From NCBI GenBank assembly GCA_022646525.1, contig CP060261.1, forward strand, positions 664,452-728,451: 64,000 nt of DNA. The letters are read 5' to 3'. The DNA is from Holosporaceae bacterium. Lineage in GTDB: Bacteria; Pseudomonadota; Alphaproteobacteria; UBA7879; UBA5542. The notes below the pieces were generated by a model that saw only the letters and a program-made list of their open reading frames with translations, was not told the DNA's origin and searched no databases. This document shows, piece by piece, positions 1 to 64,000 of this stretch. The position numbers were made by a program, and so were the translations under genes. The stretch's first letter is position 1; each line of letters opens with the position of its first letter.

Positions 1-855
1 GTCTGATAGGGGAGTTGTTTGGGGAACAGATATCGGAGGAGAGGAGTTGGGCGCAATTCTTGAGACAGCAGGCCCTGAAGAGAAAGCGTGCCTACAGTAA
101 GAAAACCACGAAGGAAAAAAGAAAAAAAAACTAATGGCGTTAGAAACACATTTTTCCAAAGAGATGTCGGAGTTGGATGAAAAGTTAAATCTGGAAATAG
201 AGAGAATGAAGAAAGAAAAAACAAAACAATAAGAAAGATGAAGTTAGATGGGAGGCGCCCAGATGAAATCAGGACAGCAAGGAGAAGATTTTCACAGCGT
301 ATAATACGTTTTAAACGAAACAAACGTTTAGAACTTTATAATGCTTTAGAGGGGGAGCTTAAAGAAGATGAAGACGCGGGTAATGTAAACTCGTTTATTT
401 AAGACCGTTTTTTATTGTGGAGAAGATTTATAAGAGATTTCAGATGTTTTTATATTTAGGAGCGTGATTAAGAATATTCAAAACAAATTGAGAAGAAAGC
501 GTTTTAGGTTTGTATCGATAATGAGATGAATTTTTCCGTTAAGGAAAGTGCGATGTGCTGTCGTATAGTATAATGTGGTCGATGGATGTTTAGACATGTT
601 TTGAAAAAGATGGTGATGATACCTTTCTCGATGAAGGTATTTTATATGGACTAGAACTGTTTTCGCCGATGGTCGACTCGACTATTATTGGTTTACATGA
701 TGATTGGGCCGCGCATTCATTTAGATGAGATGTGATGATCGTAAGTTTTTACGTGCAGACGTTATTGCCCAGTTTATATTAAACTAGTGCCGGTACTTGC
801 TATGAAACAGGGGTGTTTTTGCGCTGTGTGGTTTAGATGCTTACCACGTAAAAAA

Positions 856-896
856 GGGCGGGCCTGAGATACCCGCCTTTTTTTTTTTTTTTTTTT
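856..896. terminator. Hairpin GGGCGGG-N9-CCCGCC flanked by an A-run and a 19-nt T-run; terminator-like on both strands
   Basis: Read directly: aaaaaagggcgggcctgagatacccgcc followed by T19 (878-896). Confidence 0.55.
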
Positions 897-1505
897 CATG
901 ACGCCGAAGACTACGTCAGTTCAGCCCGTCTCTCAATAAAATGGAAATGACGGCACGTCAGTAGAGACTTCGACAATCACTTCATGGTTTCCCTTATTGT
1001 TATAATATGACCAAAGGATCAGATGTAGCCCTACGAGGTGGTGCTGCCCAGAGAGGTAGGCTTCTCTACAAGGTTTGACCAACCCGCCAACCACAGACTT
1101 TCCCGAGATAAAAGTCATTTCTGTTTATCCCACGGATAGGGGTAAAAGGTGGCCTGTATGTCACAGTCATATTAGGCGGATCGATCAAAGGGCAGCGTGG
1201 CTCTCTGCCATTGGTGGGAAGGGGAGGGACGAATGGGTGCTTTGTACATGGAACGGCTCCTATATTTTTGTTAGAGGTGACGTTATTGTCACCCTGCCAC
1301 CATACTGCCCACGAAGAAAGAAGAGTATTTGAAAAATCTGAATCTTTCTAATTGTAGTTACATTCTTTAATTTTTTGGCGGAAACCCTGGGCTTCTTTTA
1401 CCTCATTTTTTGAAAAAAATGAAAACCCCGTTGACACCCCCTTTAGGCCCCCAAACAAAGAGAAAATTTGAATATTTTTCAACCAGAATTATTTTTTTAA
1501 CCCCG

Positions 1506-1531
1506 CCCAGGCCCCCGTACCTGGGTTTTTT
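1506..1531 (+). terminator. Rho-independent terminator-like hairpin just upstream of the holin RBS
   Basis: cccagg-cccccgta-cctggg followed by tttttt. Confidence 0.5.
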
Positions 1532-1548
1532 ATATGAAGGAGGACACA

Positions 1549-2008
1549 ATGTTAACGCTTTTAGGATCGCTTTTTAGGGTTTGTGGGCAGCTTGGTGCCT
1601 GAAATTTTTAAAATGGTGCGCGATCGCACCGACCAAGCCCATGAGTTGGCCATTTTAGACCGTCAAATTGACATGATGAAGATGAAACACAAGCTTACCC
1701 TTGAGGAATTAAGTGCCATTGGGGAGGCCGAGGCCGTGAAGGTGTTGTATAAGTATCCCCAGAAAATGGGCATTTTGTGGGTGGATGCCTTAAGTGGCAG
1801 TGTGCGCCCGCTGATTACCTATGCCTTTTTTATTTTATATGTGGCGTTAAAAGGGGTGCAAATTTATGGCCTGTGGTGTGCTTTGCCCGCCATGGGATGG
1901 GACCATTTGCTGATGAAAATTTGGCAGGAAGAAGACCAAATTTTATTTGCCACCGTGATGTCGTTTTGGTTTGGCCAACGGGCCCTGATGCGGCGCCTGA
2001 AAAAATAG
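1549..2008 (+). CDS. Phage/GTA-type holin-like membrane protein
   Basis: ORF 1583..2008 has an N-terminal amphipathic part followed by hydrophobic helices (ITYAFFILYVALKGVQIYGLWCALPAMGW) and sits directly upstream of a lysozyme. An ATG at 1549 with RBS gaaggagg opens MLTLLGSLF but is 1 nt out of frame with the ORF, across a T5 run. The family call rests on resemblance to the 3-TM GTA-release holin family and on position. Confidence 0.5.
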
Positions 2009-2180
2009 ATGTTTTGTGAACAGGGCTTTTGGTGGCTGACCTTTTGATGATTGGCCTTGCGCATGGAAAAAGAAGGGATGAAAAGAAGGGGGGTGGTCCG
2101 GATTGCAAAGCTAGAGGTGCACAGGTGTGCCCCACCTAACAAAGTAAGAAAAACAAATAGATAAAAAAAGGAGGACAAAA

Positions 2181-2632
2181 ATGAATACATATGCAAAGCG
2201 ATTGATTCGGTATTTTGAAGGCCATTCATACCGGCCCTATCGATGCCCGGCGGGCTATTGGACCATTGGGTATGGACATAAAATTAAGCCCCATGAAACG
2301 TTTTCTGTATTGACAGATCGCGAGATTGAAGCTCTACTAAACCAAGATTTGAATGAGCGCCAGCACCATCTTGCGGCATTGATTCAAGTTCCATTAACAC
2401 AGCATGAAGAGGGCGCATTGCTTTCTTTTATATTTAACGTGGGGGCAGGGGCCTTTCAGCGATCGGCCCTTCGGATGAAAAATCAACCGAAAAGAACATG
2501 GGGAGGTGGTTCATGAATTTCGCAAGTGGATTTGGGCGGGCGGCAAAAAAAAGCCCAGGGCTGATGGCCCGGCGCATGGCAGAAGCGCAGTGCTATCTTG
2601 GCAACAGTTTTTTAAAAACAAGTAATCATTAA
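2181..2632 (+). pseudogene. Glycoside hydrolase family 24 (T4-type) phage lysozyme, frameshifted in the C-terminal third
   Basis: N-terminus IRYFEGHSYRPYRCPAGYWTIGYGH is the GH24 catalytic-Glu region. After residue ~100 the conserved tail (EFRKWIWAGGKK / PGLMARRMAEAQCYLG) continues in other frames around an A8 run at ~2545-2552. Confidence 0.8.
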
Positions 2633-2796
2633 AAAAGTATTTTAATTATAAGTAATTGTAATTAATAATTTCTACAAGAGGCTGAAATGATAAGTATAAA
2701 TAAATTTAATTTAATTTTAATACTTAACATAGGGCTTCTTTCCCTTTTATTTACTGCACAACCGCCACAGCGGGCGATAAAGATGAGGCGTTAAAC

Positions 2797-3216
2797 GTGT
2801 CTTCAGAGGGTGTTCTATGGCGTCTGGGGTGGCAGGCCTTTGACAACAACAGCAGCGCTGGATATTCCGGTGCTGGGCATCGTGTGGCCAACACAGAAGA
2901 CCCCTTACCTATGGCGCATTCTGCCCCTGCCGTGTTGTTAGGTGGGCCCGGTGAATGGGCGGAGACAGGTGACGATGATCTGCCAGCGCGTAGTGTGGCC
3001 GATGATGGATGGGAAAAGCCAAAGCGCACGTTTCGCCGCACACCAGAGGGTTTTTCACCAGAAGACCTAGAGTTCGCCCAAAGAATGCGCCAAATGCAGA
3101 CGCGGGTAGGGCAAGCCCACACCCCTGCAGAAGCGCTGTCTTATGAAGAGCAAATGAAAGTGTTGATGCAGGAGCTTCCGGGTACCCCACACGCCGTCGC
3201 CAACAACAAAAAATGA
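2797..3216 (+). CDS. Hypothetical protein, first gene of the LRR operon
   Basis: ORF with a GTG start; its stop overlaps the next start (ATGA). A signal-peptide-like ORF (MISINKFNLILILNIGLLSLLF, ATG 2687) lies upstream in another frame. Confidence 0.45.
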   Translation: MSSEGVLWRLGWQAFDNNSSAGYSGAGHRVANTEDPLPMAHSAPAVLLGGPGEWAETGDDDLPARSVADDGWEKPKRTFRRTPEGFSPEDLEFAQRMRQMQTRVGQAHTPAEALSYEEQMKVLMQELPGTPHAVANNKK

Positions 3217-4265
3217 AAACACTGCTTGCTTTGGCGCAAGATGCGGGCTTTCCGGACCGTGTTTTGCGGGATTCAGAAGAAGTGATGCTTGCAGAAGCTG
3301 TGGTGGGGCACCACCAGGGCTTACCGTTACAAAATACGGGCTTGTTGTTTGATGCGGGCCATACCGCTGTGTTGCCCCCTGAGTTGGTGGACCGGATTCT
3401 AGAAATGGCGGGGTTAGACGCTGCCGCCCGGTTTTCCCTGACGCACTGTGCGGCTTATGAGCGCTATGGCTTTTTAACAGGGCTGATGGGCCGAAAGCGG
3501 CCGCCTGTGCTGATGGGATACCATTTAGCTGTTGCGAGACGTATGTTTTTGCATGGTGGGCCCGCAACCTATTTAAATATGCGCGGCCTTTGGCCCAATC
3601 CGGCGGACACACGTGCATATTTAAGGCGTGTGCAAGGGTGGAACGCGGCGTCGGGTGCCCGCGTTGTGCGCCTTGATTTAAGCTTATGTAACCAAAACGA
3701 GCGTGCTTTAACGCGCCCAATTGTTGTAACCCGTGCGCCCCTGTTGGCGCAACCCTCGGTGCTTTCGCTGATGACGGGGGTGCGTGATTTTATTTTGGAT
3801 GATGTTGTTTTTGACCCGCGGACTGACCCAGACTTAGGCCATCGTTTTTCTGTAGATCGTTTGATGAGGGCACTTGCATGGCGGAACATTAGGTGCCTGA
3901 GTTTACGCCGTACGGGCATAACGGATGCAGATTTAGACTTTATTGTGGGATGTTTGCTGGGGCAGCATCATTTATCGCTTGATTTGAAGTCGAATCGCCT
4001 GACGCACCTGAGTAATGAAGCCATTGCCTTTTTTGCCAGCCACGTCACCACCTTAGGCCTGAGCAATAACGCCATTTCAAATATTGGCGACTTGATTGGT
4101 GCCCTGCACCAGGGCACGGCTTTGCACACGCTGTATCTGCGGTCGACCGGGATGCGGGGCTTGCGCCTTTACTATATGTTGCTGGAAGCTTTGCAGGGCA
4201 GATCTTCGTTGACGGCCGTTGACTTGAGAGACAACCCAGGCCTTGGTTTGATTTTGGCTTTGTGA
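3213..4265 (+). CDS. Leucine-rich-repeat protein (ribonuclease-inhibitor-like LRRs in the C-terminal half)
   Basis: C-terminal repeats such as LSLRRTGITDADLDFIVGCL, LDLKSNRLTHLSNEAIAFFASH, LGLSNNAISNIGDLIGALHQGTALHTLYLRSTGM and LTAVDLRDNPGLG. It overlaps both neighbours by 4 nt. Confidence 0.65.
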   Translation: MKTLLALAQDAGFPDRVLRDSEEVMLAEAVVGHHQGLPLQNTGLLFDAGHTAVLPPELVDRILEMAGLDAAARFSLTHCAAYERYGFLTGLMGRKRPPVLMGYHLAVARRMFLHGGPATYLNMRGLWPNPADTRAYLRRVQGWNAASGARVVRLDLSLCNQNERALTRPIVVTRAPLLAQPSVLSLMTGVRDFILDDVVFDPRTDPDLGHRFSVDRLMRALAWRNIRCLSLRRTGITDADLDFIVGCLLGQHHLSLDLKSNRLTHLSNEAIAFFASHVTTLGLSNNAISNIGDLIGALHQGTALHTLYLRSTGMRGLRLYYMLLEALQGRSSLTAVDLRDNPGLGLILAL

Positions 4266-4993
4266 TGCAGGTGGTGGCCTACAATAGAAATGTGCGCGAG
4301 ATGCGCATTGGTAGCCTAGGTGCAGGCATGATGCCGCGCCCTGGCCCGCGGGTGCCCCCTATGCCCACAGATGATCAGGATTTAAGACAGCCCATGAAAG
4401 GCACGCAGTTGCATGCGCTGTATTTTGGGGGTGCTGTTGGGCCGGCTGACTTAACAGCGTTAACCAATTTTTTTGCCGGACGGTCGCGCTTGAACCATTT
4501 GGCGTTTCAAGGGGGGGTTGATGCGGCATTGTTGCCAGGGCTGTTGCCTATTGCTTCTCTTCAAACATTGGCCCTTCATGAATGGACGGGCAATGAAGCG
4601 GCATCAACCGCCCTGGGGCGGGCCCTATGGGTGAACCCCACGGTGCACACCTTTGATGTGCGGGGGGCCAATCTTTCTGTTGAGATGCTGACCCAAATTA
4701 TTGTAGGGATCGGCGTTGGCCAACAGTTTGTGCATGATGCATGCGCCCACAAAAAATGTGGCGATGGTGCCTGCTTACATGAGCTGTGGCAGCACAGATA
4801 CCCTAGCCTTTATCGCCGACTGCGTAAACAAGGCAACGCCAAGAAGGGGGCGCCTGTAGAACAAGCCTTTAAAAAGTTAACCGTTATGGTGCACCCTGGA
4901 TATGACGCCGCGGCACAAGAGGCGCTGAGAGGCGTACTACCCCCTGATGTGCGCCTTGAGATGCGCCCCCATCAAGACCCCCTTGAGGGTTAG
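4262..4993 (+). CDS. LRR-like protein (second LRR gene of the operon)
   Basis: Repeats LHALYFGGAVGPADLTALTNFFAGRSRLNHLAFQGG, LQTLALHEWTGNEAASTALGRALWVNPTVHTFDVRGANLSVEML. Confidence 0.55.
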   Translation: MMQVVAYNRNVREMRIGSLGAGMMPRPGPRVPPMPTDDQDLRQPMKGTQLHALYFGGAVGPADLTALTNFFAGRSRLNHLAFQGGVDAALLPGLLPIASLQTLALHEWTGNEAASTALGRALWVNPTVHTFDVRGANLSVEMLTQIIVGIGVGQQFVHDACAHKKCGDGACLHELWQHRYPSLYRRLRKQGNAKKGAPVEQAFKKLTVMVHPGYDAAAQEALRGVLPPDVRLEMRPHQDPLEG

Positions 4994-5502
4994 CTGTCTT
5001 TCAGATGGGCCATGCCTTGGGCGGCACGCATATTTTCAAGACCTTCGTTGTTTTTAATCAGCTCGGCCATTTCACTGCGCGCTTCGTCAACAACATACCC
5101 ATCGGCTTCTTCAGGTGACACGGCTTCCCCTTGATTTGCCGCTGTTTTGGCTTCAGCCTGCCATTCTTTAAGGCGGCCTTCTGCCCAGTCATCGGGATCT
5201 GGGTGGGGGGTGTGTGGATTTTCTTCGAACTGACAAATTAGCACCATATTGCGGGCATAGAGGCGTGATAGCTCAAAAGCCATTTTTTGGCGCTCTTCTT
5301 CTGTAAGGGCGCGCTGAAGATGTTTTGGAATTTTCATTTCTTCAAAAATGGCATCAGCCTGGGTGGTGTGTTCGGTTTCAACAGGTCGTGCGCTGTTCTG
5401 TGTGATGAGATGATAGCTTCTTTGATCTTTAACCATGGCCACAGTCAGTGTGGTGGCGCACAGGATAAACAGCAAAGAAGCCAGGTTTTTTTTGAAGATC
5501 AT
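4990..5502 (-). CDS. Secreted hypothetical protein
   Basis: N-terminal Sec-type signal MIFKKNLASLLFILCATTLTVA. Convergent with the LRR operon. Confidence 0.55.
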   Translation of the reverse strand: MIFKKNLASLLFILCATTLTVAMVKDQRSYHLITQNSARPVETEHTTQADAIFEEMKIPKHLQRALTEEERQKMAFELSRLYARNMVLICQFEENPHTPHPDPDDWAEGRLKEWQAEAKTAANQGEAVSPEEADGYVVDEARSEMAELIKNNEGLENMRAAQGMAHLKDS

Positions 5503-5670
5503 TTTGGCCCCTATTATTTATTAATTTTTACTTAATTATTATATAAAAAAATTAAATAATTACAGTTATTTATTATTAATCAATTAAATAGGATTTGTTT
5601 TTCATTGACCTGGATGGAAAAACAACGGCACACTGAAACACATAAATAAGAAATATAAGGGGAGGGCCAC

Positions 5671-6382
5671 ATGAATTTACGCCTTGTTTTGACTATTATT
5701 AATGCACTTATTTTACCATACCTAGGCTGGGCTGCAGACCAAGACGACGAACAACATGTACGTCGAGAGCGTACATTGGCATGGGTTGGTGGCATGTGTG
5801 CTATGGCTTTTGACGCAAGGCTTCTAACAAATGAGGAAGCGTCGGTGCGCCTCATGGGGTACCACCGCAACAGCAACACTCTGGCACCACACAAGACAAT
5901 TTTGGGATTTGGGGCATGGTTGGCTGGGGTGATCGTACAGCCCCTCCGTATGGGGATGGCCCGCCAAGAAGCCCTTCTTGGCGGGAAAATGATGGTTTGA
6001 TATCGGAAGGTATGCAAGGCGAAGTGGCCCGATGGCTGGCATCGAAACAAAACAGTGCGCGTTCGTCATCTGAGGAAAAAGAAGAGGGCGAAGATGCGTA
6101 CCCTGCTGATGCCTGGTTGGATGCAGGCGATGAGATGGAAGGGGGGGTAATGTCTTTTCTTCAGAGAGGGGCAGTGGTGACGACCAAACGGTGTTGGGCG
6201 ATATGCTTGAGGATGAAGCTTCTGTTGCTAGTGCCCATGTCATAGACGCGCCAGTGGAACTGCCTGCTGTGGTGCCTGTGGTCCCCGTATTTGTGCCGTG
6301 GGTGCCTGAACCCCCGCCACATCGCTGTTGGTGGCAGACGGTGACCCGCTTTCCCTTATGTGCGCAGAAATTGGCTGCGTAA
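5671..6382 (+). pseudogene. Signal-peptide hypothetical gene apparently spread over three frames
   Basis: ORFs 5671..6000 (signal MNLRLVLTIINALILPYLGWA), 5916..6245 and 6191..6382 follow each other on the same strand with overlaps. Confidence 0.3.
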
Positions 6383-6695
6383 AGGCATGAACCATTGGTT
6401 TATCTTATACGATTTTTTCACACTGGGGCGGCATGAAAGCCTTGTGTTTAAAGCCTATTATGCAGTTGTTGACACAGACATCTAAGCGCTTAAAACGAAA
6501 AACGTTTCTCAAATGGCGGCAAGAGATTCGCAGTGTTTTGGGCCAAAATCGGGATGCCTTTTTAGAGGCTAACCCCATTTAGCCCAGAATGATGTAGATG
6601 CAATGCGTATGTTGTATTTATTGATGTGTCGTAAGCGGGGCAGTTATATGCGGGTGATCGAACACCCGCTTATTTAAACCGGCGGCGCATAAGAT

Positions 6696-7058
6696 TTATG
6701 TTATTTCTGAATTAGCGTTTGACATTTGTGCGTGAACCGATAAGGATTCTTGGACAGATTGCTTGATGCGGATGGAGAGGTGCATGGGTCGATTTTTCGT
6801 TTTTCTGCTGTGTGTGATGTGCAGCCAACCCAGTTTATCACTGGACAAAGCCCTTTTAGAAGTGCGGTTAAAAACTGGAAGCCGCGCAAGCCCAGTTAGA
6901 AGAGCGCGCTGGATCTTTAGGGAGGCAGCGTCAATATCAAAAAAGAATTGATCATATTCGTCGTTTATTAGGCCATAAAAGCGCCACCCCTCGGAGATGG
7001 TCATGCGAGACACTGGGGTGGTGTCGTCTGATGCGCGTTCGTTTGCGTCGGTGGGCAA
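6696..7058 (-). CDS. Hypothetical protein
   Basis: ORF only; no recognisable motif. Confidence 0.3.
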   Translation of the reverse strand: MPTDANERASDDTTPVSRMTISEGWRFYGLINDEYDQFFFDIDAASLKIQRALLTGLARLPVFNRTSKRALSSDKLGWLHITHSRKTKNRPMHLSIRIKQSVQESLSVHAQMSNANSEIT

Positions 7059-7663
7059 AGATGTGCTGGCCCGGTTTTTTCCGGAGTGAGGCGGAACGGC
7101 GTGGCAGTGGGATAGAAGCCCAGAAATCTCGCCCTCAGCTGCCTGTCAAAGAAACACGGGATGCTCTTACAGACAGTGGGCAGGTGATGTTGCCGTTATC
7201 TTTGCGGAAACGATCGGGCATGCCGGTGGTGGCAGAAAAGGCCTGTCAAGAGAGACCCCGAAAGGGTGGTGATTGATGGCGACCCCAAGAGCATGCACCC
7301 ACAGCTGGTATAGAGGGCGCCCATCTGGCCACCTTGGCCAAAGCTTTGCCGGGAACACACGCCCAAAACACACGCCTTTCTTTAACAGGAAGCAGGCCGG
7401 GGGGCGCATGGTCGGCCCCCGTGGCACAAACGGTGCGCTATAACCGTATGGGCTGGGGAGACGCCCCGCCTCCGATTAAAAGCCCTTTGTTTCCGCCGGC
7501 ATCCCATCCCAGCATGATGCACACCCATAGACCCCTGGGAATGCACCCTGGCACCCTTCCTGGCATGGCACCCCCTGCAGTGGCCCCACCGATGGATCAC
7601 GGAGGCTGTTCTTTTTCGCCCGCGCGCTTGGTGGAAATTTGGCATCGGCCCCAACCAGCATCA

Positions 7664-7689
7664 TAAAAAAACAGCGGCCAAAGCCGCTG
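7664..7689 (-). terminator. Rho-independent terminator after ORF 7713..8105
   Basis: cagcggc-caaa-gccgctg, with a T-run on the minus strand (A-run 7665-7671 on plus). Confidence 0.55.
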
Positions 7690-7712
7690 CAAGTTTGCTA
7701 GTGAGGTAAAAA

Positions 7713-8105
7713 TTATCGCGCAAGCGCGATATGGGGAAGAGGGTGATTTGGATCAATCATAACACTGTTAAACCGCGCATTCTTCACATGCCTGGATTGG
7801 GGGTGCTTTGTAGAAGGGGCTGGCATAGGCAGTGTGGGGTTGATGGATCGATGTGCCATTAAAGTAAAATTCTGTGGGGCGAAAAGGGCAGGCGTTTTAG
7901 GCTGTTCTTCTGACAGCGCGCCGTGGCCTGATGCCAGATGAAAACCGTGCATGCCCAGGTGGTAATTGGTTTCATCGTGGGGTGGAATATCTGCGTTGAC
8001 ATGTGCTGTGCATGAAAGCTTTTTCATGTTGATCATAGCGGCTTTCTTCGGAGAAGCGATTGTTTGCGTGTGGCTTGGGGCGTCTAAACGCAGTCTTGTT
8101 TGCAT
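7713..8105 (-). CDS. Hypothetical protein
   Basis: ORF followed by a terminator. Confidence 0.4.
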   Translation of the reverse strand: MQTRLRLDAPSHTQTIASPKKAAMINMKKLSCTAHVNADIPPHDETNYHLGMHGFHLASGHGALSEEQPKTPALFAPQNFTLMAHRSINPTLPMPAPSTKHPQSRHVKNARFNSVMIDPNHPLPHIALAR

Positions 8106-8746
8106 CTTGTTATACCTAATTCTTAGAAAATATTACTTTTTAAACCTGTTAAGTTCTTTTTTATTATACCCAAAGGATGATCGTACGGGCGTACAACCGG
8201 CCTTACGGAAGATCAATATACGTTGTTTCTTCACCCGGCAAAACGACGGGAATAAGACGTGTTTTATGTGTATTGAAATAGGGGGTGCATACCATTATTA
8301 AGCCTCCATATGCTAAATGTACTTTTGTACGGTAATCTAACTATATTCTAACCTGTTAGTGTTAGTGTTCTTTTTGTACTTTTCATTCCTTATCTGGAAT
8401 GTTGTTATTTTTATCTACTCTTAAATTATTACATTTTAGTAAAGATTTCAAGGATTTTTTAGTATTTTTGTAAGAAAAAACATGTAAAAAAAGATAAGAA
8501 ATTACAAAATTTTATGCTGTGGATCTTTTTTTTTTTTGAAGGATGTATTTTCCCCTTTTGTGTCTGAAAAAAAATCTTATTTCTGACTTTTTAGTTAGAT
8601 ATAGGCAGGCAGGGAATGGGATGTCTTTGGTTTTTATGTTGGTTTTTCTGAAGGGTAGGGCAAAATCTTAGATAACTTAAGGGGATAAAAAGACGAGGGG
8701 GCGCAGACAGGGCCAAGGCCCCTAATAAGCGACCCCCTGCCTTGGG

Positions 8747-9187
8747 TTACCACCTGAATAGTTTTTTACTTCTTTCACGGCGTTCTGCGCATCTTTTCCA
8801 AGCACCTTTTTTTTTGCCTGAGGCTAAATCTGTAAGGTCACGGCCTGGCGTTACGCCAAGGGCCTGGGCCACACGTGCCGACGTTACCAACGGCTTTACT
8901 GACCTTTGCATTGGTGCGCTTAAAGCGTTCTCTTTCTTTTCTTTTTCTTCGGCTTCTTGGGCCGCAAGATGGGCGTCTTCTTCTTCAAACACTTGCTGTT
9001 GCGCGGCTTGAACTTGGTGTGGCGGCGGTGGATTTGCCACCACAGGATTCTTTGGGCGCCACCTGTTTACCCAGGTGCGCGTGGGTTTTAGGGCGGTCAG
9101 CGTTAAAAGGGCGGCAAAAAGAAGGGGGTGTTGAAACGGTGTATCATGATGCTTCCTATCGATATGTTTATATTTTGTGTTCATCAT
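8747..9187 (-). CDS. Hypothetical protein with one hydrophobic segment and an acidic/Gln-rich middle
   Basis: ORF only (PLLFAALLTLTAL helix). Confidence 0.35.
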   Translation of the reverse strand: MMNTKYKHIDRKHHDTPFQHPLLFAALLTLTALKPTRTWVNRWRPKNPVVANPPPPHQVQAAQQQVFEEEDAHLAAQEAEEKEKKENALSAPMQRSVKPLVTSARVAQALGVTPGRDLTDLASGKKKGAWKRCAERRERSKKLFRW

Positions 9188-9659
9188 CTAGGAAAGCGCG
9201 CTGCTGGAAGCACGAAATAAGGGTACTGTAAAAAAGACATGCCGTGTAAATCGGTATAAAAAGGCCAACATGGCTGGCCTTTTTAAGATGAAAAAAGAGC
9301 GTACTCTTTTTCAGCAGGTTTTTTTTTTTTTGAGGCAGGGTCTTTAGGTTTGCCACCTTTATTACCTTTTTGCCTTTTCCGCCGCTTCTGCCGCCAAAGA
9401 TACTGCCCCGACGTCTGACGGTGACATTACCCGTCGCCGCCGCGTCCGGTTTATCATCCATTGCTGATGCTGTTGGGTCAACACGCTTCTGGCTTTTTGA
9501 GCGTTTCAGGGCGATGCCGACGAAGCGGCGCGTGGACGGCATGTTCGGCTTAAGAGTGCACAGGATGGTATCACCAAACATATAAGTAATCTCAGCTGCT
9601 GGGGTTTCGAATTCAAGGGCCTTGAGTGTTTGATCGTTTCCAAAGGCGCACAAAGACAT
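9168..9659 (-). CDS. Hypothetical basic protein; the true stop is probably at 9283
   Basis: The ORF reads through a 13-nt homopolymer (9319-9331) and then through a terminator hairpin. One extra base in the run would give ...KKKKPAEKEYALFSS-stop at 9283-9285, directly before the hairpin. Confidence 0.4.
   Translation of the reverse strand: MSLCAFGNDQTLKALEFETPAAEITYMFGDTILCTLKPNMPSTRRFVGIALKRSKSQKRVDPTASAMDDKPDAAATGNVTVRRRGSIFGGRSGGKGKKVIKVANLKTLPQKKKNLLKKSTLFFHLKKASHVGLFIPIYTACLFYSTLISCFQQRAFLDDEHKI
9257..9280 (-). terminator. Terminator hairpin lying inside the 3' part of ORF 9168..9659
   Basis: aaaaaggccaacatggctggccttttt. Confidence 0.5.
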
Positions 9660-9689
9660 TCCTTTTTTGTGCGTTATTTCAAGAACATC

Positions 9690-10327
9690 TGCAATTAGAA
9701 GGCCTGCAGCCCCACCATTTCTTTCTTACCAGAACTGATGTGGAAAAAAGGGTGTTGCGTCTGTAAATGCATCTTTAGAAGGCGCTTGGCTGACCCTTTT
9801 TGGTTGCTTTCTTTTGTGTCGTGCGTGTTCAGGCGGTAGACAAGGCCATTTTTTTTTGAAGGGCAAGCACCATGTATACATCTTCGACATCTTTATTAAG
9901 CGTGTCCATCAGTTCTGCCATGGTGAGTGCTTTGCCTGTAAGGACAGTTGTACCTTTTGCGGCCTTGTAGAAGAGGGGTGTATCTACATCCATCTCGGGC
10001 ACGCCTAGGGTTTCAAGTGTTTGGTCAAGCCATTCTTCGGGCTTGTCAAAGTGGGCAGCGTGTGCGCCTTAAGGGTGGTGTTTACCAGTGTGCGCGATGG
10101 GCGTTGCATAGCGGGGTGTACGATATCAAGCACATTAGTGACAGATTGCCTTCGGCCTACGGCTGTGCCGGCATTTTGCACTTGCGCAACCATGTGGCTT
10201 TGAAAGGCTATAGGCAGGCGTTTTGTGTGTGATACGGGGATTCTTCAGCCTTGGCTGCATGTGAAGGGGTTCCCGGCAGCATTAGTGCCACAGCAGCGCA
10301 TAGGGAAAAAAGGGTATGTTTATTCAT
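9690..10327 (-). pseudogene. Secreted hypothetical protein, multiply frameshifted
   Basis: The ATG at 10327 opens with the signal peptide MNKHTLFSLCAAVALMLPGTPSHA. Coding-like sequence continues in other frames, for example FDKPEEWLDQTLETLGVPEMDVDTPLFYKAAKGTTVLTGKALTMAELMDTLNKDVEDVYMVLALQKK. The 3' limit is uncertain. Confidence 0.35.
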
Positions 10328-10807
10328 TGCATATAACCTCGAAATTTTTAGTTGAAGTATGGCGGTACTAGCCCGCTGCTTCTGAGAGAAGTATGGCTTT
10401 TTTGCCCATATGACAAGGATTATCGTAAAAAAAGCCCTTGTTTTTTTTCTGTATTTAGGTGACGTAAAAAAACTTTCCACAGAGAAGGAAGGGTTTTTTG
10501 TCGGCGCGATGCGCCCTAGGCGGTTGTAGGATATACCCCCCAAAATATGGGAGTGCCCTTCGTACGCCTGGGGCTGCCATGCGGGTTTAACCCTGGGTGA
10601 TCGCACTTAAGTTTTGTTGTGAGAAGAACCAAGCGCTGCAGTTGCAGTGCCTGAGACATCTGTATAGACGCTTGCAGGTATGAAGAAGTAGCCTGTAACC
10701 CCAGCCAAAACAACGGCACTAGCGGCTGCATAGTAGTGGCGGTTAGGGCCAAGGTCTTCGTATCGTGCAAGGGCCCGACTTGTGACTGTGTGCCACGCAT
10801 CACCAAA

Positions 10808-11182
10808 CTATTGGTTTCGCAACAGTTCCATAAGCGTTGGATCCATGTGTGATAGATAGTTTAGGTCAGCGACTGTTGCATCTTGTGGGAATGCATCGAA
10901 CATGGTGCGGCCATAGGTGAAGGTTACACCATCAAGGGCATCGTCAACAGGAATGGTGAAGTTTACACGACGTGCACGGTAGGTGCCACTTGCGCTTTCG
11001 TTTTCTTTAAAGAAGTACGCAAAGCCTTGCTGTGCACCAAGGGCAAAAAAGCCTTCAAGCGTTAATTCATCACCATTATTGTTTGCAAAGGGTGAATTTC
11101 GGCTGGCCATGTCTGCTGGCACGCGGGGGATAGTCGGCAGGGACTTCGGCGCAGGTTCGTCAACCATGGTAACGACGGCCAC
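10808..11182 (-). CDS. Hypothetical protein
   Basis: ORF only. Confidence 0.45.
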   Translation of the reverse strand: MAVVTMVDEPAPKSLPTIPRVPADMASRNSPFANNNGDELTLEGFFALGAQQGFAYFFKENESASGTYRARRVNFTIPVDDALDGVTFTYGRTMFDAFPQDATVADLNYLSHMDPTLMELLRNQ

Positions 11183-11223
11183 TTGTTGGCGAACAAAGCA
11201 GAAGGCACGTTAGGGCCAGCCAT

Positions 11224-11259
11224 AAAAAAACGGGGTGAAACCACCCCGGTTTTTTTTTA
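11224..11259 (-). terminator. Rho-independent terminator after the coiled-coil gene
   Basis: aaaaaaacggggtgaaaccaccccggttttttttt. Confidence 0.6.
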
Positions 11260-11326
11260 CCACTTTGAAGAGAAAATTCTTCAAATAATGCCTTTCAGCA
11301 TTGTGTGGTTGCAGTTATGTGCTGGC

Positions 11327-12670
11327 TTATGCCGTCACAAAGCCTGGCATTGCATTGATGAATGCTTTGAATGCAGTATTCTTAGCAGTAGCTTTTGCTG
11401 CTTTTGTGCATCTTCGTCACCTACAGCAGAGTAGTCTGCAATGTCAGCGGCAGCCAGTGCGTTTTGAGTGTTGTCCACCCGTCTACAACGTCTCTGTACG
11501 CATCTACTTTTGCAGATACGGCATTAAGGTTGTCGACAAGCGTACCGTTTGTTGGGTTAGTTTCATCAACCAATGCGCCAACAGTTTCTTTTATTTCACC
11601 AAGACGTGTCATCGGATCAAAAGTAGAAGGATCTTCACCATCTTTTGCAAGAAGGGTTTGTACTTCTTTGCTTTTACTGATAATTTCGTTGCCTTGATTG
11701 ATAAGTTCGTCAAGGTCATTCTCGAAGTCGCTTGGGTTTGCTGTCTTCCCAAGGATGTCTGCGATTTTAGCGTGTGCGTCGTTAAGGGCAGTTTCCAGTT
11801 CGGTCGCCTTTGTTGCGGCTTGCGTACGTGCCAATTCTTTCGCGGCTGCATCGTCTTGTGCTGCTTGCAATTCGCCTTGAAGTCTTGCAACTTCAGCTTC
11901 TGCTAAACCTTTAAGACGTTTTGCGTCGTCAAAATCAGCCTGAGAAACGGTTGCGCTATCTTTAAGTCTTGAAAGCTCTTCGTTTGCTGTTTTAAGGCCT
12001 TCGTTTGCTGCGTCAAGTCTTCTATTAAGATCTGAAACATCACCAGCTGCTCTTTCGCATTCGCTTTTCAGTCTTCCAGCGTCATCTCTAAAGAATTTTT
12101 TTTTCCGCCTGCAGTTGGGCGCTTTTTTGGGAAAATTCTTCAGTTGATCTTCTAAGTTCGCCCTGTGTTTTGCGAAGACTTTCATTTGCTATATCACGTT
12201 CACGTTCTGCTATTTCTGCGTTTTGAGCAAGTTTCAAAACATTATCAAATAGGGCCTGATTTAGCTGAGAATTCAGCTTCAGGGTCAGCAACGGTGCCGT
12301 TTGACAAGGCTGTGAGGAAGTCACGTACTTGATCAACTTCAGAAACTACTGCTGTAGCAAGTGGGGCAGGGGCGCTTTTTCCTTTGCCGCCATCGCCAAG
12401 GTCGCCGTCAGCAGATGTTGCAAGAAGCTTTGCTTTCAATTTCTCAGCGAAGTCAGCTGAGTTTGATGCCGCTCTGAAACCTGTACGACCACCGAAAAGG
12501 GCAAGTGCGTCGATTCCATGTTGTTCAGCAACACTGATACGTTGTAATTCAGGAGCATTAACGATAGCAAAAGTCGCTTTCTTAATTTGCTCATCGTCAA
12601 GTGCTGCATGTGAACCGATGGCAAATACAGTAAGTGCCAACGACAATGCGGTTGTTTTTAAGAAATTCAT
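11327..12670 (-). pseudogene. Secreted coiled-coil protein split over at least 4 frames
   Basis: Signal peptide MNFLKTTALSLALTVFAIGSHA at 12670. ORFs 12245..12670, 12088..12336 and 11421..12185, plus a tail ending ...AMPGFVTA-stop at 11327, are collinear and rich in heptad-like A/E/K/L/Q sequence. Confidence 0.55.
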
Positions 12671-13107
12671 TTCTTTATGTCTCCGTTATTATTTCGCAGG
12701 GTTTTGCCTGGTTTTCCTAAGCTTTCCCCGCATTACTATTAAATGACCCCACACATATATAATGTGACAGTCGACATAGCTGCCACCATAGTGTCTTAGA
12801 ATTCTTTTGAAATATCACATCGATCATGGCGCCCATGCAATAAAAGCATAATTTTAAAATATCAAGGGATTATGGGGTGTTTTAGGGGTGGTGTGTCCCC
12901 AAAAAAGCAGGGGCAAAATGCTTAAAAATCCGCCTGTGAAATGACAAAAATTGTACGGGGTGGGTGCCCCTTTTAAAGACCTGAGAAATGGGGTACATAT
13001 AGGGGGCTGTGCACGGCGTTTAAGCACCCAAAAAGGCAAGACGGGTGGCTGTTGCGGGCCTGTGAAATATAAATTTGCGGAAATTAAAGTTCTGCTGAGA
13101 GAAAAAA

Positions 13108-13326
13108 ATGGCAAAAGAAGATTTAATTGAGTTTGAGGGCGAAGTTTTAGAATTATTGCCCAATGCCACGTTTCGGGTGGCTTTAGAAAATGGGCATGAA
13201 ATTATTGCCCATACATCGGGCCGCATGCGCAAACACAAAATTCGTGTGATGGTGGGCGACCGAGTGACCGTTGAGATGACCCCTTACGACCTGACCAAAG
13301 GGCGTATTACCTTTCGATCAAAATAA
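13108..13326 (+). CDS. infA: Translation initiation factor IF-1
   Basis: 72 aa: [72 protein letters not shown]. Near-canonical IF-1. Confidence 0.95.
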
Positions 13327-14263
13327 TAGCCCTTGTGATAGCGTGCCTTGGGGTTTTGTTGCAGCCGTCCCTTCTTGGGGACTAGTTTAAGGGGGGGTAG
13401 GCGCAAGAGCGCCCCTCTTGGGATGCCATAGCGCCTCTCTCGGGATGCCATAATAATGGGGATAGGCTGTAGAGATGAGCCCTATTATAATGGGCGTAGA
13501 GATGGCCTATTATGGCCTATTATAGTTGTGTCTATGATTGTGTGCCCACTGCCCAAAAATAATTGTCATTTATTTTTTAAATATTAAATATCGCAAATAT
13601 ATTGGTGTGCGTGTATTTTTTAGCATAGGGGGGTGTGGAGTTCGGCATAAAACCCTTGCCAGCATTGACGTTTTTATAACAAAAGAGGGGTAACGATGCT
13701 TGCTTTGCCGAAAATAAAAATGGTATAGTCGAAAGTGAGGGCGCACCCCTGCAACCATGACTGTAAGGTGATATATGGACCATGAACCCCACGCTGGGAA
13801 AAAACCTGGACACGAACCACGTAAACCCCAGAAACAACCGCCCCTGACAACGGGCAACACAGCGCTTTCGAAGCGCAACGCTGTGCCCCCATCGGATCCC
13901 ACAAACGCTAAAGCGCTTTTTTCTGATACTTCTTCTCGCTCTTCACTTTCTGCCCCTTCTTCTGCAAATGATGCTGTTTCTGAAGGCGCCCAGCGCCCTG
14001 ACTTTGGGGGCCGGCCCGCTGGCCCTGATGTGTTTGCGCAAGCGGGCGTGCGGAATTATGCCGCCCACCCCCCCTTATCGCACGTGAAAGGTGCCTCCGG
14101 GAAGCGGGCGGATGCCTTTAAACAGGCGGATGTGCTGCGCCCAGGCACCTTGCCGGGAGGGCACACATTAGATGGGAAAAAAGGCGTGGATGCGCAAAAA
14201 ACAGGTGCGCTGAACAAAAGCCCTTCTTCACCGGGGGGTGCCCGTTCGCCCGCAGCCCCAGAA

Positions 14264-14557
14264 ATGGGCGGTGTGCAAGCCGGTGGCATGGGGCTGAAGA
14301 ACGCCTTGCAAGAGGCAGAAGGCACAGCGCAAGAAGGCGTGAAGCCCGAGGGCGCGATTGCCCGTTGCCCCTTGTGCCGGAAAGACACCCTGCACGCGTT
14401 TCGACCCTTTTGTTCGCATAAATGCAAAATGGTGGACTTGTATCGATGGGTTTCGGGGCACTATGTGATTCCGGGTGACCCTGAACAAGTGCTGGAAAAA
14501 GAAAAAGAAGAAGCCTTAGAAGAATGGCAAGAGGGCGGCCAAGACGGGCCTTTGTAA
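14264..14557 (+). CDS. yacG: DNA gyrase inhibitor YacG-like zinc-finger protein (the ORF is open from 13775)
   Basis: CPLCRKDTLHAFRPFCSHKCKMVDLYRWVSGHYVIP matches the YacG CxxC...RPFCSxxCxxxDLxxW motif. Internal ATGs at 14264 and 14288. The upstream 160 codons are low-complexity. Confidence 0.65.
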   Translation: MGGVQAGGMGLKNALQEAEGTAQEGVKPEGAIARCPLCRKDTLHAFRPFCSHKCKMVDLYRWVSGHYVIPGDPEQVLEKEKEEALEEWQEGGQDGPL

Positions 14558-14894
14558 AGCGGCATAAAAGGGTGGCCAAGACAGCCCTTTGTAGGAAAAT
14601 GGCCATAAAGCCTGCTGCACTCTTGCTTTGCGCTTTTTTTGAACGTTATTTTTTTGTCGTTGTTTGGGCGTGTGGCGGCGACTTAACCCAAATTCATATA
14701 TTTCAGCCTGTTATATTTATGTTGCATATTGGCAACTTTTCTGATAAACCCGCTTCACATCAAGAGAAATAGATTCTTTTTTTTGTTGAAAACACGTATG
14801 GTGTGAACCATGAATCTGTTTCAACTAGATGAGGTGGAGTGTGTTGCCCCTTTATGAAACGAACTAAATTATTGAGTGTACGGAGATAATTAAA

Positions 14895-15644
14895 ATGAAA
14901 CTAACAAACAAACTTTTGGCCCTTGGATTGATGACAAGCGCTTTCGCTTTGCAATCTGCAAACGCTGCAAACCCTTTTTCAGGTGTGTATGTGGGTGCGA
15001 CGGCGGGTATGTCAAGCATGAATGCCAATGCTAAGAACGATACAACACAGGACGCCACTGCTGCAAACGCAACGATGAACTGGAAAGGCAAGAAAAAAAC
15101 AACTTTCCAAGGCAACCTTTTGGTAGGTAAAGAAGTTTACCGCATTAACAACGACATGCCTGTGGCTGTTGAGTTCACATTCGGTACGACTACTGGTGCT
15201 GAAAAGAGAAAAGAAGCACAACAAGTTGCGGGTGCGCTTGACCCCCGTTTGACAAAAGTACGTCAAACTTGGAAGTTGGGCCTAAGCGCTGTTGTTGGCC
15301 ACAAAATCACGAACAAAATGACTGTTTCTGGTAAGTTGGGTGTTGTATACTCGAACTTCCGTGTTGACCAATTGATCAATGACTCTGGATTCACAGGCGC
15401 ATTTGATGGTCTTAACAGAAAATTCGGTAAAGACATGCGTTTGTGGGGTGTTGAGCCTGGCGTGCGCTTGAGCTATGACATCAACGACTGTATGTGCACG
15501 TTTGTTGAAGGTACTTATACCTTGTTCCAAAGCAAGAAACAAACATTCATCAACCAAGGTACTGCACCAAACACTGAACACTTCACAACGAAGATCAGCC
15601 CACGTGTATTCGGCCTTGTTGCTGGTTTCACATACAAGATGTAG
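14895..15644 (+). CDS. Outer-membrane beta-barrel protein (Omp25/OMP_b-brl-like)
   Basis: Signal peptide MKLTNKLLALGLMTSAFALQSANA, alternating beta-strand pattern, C-terminal VFGLVAGFTYKM. Paralogous to 22309..23034 and 23259..24014. Confidence 0.75.
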   Translation: MKLTNKLLALGLMTSAFALQSANAANPFSGVYVGATAGMSSMNANAKNDTTQDATAANATMNWKGKKKTTFQGNLLVGKEVYRINNDMPVAVEFTFGTTTGAEKRKEAQQVAGALDPRLTKVRQTWKLGLSAVVGHKITNKMTVSGKLGVVYSNFRVDQLINDSGFTGAFDGLNRKFGKDMRLWGVEPGVRLSYDINDCMCTFVEGTYTLFQSKKQTFINQGTAPNTEHFTTKISPRVFGLVAGFTYKM

Positions 15645-15673
15645 TTTCTGTTTAGAAACGAATCTTAAAAAAA

Positions 15674-15697
15674 CCCCGGTTTTGCCGGGGTTTTTTT
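15674..15697 (+). terminator. Rho-independent terminator after the OMP gene
   Basis: ccccgg-ttttg-ccgggg followed by ttttttt. Confidence 0.7.
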
Positions 15698-16011
15698 ATG
15701 CCATCTGTCCAGCCTGATGGTTGAATGATGTTGCCCGCATGAAACTGACGTTTGAATAGGGGGGTAAAAGAGTAGGCCGTGGGGGCAACTGCGGACACAC
15801 CTGTACCGGATCCGGTGTGGACGGTTTATAGTTGGCCGCTGGTGGGGTTAAGCTGCGATGGAGCTAGAAAATATTGTGGGCCATGTTGTTATGATGAAGT
15901 GCTGGGGTATTGTGGGGCCAATAGTTTTGGGTGTGTGGCGCAATAGTGTTACATTCTGGCTCTATATAGATCTGTAGGTCCCATACTCTATGCCGCTGTT
16001 AATGTGGGTGG

Positions 16012-16040
16012 TAAAAAACCCGCCTGTCCAAAAAGCGGGG
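16012..16040 (-). terminator. Terminator after the UbiH-family pseudogene
   Basis: The minus strand reads ccccgc-tttttggacag-gcggg followed by tttttt. Confidence 0.5.
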
Positions 16041-16103
16041 GGTGTAGCAGGGTTTGTATCGTAGCTTAGGACATCTAATTCAGCACGCGCGACCCATCTT
16101 GCA

Positions 16104-17316
16104 TCATAAGAGAGATGTTTTGCGGGCTAAGCCGGTGCCTTCTTCAGCGAAAAAGGTTTTAATGGTGGGCATGGATTCAATGGCTTTCAGCCCGGTGCTG
16201 CGAATCCAGCTGAGCATGGCATTTTCATTAGAGAAAAGGCGGTTGAGGCCATCTGTTGCCCCCAAAAGCGACAGGTGGCGGCGTCGTTGCTGGCGTTCGT
16301 AATTTTGCAACAGGCCCCGACTGCCCAGATCAAGCCCTAAGGAAAGGCCTTGTGCAATGACATCTGACAATACGTCGGCATCTTGAATGCCCAGGTTAAA
16401 CCCTTGCCCGGCAAGGGGGTGAATGACATGGGCGGCATCTCCCAAAAAGGGCCACCCGGTTGGTGGTGAAGTTGGGTGTCCACACCCCTTTGATGGGGAA
16501 ACGCCATATGGGCGATGCGGGGTTAGGTCGCTGTACTCTTGCATGAAAGCAGTTGCTTCTTGGTCGAATGCTTCAGACGTGAGGTTTTAAAGCACTTCTG
16601 CCTTTCATCGGGCACTGTCCACAAATCGAGCTGCGATTTTCTGGCAGGGGCAAAATAGCAAAGGGCCCTGTGGGCAAAAAAAACTTTTCATAGGCGCGGC
16701 CTTCGTGGGGGTGTGCTGTGCTGATAAATGCGCACAAAGGCTGTTTGGTCGTACGACCAACAGTGCCGGCGTAAGTTGACTATTTTGCCACGGTGGATTC
16801 TGCCCCATCGGCCCCTATAAGCAGCGAGGTGGTGATGGGCTTTTCTGTTTTCAGGTTGATGTCAATCGCATGATCAAACGGCGCCACATAGCTGGCACTG
16901 ACTACCTGATCGGCGATATATTCAATGTTGCACGACGCATGAATTTCGCGAAGCAGCGTATCTTTTAGAATTTTAGAATCGACCATATAGCCAAGCGGGC
17001 TGTTGTTTAAGTCGGATTCATTAATGTTGACGGCCGCACCCCGCCATCAACCGTATACACGTTGGTGAGGGGTTGGGCATGGGGGCGAGGGCTTCCCAAA
17101 GGCCCATGCGGTCGAAAATATCTTTCGAGCCCAGGGTAATCGAAATGGCACGCCCATCGCTGGGCTTGCTGAGCTGTTCGGCCAAAGATAATTTGTCGAT
17201 GACCCGAATGGGAATTTTTGATGTGACAGCATGATGGCGCTAAGCGTCCCCACGAACCCACTGCCGATGATCGTTACAGGATAGCCTGCACCTGAATATA
17301 GCATTATGTACCTCAA
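16104..17316 (-). pseudogene. FAD-dependent monooxygenase of the UbiH/UbiF/COQ6 family, multiply frameshifted
   Basis: N-terminal dinucleotide-binding VTIIGSGFVGTLSAIML (17047..17316). The C-terminal part carries GDAAHVIHPLAGQGFNLGIQDADVL (16104..16544). The intervening pieces lie in other frames (16605..16808, 16780..16986, 17007..17261). Confidence 0.7.
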
Positions 17317-17343
17317 CTACTTTCGGGAAAACGGTGTGCGGTG

Positions 17344-17963
17344 TTAAGGCCTGGGCTGCTTTAAGCGTTTAAGCAGCAGACAGGTTTTTGTGACAAATTC
17401 CCAATTGACCAGGTGGTCAAGAAAAACATCTACGTAGTCAGGGCGCCGATTTTGATAATCAAGATAGTATGCGTGTTCCCACATCGCATGTTAAAAGGGC
17501 GTTACCCTTGATGCGTTAAAGGTGTTTCAGCGTTTCCTGTTTTCAGGATAGACAGCCGATCGTCTTTTTCGATAAGCCATGCCCACCCACCGCCAAATTG
17601 GGTGAGGGCGGCTTTTTTGAATTGTGCTTTGAACGTTTCAAAGCTGCCAAAATCTTTTTCAAGGCGGGCCAATAAAGGTGCAGGCGGCTGACCGCCACCA
17701 GACGGGGCCATGCTGTGCCAATAGAACGTGGTTCCATATTTGGGCCGCATTGTTAAAGATACCTGTTAGACGAGGCTGGCCATGGACTTTTGAATAATGG
17801 TATCAAGGGGCGCGTCTTCAAATTCGGTTCCCGTGATAAGTTTATTCAAGTTCGTCACATAGGCTTGGTGGTGTTTTTCATGATGAAAAGAGAGTGTCTC
17901 GGCCGAGATATGCGGTTCGAGGGCACTTTTCTCATATGGGAGTTGTGGCAAAGTTATGCGCAC
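17344..17963 (-). pseudogene. sodB: Fe/Mn superoxide dismutase, at least 4 frameshifts
   Basis: GTG at 17963 preceded by ggagga. Collinear pieces in different frames: [53 protein letters not shown]...[31 protein letters not shown]. Confidence 0.8.
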
Positions 17964-18555
17964 GTTACGTTTCCTCCATTTATTACTTTTCTGATGGCAC
18001 GCTACCACTTTTTGGGCGCATTGCAAACATAAATTTGATGAAAACGATCTGAATTAAATCAGACGAATTTAATACTAATTGTCAAATATTCTTCAGCTCT
18101 ATGATTTAAATGTATTTTGTATAAAAAAATATGTATTTTTTTTTTCAATAAAAGTGCGCATGAACTGAGATTTCCCAGTTTTTCTTAGAAAATAGCTGTG
18201 TGGTAGAGGGTTTTTGTACGATGTATGTTTTTTAGGTTTTTATATTACGAATATTATAAAGAATACAATAAATACAGTTGTCTGATTGTTTTTTTTATAA
18301 TAATAGGCCCAATAAGCGCACTTTTTTTAGTTAAAGAGGGTTGTGCATCTTAGTGTTTAATGGCACATTGGCATGAAGAAAGCCCGTTAATCGAATTGAG
18401 ATCGGAAAATGGGGGCGCACAAAGGTAACGCAACACCTTGTGCCACTTGGTAGAAGCCTTGGTTTCTGACTTAATGAATGTTTAATGTTTTGGTTTGCAG
18501 CGGCCAAAAGTGCTTTTCGATCCTTTAAGCTTACGTTATTTTGTTACATTAAAAA

Positions 18556-18578
18556 CCCCTGAAAATTCAGGGGTTTTT
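18556..18578. terminator. Orphan terminator-like hairpin
   Basis: aaaaacccctgaaaattcaggggttttt, with no convincing CDS on either side. Confidence 0.45.
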
Positions 18579-18726
18579 ATTGGTTGTTTATGTTGTTTTG
18601 ATTTGTATAAATTCGCCTCTGCAGTTCTTAAGGGGGACACCGAACGTGTCATGATGATGGCGCCTCCGTTTGACTTTTGGGGTTATGCCCTTACACATTT
18701 TTTTTATTGTTAAATAAGGTATATAG

Positions 18727-19230
18727 ATGTATTTTTTTCGATTTTTTATTGTTTTTATTTCCAGCATTGGGCATTCTGCTTTTTGTCATTTAGATGAAGA
18801 TGTTGAGGGCGCTGTGGTGTGCCGGCGGCACAGCACCCGATGGCCCAGTTTTTATTTCCCCAGCATCTGCGCGCCGCTGAAAATATGGTGCGTGGCTACC
18901 GTAAGGTTGATTCTGATAGCCCCCACCCTGACAGATGTGATGCATGTGCCCCACCGGCGCCACTTTGACTATAGTATGTTGGTGACCTGCCTTCAAGAGC
19001 GCTACACGCCTTTGCCACAAACATGTAGGGGCGCCCTTGGATCATGGTTCTTTCCAGGTACAGATGAATTTAGGGCCAGCACTATTTCCAGTGATGATCA
19101 AGCCAGCCGATTGAATCGCGTCCAAGCAGCCGAAGAAAACAAGGGCCAAGCCTCTCGACGCTTGGGGCGGTGGTGCGGATTGTGGGCGAGCCTTCAAGAT
19201 TTAACCTTTCGTATATTAGAAGCCCTCTGA
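18727..19230 (+). CDS. Hypothetical protein with a hydrophobic N-terminus
   Basis: ORF only; first of a same-strand ORF chain that runs to 21390. Confidence 0.3.
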   Translation: MYFFRFFIVFISSIGHSAFCHLDEDVEGAVVCRRHSTRWPSFYFPSICAPLKIWCVATVRLILIAPTLTDVMHVPHRRHFDYSMLVTCLQERYTPLPQTCRGALGSWFFPGTDEFRASTISSDDQASRLNRVQAAEENKGQASRRLGRWCGLWASLQDLTFRILEAL

Positions 19231-19496
19231 GAAGACCCAAACAAAAAGTCTTTGAACGACATTTCTGTGGAGGCTTTTGCCCACTATGAAGTGCTGCGGG
19301 GGCTGCAAGAGGCCTATGATAATTTGACCACATTAGTGCAGTCATTAAGTGAAGGAGATGCAAGCGCCCTTGACGAGCTGCCGCCTGAAATAAGTGTGCT
19401 TGTCGAGGATATGCGTGCAGACCGTATGACCTTTGAGAACATGGTGCAGCACCCCTATGTGTTTTTCATGGTTCAGATTACATCAGCCATGAATGG

Positions 19497-20315
19497 ATGG
19501 GGCCGTTTGTGGGCGCCACCCAACAAAACCAAAAGTATTTTGGCCACAAGATGGAGGGGAAAAAGTTAAAATTTCTGAGAAAGCGGCATTTGGCGGCCTT
19601 GATTGCACGCAGCATTCATGAAGATTGGGCGCGCCTAAAAAATCATATGCCGCATTCGTTAACGCTGGCCACATTGATGACATTTTTATGGCAGACCTAT
19701 GAAAACGGGGCGGACCTTAAAGCATTTTATGAAGCCGTGGCGGGCCATGATTTAGATTGGGACCCCATTCAAGTAGAGACCAAATATATGAAAGATGAAA
19801 TGGCCTCCGTACGTGCCCAGATCATGGCAGCGCCAGATCAGTTTTGGACACAGCCTGCGGGCACGCAAAGGACCCTTCTAAGCCTTGAAGTCGTCACCAC
19901 AGGGTATGAATTGCCTGATTCGGGCATGGCCTGTGTGGATGGTTGGACGTATTCCGACTGTGTGGGCACCATGACGCGATGTGCGTTGATGGATGCCATG
20001 CGCACTGCTGATGGGGAATCGCTGGTAGGCATGTTACCAGAGGGGCCTTTTCAGGCCTTTTTCCAAACCTATGGCCACAAAAAGCGTATGGAAAAAGCCG
20101 CCCGTGATGCGTGGGCTGAAGCGAATAACACAGTACCCCATGCTAAACGGGTGCGTGCGGGTGGGCTTGAGCCATCGGTTGAAAATGTGGTGTTGGTGCT
20201 GCAGCATATGATGGGGGATAAAGAGCCTGTTGTTGCGGCTGTTGATTCAGAGCAGGCCTTTCGGGCGGCGCGCACGCGCTATCAAAATTTTTTGCCCGAT
20301 TCAGTGCCTGGTTGA
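19497..20315 (+). CDS. Hypothetical protein
   Basis: 272-aa ORF; overlaps the preceding ORF 19252..19569 and the following ORF (ATGA-type overlap at 20312). Confidence 0.45.
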   Translation: MGPFVGATQQNQKYFGHKMEGKKLKFLRKRHLAALIARSIHEDWARLKNHMPHSLTLATLMTFLWQTYENGADLKAFYEAVAGHDLDWDPIQVETKYMKDEMASVRAQIMAAPDQFWTQPAGTQRTLLSLEVVTTGYELPDSGMACVDGWTYSDCVGTMTRCALMDAMRTADGESLVGMLPEGPFQAFFQTYGHKKRMEKAARDAWAEANNTVPHAKRVRAGGLEPSVENVVLVLQHMMGDKEPVVAAVDSEQAFRAARTRYQNFLPDSVPG

Positions 20316-20887
20316 GCGGTGTGACGGGCCAAGACATTGTATTTTCAATGGAAAATGATGATGTGCGGTGGACGGATGGCCAGCGGACCACAGAGGCTGT
20401 TAATTTAGGTGTTGCTGGAGAAAGGCGTGGCGAGTTGCGGGTTGACCCAGGCCACGGTCAGTATCATGAAGAGGGCCAATCTGTATTTTCAGGTTTAGCG
20501 GCGGCTGAAGATACTTTGGTGTATCAGCTGATACAAGAGATGGTGACCACGCAAGCGCCCGACTGGCAGGAGCGACTACCTGGTTTGTTGCCTTTTTTCC
20601 CAAAAGAGGGGCAGCGTCAGATGATTTCTTTGTTGCCCCGAAACTATTATCAGGCCATGATTGCCCAGCATTTGCCGGTGACGTCGTGGGCGTTTGCGGC
20701 CTTGCCTGCGCTGGTGCCTTCGGTGGTGGCATCGGATGACCCAAGGGTGAAGATCATTTTTCAAGCGTACAGCCCGGGGATGGCACCGCCGAATATCTCT
20801 TATAATTTAATTGATTTAGATGGAATTGCAGGCATTATTACGGGTGACAGCGCCCCCCCAGAAAGAAGCCCTTCAACAGATTGTTGA
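20312..20887 (+). CDS. Hypothetical protein
   Basis: 191-aa ORF; continues in another frame as 20820..21044. Confidence 0.45.
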   Translation: MSGVTGQDIVFSMENDDVRWTDGQRTTEAVNLGVAGERRGELRVDPGHGQYHEEGQSVFSGLAAAEDTLVYQLIQEMVTTQAPDWQERLPGLLPFFPKEGQRQMISLLPRNYYQAMIAQHLPVTSWAFAALPALVPSVVASDDPRVKIIFQAYSPGMAPPNISYNLIDLDGIAGIITGDSAPPERSPSTDC

Positions 20888-21006
20888 CATCCTGCTGCGG
20901 CGGCGCCCGGCGCTTTTTAAGGAGTATGAAGCGCTGGAGACCTCTGTCACAGGGAGTCAATATTCTTGGCTGGGGGCGGCCCTTAACTTAGGTATGGTAC
21001 CCCCAG

Positions 21007-21390
21007 GTGCGAACCCATGCTTTGCCCCATCTGAAAAGCCTTGACGTTAAATGTGATTTGCCGGCCGATGATCGTGCGTGGCAAGCATTGACAGGATTGG
21101 TGACTGTGCTGCCACCAAAAGTGGACAAGGTATGGTTTGGGCGCGGGTCTTGGCTTGATCAAACGCCTTGGCAAGAGGCGTTTCATGATGCGGCAGATCG
21201 ATTGACAGAGTTGATGGCTGTCCAGCATCCAGAGATGGCTTTGAAGTTTGGTTCGCCCAATGACTTAACCGAAGAAGCCATTGACCCAGAAGAGGTGCGT
21301 ACAGCACATCTTAATATTTTTATAAAACCACGATGCAAAAGCCCCCCTTTGTGGGGGGTTTTTTATGGAGGAAGCACCCTATTTAAATAA
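21007..21390 (+). CDS. Hypothetical protein (last piece of the chain)
   Basis: The ORF reads through the terminator at 21340, so its true end is probably earlier or in another frame. Confidence 0.35.
   Translation: MRTHALPHLKSLDVKCDLPADDRAWQALTGLVTVLPPKVDKVWFGRGSWLDQTPWQEAFHDAADRLTELMAVQHPEMALKFGSPNDLTEEAIDPEEVRTAHLNIFIKPRCKSPPLWGVFYGGSTLFK
21340..21365 (+). terminator. Rho-independent terminator
   Basis: cccccc-tttgt-gggggg followed by tttttt. Confidence 0.55.
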
Positions 21391-21415
21391 ACATAAAGAA
21401 GACAGAGGTTATAAA

Positions 21416-22170
21416 ATGAAAAAACAAGAAATACAGGAAAAATCGCGTGTAAAAAGAGAATGTTGCGGGTGCGGCGTGGGATTGGGGCGTGTTGGCGCGC
21501 GAAAAAAAACAACGCTTGCCTGTGGGCGACTGGACGGTGTGGTTGATTTTGGCGGGCCGGGGTTTGGTAAAACCCGAACGGGGGCCGAGACGGTGCGGGC
21601 CTGGGTGGCGTCGGGCAATGCCGGTCGATCGCCTTGGTGGCCGACACCGAAGACGAAGCCCGCCGTGTGATGATTGAAGGGCAGAGGGGGTTGCTGAATA
21701 TTGGCCCCAAAACAGCGCCCCCGGTATACCATTTGTAGGGGCGAGCTTTTGTGGTCATCGGGCGCCAAAGCCATGATTTACACGGCCGAAAGCTTTGATA
21801 AATTGCGGGCGGCCAGTTTGATGGGGCCTGGGTGGATGAATTAGCCAAATTTCGCCGCGCCCAAAAAGTGTGGGACCAGCTGATGTTTGGCCTGGTGCGC
21901 TTGGGGGCCACCCCCAGGTGGTGGTGACCACAACACCCCGGCCGTTGCCCTTGATTGAAACCTTGCTGAAAGATGCCCATACCCATGTGACGCGTGGGTC
22001 GACGTATGAAAACAAACAAAACCTCGCGCCCGTGTTTTTAGACCGCATCTTAAAGGCGTATGAAGGCACACGATTGGTGCACAAGAAATTCATGCAGAGT
22101 TGTTGTTAGACCGCCCCGGGGCTTTGTGGACAGCAGATTTAATTCGATATGGATTGCCGAAAGGCAGGCA
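21416..22170 (+). pseudogene. GTA/phage-type terminase large subunit, N-terminal part, frameshifted
   Basis: Pieces in several frames: WLILAGRGFGKTRTGAETVRAWVASGNAGR (Walker-A-like), IALVADTEDEARRVMIEG, GGQFDGAWVDELAKF, VVTTTPRPLPLIETLL, TRGSTYENKQNLAPVFLDRILKAYEGTRL, ELLLDRPGALWTADLIRYGL. Confidence 0.7.
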
Positions 22171-22308
22171 GGATAAAGAGATAAGGTGTGAATAAGGGCA
22201 ACGTTTGATCTCTTCTCTGCATTTTTCGAATACAGAATGAAAGCCGTAGACGACGTAAGAATTAATTTTCTAGAGTTGTGAGTAAGATTAACAGTGAGAG
22301 AATTAATA

Positions 22309-23034
22309 ATGAATACAAAATTTCTAAAATGGGCTTTGCCTGCATTTGCATTAACAGTTGCTGGATCACAGCCTGTTGAAGCCAAAATTCCTGGAAAACG
22401 TCTTTTGGGGGGCGTGTTGGATATCAAAGTATGGGGCTGAAAGGAAAAAAATATGTGGGCGGCTCTTTGTTGGCAGGTGCGCCTCCTTCAGGAATACGCC
22501 GTAAATAATCATTATAGCGGTGCTGCAGGTGACTTATTTGTAAGTCACGATATCGTGCCATCTTCTTTTTCTGTTGGTATAGAGGGCTATGTTGGCAGCA
22601 GCACTGTTGAGACAGGGCGTATTATTCACACGCCTGTTGCCGGGGTTCTTGATATGCATACGACGATCGATAAAGATTATACGGTTGGTGCGCGTTTAAA
22701 GTTAGGCCATTATCTATGGAGCGATGTTGCTATATGCGTCGTTGGGTGTGGAAAACACACGTTTTAAGGTGAAGCATATTTATGCATCTTTTCCCCAACG
22801 GCGCCGCAGGTAAATGGATCAAGTAAGTCGTATCATTTGTGGGGGGTGGTGCCCGGTGTGGGCATGCAATTAAACATGCATAATGATTGGCGATGTCAAA
22901 TTGACGCAACTTATGCCATGTATGATTTATCACGTGAAGTTTCAGGTAGTGCCAACATTGCATCTTACAGTTATCACCTGCATATGCGCCCAAGAGTATT
23001 TGGGTTGACGATTGGGTTTTCTCGTTTCTTCTAG
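22309..23034 (+). pseudogene. Outer-membrane beta-barrel paralog, frameshifted copy
   Basis: Starts MNTKFLKWALPAFALTVAGSQPVEAKIPGK, nearly identical to the start of 23259..24014, then stops. It continues in ORFs 22453..22767 and 22837..23034, which end VFGLTIGFSRFF. Confidence 0.75.
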
Positions 23035-23258
23035 TGGTTGACTTTGTCGGTTTCTATTTGTTGAGGTTGTATCTGGTTTTTGTAGAACGAGAACCTAAAA
23101 GCCTTTAAAGAAAACGAAAAAGCAGGGTGTAATAGAAAAAATTATATGATTAAACCAATATCAAAGATAAAAACCCGTAAGAAATAATATTAAGGGTATA
23201 GACGTCAGAAGTTTGATTTGATAGTCTTAAGCATAAGTTAACAGTTGGAGTGTCAATA

Positions 23259-24014
23259 ATGAATACAAAATTTCTAAAATGGGCCTTGCCTGCTTTTGCA
23301 TTAACGGTGGCTGGGTCACAGTCTGTTGAAGCAAAGATTCCTGGAAAAACGTCTTACGGGGCACGTCTTGGTTTTCAAAATATGAGTTTAAATGGTAAAG
23401 GGATTGCAGGAGGGACAGGTGGTGTAGGTGTGTTTACTAGGCCTATTCATACCATGGGCAGTAACTATGGTGGTGCATCAGGTGATTTGTTTTTGAGTCA
23501 TGATGTCGCATTCCGTGACGATCTTTGCTTTGGTGTTGAAGGATATGTGGGGGGCAGTAATACAGATACAGGCCGTATCACCCATGAATTTGGTGCAGCT
23601 AACCGACATTCAATTTCCCATACTACGGTTAAAAAAGACTATACCTTTGGGGGCCGCTTGAAACTGGGCCACTATTTGAAAAACGATGTCTTATTGTATG
23701 CGTCATTAGGCGTTGAAAACACACGCTTTAAAATTGACCATGCTTATGCATCGGGTGTAAACACAAATGCTACGGGTGGCGCTATTGCTGATGGATCAAC
23801 CTCTTCTCATAGCTTGTGGGCATGGGTGCCTGGTGTAGGTGTAAAGTGGAATATTCGTAAAAACTGGTGCTGTCAACTTGAGGCTACCTATGCCATGTAT
23901 GATTCATTGTCACGTGAAGTATCTGGCAGCCGACAAATAGGAACATACAACTATAAGTTGAATATACGCCCATCTGTGCTTGGCTTAACCGTTGGGTTCT
24001 CTCGACCCTTCTAA
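23259..24014 (+). CDS. Outer-membrane beta-barrel protein (intact paralog)
   Basis: MNTKFLKWALPAFALTVAGSQSVEA signal peptide and C-terminal VLGLTVGFSRPF. The ORF track starts 9 nt upstream at a GTG. Confidence 0.75.
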   Translation: MNTKFLKWALPAFALTVAGSQSVEAKIPGKTSYGARLGFQNMSLNGKGIAGGTGGVGVFTRPIHTMGSNYGGASGDLFLSHDVAFRDDLCFGVEGYVGGSNTDTGRITHEFGAANRHSISHTTVKKDYTFGGRLKLGHYLKNDVLLYASLGVENTRFKIDHAYASGVNTNATGGAIADGSTSSHSLWAWVPGVGVKWNIRKNWCCQLEATYAMYDSLSREVSGSRQIGTYNYKLNIRPSVLGLTVGFSRPF

Positions 24015-24048
24015 TTTATTTGTACACTCTTAGTAAATTTTGTTTATG

Positions 24049-24074
24049 CACCTCCCTTTGGGGGGTGTTTTTTT
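24049..24074 (+). terminator. Rho-independent terminator after the OMP gene
   Basis: cacctccc-ttt-ggggggtg followed by ttttttt. Confidence 0.55.
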
Positions 24075-24164
24075 GCAAAAATAGAGGTTTGTTTTATTTG
24101 AACTTTCTATGATATAAATAAGTATAAACAAATAATAATAAATAAATATTTTAGAGTTAATAAT

Positions 24165-24404
24165 ATGAAAATAAAAATAATTGCATTTTATTTTTTATTT
24201 TTAAATGTTTGTTACTGCGCTGATGGAGAGCGAACATTTGAAAGTAAAGAAGGGCCCACTTTACACCGCGTGCATCAACAAGAAGAAGAAAGATTAAAAA
24301 GGCGGCCCCAGGCATTTTGGGCGGCCTTTACCCCCCCATATGGACCGTATTCGTCAATGGGGCGAAATAACAGCGCGCAAAGCGCGCCAAAGATCCCCAA
24401 GTAG
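24165..24404 (+). CDS. Small secreted hypothetical protein
   Basis: Signal-like MKIKIIAFYFLFLNVCYCA. Confidence 0.35.
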   Translation: MKIKIIAFYFLFLNVCYCADGERTFESKEGPTLHRVHQQEEERLKRRPQAFWAAFTPPYGPYSSMGRNNSAQSAPKIPK

Positions 24405-24436
24405 AGACCACCATTTTAACCCGTCGTTGCCGTGAC

Positions 24437-25500
24437 TTGTATCGCCCTGTTGATTTTGAGGCGTGGTTGGCAGTGCGTTTTCCGAAAGATAAATGTAATC
24501 TTTGGATGGCCAAAGAAGATGGCCATGTGCTGTTCCCCAGAAATGATACGGGTGTACAGAGGCGCTTTAATGAAGATATGGCCCGACTTGCTGATGAGAT
24601 GATGGGAAAATGCCGTCGGATAACAAGTGCTTTTGGGAGAAATGGGGTTGGCGCTAGAGATGCGGCGGCCCCTCGACTTAGCCCGTAAAAGGGGGGATGC
24701 GTTGTTGCAAAAACTTATGGAAGCCCTAGATACCCTGGATGAAGACGCTGTTTTAGCCGTGTTTCAGCCTTTAGGGGATGAGTTGGCCTATCAACGCTAT
24801 GACGTTTATAAAGCCGGGCGTACCTTGAAGAAGATTCAAGACCGGATGGCAGCCTCTGATACGGGATTTTACAAGCCAATGTGCGTGCCCAAATGAAAAG
24901 AATTGCTGAGGGGCCGCATTGGGCACATGATGCGCCACAAGCTGCGCTTTTACAAAGAAGCTTTGCTGTTTTTCTATAAGGGTGACCTAGATGCGTTTAA
25001 CGCCAGAAAAGGCGGGATTGATGATTTGTGGGCCCATTTATCAAACTATCAAGCTGCCTTTTGCAAAGATGCGCGTTGTGCATGAAGGGGATGATATGGG
25101 AGAAGGGTCAGGCATGACGCTCTATGGCTTTATGCATGAATATCAAAAAACTATATTGCGAGGAACGTGCAAAAAGCAAAAAGCACTTCTGGAAGAAATT
25201 CAAGAGAAGCGTGCAGAGATGCCCTGCGGGGAAACAATGGTATTTAAGCAGTTGGCAGACCCGGTGGCGACCTTTGATTTGATAAAGACTTTAAAGAGGC
25301 TGAAAAAGCGGCGCACCGCCGCATTCACCACATTGTGGGCCTTGAAAAAAAGTTGGCAGACAAAACGGGCAGCCTCACAGTAACAGACTTGGAGCAAAAG
25401 ACAGAAGAAGCCAAGAAGGCAAGCCATGCCTATGCCCAGGCCTATGAAGCCATGGTTGCTGCCTATGATTATTATCTGAACGGGCCCTGGCCACGTTGAG
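24437..25500 (+). pseudogene. Hypothetical gene spread over at least 4 frames
   Basis: Collinear ORFs 24437..24688, 24627..24896, 24903..25085 and 24991..25383, plus a tail ending ...AYDYYLNGPWPR just before a terminator. Confidence 0.3.
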
Positions 25501-25538
25501 TTTGACAGATTCATAATTAAAAAATGCTACACACACAT

Positions 25539-25563
25539 GGGGGGGCAGATGTCCCCTTTTTTT
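25539..25563 (+). terminator. Rho-independent terminator
   Basis: ggggggg-cagatgt-cccc followed by ttttttt. Confidence 0.5.
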
Positions 25564-25642
25564 ATGGGAGGAATACGAATGACTGAAACACAAGACCAAA
25601 GAAAACAAGATACAGAAAAAAACAGAGAAAAAATATCCACTG

Positions 25643-26113
25643 ATGCGCCGCATTGTGATTGGCGTTGACCCATAATGTGACCCACCAAAGCACCAGCGAT
25701 GAAACGGGCATTATTGTGGCCGGCGTGGGGTGGATGAAAACTATTACGTGTTAGACGACTTGAGCGGGCGCCTGCGCCCTGTGGAATGGGCGGCACGGGT
25801 GGTGAAAGCGTATCATACCTATCAGGCCGAACGCGTGGTGGCTGAAGTGAACCAAGGGGGCGATATGGTGGAAAGCACGCTGCGTGTGATGGACCCACGG
25901 ATCAGTTATAAGGGCGTGCGGGCCAGTAAAGGAAAAAATGGTGCGGGCCGAGCCTGTAGCCGCACTGTATGAACAGGGCCGGGTGTTTCACCGGCAATGC
26001 TTTTAGACCTTGAAAAACAAATGTGCGCCTTTACGGGCGACCCTAAAGACGGCACATCGCCCGACCGCCTTGATGCTTTGGTATGGGCTTTGTCTGAGTT
26101 AAGGGCTATCTGA
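25643..26113 (+). pseudogene. GTA/phage-type terminase large subunit, C-terminal (nuclease) part, frameshifted
   Basis: RIVIGVDP, STSDETGIIVAGVG, DENYYVLDDLSGRLRPVEWAARVVKAYHTYQAERVVAEVNQGGDMV, AEPVAALYEQGRVFH and SPDRLDALVWALSEL, in several frames. Confidence 0.7.
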
Positions 26114-26348
26114 TCGGCCCCGGGCGCGCCCCATTTGTGGATTGCAGCCATATAGTTTTGCCCACCACCTTTTCTTTTTTTGAAAGTGAATTAACATTAA
26201 AGAGGTAGGAGTTCACATGAAAATTTTCTTGTTATGTATCAGGGTGTTGGGCGTTGTTTTTCAAGGAGCAGCGTTTCCACGTTTAGCTTCGTGGGCACCA
26301 GATGCTTTTTCGCTATCGCGCAGGGGTGTGTAAACAAAACTAACACCG

Positions 26349-26789
26349 GTGGTGCGTGCACCGACCAAGCGCAACAATATGAAAGTGTGTTTGACGGTGG
26401 CGATGGAGTCTTTGTCGCGTGATAATTCGATTTTATCACGAAACTTTAAACCCCTTTATGATAACAACAACAAACGTACTAAATCATACGACCGGGCTTT
26501 GCGCCATGTGATTCAGTATACCATTGCTCGGCGCCTGAAAATGGCTTATTTGGGCGCATTGCCTTTCTACAGCCCGCGTAAGATTCAAGATGGTGGGCGC
26601 GCGCAAGGTGATTTTACCTTGGGTGTGCACCAAATGTGCCATTATTCAGATACATTAAAAGAGGGGGGTAGCGGCGAAGAAATTAAGCGTGTGATTCATG
26701 GCCTTTCGCACATGGATTTTTATGGCGCCTTTGATGCGTATCGTGACGTGATTTTGAAGGGATTGCCCTGCAAAAGAAGCCAGAGGTGA
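26349..26789 (+). CDS. Hypothetical protein
   Basis: ORF only; same-strand ORFs follow at 26786..27016 and 26934..27167. Confidence 0.3.
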   Translation: MVRAPTKRNNMKVCLTVAMESLSRDNSILSRNFKPLYDNNNKRTKSYDRALRHVIQYTIARRLKMAYLGALPFYSPRKIQDGGRAQGDFTLGVHQMCHYSDTLKEGGSGEEIKRVIHGLSHMDFYGAFDAYRDVILKGLPCKRSQR

Positions 26790-27390
26790 AGAAGGCCCTG
26801 AACCAACTGCGCCGGAATCGGGTGCGGTGGATTGAAACTTTGAATTATTTAATAAGTTTGCGCCGCCATCTAGAAGGCAAAGCTGAACGCCATACCCCAT
26901 CGATGCAAATGTGCTTTAATCAGCTGACAAAAGATGCCACTTGGATTCAAAGTTATGCTGCCATTAAAATTGCCGTCCTTCAAACCCGCGGTGTCAAAAA
27001 ATGCACGGCGGTGTAAGGTTGAATTTGAAACCATGAATCGCATTGCCTCAACCGTGCAAAGCATGGTGGACATTAACCGTGTATGCCCTTTGAATAGCGT
27101 GCGGACGGGGGGTGAAACAGCGATGACAGGCACCATCCTGCCCATGCCTTGTTGGCGGGCGCGGTGAAGCAAGAGCGTTTGCACACGCGTCGCTAATATC
27201 TATTTCTTAATATTGAATCGCTTTCTATAAGTGTATTAAGGGTGCCCCGTGGCAGCCTTTATGCGCATGCTTTTTGTGGAGAGACCTGGGGGGGCATTCT
27301 CTCTTTTTTTTCAGCGTTGATATTTTTCATTTTAAAGACGCTGTGCTGTTTTATGATATAAATAAAATATAATTATAACAATAACTTAGG

Positions 27391-28047
27391 GTGTGCAGGG
27401 TGTGGTTTCTTTTCGGAATTATTGTGGTGAGTGTGGCATCGCTTTGGGGGACACCACACCTTTTAAGAAGTGCGCCGGAGGAGCAGGCTAAACAGCGTGT
27501 GTCGACGATAGACCGTATTTCGCGGTTGTTTTTATTGCGGCGTCGGGCTTCTAAGGCACCGGTTACAGAAGCGCCATGGTCGGTGCCGGTGGTGCGGCGA
27601 AACCCCCTGTATGGGGTGCATGAAGCTGACCTGGGGGCAGGGCAGCGGCGATTCTCGGCGGATATAGACGACAGGCCTGTAAGCTTTATAGGCGAAGATG
27701 ATGATATTCGTAGCGATCCGAAAACAATGCATGCTGCGCGTCTTGACGTAGAAGAGGCACCTCTTGATGTGCCCGAAGAAAGGCACCGAGAAGGAAACGA
27801 AACCCCTTACGGATTTGGTTCGCTTGAAGATTTGCGCCATGTGGGTGACAGGCCAGCAGACTTAGAGGAAGATCGGGAGGAAGACCTAGAAGAAAGCCAG
27901 GAAGAAGAGGAGGTTCTTGGATTTGGAGATTTGCATCCTGCTACAGATGAGGGCGTAGATGCCAGTGCGGCGGGAAAAAGCCCCACACAAGGCACCCTGC
28001 AGATAGACTTCCCCAAGCAGAGGGTGTGCAGCAAACAGCGCCGATAG
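27391..28047 (+). CDS. Secreted acidic hypothetical protein
   Basis: N-terminal hydrophobic VWFLFGIIVVSVASLWG; a strongly acidic stretch EEDREEDLEESQEEEE. Confidence 0.5.
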   Translation: MCRVWFLFGIIVVSVASLWGTPHLLRSAPEEQAKQRVSTIDRISRLFLLRRRASKAPVTEAPWSVPVVRRNPLYGVHEADLGAGQRRFSADIDDRPVSFIGEDDDIRSDPKTMHAARLDVEEAPLDVPEERHREGNETPYGFGSLEDLRHVGDRPADLEEDREEDLEESQEEEEVLGFGDLHPATDEGVDASAAGKSPTQGTLQIDFPKQRVCSKQRR

Positions 28048-28096
28048 AGGCGCGTGCATCGTTGCCACATCCCCAAAAACAGGGGCGTGCGCGACA

Positions 28097-28699
28097 ATGA
28101 TGCCCCCTTCAAGGCCGGGGATGAAGAAGAAATTCTTGAGGAAAGTACACGAACCCACCTATGACCACGCTTCATATTCATTCGGGGAATATCGGCCTTT
28201 TTTAGATGGCGTGCCGACGGTGCGTCAATTGGTGGGGCTTTTTGTTGAAATGCCCCTGAGCCATTTATCAGATATTGAATGGAAAAACTTTAAACAGATT
28301 TTTAAGGGGTTTCGGTTTGATATGTTGTCGGAAATTGTGTTTGCCTTTCAAGGGGCCAATGCGCGGATTTTAAGCTTGCTGTTAGAGGTATTACCAGACC
28401 ATATTCCCATGAAACGCTTGGCCCTGATTGAAAGCCGGGTGGATGGCCATAATCAGGTGCATTTTGCCGATTTAATGAGCCGTGCACAGGCGCCTTTTCA
28501 CCTTTCATTTATTTATCGTGGGGGGCGTGTGCCCGAAGTGCTAGGGCTGATGGGCAGCCTTCAGTCTGATACCCAAGAAAAAGTAAAAGCCGTTGAGTGG
28601 CGAGATGATCAAACAAACCCCATGGCCTTTCGGCACCTGAGGTCTATGTTGATGTCTTTTAATGAAAGAATGGGAAGTGTCGTGCAGACCAGTTTTTAA
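28097..28699 (+). CDS. Hypothetical protein (possibly the continuation of 27391..28047)
   Basis: Same strand, 50-nt gap, no signal peptide of its own. Confidence 0.45.
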   Translation: MMPPSRPGMKKKFLRKVHEPTYDHASYSFGEYRPFLDGVPTVRQLVGLFVEMPLSHLSDIEWKNFKQIFKGFRFDMLSEIVFAFQGANARILSLLLEVLPDHIPMKRLALIESRVDGHNQVHFADLMSRAQAPFHLSFIYRGGRVPEVLGLMGSLQSDTQEKVKAVEWRDDQTNPMAFRHLRSMLMSFNERMGSVVQTSF

Positions 28700-28737
28700 A
28701 CGAGGGTGCAGAGCTGCTGACATCTTCGCTATCATCG

Positions 28738-29343
28738 TTATGTGCTCTTAGATAAATTATCGACGCTGGTTGCGAGCGTAAACAAACCTTCTTTAAGAGC
28801 CTGGAAGTTGTCAAGGGAGTCAGCTCCATCATCAGACTCTGAGTAGTCACTTTCAAGGCTGGTTGTGCTTGACCCGTGCTTTACCCTTGTCGTAGAGATC
28901 AAAAGGCCTGCCATGGCTTCTTTTGCTTGCCCTAAGGCTTTTCGTTCAATGCTCTCTTCGTATACTTCTAGTGTCTGTTGAAAGTTTTCCAAGGCTTCTT
29001 CCTTGTCTTCATCTGTTTCAAAATCTTCGGGCATAATGGGGGCGCGGAATTGTGCATAAAGTTGTTGTTTGACAAGGGATGCCCAGTATGTCTCGATTTC
29101 AGCAAACACTTTTTGTTTTGGGGTTTGTGGGGCAGCAGAGGCATCGTCATAATCATCGTCAGATGCGTCTTCTTCAGGTGTACAAAGGGGAGAGTCTTTG
29201 AACTGTGTTGACCACATTTCCCACTTTGCCGTGGCTTCGGTGTGGTGGATAGTTTTGCGTACCCGGGCAGAAGTTGGGCGTTCGGGCCTTTCATTGCCTG
29301 TAGCGGCGTGGGCTGTGGCCAGTGTAAGTAGGCAGGCGCCCAC
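28738..29343 (-). CDS. Secreted acidic hypothetical protein
   Basis: Truncated signal-like start GACLLTLATAHA. Upstream lie an 11-nt homopolymer (29349-29359) and an out-of-frame ATG (MNPL...). Acidic patches DASDDDYDD and SDYSESDDGAD. Confidence 0.5.
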   Translation of the reverse strand: MGACLLTLATAHAATGNERPERPTSARVRKTIHHTEATAKWEMWSTQFKDSPLCTPEEDASDDDYDDASAAPQTPKQKVFAEIETYWASLVKQQLYAQFRAPIMPEDFETDEDKEEALENFQQTLEVYEESIERKALGQAKEAMAGLLISTTRVKHGSSTTSLESDYSESDDGADSLDNFQALKEGLFTLATSVDNLSKST

Positions 29344-29600
29344 GATAGAAAAAAAAAAATAGGTTTATTAAAGAGGGTTCATCTGAGTTACTCCATCAAT
29401 TTTATTATATGTTTATGTGTGAAGAGGGGCCCAACGCCCTGTTCACTTTGACGCCACCCTAGTTATTTTTTATCACCCAAGCAAGGGCGACCTGCGCATA
29501 GGTGGCATTTGTTTGTTATTCATGAAGATTGTTGGTTTTGATGATGCTTAAAACAGGCCCTTTAAAGCGCATCTGTTTTTTTTACAATAAATGGTTTCTG

Positions 29601-30659
29601 TTACATGGGTGCGGCGGCGGGTTGTGCAGGTAAAGCTCCTGTGCGTAAGAACGTCAGATAGTAGGGGCCATAGGCTATTGTCGTCATAAGTTGGAAGACA
29701 TCACGCAGGGCTCTTTCGGCAAACGAACGAAAGGCGGGCGAGGTATGTGCTGGCAATATTTGCAGCGTTTGTTCAATCACAGGGGGGTAGCGCCTCGGGC
29801 TCTCTATCAAGAGGCGTAGACCATGTGTTTATATGCGACAGTGCTTGGGCTTCAGGATTCGCTTCTTCAAAATTTATGTCGACGAGAAAATGTTGTGAGG
29901 AACCATCGCTATCTTCGCCATCGCTATCTTCGCCATTATCGGCTACGTCAAGTTCTTCTTCTTCTTGTGCAGGGGGCGGGGGGCATATCGCCGCCATTCA
30001 TCCCACTTTGGCCGGGTTCTTCGGGGGCCAGTATTCCTTCCAACGTCCATGGGCATGCCGTCATTTTCTTCCTCCTCTATGCCGAAGACGGCTTTTAGCG
30101 CTTCTGTTAAGGCGTTTCTGGCGTGATATTGCTGTTCAAACCATGTGCGGAGTGTATCTTGAAACCAAGTTCTGTAGTTGGCTTCGCTGTTCAAGGTTAA
30201 TGGACCATGCGCTTGGGTGCAGTCGGTGACTAGATTTTCAAAAAAAGTGGGCAACTGCGTGTTGGTTATTTCAAGGGCAGCTGCTAAAATGCGTTCCATG
30301 GCTGTTGCATTCCTGTATGAATCAATATCATTGGCAAAATTGGGACACACTTGTTTTAAGGCTAATGATCGCTGTGTATATGGGAACTGAAGGAGAGATT
30401 CGACAAAAAATTGGATGTTTTCAGGCAAGATTGATAAATCGTACCCTTCAGGCACAGCGCCTCCTAATGCCAATGTTTTGATAACAAGGTCTAATTGTTC
30501 TCTTCCTAATGCATTTAAGTCGATCTGAAAAGAGACCACGGGCTGATGTTGGGGCACATCGTCTTCTTGTAGCCCCTCATGTGCGTTATTGTCGCGAAGG
30601 CTGTGGGCATTCAGAAAAACAGTGCAAGCAACAAGTGCTAAAAAGAAACAGTTACGCAT
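29601..30659 (-). pseudogene. Secreted hypothetical protein in 3 frames
   Basis: Signal peptide MRNCFFLALVACTVFLNAHS (29943..30659), continued by 29773..29997 (acidic EEEELDVADNGEDSDGEDSDG) and 29601..29810. Confidence 0.5.
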
Positions 30660-30813
30660 GGATGACTCCTTATTTTGGGTGATTTCAAGTTTTGATCAGC
30701 ATATAAATATCATGTATCTGAGCCTAGATAAGCTGCAGGGTGAAATAAAAGTAATGAATGTATATATCACGTAATGCGCTGTTTTTCAACAGTTCTTTTT
30801 TAGATCGAAGTGG

Positions 30814-31548
30814 TTACGGATGGGGGTGTAAATGGGCCCGCACGACCAGTGCTTTTGGAATAAAGAAAAGCCTGTAGAGAGTTTGATGGGCGCGTGTGAG
30901 GGGCCCTGCCATTGTGGGGAAATCTGCCGCGATGTTGGGGTCGATGATTATATCGTTTGTGGGCTGAAACCACCCTTCAACAATACACGCAGCACTTTCT
31001 AAGGGAGATTCATACAAAGGATCGGCCCCTATGGCGCGGGCCTGGGCATTAATTTTTGTAAGCAACCCTTGCACCTGTGTACATCCCACCGTGGCCAGCA
31101 CCGTTTGTGCGTGGGAGAGGCGATCTGGGCTGACTTCTGTTGTTTGCATCGAGCAGTAAAGATCAGCCCTAAACAGGTTGCCTGTCTCAACCATAAAACG
31201 CTGTGCCTCAGGTACATACCCTGTTAATAGGGTGGCGGGCACTGCGCTAAGGCCTTCAGTAGATAGATCGGGCACAGATTGCTTTGCACGTTGAAGTTGG
31301 GGTGTGTGCGCAAAATGTTGCATCAGGGCAATTTGTAAAGGGGGCGTTAAATCAGCAAAGTTCGTAGGGAGGGATGTGTCTGCTTGATACCGTGCCAGAA
31401 GGGTGCGCTCTACTGTGCTTAGATACACAATATGTGCGGCGGGCGGCGGGGCAAGCGCATCTATCTCTGTGATAGCAGGAGAATTTTTTTTAAATGAAAA
31501 TGCAGCGCATACAACGCTTAATGAAAGAAAAAGAGCCGAAAAAAACAT
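30814..31548 (-). CDS. Secreted hypothetical protein
   Basis: Signal peptide MFFSALFLSLSVVCAAFS. Confidence 0.55.
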   Translation of the reverse strand: MFFSALFLSLSVVCAAFSFKKNSPAITEIDALAPPPAAHIVYLSTVERTLLARYQADTSLPTNFADLTPPLQIALMQHFAHTPQLQRAKQSVPDLSTEGLSAVPATLLTGYVPEAQRFMVETGNLFRADLYCSMQTTEVSPDRLSHAQTVLATVGCTQVQGLLTKINAQARAIGADPLYESPLESAACIVEGWFQPTNDIIIDPNIAADFPTMAGPLTRAHQTLYRLFFIPKALVVRAHLHPHP

Positions 31549-32005
31549 GTATACGTATCCAACTTTATAGACTTATTTAGTAATATGTGGAGGCTAGCCA
31601 CACGTTTTAAAAAAATCAATAAGAATAATTGGCTATTTTCAACTTTTATGCACTTGTTTTAAGCGCAGTCTATTTCTTTTCAGAGGGTTATTACTATGGC
31701 CCCGCACTGAATCATAGCCACATCGGCCATAAGGGCAGCCATTTTGGCAAGGGCGGGCACTTCTTGGAACGCACGGAGTATGCCAAGATAGACCCCATCG
31801 GCACAGGCACGGCTGAGGTAAAGACCCGTGTGGCCTGTGCTGACGAAGGACATGCTTAGCATGATGATGTATGAAATGTTCATTAAGTGCTTCATGCCTT
31901 TTATATGTGTATGAAATCACTGAATTTCAAGGTGAGGACATGAGAGGAGGCGCATAAAAAAGTTTCGGTGGGGGGGCTTGGAAGAGTTTTTATATGGTAA
32001 CGTTT

Positions 32006-33205
32006 TTAACTAAATGGATTTACTGATAAATCAATGTTATTGCTTCTTGTACCATCGCGACGAAGGATGCCGAACCAACGCACACGATTTGGCCAAATAT
32101 TATGAAACTCAAGAATAGAAAGATTATCTGAAGTTTGTGCAGAGTTTGCACCCTGGGTGAGCGTACTTGTACCTGCGTCTTCGCCATCGTATACGTGAAC
32201 ATCTGCCTGATCATCGGCAGAAAAATCCCTGCCTCCACCAGAGTAGGCACTAGAGTTAATGGCGGTTGCTTGGAATGCATTTAGGAATGATACTAAACCG
32301 TCTTCAACATGGAAAGCGCCACCTTGTTCGTTGAATGTCCAGCTGACATCATCAATGATGATGGTGCCAAATGGGGCGAGTGCATTAAAAGCGGCACGTA
32401 AAACATCATACATTTCAGTTGCATTGCTTGGATCTGTATCAATAAGGATAACGCCGTAAGAGTTACTACCATTTAGTTGTGTTATTAAATCTTCAAGTGT
32501 ACTTGTGTTTTCTGCTGTAACGCCAGCAGAGAAAAAATCATCTGCTGCAGGATCAGCTATAAGATCTTGGTCTGTTTTTGTATATCCTGCTTCAATTTCA
32601 TTTGTTTTTCTTCCAATGACAATGCGGCTTAAAAGCGTGTCGGGATCAAGACTTTCTTCATTTTCTTTGCGTACGAGGTTGCTAAGCATTTGAAGAAATT
32701 CTGTTTTTGGTGTTTGTGCTGTTGCTGAAGGAGAGGGATCACCAAAGCTGCTTCGTTCAGGAATGCTGACCGTTCCCCCGCGAACGGTTTGTGCAGCACG
32801 GGAACGATAGTCATCGATGGCGTGAACTTTGATATCGCCATAATATGCGTTAGGTTCTTCGGACTTTTGATGTAGGAAGTGTGCTATATTCCCTGTCATG
32901 ATGCCAGATCCACCACCGATTATTAAAACATTTTTTGCTGTATTTTCAGGATTGTTTTCTAGGCGGCTGATGGCTGTTTCAACTAAATTATTGAGGACGT
33001 CTCTCTTGTAATCAGAGCTCAATACTGCATCTACAGGAAGGGTTGTCGTATAGCTGCCATCGGCGATTCTAAGTTTATTATAGGGACTAGTTGCAAGGGC
33101 ACTCAAATACGTATCATCGATAGTAGTTGTACTAGCAGCTGCACTGTAGCCAGGATGAATAAATGCTGCACAGATCATGGCGAAACAAGTAAAAAGCTTA
33201 TTCAT
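32006..33205 (-). CDS. Secreted class-I SAM-methyltransferase-like protein
   Basis: Signal peptide MNKLFTCFAMICAAFIHPGYSAAA. Motif-I-like VLIIGGGSGIMTGNIAHFL, then VHAIDD, then a long insert, then GVILIDTDPSNATEMYDVLRAAFNALAPFGTIIIDDVSW (the Methyltransf_24 / O-MTase-3-like pattern). Confidence 0.6.
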   Translation of the reverse strand: MNKLFTCFAMICAAFIHPGYSAAASTTTIDDTYLSALATSPYNKLRIADGSYTTTLPVDAVLSSDYKRDVLNNLVETAISRLENNPENTAKNVLIIGGGSGIMTGNIAHFLHQKSEEPNAYYGDIKVHAIDDYRSRAAQTVRGGTVSIPERSSFGDPSPSATAQTPKTEFLQMLSNLVRKENEESLDPDTLLSRIVIGRKTNEIEAGYTKTDQDLIADPAADDFFSAGVTAENTSTLEDLITQLNGSNSYGVILIDTDPSNATEMYDVLRAAFNALAPFGTIIIDDVSWTFNEQGGAFHVEDGLVSFLNAFQATAINSSAYSGGGRDFSADDQADVHVYDGEDAGTSTLTQGANSAQTSDNLSILEFHNIWPNRVRWFGILRRDGTRSNNIDLSVNPFS

Positions 33206-33557
33206 TATTTTATCCCTGTATTATTTTATTAATTCATACTTATAACTATATATTACTTAAATAATAGATTAGCCAATCTATTACTGTCAACAAATACAAT
33301 ATGGATTGTTAAGATATAAGAATATATAACTATTTTTGGGTTAAGATGTGATAATAGGCTTCTTTATTTATGATAACTTTGCTCTCCATAGCAATATATA
33401 CTATGCACCAGTTATGTGGGTGGAGGGGTTGTGAATAAGAAGAAGCTTAATTTTTCAGGGAATGTTTAACTAATTAAATTATTTGAATAATTTTTATATT
33501 TACTTGATAATAAAATAACTGATTAAAATATTAATAATAAATATTGGGAGAGGTTTC

Positions 33558-34882
33558 ATGTATAAGTTTTTATTTTCATGTTTTTTACTTTTTTTGTGCT
33601 TTAAAGAAGGTGCTGTTGCAGCAGTAGAAGACCCTGATCCTAATTTATTTAACCTTACCCCCTACACAATTTAATAGTATATTTTCGACGTTGAAACAAA
33701 TTCCCCTGAGAGCAATGCGCGCATCAGGGGGAATCTGGTGTACAAACCCTGTGCCAGAATATCACGAGCAAGCAGCTTTTTCTCTCAAGCCAAAGCAGAT
33801 ATTGTGAAAACGTTAAAGGATGAGCTGGAAAATGTTCGCTTTCAACAGATTAATGCGTCAACTGATCCTATTGCACCTGAAACATATTTGTTGCCTCATA
33901 TGGAAATTGGTTCTGGGTTAGGGGCGGCCAGTAAATATTTTATTGAAGACTATTTAACACAGATTGTTACAGGGTTGCGTGGGCCCAACCCAGATGAAGT
34001 ATTTGTTTTTGGGCATTAGGGGCGGCAGATAATTTCAGGCCCGCGCAGCAGAAACAGTGAATGGGGTGTTGATTCCTGCCCGGGAAGGCCCTGGAGATGC
34101 GGTAAGTGGTGGCCGTACTGCACAAGAAACCATTAACCAAGCATTAAAGTAATATGGTGTATTCAGTATTAAGTACGTTGGTAGGTTTAGGGGGTTAATT
34201 TAGAAGATCAGCTTAACCCTGTTGATGATGCGTCATCAAACGAAAATAACTGGGGTTGTTAAACCAAGACACAGGGTATTTTAAAAATATTTTTAAAAAG
34301 AATTCAACCTCTAATGATGCAAGATGGTGCTGAAAATAATTTTGTGTTGGCTGCTAATACCGACCCGTATTTTGATGCAACCATTTCTTATGCGCAATTT
34401 CAAGGAGATGATACTAGGTTTGCTTTGATTACATTGGATATTGACCCAACGGATGCCGATTCATTTTATCTTGCCCTGGTAAATTCATGGAATATGTTGT
34501 TCCCTGGTGTTGGGCGTTTATGGGTTGACGATTATAATTAGAGTCACCGTGACCAGCCAACGGTAAAAGCTGTGAAAGAGGGACTGCGGCTTTTCTTCCG
34601 CCGGCATGCAGCTGAACTGCACCCCACATGGGCAGGGGCCACGTTTGACTATTATCCCCTGCGGTGACTTATCATTATTCAGACGGTGTGCAAACCGGCT
34701 TTGATACCGATATTGAAGCCGGAGGAACAGGATCTGTGGCTGTGGTTGATGGCACAATACCTGTGTTGCGCTTTTATGAGACTCATGGGGCAGCCATTGG
34801 AAAGTGGTGTGTTGCCTTGGCAAAATCTGACGAAGATGGTGTTGTGGATACACTAACAGCAAACTTTGACCCAGTACCATAG
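33558..34882 (+). pseudogene. Divergently oriented, frameshifted paralog of the secreted methyltransferase-like gene
   Basis: ATG 33558 after gggagagg, signal-like MYKFLFSCFLLFLCFKEGAVA. Pieces: PHMEIGSGLGAASKYFIEDYL (33738..34019), FALITLDIDPTDADSFYLALVNSWNMLFPGVGRLWVDDY (34314..34541) and 34664..34882. Confidence 0.5.
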
Positions 34883-35305
34883 CAGGGGTTTGAAAATACA
34901 TCCGAAGGCGTAGCGCCCTTTATTAGCGATTTTTAAAGTAGCATTTTTGTTAAATGCCGAAAAATTTATTGTTACTATTACCAGGGTACATATTGCCGCA
35001 ACATATTGCATATTTCCGCATATTCCCGCCGACACGTCAATATATGAGAAGGGTTATGAAGAATATCTGAATTGCTATGGCTGTTTCTGAGCAAGATATG
35101 GGGCGGGATAAACGAAAGAGCATAATAAAGAAGAATACCTGTTGGGAACAATGCTTCTAGAGGCAAAAATAGGTAAGTAACCAATACCCCACTGGTGGAT
35201 AGAGCCAACCTAACGACACGCATTCTTAACCGATTGAATGGGCAAAGATTTTCTTCTGGGCAATCGAGACGTGTATGACGCTCAATAAACAATTGTTGTT
35301 CTACG

Positions 35306-35391
35306 CACCTGCTCCTGCTCCCGCTCCCACACCCCTGCTCCTGCTCCTGCTCCCACTCCCACACCTGCTCCTGCACCCGCTCCCGCTCCTC
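35306..35391. repeat. Imperfect GCTCC(T/C) hexanucleotide repeat (Pro-Ala/Pro-Thr on plus, Glu-Gln/Gly-Ala type on minus)
   Basis: cctgctcctgctcccgctcccacacccctgctcctgctcctgctcccactcccacacctgctcctgcacccgctcccgctcct. Confidence 0.6.
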
Positions 35392-36258
35392 AGCAGTGTT
35401 TTGTTGCAAATGGTGTGTAACTGGACGAACATATCTTATATCACTGTTTGCACCTGAAGTTGCAGATTGGGTGGTGAAGACTGTGCTTAAAACAAAGCAT
35501 GCCGCACAAAATTAGATATCTCATATTATTACTTCTTTTATTTCGATATAGTTTATCTTTTATAACGAAATTGTGGCAAAATTACCAGATCAAAAAGTGG
35601 GAGGGATTACTTCATAAAAGCAAAATAGGAACGAGTATATATAGATATTATAATGTAAATTTTACTTTTCCTAAGATAGTTAAAATGCAATGAAATAAAA
35701 TGATCTAGTGCTGCGCATTTCTTTGATAATTAAATGGTTTATTCAGATCATTCATCATCATTGCATGGTTGTGATTATGTCGACTTTTTGCGTTGAAAAG
35801 CCTGTTTAATTTGTTGGGTGTTGGGTTCTTCATTTGCTGTTGCATGAGAAACGTGTAATACGCAAAAAAAGCAAAAATTGTGATATTTTTCATTGTGATT
35901 TCTTTCTTAAATTACCTATGTGATATATAGGAATTTTTCAAAATCAAGAAAATTAGAAATATTATGGTAAAAGGGTTAAACTATTAAGAATTTTACAGAT
36001 AATTATATTAACAATATAGAGAGTTTTTAGAATTAATTAAAACAACACATGTATAAGTTTAATAGAATTAAATATAAGATCTTTTAATGATTCATTAATA
36101 AAAGTTAAAATTTCCTAATTTACCTTAAGGCGCTCTACTGCTAACTCTTAGCTGTTTTTTTGTATACTTTTAAAACATTAATGTCTTTGACTCATGCAGT
36201 GAACGTGGTCTAAGTTGATCTGAAAATAGAAACATTTATCCCCTTTCAAGTGAGTTAG

Positions 36259-36278
36259 TTACTTACTTACTTACTTAC
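36259..36278. repeat. (TTAC)5 microsatellite containing the ftsZ stop codon
   Basis: ttacttacttacttacttac. On the minus strand (GTAA)n supplies a stop in every frame. Confidence 0.7.
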
Positions 36279-37570
36279 TTTTCTTTTGGCGTAAGAACGT
36301 TGGCGTATCAAGATCGTCATCTTCGTCATCGGTGGCGAGGGGATCTTGATCGCTAGATTCTGTTTTTGTAAACAGATCTTCATCATGCGTTGCTTTTGCT
36401 TTTTTCAGGCCAATTTTTTTCCCAGAATGATTTTTTCTTTTGCTTTCACTGTTGTGGTAGCTACGGCTTCACTCAAGAACAGCCCCTTCTTCAGCCATCG
36501 CTTCATCATCAAGGGTGAGGGGTTTTGATCGTTATCAATAGGTTCTTCAAAATCAAGCTGTGTTTGGGGCAGCGCATCGAGTTCTTTTTCAATCTCACGA
36601 TTCAGACGGCTGGTAAGTGGCCCTTCGCCTTCGATGCCTGTGGCGACCACAGACACACGAATTTTGCCATCAAGGCGTTCGTCAAAGGTAGACCCAAAAT
36701 GATGTTTGCGTTTTTATCGACTTGTTCGCGGACATAGTTGGCGGCTTCATCAACTTCGAAAAGTGTCATATCCATGCCGCCTGTGATGTTGATGAGGACA
36801 CCGTTCGCGCCTTTTAAAGACACTTCGTCAAGCAAGGGGTTGGCGACGGCTGCCTCGGCTGCGGCTACGGCGCGGTTTTCGCCCTCAGCTTCACCTGTAC
36901 CCATCATGGCTTTGCCCATTTCACTCATCACTGTGCGCACATCGGCAAAGTCAAGGTTGACTAATCCTGGCATGATCATCAGATCGGTCACGCCGCGAAC
37001 ACCTGAATAAAGCACGTTGTCGGCCATATTGAAGGCTTCGGCAAACGTGGTTTTGGTGTCGGCCAAGCGGAACAGGTTTTGCTGGGAATAATGATCAGAG
37101 TATCGACATGTTTTTGTAGTTCTTTCACGCCCGCATCTGCCGTGCGCATGCGGTGGCCGCCTCAAAAACGAAGGGCTTTGTGACCACACCACCGTCAAAA
37201 TACCGGCATTGCGGGCGGCCTTTTGCAATCACAGGGGCAGCCCCTGTACCCGTGCCACCACCCATACCGGCGGTGATGAACACCATGTGGGCGCCTTTGA
37301 TGCGCGCTTCGATTTCGCCCAGTGTTTCTTCGGCTGAGGCGCACCCAATATCGGGTTTTGAACCAGCACCCAACCCTTGGGTGAGTTCATATCCTAACTG
37401 AATTTTCGTGCCTGCCTTTGATTCGCGAAGGCCTGGGCATCGGTGTTGGCCACTATAAATTCAACCCCTTCAAGGTTTGATTGAATCATGTTGTTGACCG
37501 CATTGCCACCGGCGCCACCAACGCCAACAACCACAATCTTTGGTTTTAAGTTTTCAAAGTTTTCAGACAT
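36271..37570 (-). pseudogene. ftsZ: Cell division GTPase FtsZ, at least 7 single-nucleotide frameshifts
   Basis: Collinear pieces: [28 protein letters not shown] (ATG 37570), [11 protein letters not shown]...[86 protein letters not shown]...NITGGMDMTLFEVDEAANYV, RVSVVATGIEG, and the C-terminal DDLDTPTFLRQKK followed by the stop at 36271. Confidence 0.85.
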
Positions 37571-37740
37571 TTCATTTTTCCTTTTTATATGTTCCCTTAT
37601 ATTTTTAGGGTTTAAAATTTTCTTTCACCCAGTCGAACAGGGCACCCCACCCTTTTTGTGGCGATTGGCATGTCGTTCGCGCCACCAATCTTGATAGGCA
37701 AACTCGAGGAGGCTGGCGGCTGTTGTCAGTGATGGGTTTT

Positions 37741-38811
37741 TCAGGTCTTCCCTGGGCCCATAAGGCGCAGTGGCATTCCCAATCGTACTTGGCGCCCCAA
37801 CACTTGCCCGGCCACAATTTTAATGCTGGGCAGCAAACTGCCCCCCCCTGTGAGCACAATACGCCTTCCTGATATTTTATACATGTTCGAGGCCTCGAGT
37901 CTAGCCTTCACGATCTTAAAAATCTCTTCGACGCGGGGTTTGATGATTTGGGTTAAAACCCGTTTTTTCAATGGCCTATGTTGTGCGTCTTTGATGTTCA
38001 GGAGAACCTTGTCATCGTCGCCTGTTTCAAGGGCGCTGCCATGTAAAATTTTAAGACGTTCGGCTTCTTGCAGGGGGATTTGCAGGCCGTGGGCGATATC
38101 GCTGGTGATGTGTAACCCGCCAAGGGGGATGGAAAGCGTGTGAATCACATTGCCTTCATAAAAGTTTGCAATTTCGATGGTGTCGACGCCCATGTCAATC
38201 AGGGTAACGCCCCGTTCCATTTCATCTTCAGTAAGGGCGGCATAGCCCGACGCCACACCTGACACAATGACCGAGCTGGTGTTGAGATGACAGCGATGCA
38301 CCGCATGCAGCACATTTTTAAGGGCCTGTTTATCGGCGGTGATCACATGAATTTTGGTGGTGAGGGTGCGGCCCATCATGCCGCGTGGGTCTTTAATGCC
38401 TTTGGTGGTGTCGAGGGTGTGTTGCAAGGGGAAGGCGTGCATCACATCGAAGGGGCTTTTCGCATCAACCCGGCTGGCCCGCAGCACAAGGTTATTGATA
38501 TCATCTTCGGTGACAACCTGTTGGGGCAGTTTTGAACTGAGCGCCACCAGTTCAGACATCAGGTGTTTGCCTGAAACGTTAATCACCACATGATCGATGG
38601 TGAGGCCGGCCTTTTTCTCAGCCATATGAACAGCATTTAGAATGGATGTTTCGGTTTTTTCAAGGTGGGTGACAAACCCTTTTTTTACCCCTCGAGAGGC
38701 ATACTGGCCCGCACCCAGCACCGTAAATTTTTGTTGGGTGGTGTTATAGTCGGCAATCAGGCAGGTGACCTTGGTGGTGCCGATATCGATGGCGGTGAAA
38801 ACCTTTTTCAT
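37741..38811 (-). CDS. ftsA: Cell division protein FtsA (the C-terminal tail continues in other frames to 37605)
   Basis: AIDIGTTKVTCLIADY actin-fold start. The expected amphipathic C-terminal membrane-targeting helix [17 protein letters not shown] lies in ORF 37605..37859, two frameshifts away. Confidence 0.9.
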   Translation of the reverse strand: MKKVFTAIDIGTTKVTCLIADYNTTQQKFTVLGAGQYASRGVKKGFVTHLEKTETSILNAVHMAEKKAGLTIDHVVINVSGKHLMSELVALSSKLPQQVVTEDDINNLVLRASRVDAKSPFDVMHAFPLQHTLDTTKGIKDPRGMMGRTLTTKIHVITADKQALKNVLHAVHRCHLNTSSVIVSGVASGYAALTEDEMERGVTLIDMGVDTIEIANFYEGNVIHTLSIPLGGLHITSDIAHGLQIPLQEAERLKILHGSALETGDDDKVLLNIKDAQHRPLKKRVLTQIIKPRVEEIFKIVKARLEASNMYKISGRRIVLTGGGSLLPSIKIVAGQVLGRQVRLGMPLRLMGPGKT

Positions 38812-39485
38812 TGAATCACCATCCGTTTGGGAAGGCGTAAATCAACCACCTTTTTCGCGCGCTTTAAAAGGCCCTGACGGTTTTCTAATGTCATCAGGGT
38901 TTTAAGGGCTTGGGGATAGCCCGATTCAGGCAACTTAATAGTGACACCATTTTTGAGATGCAGATCCCACCGGCGTTCGCCCACCCACTGGGCGCTTTTA
39001 ATTTCATCTTTAAGAGTAGGGGTTTTTTCCAGGCTTTGAATTAATTTATTGGCATGGCGGGGGGCCCCATAACCTAAAATCAAAGGATAGGCCATGAAGG
39101 GTTGGATATGATCGGTGATAATGGTGCCGTCGCTGTCGATTAAAGCTACCCGCTTTCGGTGCTGCCACAGAGCCACGGGTGTGCGTTCTTCAAGCACAAC
39201 TTCAATGGTGTGGGGCCATTCGCGGTGCAAGGATAAATGTTTTACCCAAGGATGGTGTGATAAAGATTGAAACGCTTTTTGCATATCGAAGGAAGTGAGC
39301 GGCGCGCCCGGTTTAATGTTAAGGGTGTGCATGACTTCTGATTGGGACAGATGCCGCCGCCCTTTGATTTTAATTTTCTTTACCTGAAGGCCTGCATTGA
39401 CTTGAAGCTGCACAAAAGCATCAAGTGCTTGTTGGTGCTTGCGACTGAGAAGGCCTGTGTGCCAAAACCAGAGAAAAAAAAACAA
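38808..39485 (-). CDS. ftsQ: Cell division protein FtsQ (the N-terminus probably starts at ATG 39532, out of frame across a 9-nt homopolymer)
   Basis: POTRA-like KIKIKGRRHLSQSEVMHTLNIKPGAPL and EWPHTIEVVLEERTPVALW. The upstream ATG gives MASYFKTFPFRSFRVFCFFF, and the run 39474-39482 separates the two frames. Confidence 0.85.
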   Translation of the reverse strand: MFFFLWFWHTGLLSRKHQQALDAFVQLQVNAGLQVKKIKIKGRRHLSQSEVMHTLNIKPGAPLTSFDMQKAFQSLSHHPWVKHLSLHREWPHTIEVVLEERTPVALWQHRKRVALIDSDGTIITDHIQPFMAYPLILGYGAPRHANKLIQSLEKTPTLKDEIKSAQWVGERRWDLHLKNGVTIKLPESGYPQALKTLMTLENRQGLLKRAKKVVDLRLPKRMVIQ

Positions 39486-39572
39486 AACACCCTAAAAGAC
39501 CGAAAAGGGAAAGTTTTAAAATAAGACGCCATCGGGGGACGGAGGAGCGCCGCCGATCGGGTGATCCTCGAT

Positions 39573-40541
39573 TTATCGCGGCAAAGCGCGGCATAGCCCC
39601 TCCTCGATTAGGAGATAAATACTTTCATCGTATGAGATGCCTGCATAGGCAGCGATTTCGGGCACAATGGATAAAGGCGTATAGCCTGGAAGCGTGTTGA
39701 TTTCAAGAAAAGCCAGCCGCCCGGTGTCAGGATCATAGCGAATATCGCAGCGTGTGGCACCAGAACAGCCAAGGGCCTGATGCACTTTTAATGTGTCTTC
39801 CATCACTTTCTCATACACAGCATCGGGGATGCGGGCCGGCATATAGTGCGTTGTTGCATCGTCCGTGTATTTGTTGCTGTAATCATAAAACCCCGACTTT
39901 GGTTCAAGTTCAAGAATGCCAAGCGCCTTATTATTTAAGACGGCACAGGAAAGTTCTTTCCCGGGGATATATTCTTCAACCATGACATCATCACCAAAAG
40001 ACCAATTCACTTGGTCTTCAAGAGGAGTTTGATTGTCTTGAATTATATATACGCCAACACTTGATCCTTCATCTAGGGGTTTTATGACATAGGGGGTATG
40101 CATGGGATGCTTGCGGCAAATATCTGCCCATTTACGGAGGGTGCTTTTTGGGGTGGGGACGCCAATGGATTGCATGAATTTAAGGGTCATCACCTTATTC
40201 ATGCCAATGGCGGAAGCTGTCATCTCTGAGTGGGTGTAGCGCACCTGTAAAATATCAAGAAGGCCTTGAAGGCGGCCGTCTTCAACACCGTGCCCATGGA
40301 GGGCGCCCAAAAACACAATATCGGGCTTGGGAGTAAGAAAATCGACAAGTTTTTTAATATCGCGACTGAGATCAAGAGAGGTGACTTGATAGCCAAGGCG
40401 GATCATAGATTCAAGAATTTTCTTTCCTGACATAAGTGATACGTTGCGCTCGCTATTCCAGCCACCCACCAGTAGAGCGACTTTTGTTTTGCGGGGATCG
40501 TGCCCATTTTTAGGGGGGGTGAAGTGTGTGGGTGTTGTCAT
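39573..40541 (-). CDS. ddl: D-alanine--D-alanine ligase
   Basis: KVALLVGGWNSERNVSLMSG, VIKPLDEGSSVGV, EINTLPGYT. ATG 40541 overlaps the murB stop; the ORF is open to 40571. Confidence 0.9.
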   Translation of the reverse strand: MTTPTHFTPPKNGHDPRKTKVALLVGGWNSERNVSLMSGKKILESMIRLGYQVTSLDLSRDIKKLVDFLTPKPDIVFLGALHGHGVEDGRLQGLLDILQVRYTHSEMTASAIGMNKVMTLKFMQSIGVPTPKSTLRKWADICRKHPMHTPYVIKPLDEGSSVGVYIIQDNQTPLEDQVNWSFGDDVMVEEYIPGKELSCAVLNNKALGILELEPKSGFYDYSNKYTDDATTHYMPARIPDAVYEKVMEDTLKVHQALGCSGATRCDIRYDPDTGRLAFLEINTLPGYTPLSIVPEIAAYAGISYDESIYLLIEEGLCRALPR

Positions 40542-41440
40542 GCGGGTACTCCTAAACGTTCGACTTCCCATTCAAGGGTGATGCCACTGTGGGCTTTAAC
40601 TTTATCACGCACGCGTTCGCCTAATGTTTCAAGGTCGGTGGCGGTGGCGGCCCCTTGGTTGATCATAAAGTTGCAGTGCTTTTCTGACATTTGGGCTTGG
40701 CCGACGCGAAGCCCCCGGCACCCAGCTGCATCGATAAGTTCCCATGCTTTTTTAGGGAGTGGGTTTTTAAAGGTGCTGCCGCCGGTGCCTTTTTGAATGG
40801 GTTGGCTTTCGGCCCTCTTTTTCATGTTTTCTTGAAGACGGCCATGAATCACATCGGGGTGATCGGGTGTGCCGCGGAAGGTGGCCTCTGTCACAATAAA
40901 GCCTTTGGGCAGGCTGCTGGTGCGATGAGAAAAAGTAAGATCTTCCCGCAAATAAGTGATGGCTTCACCCGCAGGTGTCAGCCCTTTGCAGCTGATCAGA
41001 TGGTCTTTCACTTCTTGGCCGTATGCGCCTGCATTCATTTTTATCGCTCCCCCGATGGTGCCTGGGATACCGATCAAATATTCAAACCCTGAGAGCCCCT
41101 GTTCGGCCGCAAATAATGTTGCGTTTCGATCGAGCACAGCACCCCCCAAAGTGATCTTTCCCTTTGACACTTCTATATTATTAAACCCTTTCCCGAGTTT
41201 AATGACAACCCCAGGGATGCCGCCATCGCGAATCAGTACATTTGAGCCTACGCCCAAAATGGTGCGGGGAATGTCGGCTGGGCAGTGACTGAGGAAGTGG
41301 GCCAGATCTTCCGCATCGGCTGGTTTAAATAAAACATCGGCTGACCCACCGGCTTGAAGCCATATTTGGGGGCCCAAAGGAACGTTTTTGTGAAGCTTGC
41401 CCCGGGTGGGGGGAAGGCGGTCGAGGGGGGGTTCATCCAT
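40538..41440 (-). CDS. murB: UDP-N-acetylenolpyruvoylglucosamine reductase
   Basis: GGSADVLFKPADAEDLAHFL, GVGSNVLIRDGGIPGVVI, GSTFKNP. The likely ATG is 41440; the ORF is open to 41506. Confidence 0.9.
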   Translation of the reverse strand: MDEPPLDRLPPTRGKLHKNVPLGPQIWLQAGGSADVLFKPADAEDLAHFLSHCPADIPRTILGVGSNVLIRDGGIPGVVIKLGKGFNNIEVSKGKITLGGAVLDRNATLFAAEQGLSGFEYLIGIPGTIGGAIKMNAGAYGQEVKDHLISCKGLTPAGEAITYLREDLTFSHRTSSLPKGFIVTEATFRGTPDHPDVIHGRLQENMKKRAESQPIQKGTGGSTFKNPLPKKAWELIDAAGCRGLRVGQAQMSEKHCNFMINQGAATATDLETLGERVRDKVKAHSGITLEWEVERLGVPA

Positions 41441-41444
41441 AGGC

Positions 41445-42833
41445 TTAACCCATTGATTTAAGTTGTTCGGGCAGGGCATAGGCCCATTCACTGATGGTGC
41501 CTGCACCCATGCATGTGATCAGATCGCCTTTATGCGCCAGTTTTTTTACAAGCGCGGGCAGATCTTTTTCAGAGCTTAGCACATGAATTTCCCCTTTAAA
41601 GTGTGTTTTGGCTGCATCGGCCAGGGTGTTACTGTCATAGCCTTTCAGGGGAGATTCGCCGGCCTCGTAAACGGGGGCAAGAATAAGTGTATCGGCCCCT
41701 TCAAAACATTTTGAAAATTCACTGAAAAGATTTTTCAGGCGGCTGTATTTATGGGGCTGTACCACGGCAATGATTTTATTTTTTGTCATCAAGCGTGCGG
41801 CTTTTAAAACAGCGGCAATTTCGGTGGGGTGATGGGCGTAATCATCGATGACGGTGATACCATCTGTTGTGCCGGTTGTGACAAACCGACGCTTCACACC
41901 TGCAAATTCTCTCAAACTTTTCTTAATAATATTTTCAGATAGGTTTAGTTTAAGCCCCACCACCACCACGGTGAGGGCATTTAGCATATTGTGTTCGCCC
42001 AACAGGGGAATCTCGACATCTTTTAGTTTTTGTTTGTCGAAGGTGACATCGAATGTCATGCCTTTTTCGCTGGCCCGAATGTTGGTGGCCCGACACTGGG
42101 CCTTCGGATCGGTGCCATAGGTAATGGTGGGCTTGTGAATTTTGGGCAAAATGGCTTTGACTGTGGGGTGATCAATACACACAATTGAAAAGCCGTAGGC
42201 GGGCACCCCGTTTGCAAATTCAACGAAGGCCTGTTTTAAAACGGCAAAGTCGTCGTCATAGTTTTCCATATGCTCGGGCTCGATATTTGAGATTACGGCA
42301 ATGGTACGGGGAATTTTGATGAACGTTTTATCGGATTCATCTGATTCAACCACCATCCAATTGCCTGTCCCCGCACGGGCATTGGAATTGATGTCGAACA
42401 AAATGCCGCCGTTTAAAATAGTGGGGTCGAGGCCGGCCTTTAAGAAGAGGGTCGACATAAGGGATGTCATGGTGGTTTTGCCGTGGGTGCCAGATAGGCA
42501 AACCGTTGACTTAAAGCGCATAATTTCAGCCAACATATCGGCCCGTGACATGATGGGAATACCTAATTTACGGGCGAGTTTAATGTCGGGGTCGCTGTCT
42601 TTAATGGCGGACGAGCGCACTACTACAGTTGCTTTTTCAAGAAGTTTGGGATCGTGCCCTTTAACTGTTTTAATGCCCAGCTTTTGAAGGCGAATGGTGT
42701 TCGCGTTTTCACCTTGGTCACTGCCCTGAACGGTGTGGCCTGCGTGGTGCAGAACTTCGGCAATGCCGCTCATCCCAATGCCGCCGATGCCGACAATGTG
42801 GAAAGTACCCAGGGAAAGAGGGGCTGTTTGCAT
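41445..42833 (-). CDS. murC: UDP-N-acetylmuramate--L-alanine ligase
   Basis: FHIVGIGGIGMSGIAEVL, SGTHGKTTMTSLM, DDYAHHPTEI. Confidence 0.95.
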   Translation of the reverse strand: MQTAPLSLGTFHIVGIGGIGMSGIAEVLHHAGHTVQGSDQGENANTIRLQKLGIKTVKGHDPKLLEKATVVVRSSAIKDSDPDIKLARKLGIPIMSRADMLAEIMRFKSTVCLSGTHGKTTMTSLMSTLFLKAGLDPTILNGGILFDINSNARAGTGNWMVVESDESDKTFIKIPRTIAVISNIEPEHMENYDDDFAVLKQAFVEFANGVPAYGFSIVCIDHPTVKAILPKIHKPTITYGTDPKAQCRATNIRASEKGMTFDVTFDKQKLKDVEIPLLGEHNMLNALTVVVVGLKLNLSENIIKKSLREFAGVKRRFVTTGTTDGITVIDDYAHHPTEIAAVLKAARLMTKNKIIAVVQPHKYSRLKNLFSEFSKCFEGADTLILAPVYEAGESPLKGYDSNTLADAAKTHFKGEIHVLSSEKDLPALVKKLAHKGDLITCMGAGTISEWAYALPEQLKSMG

Positions 42834-42846
42834 AAATTTTTAGTCC

Positions 42847-43983
42847 TTATTTCTTAACGCGATGTGTTTTATTGAGCACTGCTTCTACGGCCTCCGTGAG
42901 GGCTTTGTCAGCGTCCTCCATTTTTAAATTATGAAGATTTTCTGCTGTTTTTTCAAGGTCTTTGGGGGACTTCAAAATCTCTTCAATTTTCTTGGCCAGG
43001 CTTTCTGGTGTGACGTCGGACTGGCGCATATACCAGCTGGCTTTTTTTTCAGAAAGAGTAAGGGCGTTGTGCATTTGATGATCGTCCATGGCGGTGGGCA
43101 GGGGAATCAGAAGGGCTGGGCGGCCCACAGCCGTAAGCTCGGTTACGGTGGATGCCCCGGCGCGGGAAATCACCAAGTGTGCCTTTTTATATTCAGCTGC
43201 CATATCTTTGAAAAAGGGCGCTAAATTTACTTTAAGGCCTGCTTTTTTATAGCATTCTTGTGCTTTTTTTATATGTTCAGGGCGACATTGTTGTGTGATT
43301 TGAAGGCGCTTTTGCAGCTCTTTCGGTAGTTTGATAATTGCCTTCGTGAGGGTGGTGCTGAAAATGCGCGCACCCTGACTGCCCCCAACGGCAAACAAAT
43401 GAATGGTTTTGTGGGGCGGCTTATAGGGGCTTTTTTTCCAAACCTGTTTAATGGTATCGCGAATGGGGTTGCCCGTTTGCACAATTTTTTTGCGATCTTT
43501 TTCGCGAAGGCCCTTCGTGAAACGAAAAATAGTTGTAATGCTTTGTGCCCACGGCGCTAGCCAACGTGTGACCCGGCCTGCATAAGCATTTTGTTCGTGT
43601 AACATGTAGGGAATGCCTAAAATGAGGGCAGCAAACAAAGGAGGAAAGCTGGGATAACCGCCAAACCCAATTACAAGGGACGGGCGACTGAGCATAAACT
43701 TCCACGTGACATAGGTGATTTCAATCAGGGTGCGTGTGGCAATGGCAATTTTGCCCATAATGCCAGGACGATAGCGCGGCAAATCAAGAATAAACATGTG
43801 CGTGTTTTTGGGCTTTTCATGGAAAGCCTGGCCGCGTTTATCGGTGATGTACAGTACGTTATGGTTTTGGCGCGTTAAAATTTCGCATAAAGACTGGGCC
43901 GGAAAAATATGGCCCCCCGTACCGCCGCCAACAACAGCGACATAAGGGTTTTTAATGGTGATCTTGTTATAGATTTTTGTCAT
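42847..43983 (-). CDS. murG: Undecaprenyldiphospho-muramoylpentapeptide beta-N-acetylglucosaminyltransferase
   Basis: VGGGTGGHIFPAQSL, VISRAGASTVTELTAVGRPALLIPLP. Confidence 0.95.
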   Translation of the reverse strand: MTKIYNKITIKNPYVAVVGGGTGGHIFPAQSLCEILTRQNHNVLYITDKRGQAFHEKPKNTHMFILDLPRYRPGIMGKIAIATRTLIEITYVTWKFMLSRPSLVIGFGGYPSFPPLFAALILGIPYMLHEQNAYAGRVTRWLAPWAQSITTIFRFTKGLREKDRKKIVQTGNPIRDTIKQVWKKSPYKPPHKTIHLFAVGGSQGARIFSTTLTKAIIKLPKELQKRLQITQQCRPEHIKKAQECYKKAGLKVNLAPFFKDMAAEYKKAHLVISRAGASTVTELTAVGRPALLIPLPTAMDDHQMHNALTLSEKKASWYMRQSDVTPESLAKKIEEILKSPKDLEKTAENLHNLKMEDADKALTEAVEAVLNKTHRVKK

Positions 43984-45094
43984 CTAACCGTCGTTTCGTA
44001 AAGCTGAGAACCATGCCCATACCAAAAGCTGTTGCTATGATAGACGACCCCCCGTAGCTGAGGAAGGGTAAGGTCATCCCCTTTGTGGGGATGAGGTGAA
44101 GGGCCGAGCCCATATTCACCATGGCTTGCAAAGCAAATTGTACGGCAATGCCGCTAATAGCCAAGCGCAAGAAGAAATTATTTTCTTTTCGTGCCAGCCA
44201 CAAAGCGCGCCCCGTAATGAATAGGAATAAAAATAAGATAAAAACGCAAAAAAAGAAACCAAATTCTTCACCGGCTACAGAAAAAACAAAGTCTGCATGG
44301 GCATCGGGCAGGTGGCGTTTGACGACGCCTTCGCCGGGCCCCTTGCCAAAAAGCCCGCCCTGACGAAAGGCTTCAAGGGATTGGGTGATTTGATATTGGT
44401 CACCTGTTTTGGGGTTTAAAAAACGGTCGATCCGGCTGGCCACATGGGGGAAAATAAAGTATACCGCTGTGCTACCAACCATGCCCAGGCCTGCCATAAG
44501 ATATACCCAAAAAAGTGAAAGGCCCGCCAAATAGAACTGGAAGAACCAAACACAGCTGATCACAAACACCATGCCAAAGTCGGGCTGAAGAATAATAAGC
44601 CCAATCGTCAGCACATACAGCACCACAGAAATATCGGTTGGGGTGGGGCGTCCATCGCCTTCGCGTTGGGCAAAAAGCCAGGCGGCAATCACCGCAAAAA
44701 CAGGTTTCATGAATTCAGAGGCCTGAAGGGAGAACCCAAAAACATTCAGCCACCTTTTGGCGCCTTTGGCCTCCATGCCCCAAAAGGGGGTGATCGCCAA
44801 ACATACAAGAATGCCCAAAAATAAAAGCCAACATAAAAAGCGCAACAGCTTAGGGGGCAGAATGGCTGTGCCCACCAAACAAAACAGGGCGGGCACCATA
44901 AAGAAAATGTGGCGTTTGACGAAGAAAAAGGAATCAAGATTCAGTTTGTGGGCGACGCCAGGGCTGGCTGAAAAACTGAGAAAAAGGCCGGTGATCACCA
45001 GCAACAGAATCGATGTGAATAACCATCGGTCAACCGTCCACCACCAGGTGCTAAGATAGCTGCGATCGGTTCGAGAAAACGAGTGCCCAATCAC
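43967..45094 (-). CDS. ftsW: SEDS-family peptidoglycan glycosyltransferase FtsW
   Basis: About 10 TM segments, LQASEFMKPVFAVIAAWLFA, GMTLPFLSYGGSS. Confidence 0.9.
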   Translation of the reverse strand: MIGHSFSRTDRSYLSTWWWTVDRWLFTSILLLVITGLFLSFSASPGVAHKLNLDSFFFVKRHIFFMVPALFCLVGTAILPPKLLRFLCWLLFLGILVCLAITPFWGMEAKGAKRWLNVFGFSLQASEFMKPVFAVIAAWLFAQREGDGRPTPTDISVVLYVLTIGLIILQPDFGMVFVISCVWFFQFYLAGLSLFWVYLMAGLGMVGSTAVYFIFPHVASRIDRFLNPKTGDQYQITQSLEAFRQGGLFGKGPGEGVVKRHLPDAHADFVFSVAGEEFGFFFCVFILFLFLFITGRALWLARKENNFFLRLAISGIAVQFALQAMVNMGSALHLIPTKGMTLPFLSYGGSSIIATAFGMGMVLSFTKRRLDDKNL

Positions 45095-46488
45095 GCTTTG
45101 CGTCTTTTCTTTGTGAGGGTTTCTATGATTTTTTTCACAACCTTTTTAAAGTGATCACCCCGTTCTTCAAAATTTTTGTATTGATCGAAGGATGCGCACG
45201 CAGGAGCCAGCAAAATGGTGATGTTTTCTTTTTCAAGAAGGGCATCTTCGGTGGCTTGTTTGAGGGCTTTTTCTAAGCCTTCAAACGTGGCTGTGGGTAG
45301 GTGCTTTGAAAATAAAATGTCATAGTTTTTGGCGGCCTCGCCAAAGGCATACACACGTTGAATATGGCCAAAAGAAGTGTGTGCCGGCGTGATATCGAAA
45401 GAATCTGTTTTGGGCTTGCCCCCCACCAGCCAGAAAATATTCTTATAGGCCGCGAGCGCATGGGACGCAGCATCAATGGATGTGGCTTTGCTGTCGTTAA
45501 TATAGGTGATGTTGTGGTGCTGGGCCACGTGTTCTTGACGATGGGGCAGGCCTTCATATGTTTTAAGGCCTTTGATAATGCGTTCAGGCGACAACTGGTG
45601 CACGGCCCGGCAGACGGCATAACAGGCTGCAATGTTTTGATAGTTATGGGCCCCCTTCAGATGGGGCAGGGTGGTGACTTTTAAAATTTCTTTCGGCAAG
45701 GTGGCCAGATGATCGATTAATATGCCGTTATCAATGTAGACCCCTTTTTGCAGTTGTTTCTGCCCCGAAATGGGAATGGTGTAAGCATCGCTCAGCGACT
45801 GATAAATGGCTTCCATCAAGGGGTTGTCGACCCCAATAATTTTGGTGCCGTGGGGTTTTAACAAATCAAAGATATGCAACTTGGCCTGCTGATAGCGGGC
45901 CATATCACCGTGTCGTTCAAGATGGTTGGGTGTAATGTTTAAAAAAACACTTGCGGAAAGGGCGGGTGTTGTAATGCGTTCAAGTTGGTAAGACGACAAT
46001 TCAACAACATATGTGCCTTTGGCATCGAGGTGGGGTAATTCGAACGTAGGTACACCCAAATTGCCCCCCGCGGCTGCCGTGTGGCCTGCATGGTTCAGCA
46101 CATGGTTGATCAGCGTGGTGGTGGTGGACTTGCCGTTTGAGCCTGTCACACCCACAATGGTGGGGCCTGCCAATGTTTTAAAAAATAAGTCAATATCGCA
46201 AATAATGGGAGTGCGATAGCGAGCCGCTAAGTGGGCCACCAAGTGGGGTTTTGGCAGCATGTGCGGAATGCCGGGGCTTAGCACTAAGGCCGTTAAACTT
46301 TCCCAATCGAGCTTTTCAGGGTGGATGACGGTGAACCCTGCCTTTTTGGCATGGGTGCGTTGGGCAAGGGTGTCGTCCCACGCAAAGACAGTTGCCCCTT
46401 GATGTGTCAATGCTTTAAGGGTTGATAGGCCAGATCTCCCAAGACCTACCACATAATATGTTTTATTCTTAAAGGGCTGTATTTCCAT
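45091..46488 (-). CDS. murD: UDP-N-acetylmuramoylalanine--D-glutamate ligase
   Basis: YYVVGLGRSGLSTLKAL, GVTGSNGKSTTTTL, NDSKATSIDA. Confidence 0.95.
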   Translation of the reverse strand: MEIQPFKNKTYYVVGLGRSGLSTLKALTHQGATVFAWDDTLAQRTHAKKAGFTVIHPEKLDWESLTALVLSPGIPHMLPKPHLVAHLAARYRTPIICDIDLFFKTLAGPTIVGVTGSNGKSTTTTLINHVLNHAGHTAAAGGNLGVPTFELPHLDAKGTYVVELSSYQLERITTPALSASVFLNITPNHLERHGDMARYQQAKLHIFDLLKPHGTKIIGVDNPLMEAIYQSLSDAYTIPISGQKQLQKGVYIDNGILIDHLATLPKEILKVTTLPHLKGAHNYQNIAACYAVCRAVHQLSPERIIKGLKTYEGLPHRQEHVAQHHNITYINDSKATSIDAASHALAAYKNIFWLVGGKPKTDSFDITPAHTSFGHIQRVYAFGEAAKNYDILFSKHLPTATFEGLEKALKQATEDALLEKENITILLAPACASFDQYKNFEERGDHFKKVVKKIIETLTKKRRKA

Positions 46489-46492
46489 AACT

Positions 46493-47584
46493 TTATCGTA
46501 GTTTTAACGTAGCCAGGCCTAGCAATGCAAGCACAAAAGAGATAATCCAAAAACGCATCACCACTGTCGACTCAGACCACCCTTTTTTTTCAAAGTGGTG
46601 GTGGAGGGGTGCCATTAAGAAAATGCGTTTGCCGCCCGTATGTTTGAAGTAGAGCACCTGTAAGATAACCGATAGAGTTTCGATCACAAAGACTCCGCCA
46701 ATGAGGGCCAGCACAATTTCATGCTTGGTAATCACACTCACGGTGCCCAGGGCGCTTCCAATGGCAAGCGAGCCCATGTCGCCCATGAAAATTTGTGCAG
46801 GTGGGGCGTTAAACCACAAAAAACTAAGCCCTGCGCCCACCAGTGCCCCACAAAAAACAGAGAGTTCGCCGCTGCCCGGCACGTAGTGAAGTTGCAAGTG
46901 ATGGGCAAAAATAGCATTGCCCACAAGGTAGGCAATAATGCCAAAGCACGTGGCTGTGGTGATGATGGGGCCAATGGCCAAGCCATCAAGACCATCGGTG
47001 AGATTCACGGCGTTTGAACTGCCCACAATGACGCATAGGGAAAAGGGAATGAAGAGAAACCCAAGGTTGATCAGTACATCTTTGAAAAACGGCACCGCCA
47101 GGTGAGACTCAACGGAGGTTGGCAGATAGATGGTGATGAAATAAGTGGCCACAAGCACCACCAACACTTGGCCATAAAACTTTACTTTACTAAGCATCCC
47201 TTTGGCATTTTGACGGGTGACTTTGATGTAATCGTCAATACCCCCGAGACATCCTAAGCCCAGACAGGTGAGAAGGGTGATCCACAAAAATGGATTGCTG
47301 AGATCGGCCCATAAAAGGGTGCTGATGGTGAGGCTAAGCAAAATAATCAACCCGCCCATGGTGGGGGTGCCCACTTTGGTTTTTAGGTGGCTTTGGGGTC
47401 CTTCGGCGCGGATGGGTTGGCCCTTGCCTTGTACCCGGCGCATATAGTGAATAATGCGGGGTCCCAGATAGAGGCCCAGGAAAAAGGCAGTGAGTGTGGC
47501 GCCGGCTGAGCGAAAGGTGATGTATTTGAAAACATTGAATATATGGATATCTTGCGCAAGCGAATAGAGAAGATGATAGAGCAC
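46493..47584 (-). CDS. mraY: Phospho-N-acetylmuramoyl-pentapeptide transferase
   Basis: GTPTMGGLIILLSL, NAVNLTDGLDGLA, MGDMGSLAIG. GTG start preceded by aagga. Confidence 0.95.
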   Translation of the reverse strand: MLYHLLYSLAQDIHIFNVFKYITFRSAGATLTAFFLGLYLGPRIIHYMRRVQGKGQPIRAEGPQSHLKTKVGTPTMGGLIILLSLTISTLLWADLSNPFLWITLLTCLGLGCLGGIDDYIKVTRQNAKGMLSKVKFYGQVLVVLVATYFITIYLPTSVESHLAVPFFKDVLINLGFLFIPFSLCVIVGSSNAVNLTDGLDGLAIGPIITTATCFGIIAYLVGNAIFAHHLQLHYVPGSGELSVFCGALVGAGLSFLWFNAPPAQIFMGDMGSLAIGSALGTVSVITKHEIVLALIGGVFVIETLSVILQVLYFKHTGGKRIFLMAPLHHHFEKKGWSESTVVMRFWIISFVLALLGLATLKLR

Positions 47585-47608
47585 GTTATGTCCTTAATTT
47601 ATCGTTAC

Positions 47609-47638
47609 AGTGTACCCTATTTTGGTGCCGCTGTCAGG
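47609..47638 (-). promoter_or_regulatory. Candidate sigma70-type promoter for mraY and downstream dcw genes
   Basis: The minus strand reads CTGACA-N18-TACACT, about 25 nt upstream of the mraY GTG and downstream of the island terminator. Confidence 0.3.
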
Positions 47639-47664
47639 GGGTGTGTTGACGCAATTTAGAGATT

Positions 47665-47689
47665 TAAAAAACCCCCACTAAGGTGGGGG
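47665..47689 (-). terminator. Rho-independent terminator after the large repeat gene, between the island and mraY
   Basis: The minus strand reads cccccac-ctta-gtggggg followed by ttttttt. Confidence 0.65.
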
Positions 47690-47713
47690 CTAGCTTTTTT
47701 AACTATGGCCTAT

Positions 47714-50700
47714 CTACTTTGTGTTACTGACCACAGCCATTTTAGGCCTGTTAGCATGAGAGGGTGATCGACAACAGAGCGGTAGAACGGTGTAGAGTTT
47801 AGCCGGGGGGTTTTCTTGACTTATGACGCTATTAAGATTTCGAATATCTAAAGTGGCATACGGGTTTTTGATCAGCTGAAGAATACGTTGGAGAACTCGG
47901 TTGGGTTTCAACCGACCACTTTCGATATCGCGTTTAAGGGTTTGACAGATCCGTGGGAAATGTTCTGCGAGATAATTAGAAGAATGCTTTGATAATTCTT
48001 GTAAAACACACCTAATATTATGGCCTGATGACATATATCTTGGAATGAAGTTGCGGGCTAGATCTACAACTTTGGAACGTCTTGCGCGTGGTATTTTCCT
48101 TACCGCATCAATAATAATTGCTTTGTAATAGGCACTCATTTTGTTGGTTATGAGTGGACTTGCATCCTTTAAAACATCGGCACGTTTTTCGCGGGGTATT
48201 TTCCTTACCGCATCAATAATAATTGCTATTTCATGTCCATTCTCCTTTGGAGGATTGGCATGATGTCTTGCGGGGGGCATTTGCCTTACCGTATCAATAA
48301 TAGATGCTTCATAATAGACACTCATGGTGTCTCTTATGAAATCGAGAGCCTGCTTTAAAGCATCATTACGTCTTGCGCGGGGTATTTCACATATCGCATT
48401 AATAATAGATGCTATTTGATATTCACTCATATTGTCGCGTATAAAGGGGTGGGCATGCTTTACAACATCGGAACGTTCTTCGGGGAATATTCTCATTATC
48501 GCATTAATAATAGATGCTATTTGATATCCATTCATATTGTCGCGTATAAAGGGTGGGCATGCTTTACAACATCGGAACGTTCTTCGCGGGGTATTTCACA
48601 TATCGCATCAATAATAGATGCTATTTGATATCCATTCATATTGTCGCGTATAAAGGGGTGGGCATGCTTTACAACATCAGCACGTCCTTCGCGGGTATTT
48701 CCCTTGCCGCATCAATAATAGATGCTATTTCTTTGCTATTCATGGTGTTGTGTATAAAGGGGCGGGCATGCTTTACAACATCGGAACGTTCTGCGTGGGG
48801 TATTTCACATATCGCATCAATAATAGATGCTATTTGATATCCATTCATATTGTCGCGTATAAAGGGGGCGGGCATGCTCTAAAACATTTTGGGTGTATGG
48901 GTGGGTTGGGTATATTTGCCTTACCGCATTAATAATACGTGTTATTTCTTTGCCACTCATGGTGTTGGGTATGAAGTGGAAGGCCCAACTTACAACATCG
49001 TTACGTATGTCGTGGGGTATTTCACATATCGCATTAATAATAGATGCTATTTGATATCCACTCATATTGTCGCGCATAAAGAGGCGGGCCTGCGCTAAAA
49101 CATATTTGGGTGTATTGGTATATTTGCCTTTACCGCATTAATAATAGATGCTATTTCTTTGCCACTCATGGTGTCTCTTATGAAGGGCGGGCCTGCTCTA
49201 TAACATAGGCACGTTTTTCGGGGGTATGTCCCCATATTGCCCTAATAATAGATGCTATTTCTTCGTTACCCGTGGTGTTGATGAAGGCGCTGGCATGCTC
49301 TAAAACACTGTCATATCCTATGAATATTTGTCCTATTGTTTATAATAATAGATGCTATTTGATATCCACCATATTGTCGCGTATAAAGGGAGGGCCAGCT
49401 CTATAACATCGGCATTACGTATTTCGCGGCGGTAGTCTGGGTAATATTCTTGCCTTACCGCATTAATAATAGATGCTATTTCTTCGCCACTCATGGTGTC
49501 TCTTATGAAGGGGCGGGCCCGCTCTAAAACATCGGCACCATGTGGTATTCCGTGGAGTATTCCCTTACCGCATTAATAATAGATGCTATTTCTTTTGCCA
49601 CTCATGGTGTTGGTTATGAAGACGAGAGCATAATCTAAAACATTTTGGGTGCATTTAGGATTTGCTAATGCATTCATAACAAGTACTTTGTCAGAGTCAC
49701 TCATGTCTGCTCTTGCGAAGAGACAGGCTTTATACATATTCCGGGGTGCATTTCACATATCGCATTAATAATAGATGCTATTTCTTTGCCACTCATGGTG
49801 TTGGTTATGAAGACGAGAGCATAATCTAAAACATTTTGGGTGCATTTAGGATTTGCTAATGCATTCATAACAAGTACTTTGTCAGAGTCACTCATGTCTG
49901 CTCTTGCGAAGAGACAGGCTTTTATACATATTCCGGGTGCATTTTCCTTACCGCTTTAATAATAGATGCTATTTCTTCGCCACTCATATTGTTGTGTGTA
50001 TGAAGGGGTGGCGGGAATAGACAAGTTCATGGGTGGACTTAAGCCTCGTTATCTCATTAACAATGGCTTCTATTCCTTCTCTACTCATATTGTTGTGTAT
50101 GAAGGGTAGGCATAATATAAGTAATCAGGAAGCTTGGTGATTGTAAGATTTGGATTTGTTGTTAACGCATTAATAATATATGCGATTGTATCGCCATCCG
50201 TGGCGGGTTTTTGAAGAAGCCGTAGAGATATCCTAAAGTATCAAGCTGTCTTTTCGTAGAGTATTCGCCCTATTGCCTTAATAATAAGGGCTTTTTCCTT
50301 CGCCACTCATGGTGGTGTTTCTTATGAAGTCGAGAACATGCTCTATAACATCGGCACGTTCTGCGCGGGTATTTCCTTACCGCATTAATAATAGATGCTA
50401 TTTCATATCCATCCATAATGATGTCGGTTGTGAGACTAGAGACATGATTCAAAACATCGGCACGTTCTGCGTGGGGTATTTCCTTACCGCATTAATAATA
50501 CGTGTTATTTCATATCCATCCATAATGATGTCGGTTGTGAGACTAGAGACATGATTCAAAACATCGGCACGTTCTGCGTGGGGTATTTCCACCGCATTAA
50601 TAATAGATGTTATTTCTTCGACAATCATATTGTTGTGTATGAAGGGGCAGGCCTGCCTTAAAACATCGGCACGTTCTGCGTGGGTATTTCCCTTACCGCA

Positions 50701-51952
50701 TTAATAATACGTGTTATTTCATATCCATCCATAATGATGTCGGTTGTGAGACTAGAGACATGATTCAAAACATCGGCACGTATGCCGCAGGGTATGTCCT
50801 TACCGCATTAATAATAGATGTTATTTCTTCGACAATCATATTGTTGTGTATGAAGGGGCAGGCCTGCTCTAAAACATCGGCACATTCTTCGGTGGTGGGT
50901 ATTTTCATTATCGCATTAATAATATGTGCTATTTCTTCGCCACTCATGGTGCTGATTTGGGAAAGGTTGAAGACATAATATACAGAAAATTGGTAGGTAT
51001 TTTTTGCTATTGCTTCAATAATATGTGCTATTTCTTCGCCACTCATGGTGTTGATTTGGGGAAGATTGCGGACATAATGTACAACATCGTTACATCTTGA
51101 GATGAGGGGTATTTTCCCTAGTGCATTAATAATACGTGCTATTTCATATCTACCATCCATAATGATGTCGGTTGTGAGACTAGAGACATGATTCAAAACA
51201 TCGGCACGTATGCCGCAGGGTATGTCCTTACCGTATCAAGAATACGTGTTATTTCATATCCATCCATAATGATGTCGGTTGTGAGCCTGGAGACATGATT
51301 CAAAACATCACCACAGCTTTCATGGAGTATTCCCTTACCGCATTAATAATAGATGCTATTTCTTTGTCACTCATATTGCCGCGCATAAAGGGGCGGGCCT
51401 GCCTTAAAACATCGGCACGTTCTGCGTGGGGTATTTCCTTTTACCGCATTAATAATAGATGACATTTTTTGTCATTCATAATGATGTTTGTTGTGAACCC
51501 GGAGACATAATTTAAAACATCGTTACGTATGTCGTGGGGTATTTCCCTTACCGTATTAATAATAGACGTTATTTCTTTGTCACTCATATTGCCGCGCATA
51601 AAGGGCGGGCCTGCTCTAAAACATCGGCACGTTCTTCGGTGGATATTTTCATTATCGCATCAATAATAGATAATCTTTATGGTAATCCATAGGGAGGTCG
51701 GAGACCTGCTTTACAATACCGTAATAATTTATGTGGGGTTGGTTAGAACATGCTGCGTTATTTTATCAATCATTAATAGATTCAGAGGGGTTTTTGTGAA
51801 GGCGGCGCGGGCATTGGCAAGTGCTTCGTTGATTGTTGTATAAACTGCTTTTTTACTCTGTTGGTGCTTGGGCCTTCTTCCGCCGCTGCAAAAGTTAGTT
51901 GGCCTGTTAGCAGTATTGAGGCAAGAAGTGTGTATCGAAATATTAGTTTCAT
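47714..51952 (-). pseudogene. Large secreted protein built from about 35 tandem 35-residue repeats (frame-broken in this assembly)
   Basis: ATG 51952 opens MKLIFRYTLLASILLTGQLTFAAAEE. The body is 105-bp units encoding M(S/N)G(Y/K/E)(Q/E)IASIINA(I/V)x(E/K)IPxxxRxDVVxxAxPFIxxx. The only long intact stretch is 47714..48535 (273 aa, including a ~100-aa non-repeat C-terminus). Confidence 0.7.
47980..51700. repeat. Tandem coding repeat, 105-bp unit, several unit subtypes and higher-order duplications
   Basis: The anchor cgcat(t/c)aataata recurs at 48395, 48500, 48604, 48708, 48813, 48925, 49030 and 49134. A ~180-bp block is duplicated at ~49568 and ~49750. The subtype ...catccataatgatgtcggttgtgagactagagacatgattcaaaacatcggcacg recurs at ~50400, 50505, 50715, 51140 and 51260. 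Confidence 0.9.
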
Positions 51953-51982
51953 TTTTTGTTTCGTAAGAATTAACCTGTGCCA

Positions 51983-52012
51983 TATATAGGCATGAAAAAA
52001 AATGAATTTCAA
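51983..52012 (-). promoter_or_regulatory. Candidate promoter of the large repeat gene: TTGAAA-N18-TATATA, with a T8 tract in the spacer
   Basis: Minus strand: cTTGAAAttcattttttttcatgccTATATAtggcac. Duplicate of 53176..53204 except for the T-tract length. Confidence 0.4.
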
Positions 52013-52047
52013 GGAAAAGATAGCTTTTTCAGTTAACTGTGGCCTAT

Positions 52048-64000: not shown

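Follow-up and report, generated by a model that had tools for sequence, protein, structure and literature searches.

Is ftsZ broken in this genome, or only in its deposited sequence? The window (the whole stretch of DNA analysed, 64,000 nucleotides) comes from a 1,017,199-bp contig deposited at NCBI, and its dcw cluster bears a superficial likeness to the FtsZ-less, peptidoglycan-dependent division of Chlamydiae, with ftsZ unreadable and the genes from ddl to mraY readable. Chlamydiae genomes, to our knowledge, lack ftsZ. As assembled, the gene appears as follows:

36275-37570, minus strand: assembled coding sequence of ftsZ, 1296 nt in 12 frame segments, with 11 indels

The true ftsZ measures 1299 nt, encoding 432 aa and ending in a stop codon, and the gene is frame-broken in the deposited sequence. 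Three-frame translation of the minus strand from 37570 to 36275 recovered eight FtsZ landmarks that are collinear and spread over three frames, just as the original prediction had described, the last four being, in order, NLDFADVRTVM, NITGGMDMTLFEVDEA, VSVVATGIEG and DLDTPTFLRQ. The listing of open reading frames (ORFs) reduced the gene to fragments of 58, 82, 208 and 83 aa. Three fragments matched TIGR00065, the NCBIfam ftsZ equivalog model, in collinear fashion (profile positions 11-63, 75-150 and 125-311), with scores of 56, 86 and 139 bits, each under the curated whole-protein cut-off of 295 bits. Downstream of the ftsZ stop codon the sequence (GTAA)5-CTAA-CTCA (36250-36277) gives each of the three frames a TAA stop within the space of a few codons, and the frameshifted ftsZ readings therefore all end there.

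Reference contigs were obtained by exact-sequence look-up of the window MurC (41445-42833), which matched L003 (ENA ERZ28659597, 14.7 kb), L004 (ERZ27309389, 12.6 kb) and L005 (Logan SRR6747804). The last of these runs is part of a multi-year activated-sludge time series (PMC12126587). Short-read metagenome contigs, L003 and L004 among them, were 99.4-99.7% identical to the window, and a 432-aa FtsZ in one open frame (P0001) was found unchanged on five contigs, L086 and L087 included, from at least 4 activated-sludge samples; ERZ28659597, ERZ27309389, ERZ27309384 and SRR6747804 are the sources of four of them. The neighbours of P0001 were likewise intact in the independent contigs (FtsA of 400 aa, FtsQ of 261 aa), and the gene order in L003 and L004 was mraY-murD-ftsW-murG-murC-murB-ddl-ftsQ-ftsA-ftsZ. 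The single frame that the window splits into 12 segments was thus present in five independent short-read contigs, in effect the outcome that the original prediction had named in advance as the mark of sequencing error. Exact look-ups of the window ORFs 32006-33205, 56214-57779, 3213-4265 and 14895-15644 returned no match; at least 56214-57779 and 3213-4265 are altered by assembly errors.

The intact allele has every defining feature of FtsZ, and the gene falls short of them in this deposit alone, for want of a single open frame. P0001 scored 409 bits on TIGR00065, above the 295 cut-off, and contained the PF00091 (Tubulin) and PF12327 (FtsZ_C) domains, the glycine-rich GGGTGTG signature, the T7 region NLDFADV and, at its C-terminus, the FtsA-binding peptide DLDTPTFLRQKKK, in the gene order ddl-ftsQ-ftsA-ftsZ. 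Its nearest named relatives were FtsZ proteins of Holosporales and other Alphaproteobacteria (closest 77-86% identity), an NCBI-named Holosporales FtsZ being 77% identical. A scan of GTDB species representatives with the intact FtsZ identified the clade and found core-domain identities of at most 78% among the 80 loci listed, with no same-species reference among them. The window gene, with its GGGTGTG, NLDFADV and DLDTPTFLRQ motifs downstream of ftsQ-ftsA, resembles the canonical FtsZ (TIGR00065; PF00091 plus PF12327) that closes the alphaproteobacterial dcw cluster, and departs from it in nothing unusual; its linker is short, and the protein totals 432 aa against a maximum of about 600 in free-living alphaproteobacterial matches. 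Its product comprises a GTPase domain of the tubulin type, a disordered linker and the C-terminal FtsA-binding peptide; the gene lies at the end of the dcw cluster, and the bacterium that carries it is a Holosporales-like alphaproteobacterium from activated sludge.

Base-by-base alignment of the window to the intact allele (L003:13202-14500) placed the eleven indels of ftsZ:

37432, minus strand: indel 1, C3 to C2 (-1), codon 47
37224, minus strand: indel 2, A3 to A4 (+1), codon 116
37191, minus strand: indel 3, G3 to G2 (-1), codon 127/128
37163, minus strand: indel 4, A2 to A1 (-1), codon 137
37082, minus strand: indel 5, complex, CCAACCAA to CCAGCAA (-1 plus A>G), codon 164
36700, minus strand: indel 6, T5 to T4 (-1), codon 292
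36523, minus strand: indel 7, C5 to C4 (-1), codon 351
36473, minus strand: indel 8, extra A between G and G (+1), outside any homopolymer, codon 368
36441, minus strand: indel 9, A3 to A4 (+1), codon 378
36420, minus strand: indel 10, A6 to A7 (+1), codon 385
36283, minus strand: indel 11, A5 to A4 (-1), codon 431, directly before the stop

Seven of these are deletions and four are insertions, and 9 out of 11 fall in mononucleotide runs. The original prediction had counted at least seven single-base indels, all of ±1 in mononucleotide runs and most of them deletions: the indels are real and deletions do predominate, the alignment raises their number to eleven, and two of them do not fit the mononucleotide description. 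The frame switches that it had placed at 37433, 37190 and 36700 proved exact, and those at 37215, 37160 and 37080 had the right sign with a position a few bases off or the wrong base named. The one at 36417, read as A7 instead of A8, is really an insertion (A6 to A7), and the changes at 36523, 36473, 36441 and 36283, all in the C-terminal linker and tail, had been missed. None of the 11 indels was present in L003, L004, L086, L087 or L090. Once repaired, the window ftsZ equals P0001 at 427 of the 432 codons, the remaining five each holding a deleted base; as had been anticipated, the repaired gene contains no stop codon, and no amino-acid change was found against P0001 at the 427 determinable codons. 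Only one base substitution accompanies the 11 indels in the coding sequence; it belongs to the complex change at 37082 and falls within one of those five codons.

A genuine and very recent pseudogenisation, in which ftsZ (together with ftsA, ftsQ and ftsI) would have been lost by slippage indels with peptidoglycan synthesis kept, on the way to a Chlamydia-like division, would agree with the truly broken frames in the deposited sequence, and with a bacterium of Holosporales type, probably intracellular, represented by a contig of about 1 Mb, gene decay being common in such a lifestyle. However, neutral decay would not leave a spectrum of eleven indels with no more than one substitution and without a nonsense codon. 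An elevated dN/dS, which the original prediction had named as a mark of a pseudogene, was not seen: comparison of codons 1-320 with the 84%-identical ortholog on the related contig L088 gave dN = 0.040 and dS ~2 (saturated), and therefore a dN/dS of ~0.02 for the lineage over those codons. In this lineage ftsZ thus experiences strong purifying selection. The signs expected of a pseudogene were thus lacking, since the lesions were not reproduced, constraint was not relaxed and, as detailed below, lesions were not confined to ftsZ.

In the DNA around ftsZ, two adjacent blocks differed sharply in their indels, and their border, at 37753, lies inside ftsA:

35676-37760, unstranded: indel-dense block of 2.1 kb with 21-23 indel events (~10 per kb) and 1-2 true substitutions; it runs from the final ~150 nt of ftsA through the spacer and ftsZ into the non-coding DNA downstream
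37761-47566, unstranded: nearly indel-free block of 9.8 kb with 1 indel (39482) and 9 substitutions; it spans most of ftsA, ftsQ, ddl, murB, murC, murG, ftsW, murD and mraY
37605-38811, minus strand: ftsA, with 37753 G4 to G3, 37653 G4 to G3 and 37614 T5 to T4 (at the stop codon)
38808-39594, minus strand: ftsQ, with 39482 T8 to T9 (+1), which detaches the first ~36 codons
54939-57848, minus strand: murF and murE, with 2 indels and 8 substitutions against contig L089

Indel density differed ~100-fold between the two blocks (Fisher p = 2e-15), and substitution density was ~1 per kb in both alike. Within the dense block, indels were as frequent in the 43-nt spacer between ftsA and ftsZ, and in the ~600 nt that follow ftsZ, as in the ftsZ coding sequence (8-11 per kb), and in ftsA codons 1-352 were clean and the last ~48 codons held all three indels. 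The frequency with which a run was miscounted in this block rose from 0.1% for single nucleotides to 0.7% for runs of 2 nt and 6-7% for runs of 3-4 nt, reaching 33% (6/18) for 5 nt, 67% (4/6) for 6 nt and 50% (1/2) for 7 nt, with 18 deletions versus 5 insertions. At these per-run rates about 100 indels would be expected in the clean block, where just 1 was observed. The change of one third of the 5-mers at a substitution divergence of ~0.1% is not plausible as a mutational outcome, and is what a long-read consensus of low coverage commonly shows (PMC9262707).

The 9.8-kb stretch from ddl to mraY, nearly without indels, speaks for pseudogenisation, and the coincidence of the longest clean patch with the mur genes is a caveat to any reading of the indels as artefacts, as it could on its own mimic selective retention. 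Against pseudogenisation, non-coding DNA is hit at equal density, the border of the blocks falls inside ftsA, one to two thirds of the 5-7-mers are altered at a neutral divergence of ~0.1%, and murE and murF are frameshifted as well. Selection acting on the clean mur block, with real decay elsewhere, was also considered separately and rejected, as the border is inside ftsA, non-coding DNA is equally affected, murE/murF are frameshifted and other clean patches cover orphan genes. The two murE/murF indels were 56287 A5 to A6, in the overlap of both genes, and 55010 A6 to A7, near the 3' end of murF. Together with 39482 T8 to T9 they make up all the residual indels of the clean blocks, each a +1 in a long A/T run; this bias differs from the deletion bias of the dirty blocks, and these three changes could be either polishing artefacts or real polymorphisms.

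Beyond the dcw cluster the same pattern extended over much of the window. Two further stretches were compared with independent contigs:

20842-37296, unstranded: stretch aligned to L090, with 63 deletions and 32 insertions, 95 indel events in all, and substitutions in 52 columns
48500-50720, unstranded: second indel-dense stretch, within a large gene for a repeat protein; ~25 indel events relative to L003

The first comparison covers 16.5 kb, as L090 (from run SRR12358675) spans from inside ftsZ to 20.8 kb, and it included clean patches at 30041-33420 and 22797-24066. The indel count of the second stretch may in part reflect alignment ambiguity between repeats. A multiple alignment of the window with seven independent contigs from different samples was made for 24.2-33.2 kb. 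In 64 out of 64 indel columns the window was the sole deviant, 3-7 other assemblies being concordant, and a single polymorphic substitution was found among the independent assemblies. Isolated substitutions of the window shared bins with indels in 24 of 25 cases. Several window ORFs turned out to be fragments of longer proteins present in Logan and ENA assemblies; P0243 (771 aa), P0245 (352 aa) and P0249 (447 aa), intact elsewhere, were split in the window into 3, 4 and 5 frame pieces, respectively. In ftsI the PBP_dimer and Transpeptidase domains lie in different frames, as do profile positions 3-106 and 104-306 of rsmH, and orphan genes and outer-membrane genes are frame-broken in the same way.

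The original prediction had contrasted a lost ftsZ with ftsA, ftsQ and all mur genes kept, which is wrong for this assembly, where ftsA, ftsQ and murE/murF carry indels. Since ftsQ, ftsI, rsmH and murE/murF are also broken, the notion of a lost ftsZ with everything else retained fails. Of the two outcomes left open at that time, sequencing error or very recent inactivation, the former stands, and loss of ftsZ is not supported, the lesions being unspecific as to gene, shared with non-coding DNA and arranged in blocks. Equal damage to ftsI, rsmH, orphan and outer-membrane genes, together with the absence of these indels from seven independent assemblies from several samples, makes genuine pseudogenisation very unlikely. 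The more specific scenario of a Holosporales-like sludge endosymbiont that has just lost ftsZ, ftsA, ftsQ and ftsI through real slippage indels, with ddl to mraY intact, would, if true, show division without FtsZ just as it arises, in a group other than Chlamydiae, and we regard it as extremely improbable. Chlamydiae also differ from the window in that here ftsZ is complete, equals the intact allele once repaired and is under purifying selection, and in that murE, murF and ftsI are hit by the same artefact.

Real indels might be tolerated if slippage during transcription or programmed frameshifting by the ribosome made up for them, and the location of most lesions in mononucleotide runs would suit such a rescue. 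Frameshifts in poly(A) tracts of the insect endosymbionts Buchnera and Blochmannia offer a parallel, as there too the bacterium is host-associated and mononucleotide runs are the sites affected. The slippage-rescued frameshifts of Buchnera and Blochmannia occur in long A/T tracts, one per gene, and are reproducible across sequencing methods, and efficient transcriptional slippage needs roughly 9 or more A/T. The window ftsZ, unlike those genes, has 11 lesions in runs of 1-7 nt that independent data do not reproduce. Every mRNA would require eleven independent corrections, the runs of 1-7 nt are well below the ~9 A/T needed, and no slippery heptamer or long tract exists at each site. Moreover, the insertion at 36473 is outside any run, the event at 37082 is a complex change, and a plain open frame is found in the same clone elsewhere. 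The probability of this explanation is, in our opinion, vanishingly small.

We also considered that the contig might average over a mixed population, or over the genome copies of a polyploid symbiont, with intact and defective ftsZ side by side and some of the indels being real minor alleles. A metagenomic source and the few window-specific substitutions in otherwise clean blocks are in line with such a mixture. Nevertheless, assemblies from at least 7 runs are identical with respect to indels and contain one polymorphic site in 9 kb, and the error spectrum tracks homopolymer length throughout the window, so that we assign this mixture a very low probability. The window has some substitutions of its own, 9 of them in the clean dcw block, and may therefore come from a slightly different strain than the short-read contigs, which makes strain-specific lesions a formal possibility.

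We conclude with high confidence that ftsZ is an ordinary, functional gene and that its frame breaks are consensus errors of the assembly, mostly miscounted homopolymers, and not mutations. Direct observations behind this conclusion are the indels themselves, the dependence on run length, the patchy and gene-independent distribution and the absence from every independent assembly; the sequencing platform, the incomplete polishing and the reason for the patches are what we infer. The 1.02-Mb contig would be a long-read consensus (of Nanopore or PacBio-CLR type) corrected in patches only, with ftsZ presumably in a patch left without correction and the mur genes in one that received it. Such patches might derive from partial short-read polishing, or from short-read contigs bridged by raw long-read consensus. 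Clean patches generated by frame correction against reference proteins (e.g. with proovframe) were considered unlikely, because the conserved ftsZ would have been corrected first, and the patches are base-identical to the short-read contigs.

The errors of the window have the known features of homopolymer error in long-read or hybrid assemblies (Nanopore R9-type, PacBio CLR): changes of ±1 biased towards deletions and more frequent with increasing run length, indels far in excess of substitutions, coding and non-coding DNA affected alike, and short-read assemblies free of them. They differ from it in being patchy, with clean blocks of 1-10 kb, which points to polishing of parts only or to a hybrid backbone. 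The fragmentation of gene calls by homopolymer indels is a documented failure of unpolished or low-coverage Nanopore metagenome-assembled genomes (MAGs) (PMC9262707), and has likewise been described in Nanopore MAGs elsewhere (PMC12007338). Much of the window in the deposited 1.02-Mb contig carries ~6 indels per kb, and automated annotation will therefore report dozens of false pseudogenes, essential division and cell-wall genes included, with the risk that the artefact is mistaken for reductive evolution or for FtsZ-less division in a Holosporales symbiont. The broken ftsZ is no real biological feature, and its practical value is a warning about the contig. Contigs L003, L004, L086 and L089-L096 could serve to correct this region.

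Some further observations were made along the window. The ends of L003, L004 and L087 fall within 5 nt of each other (window ~36069-36073), ~200 nt downstream of ftsZ, and L086 and L090 read through this point; a low-complexity AT-rich stretch or strain variation probably broke the assemblies there. A large share of the window ORFs has no Pfam domain, and tRNA/tmRNA and Rfam scans of the 64-kb window found no RNA gene. Between murF and mraY the dcw cluster is interrupted by ~7 kb:

47714-54900, minus strand: murF-mraY interval, which contains a very large gene made up of tandem repeats, each ~35 aa (104-110 nt) long; consensus RADVLxHARPFIRDNMSGxEIASIINAVRxIP

A partial intact copy of this gene is present at L003:3-3053 (ORF of at least 1016 aa). 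Pfam yielded nothing convincing for the repeat gene, and no PDB sequence matched it; its product could be an effector of the repeat type, as made by an intracellular bacterium. The halves of a phage terminase large subunit (Terminase_6N and Terminase_6C) were found as separate ORFs ~3.4 kb apart, at ~21.4-22.2 kb and ~25.6-26.1 kb of the window, corresponding to L090:15136-15918 and L090:11166-11741. Both halves are intact in the short-read contigs, with two OMP_b-brl genes and other ORFs between them, and the split terminase may be the remnant of a prophage or a gene-transfer agent. Finally, a family of ~400-aa orphan proteins devoid of Pfam domains is encoded just downstream of ftsZ:

32006-33205, minus strand: orphan-family gene
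33729-34748, plus strand: orphan-family gene

At the same place, the related contig L088 (10246-15674) carries four paralogs of this orphan family that share 23-35% identity.
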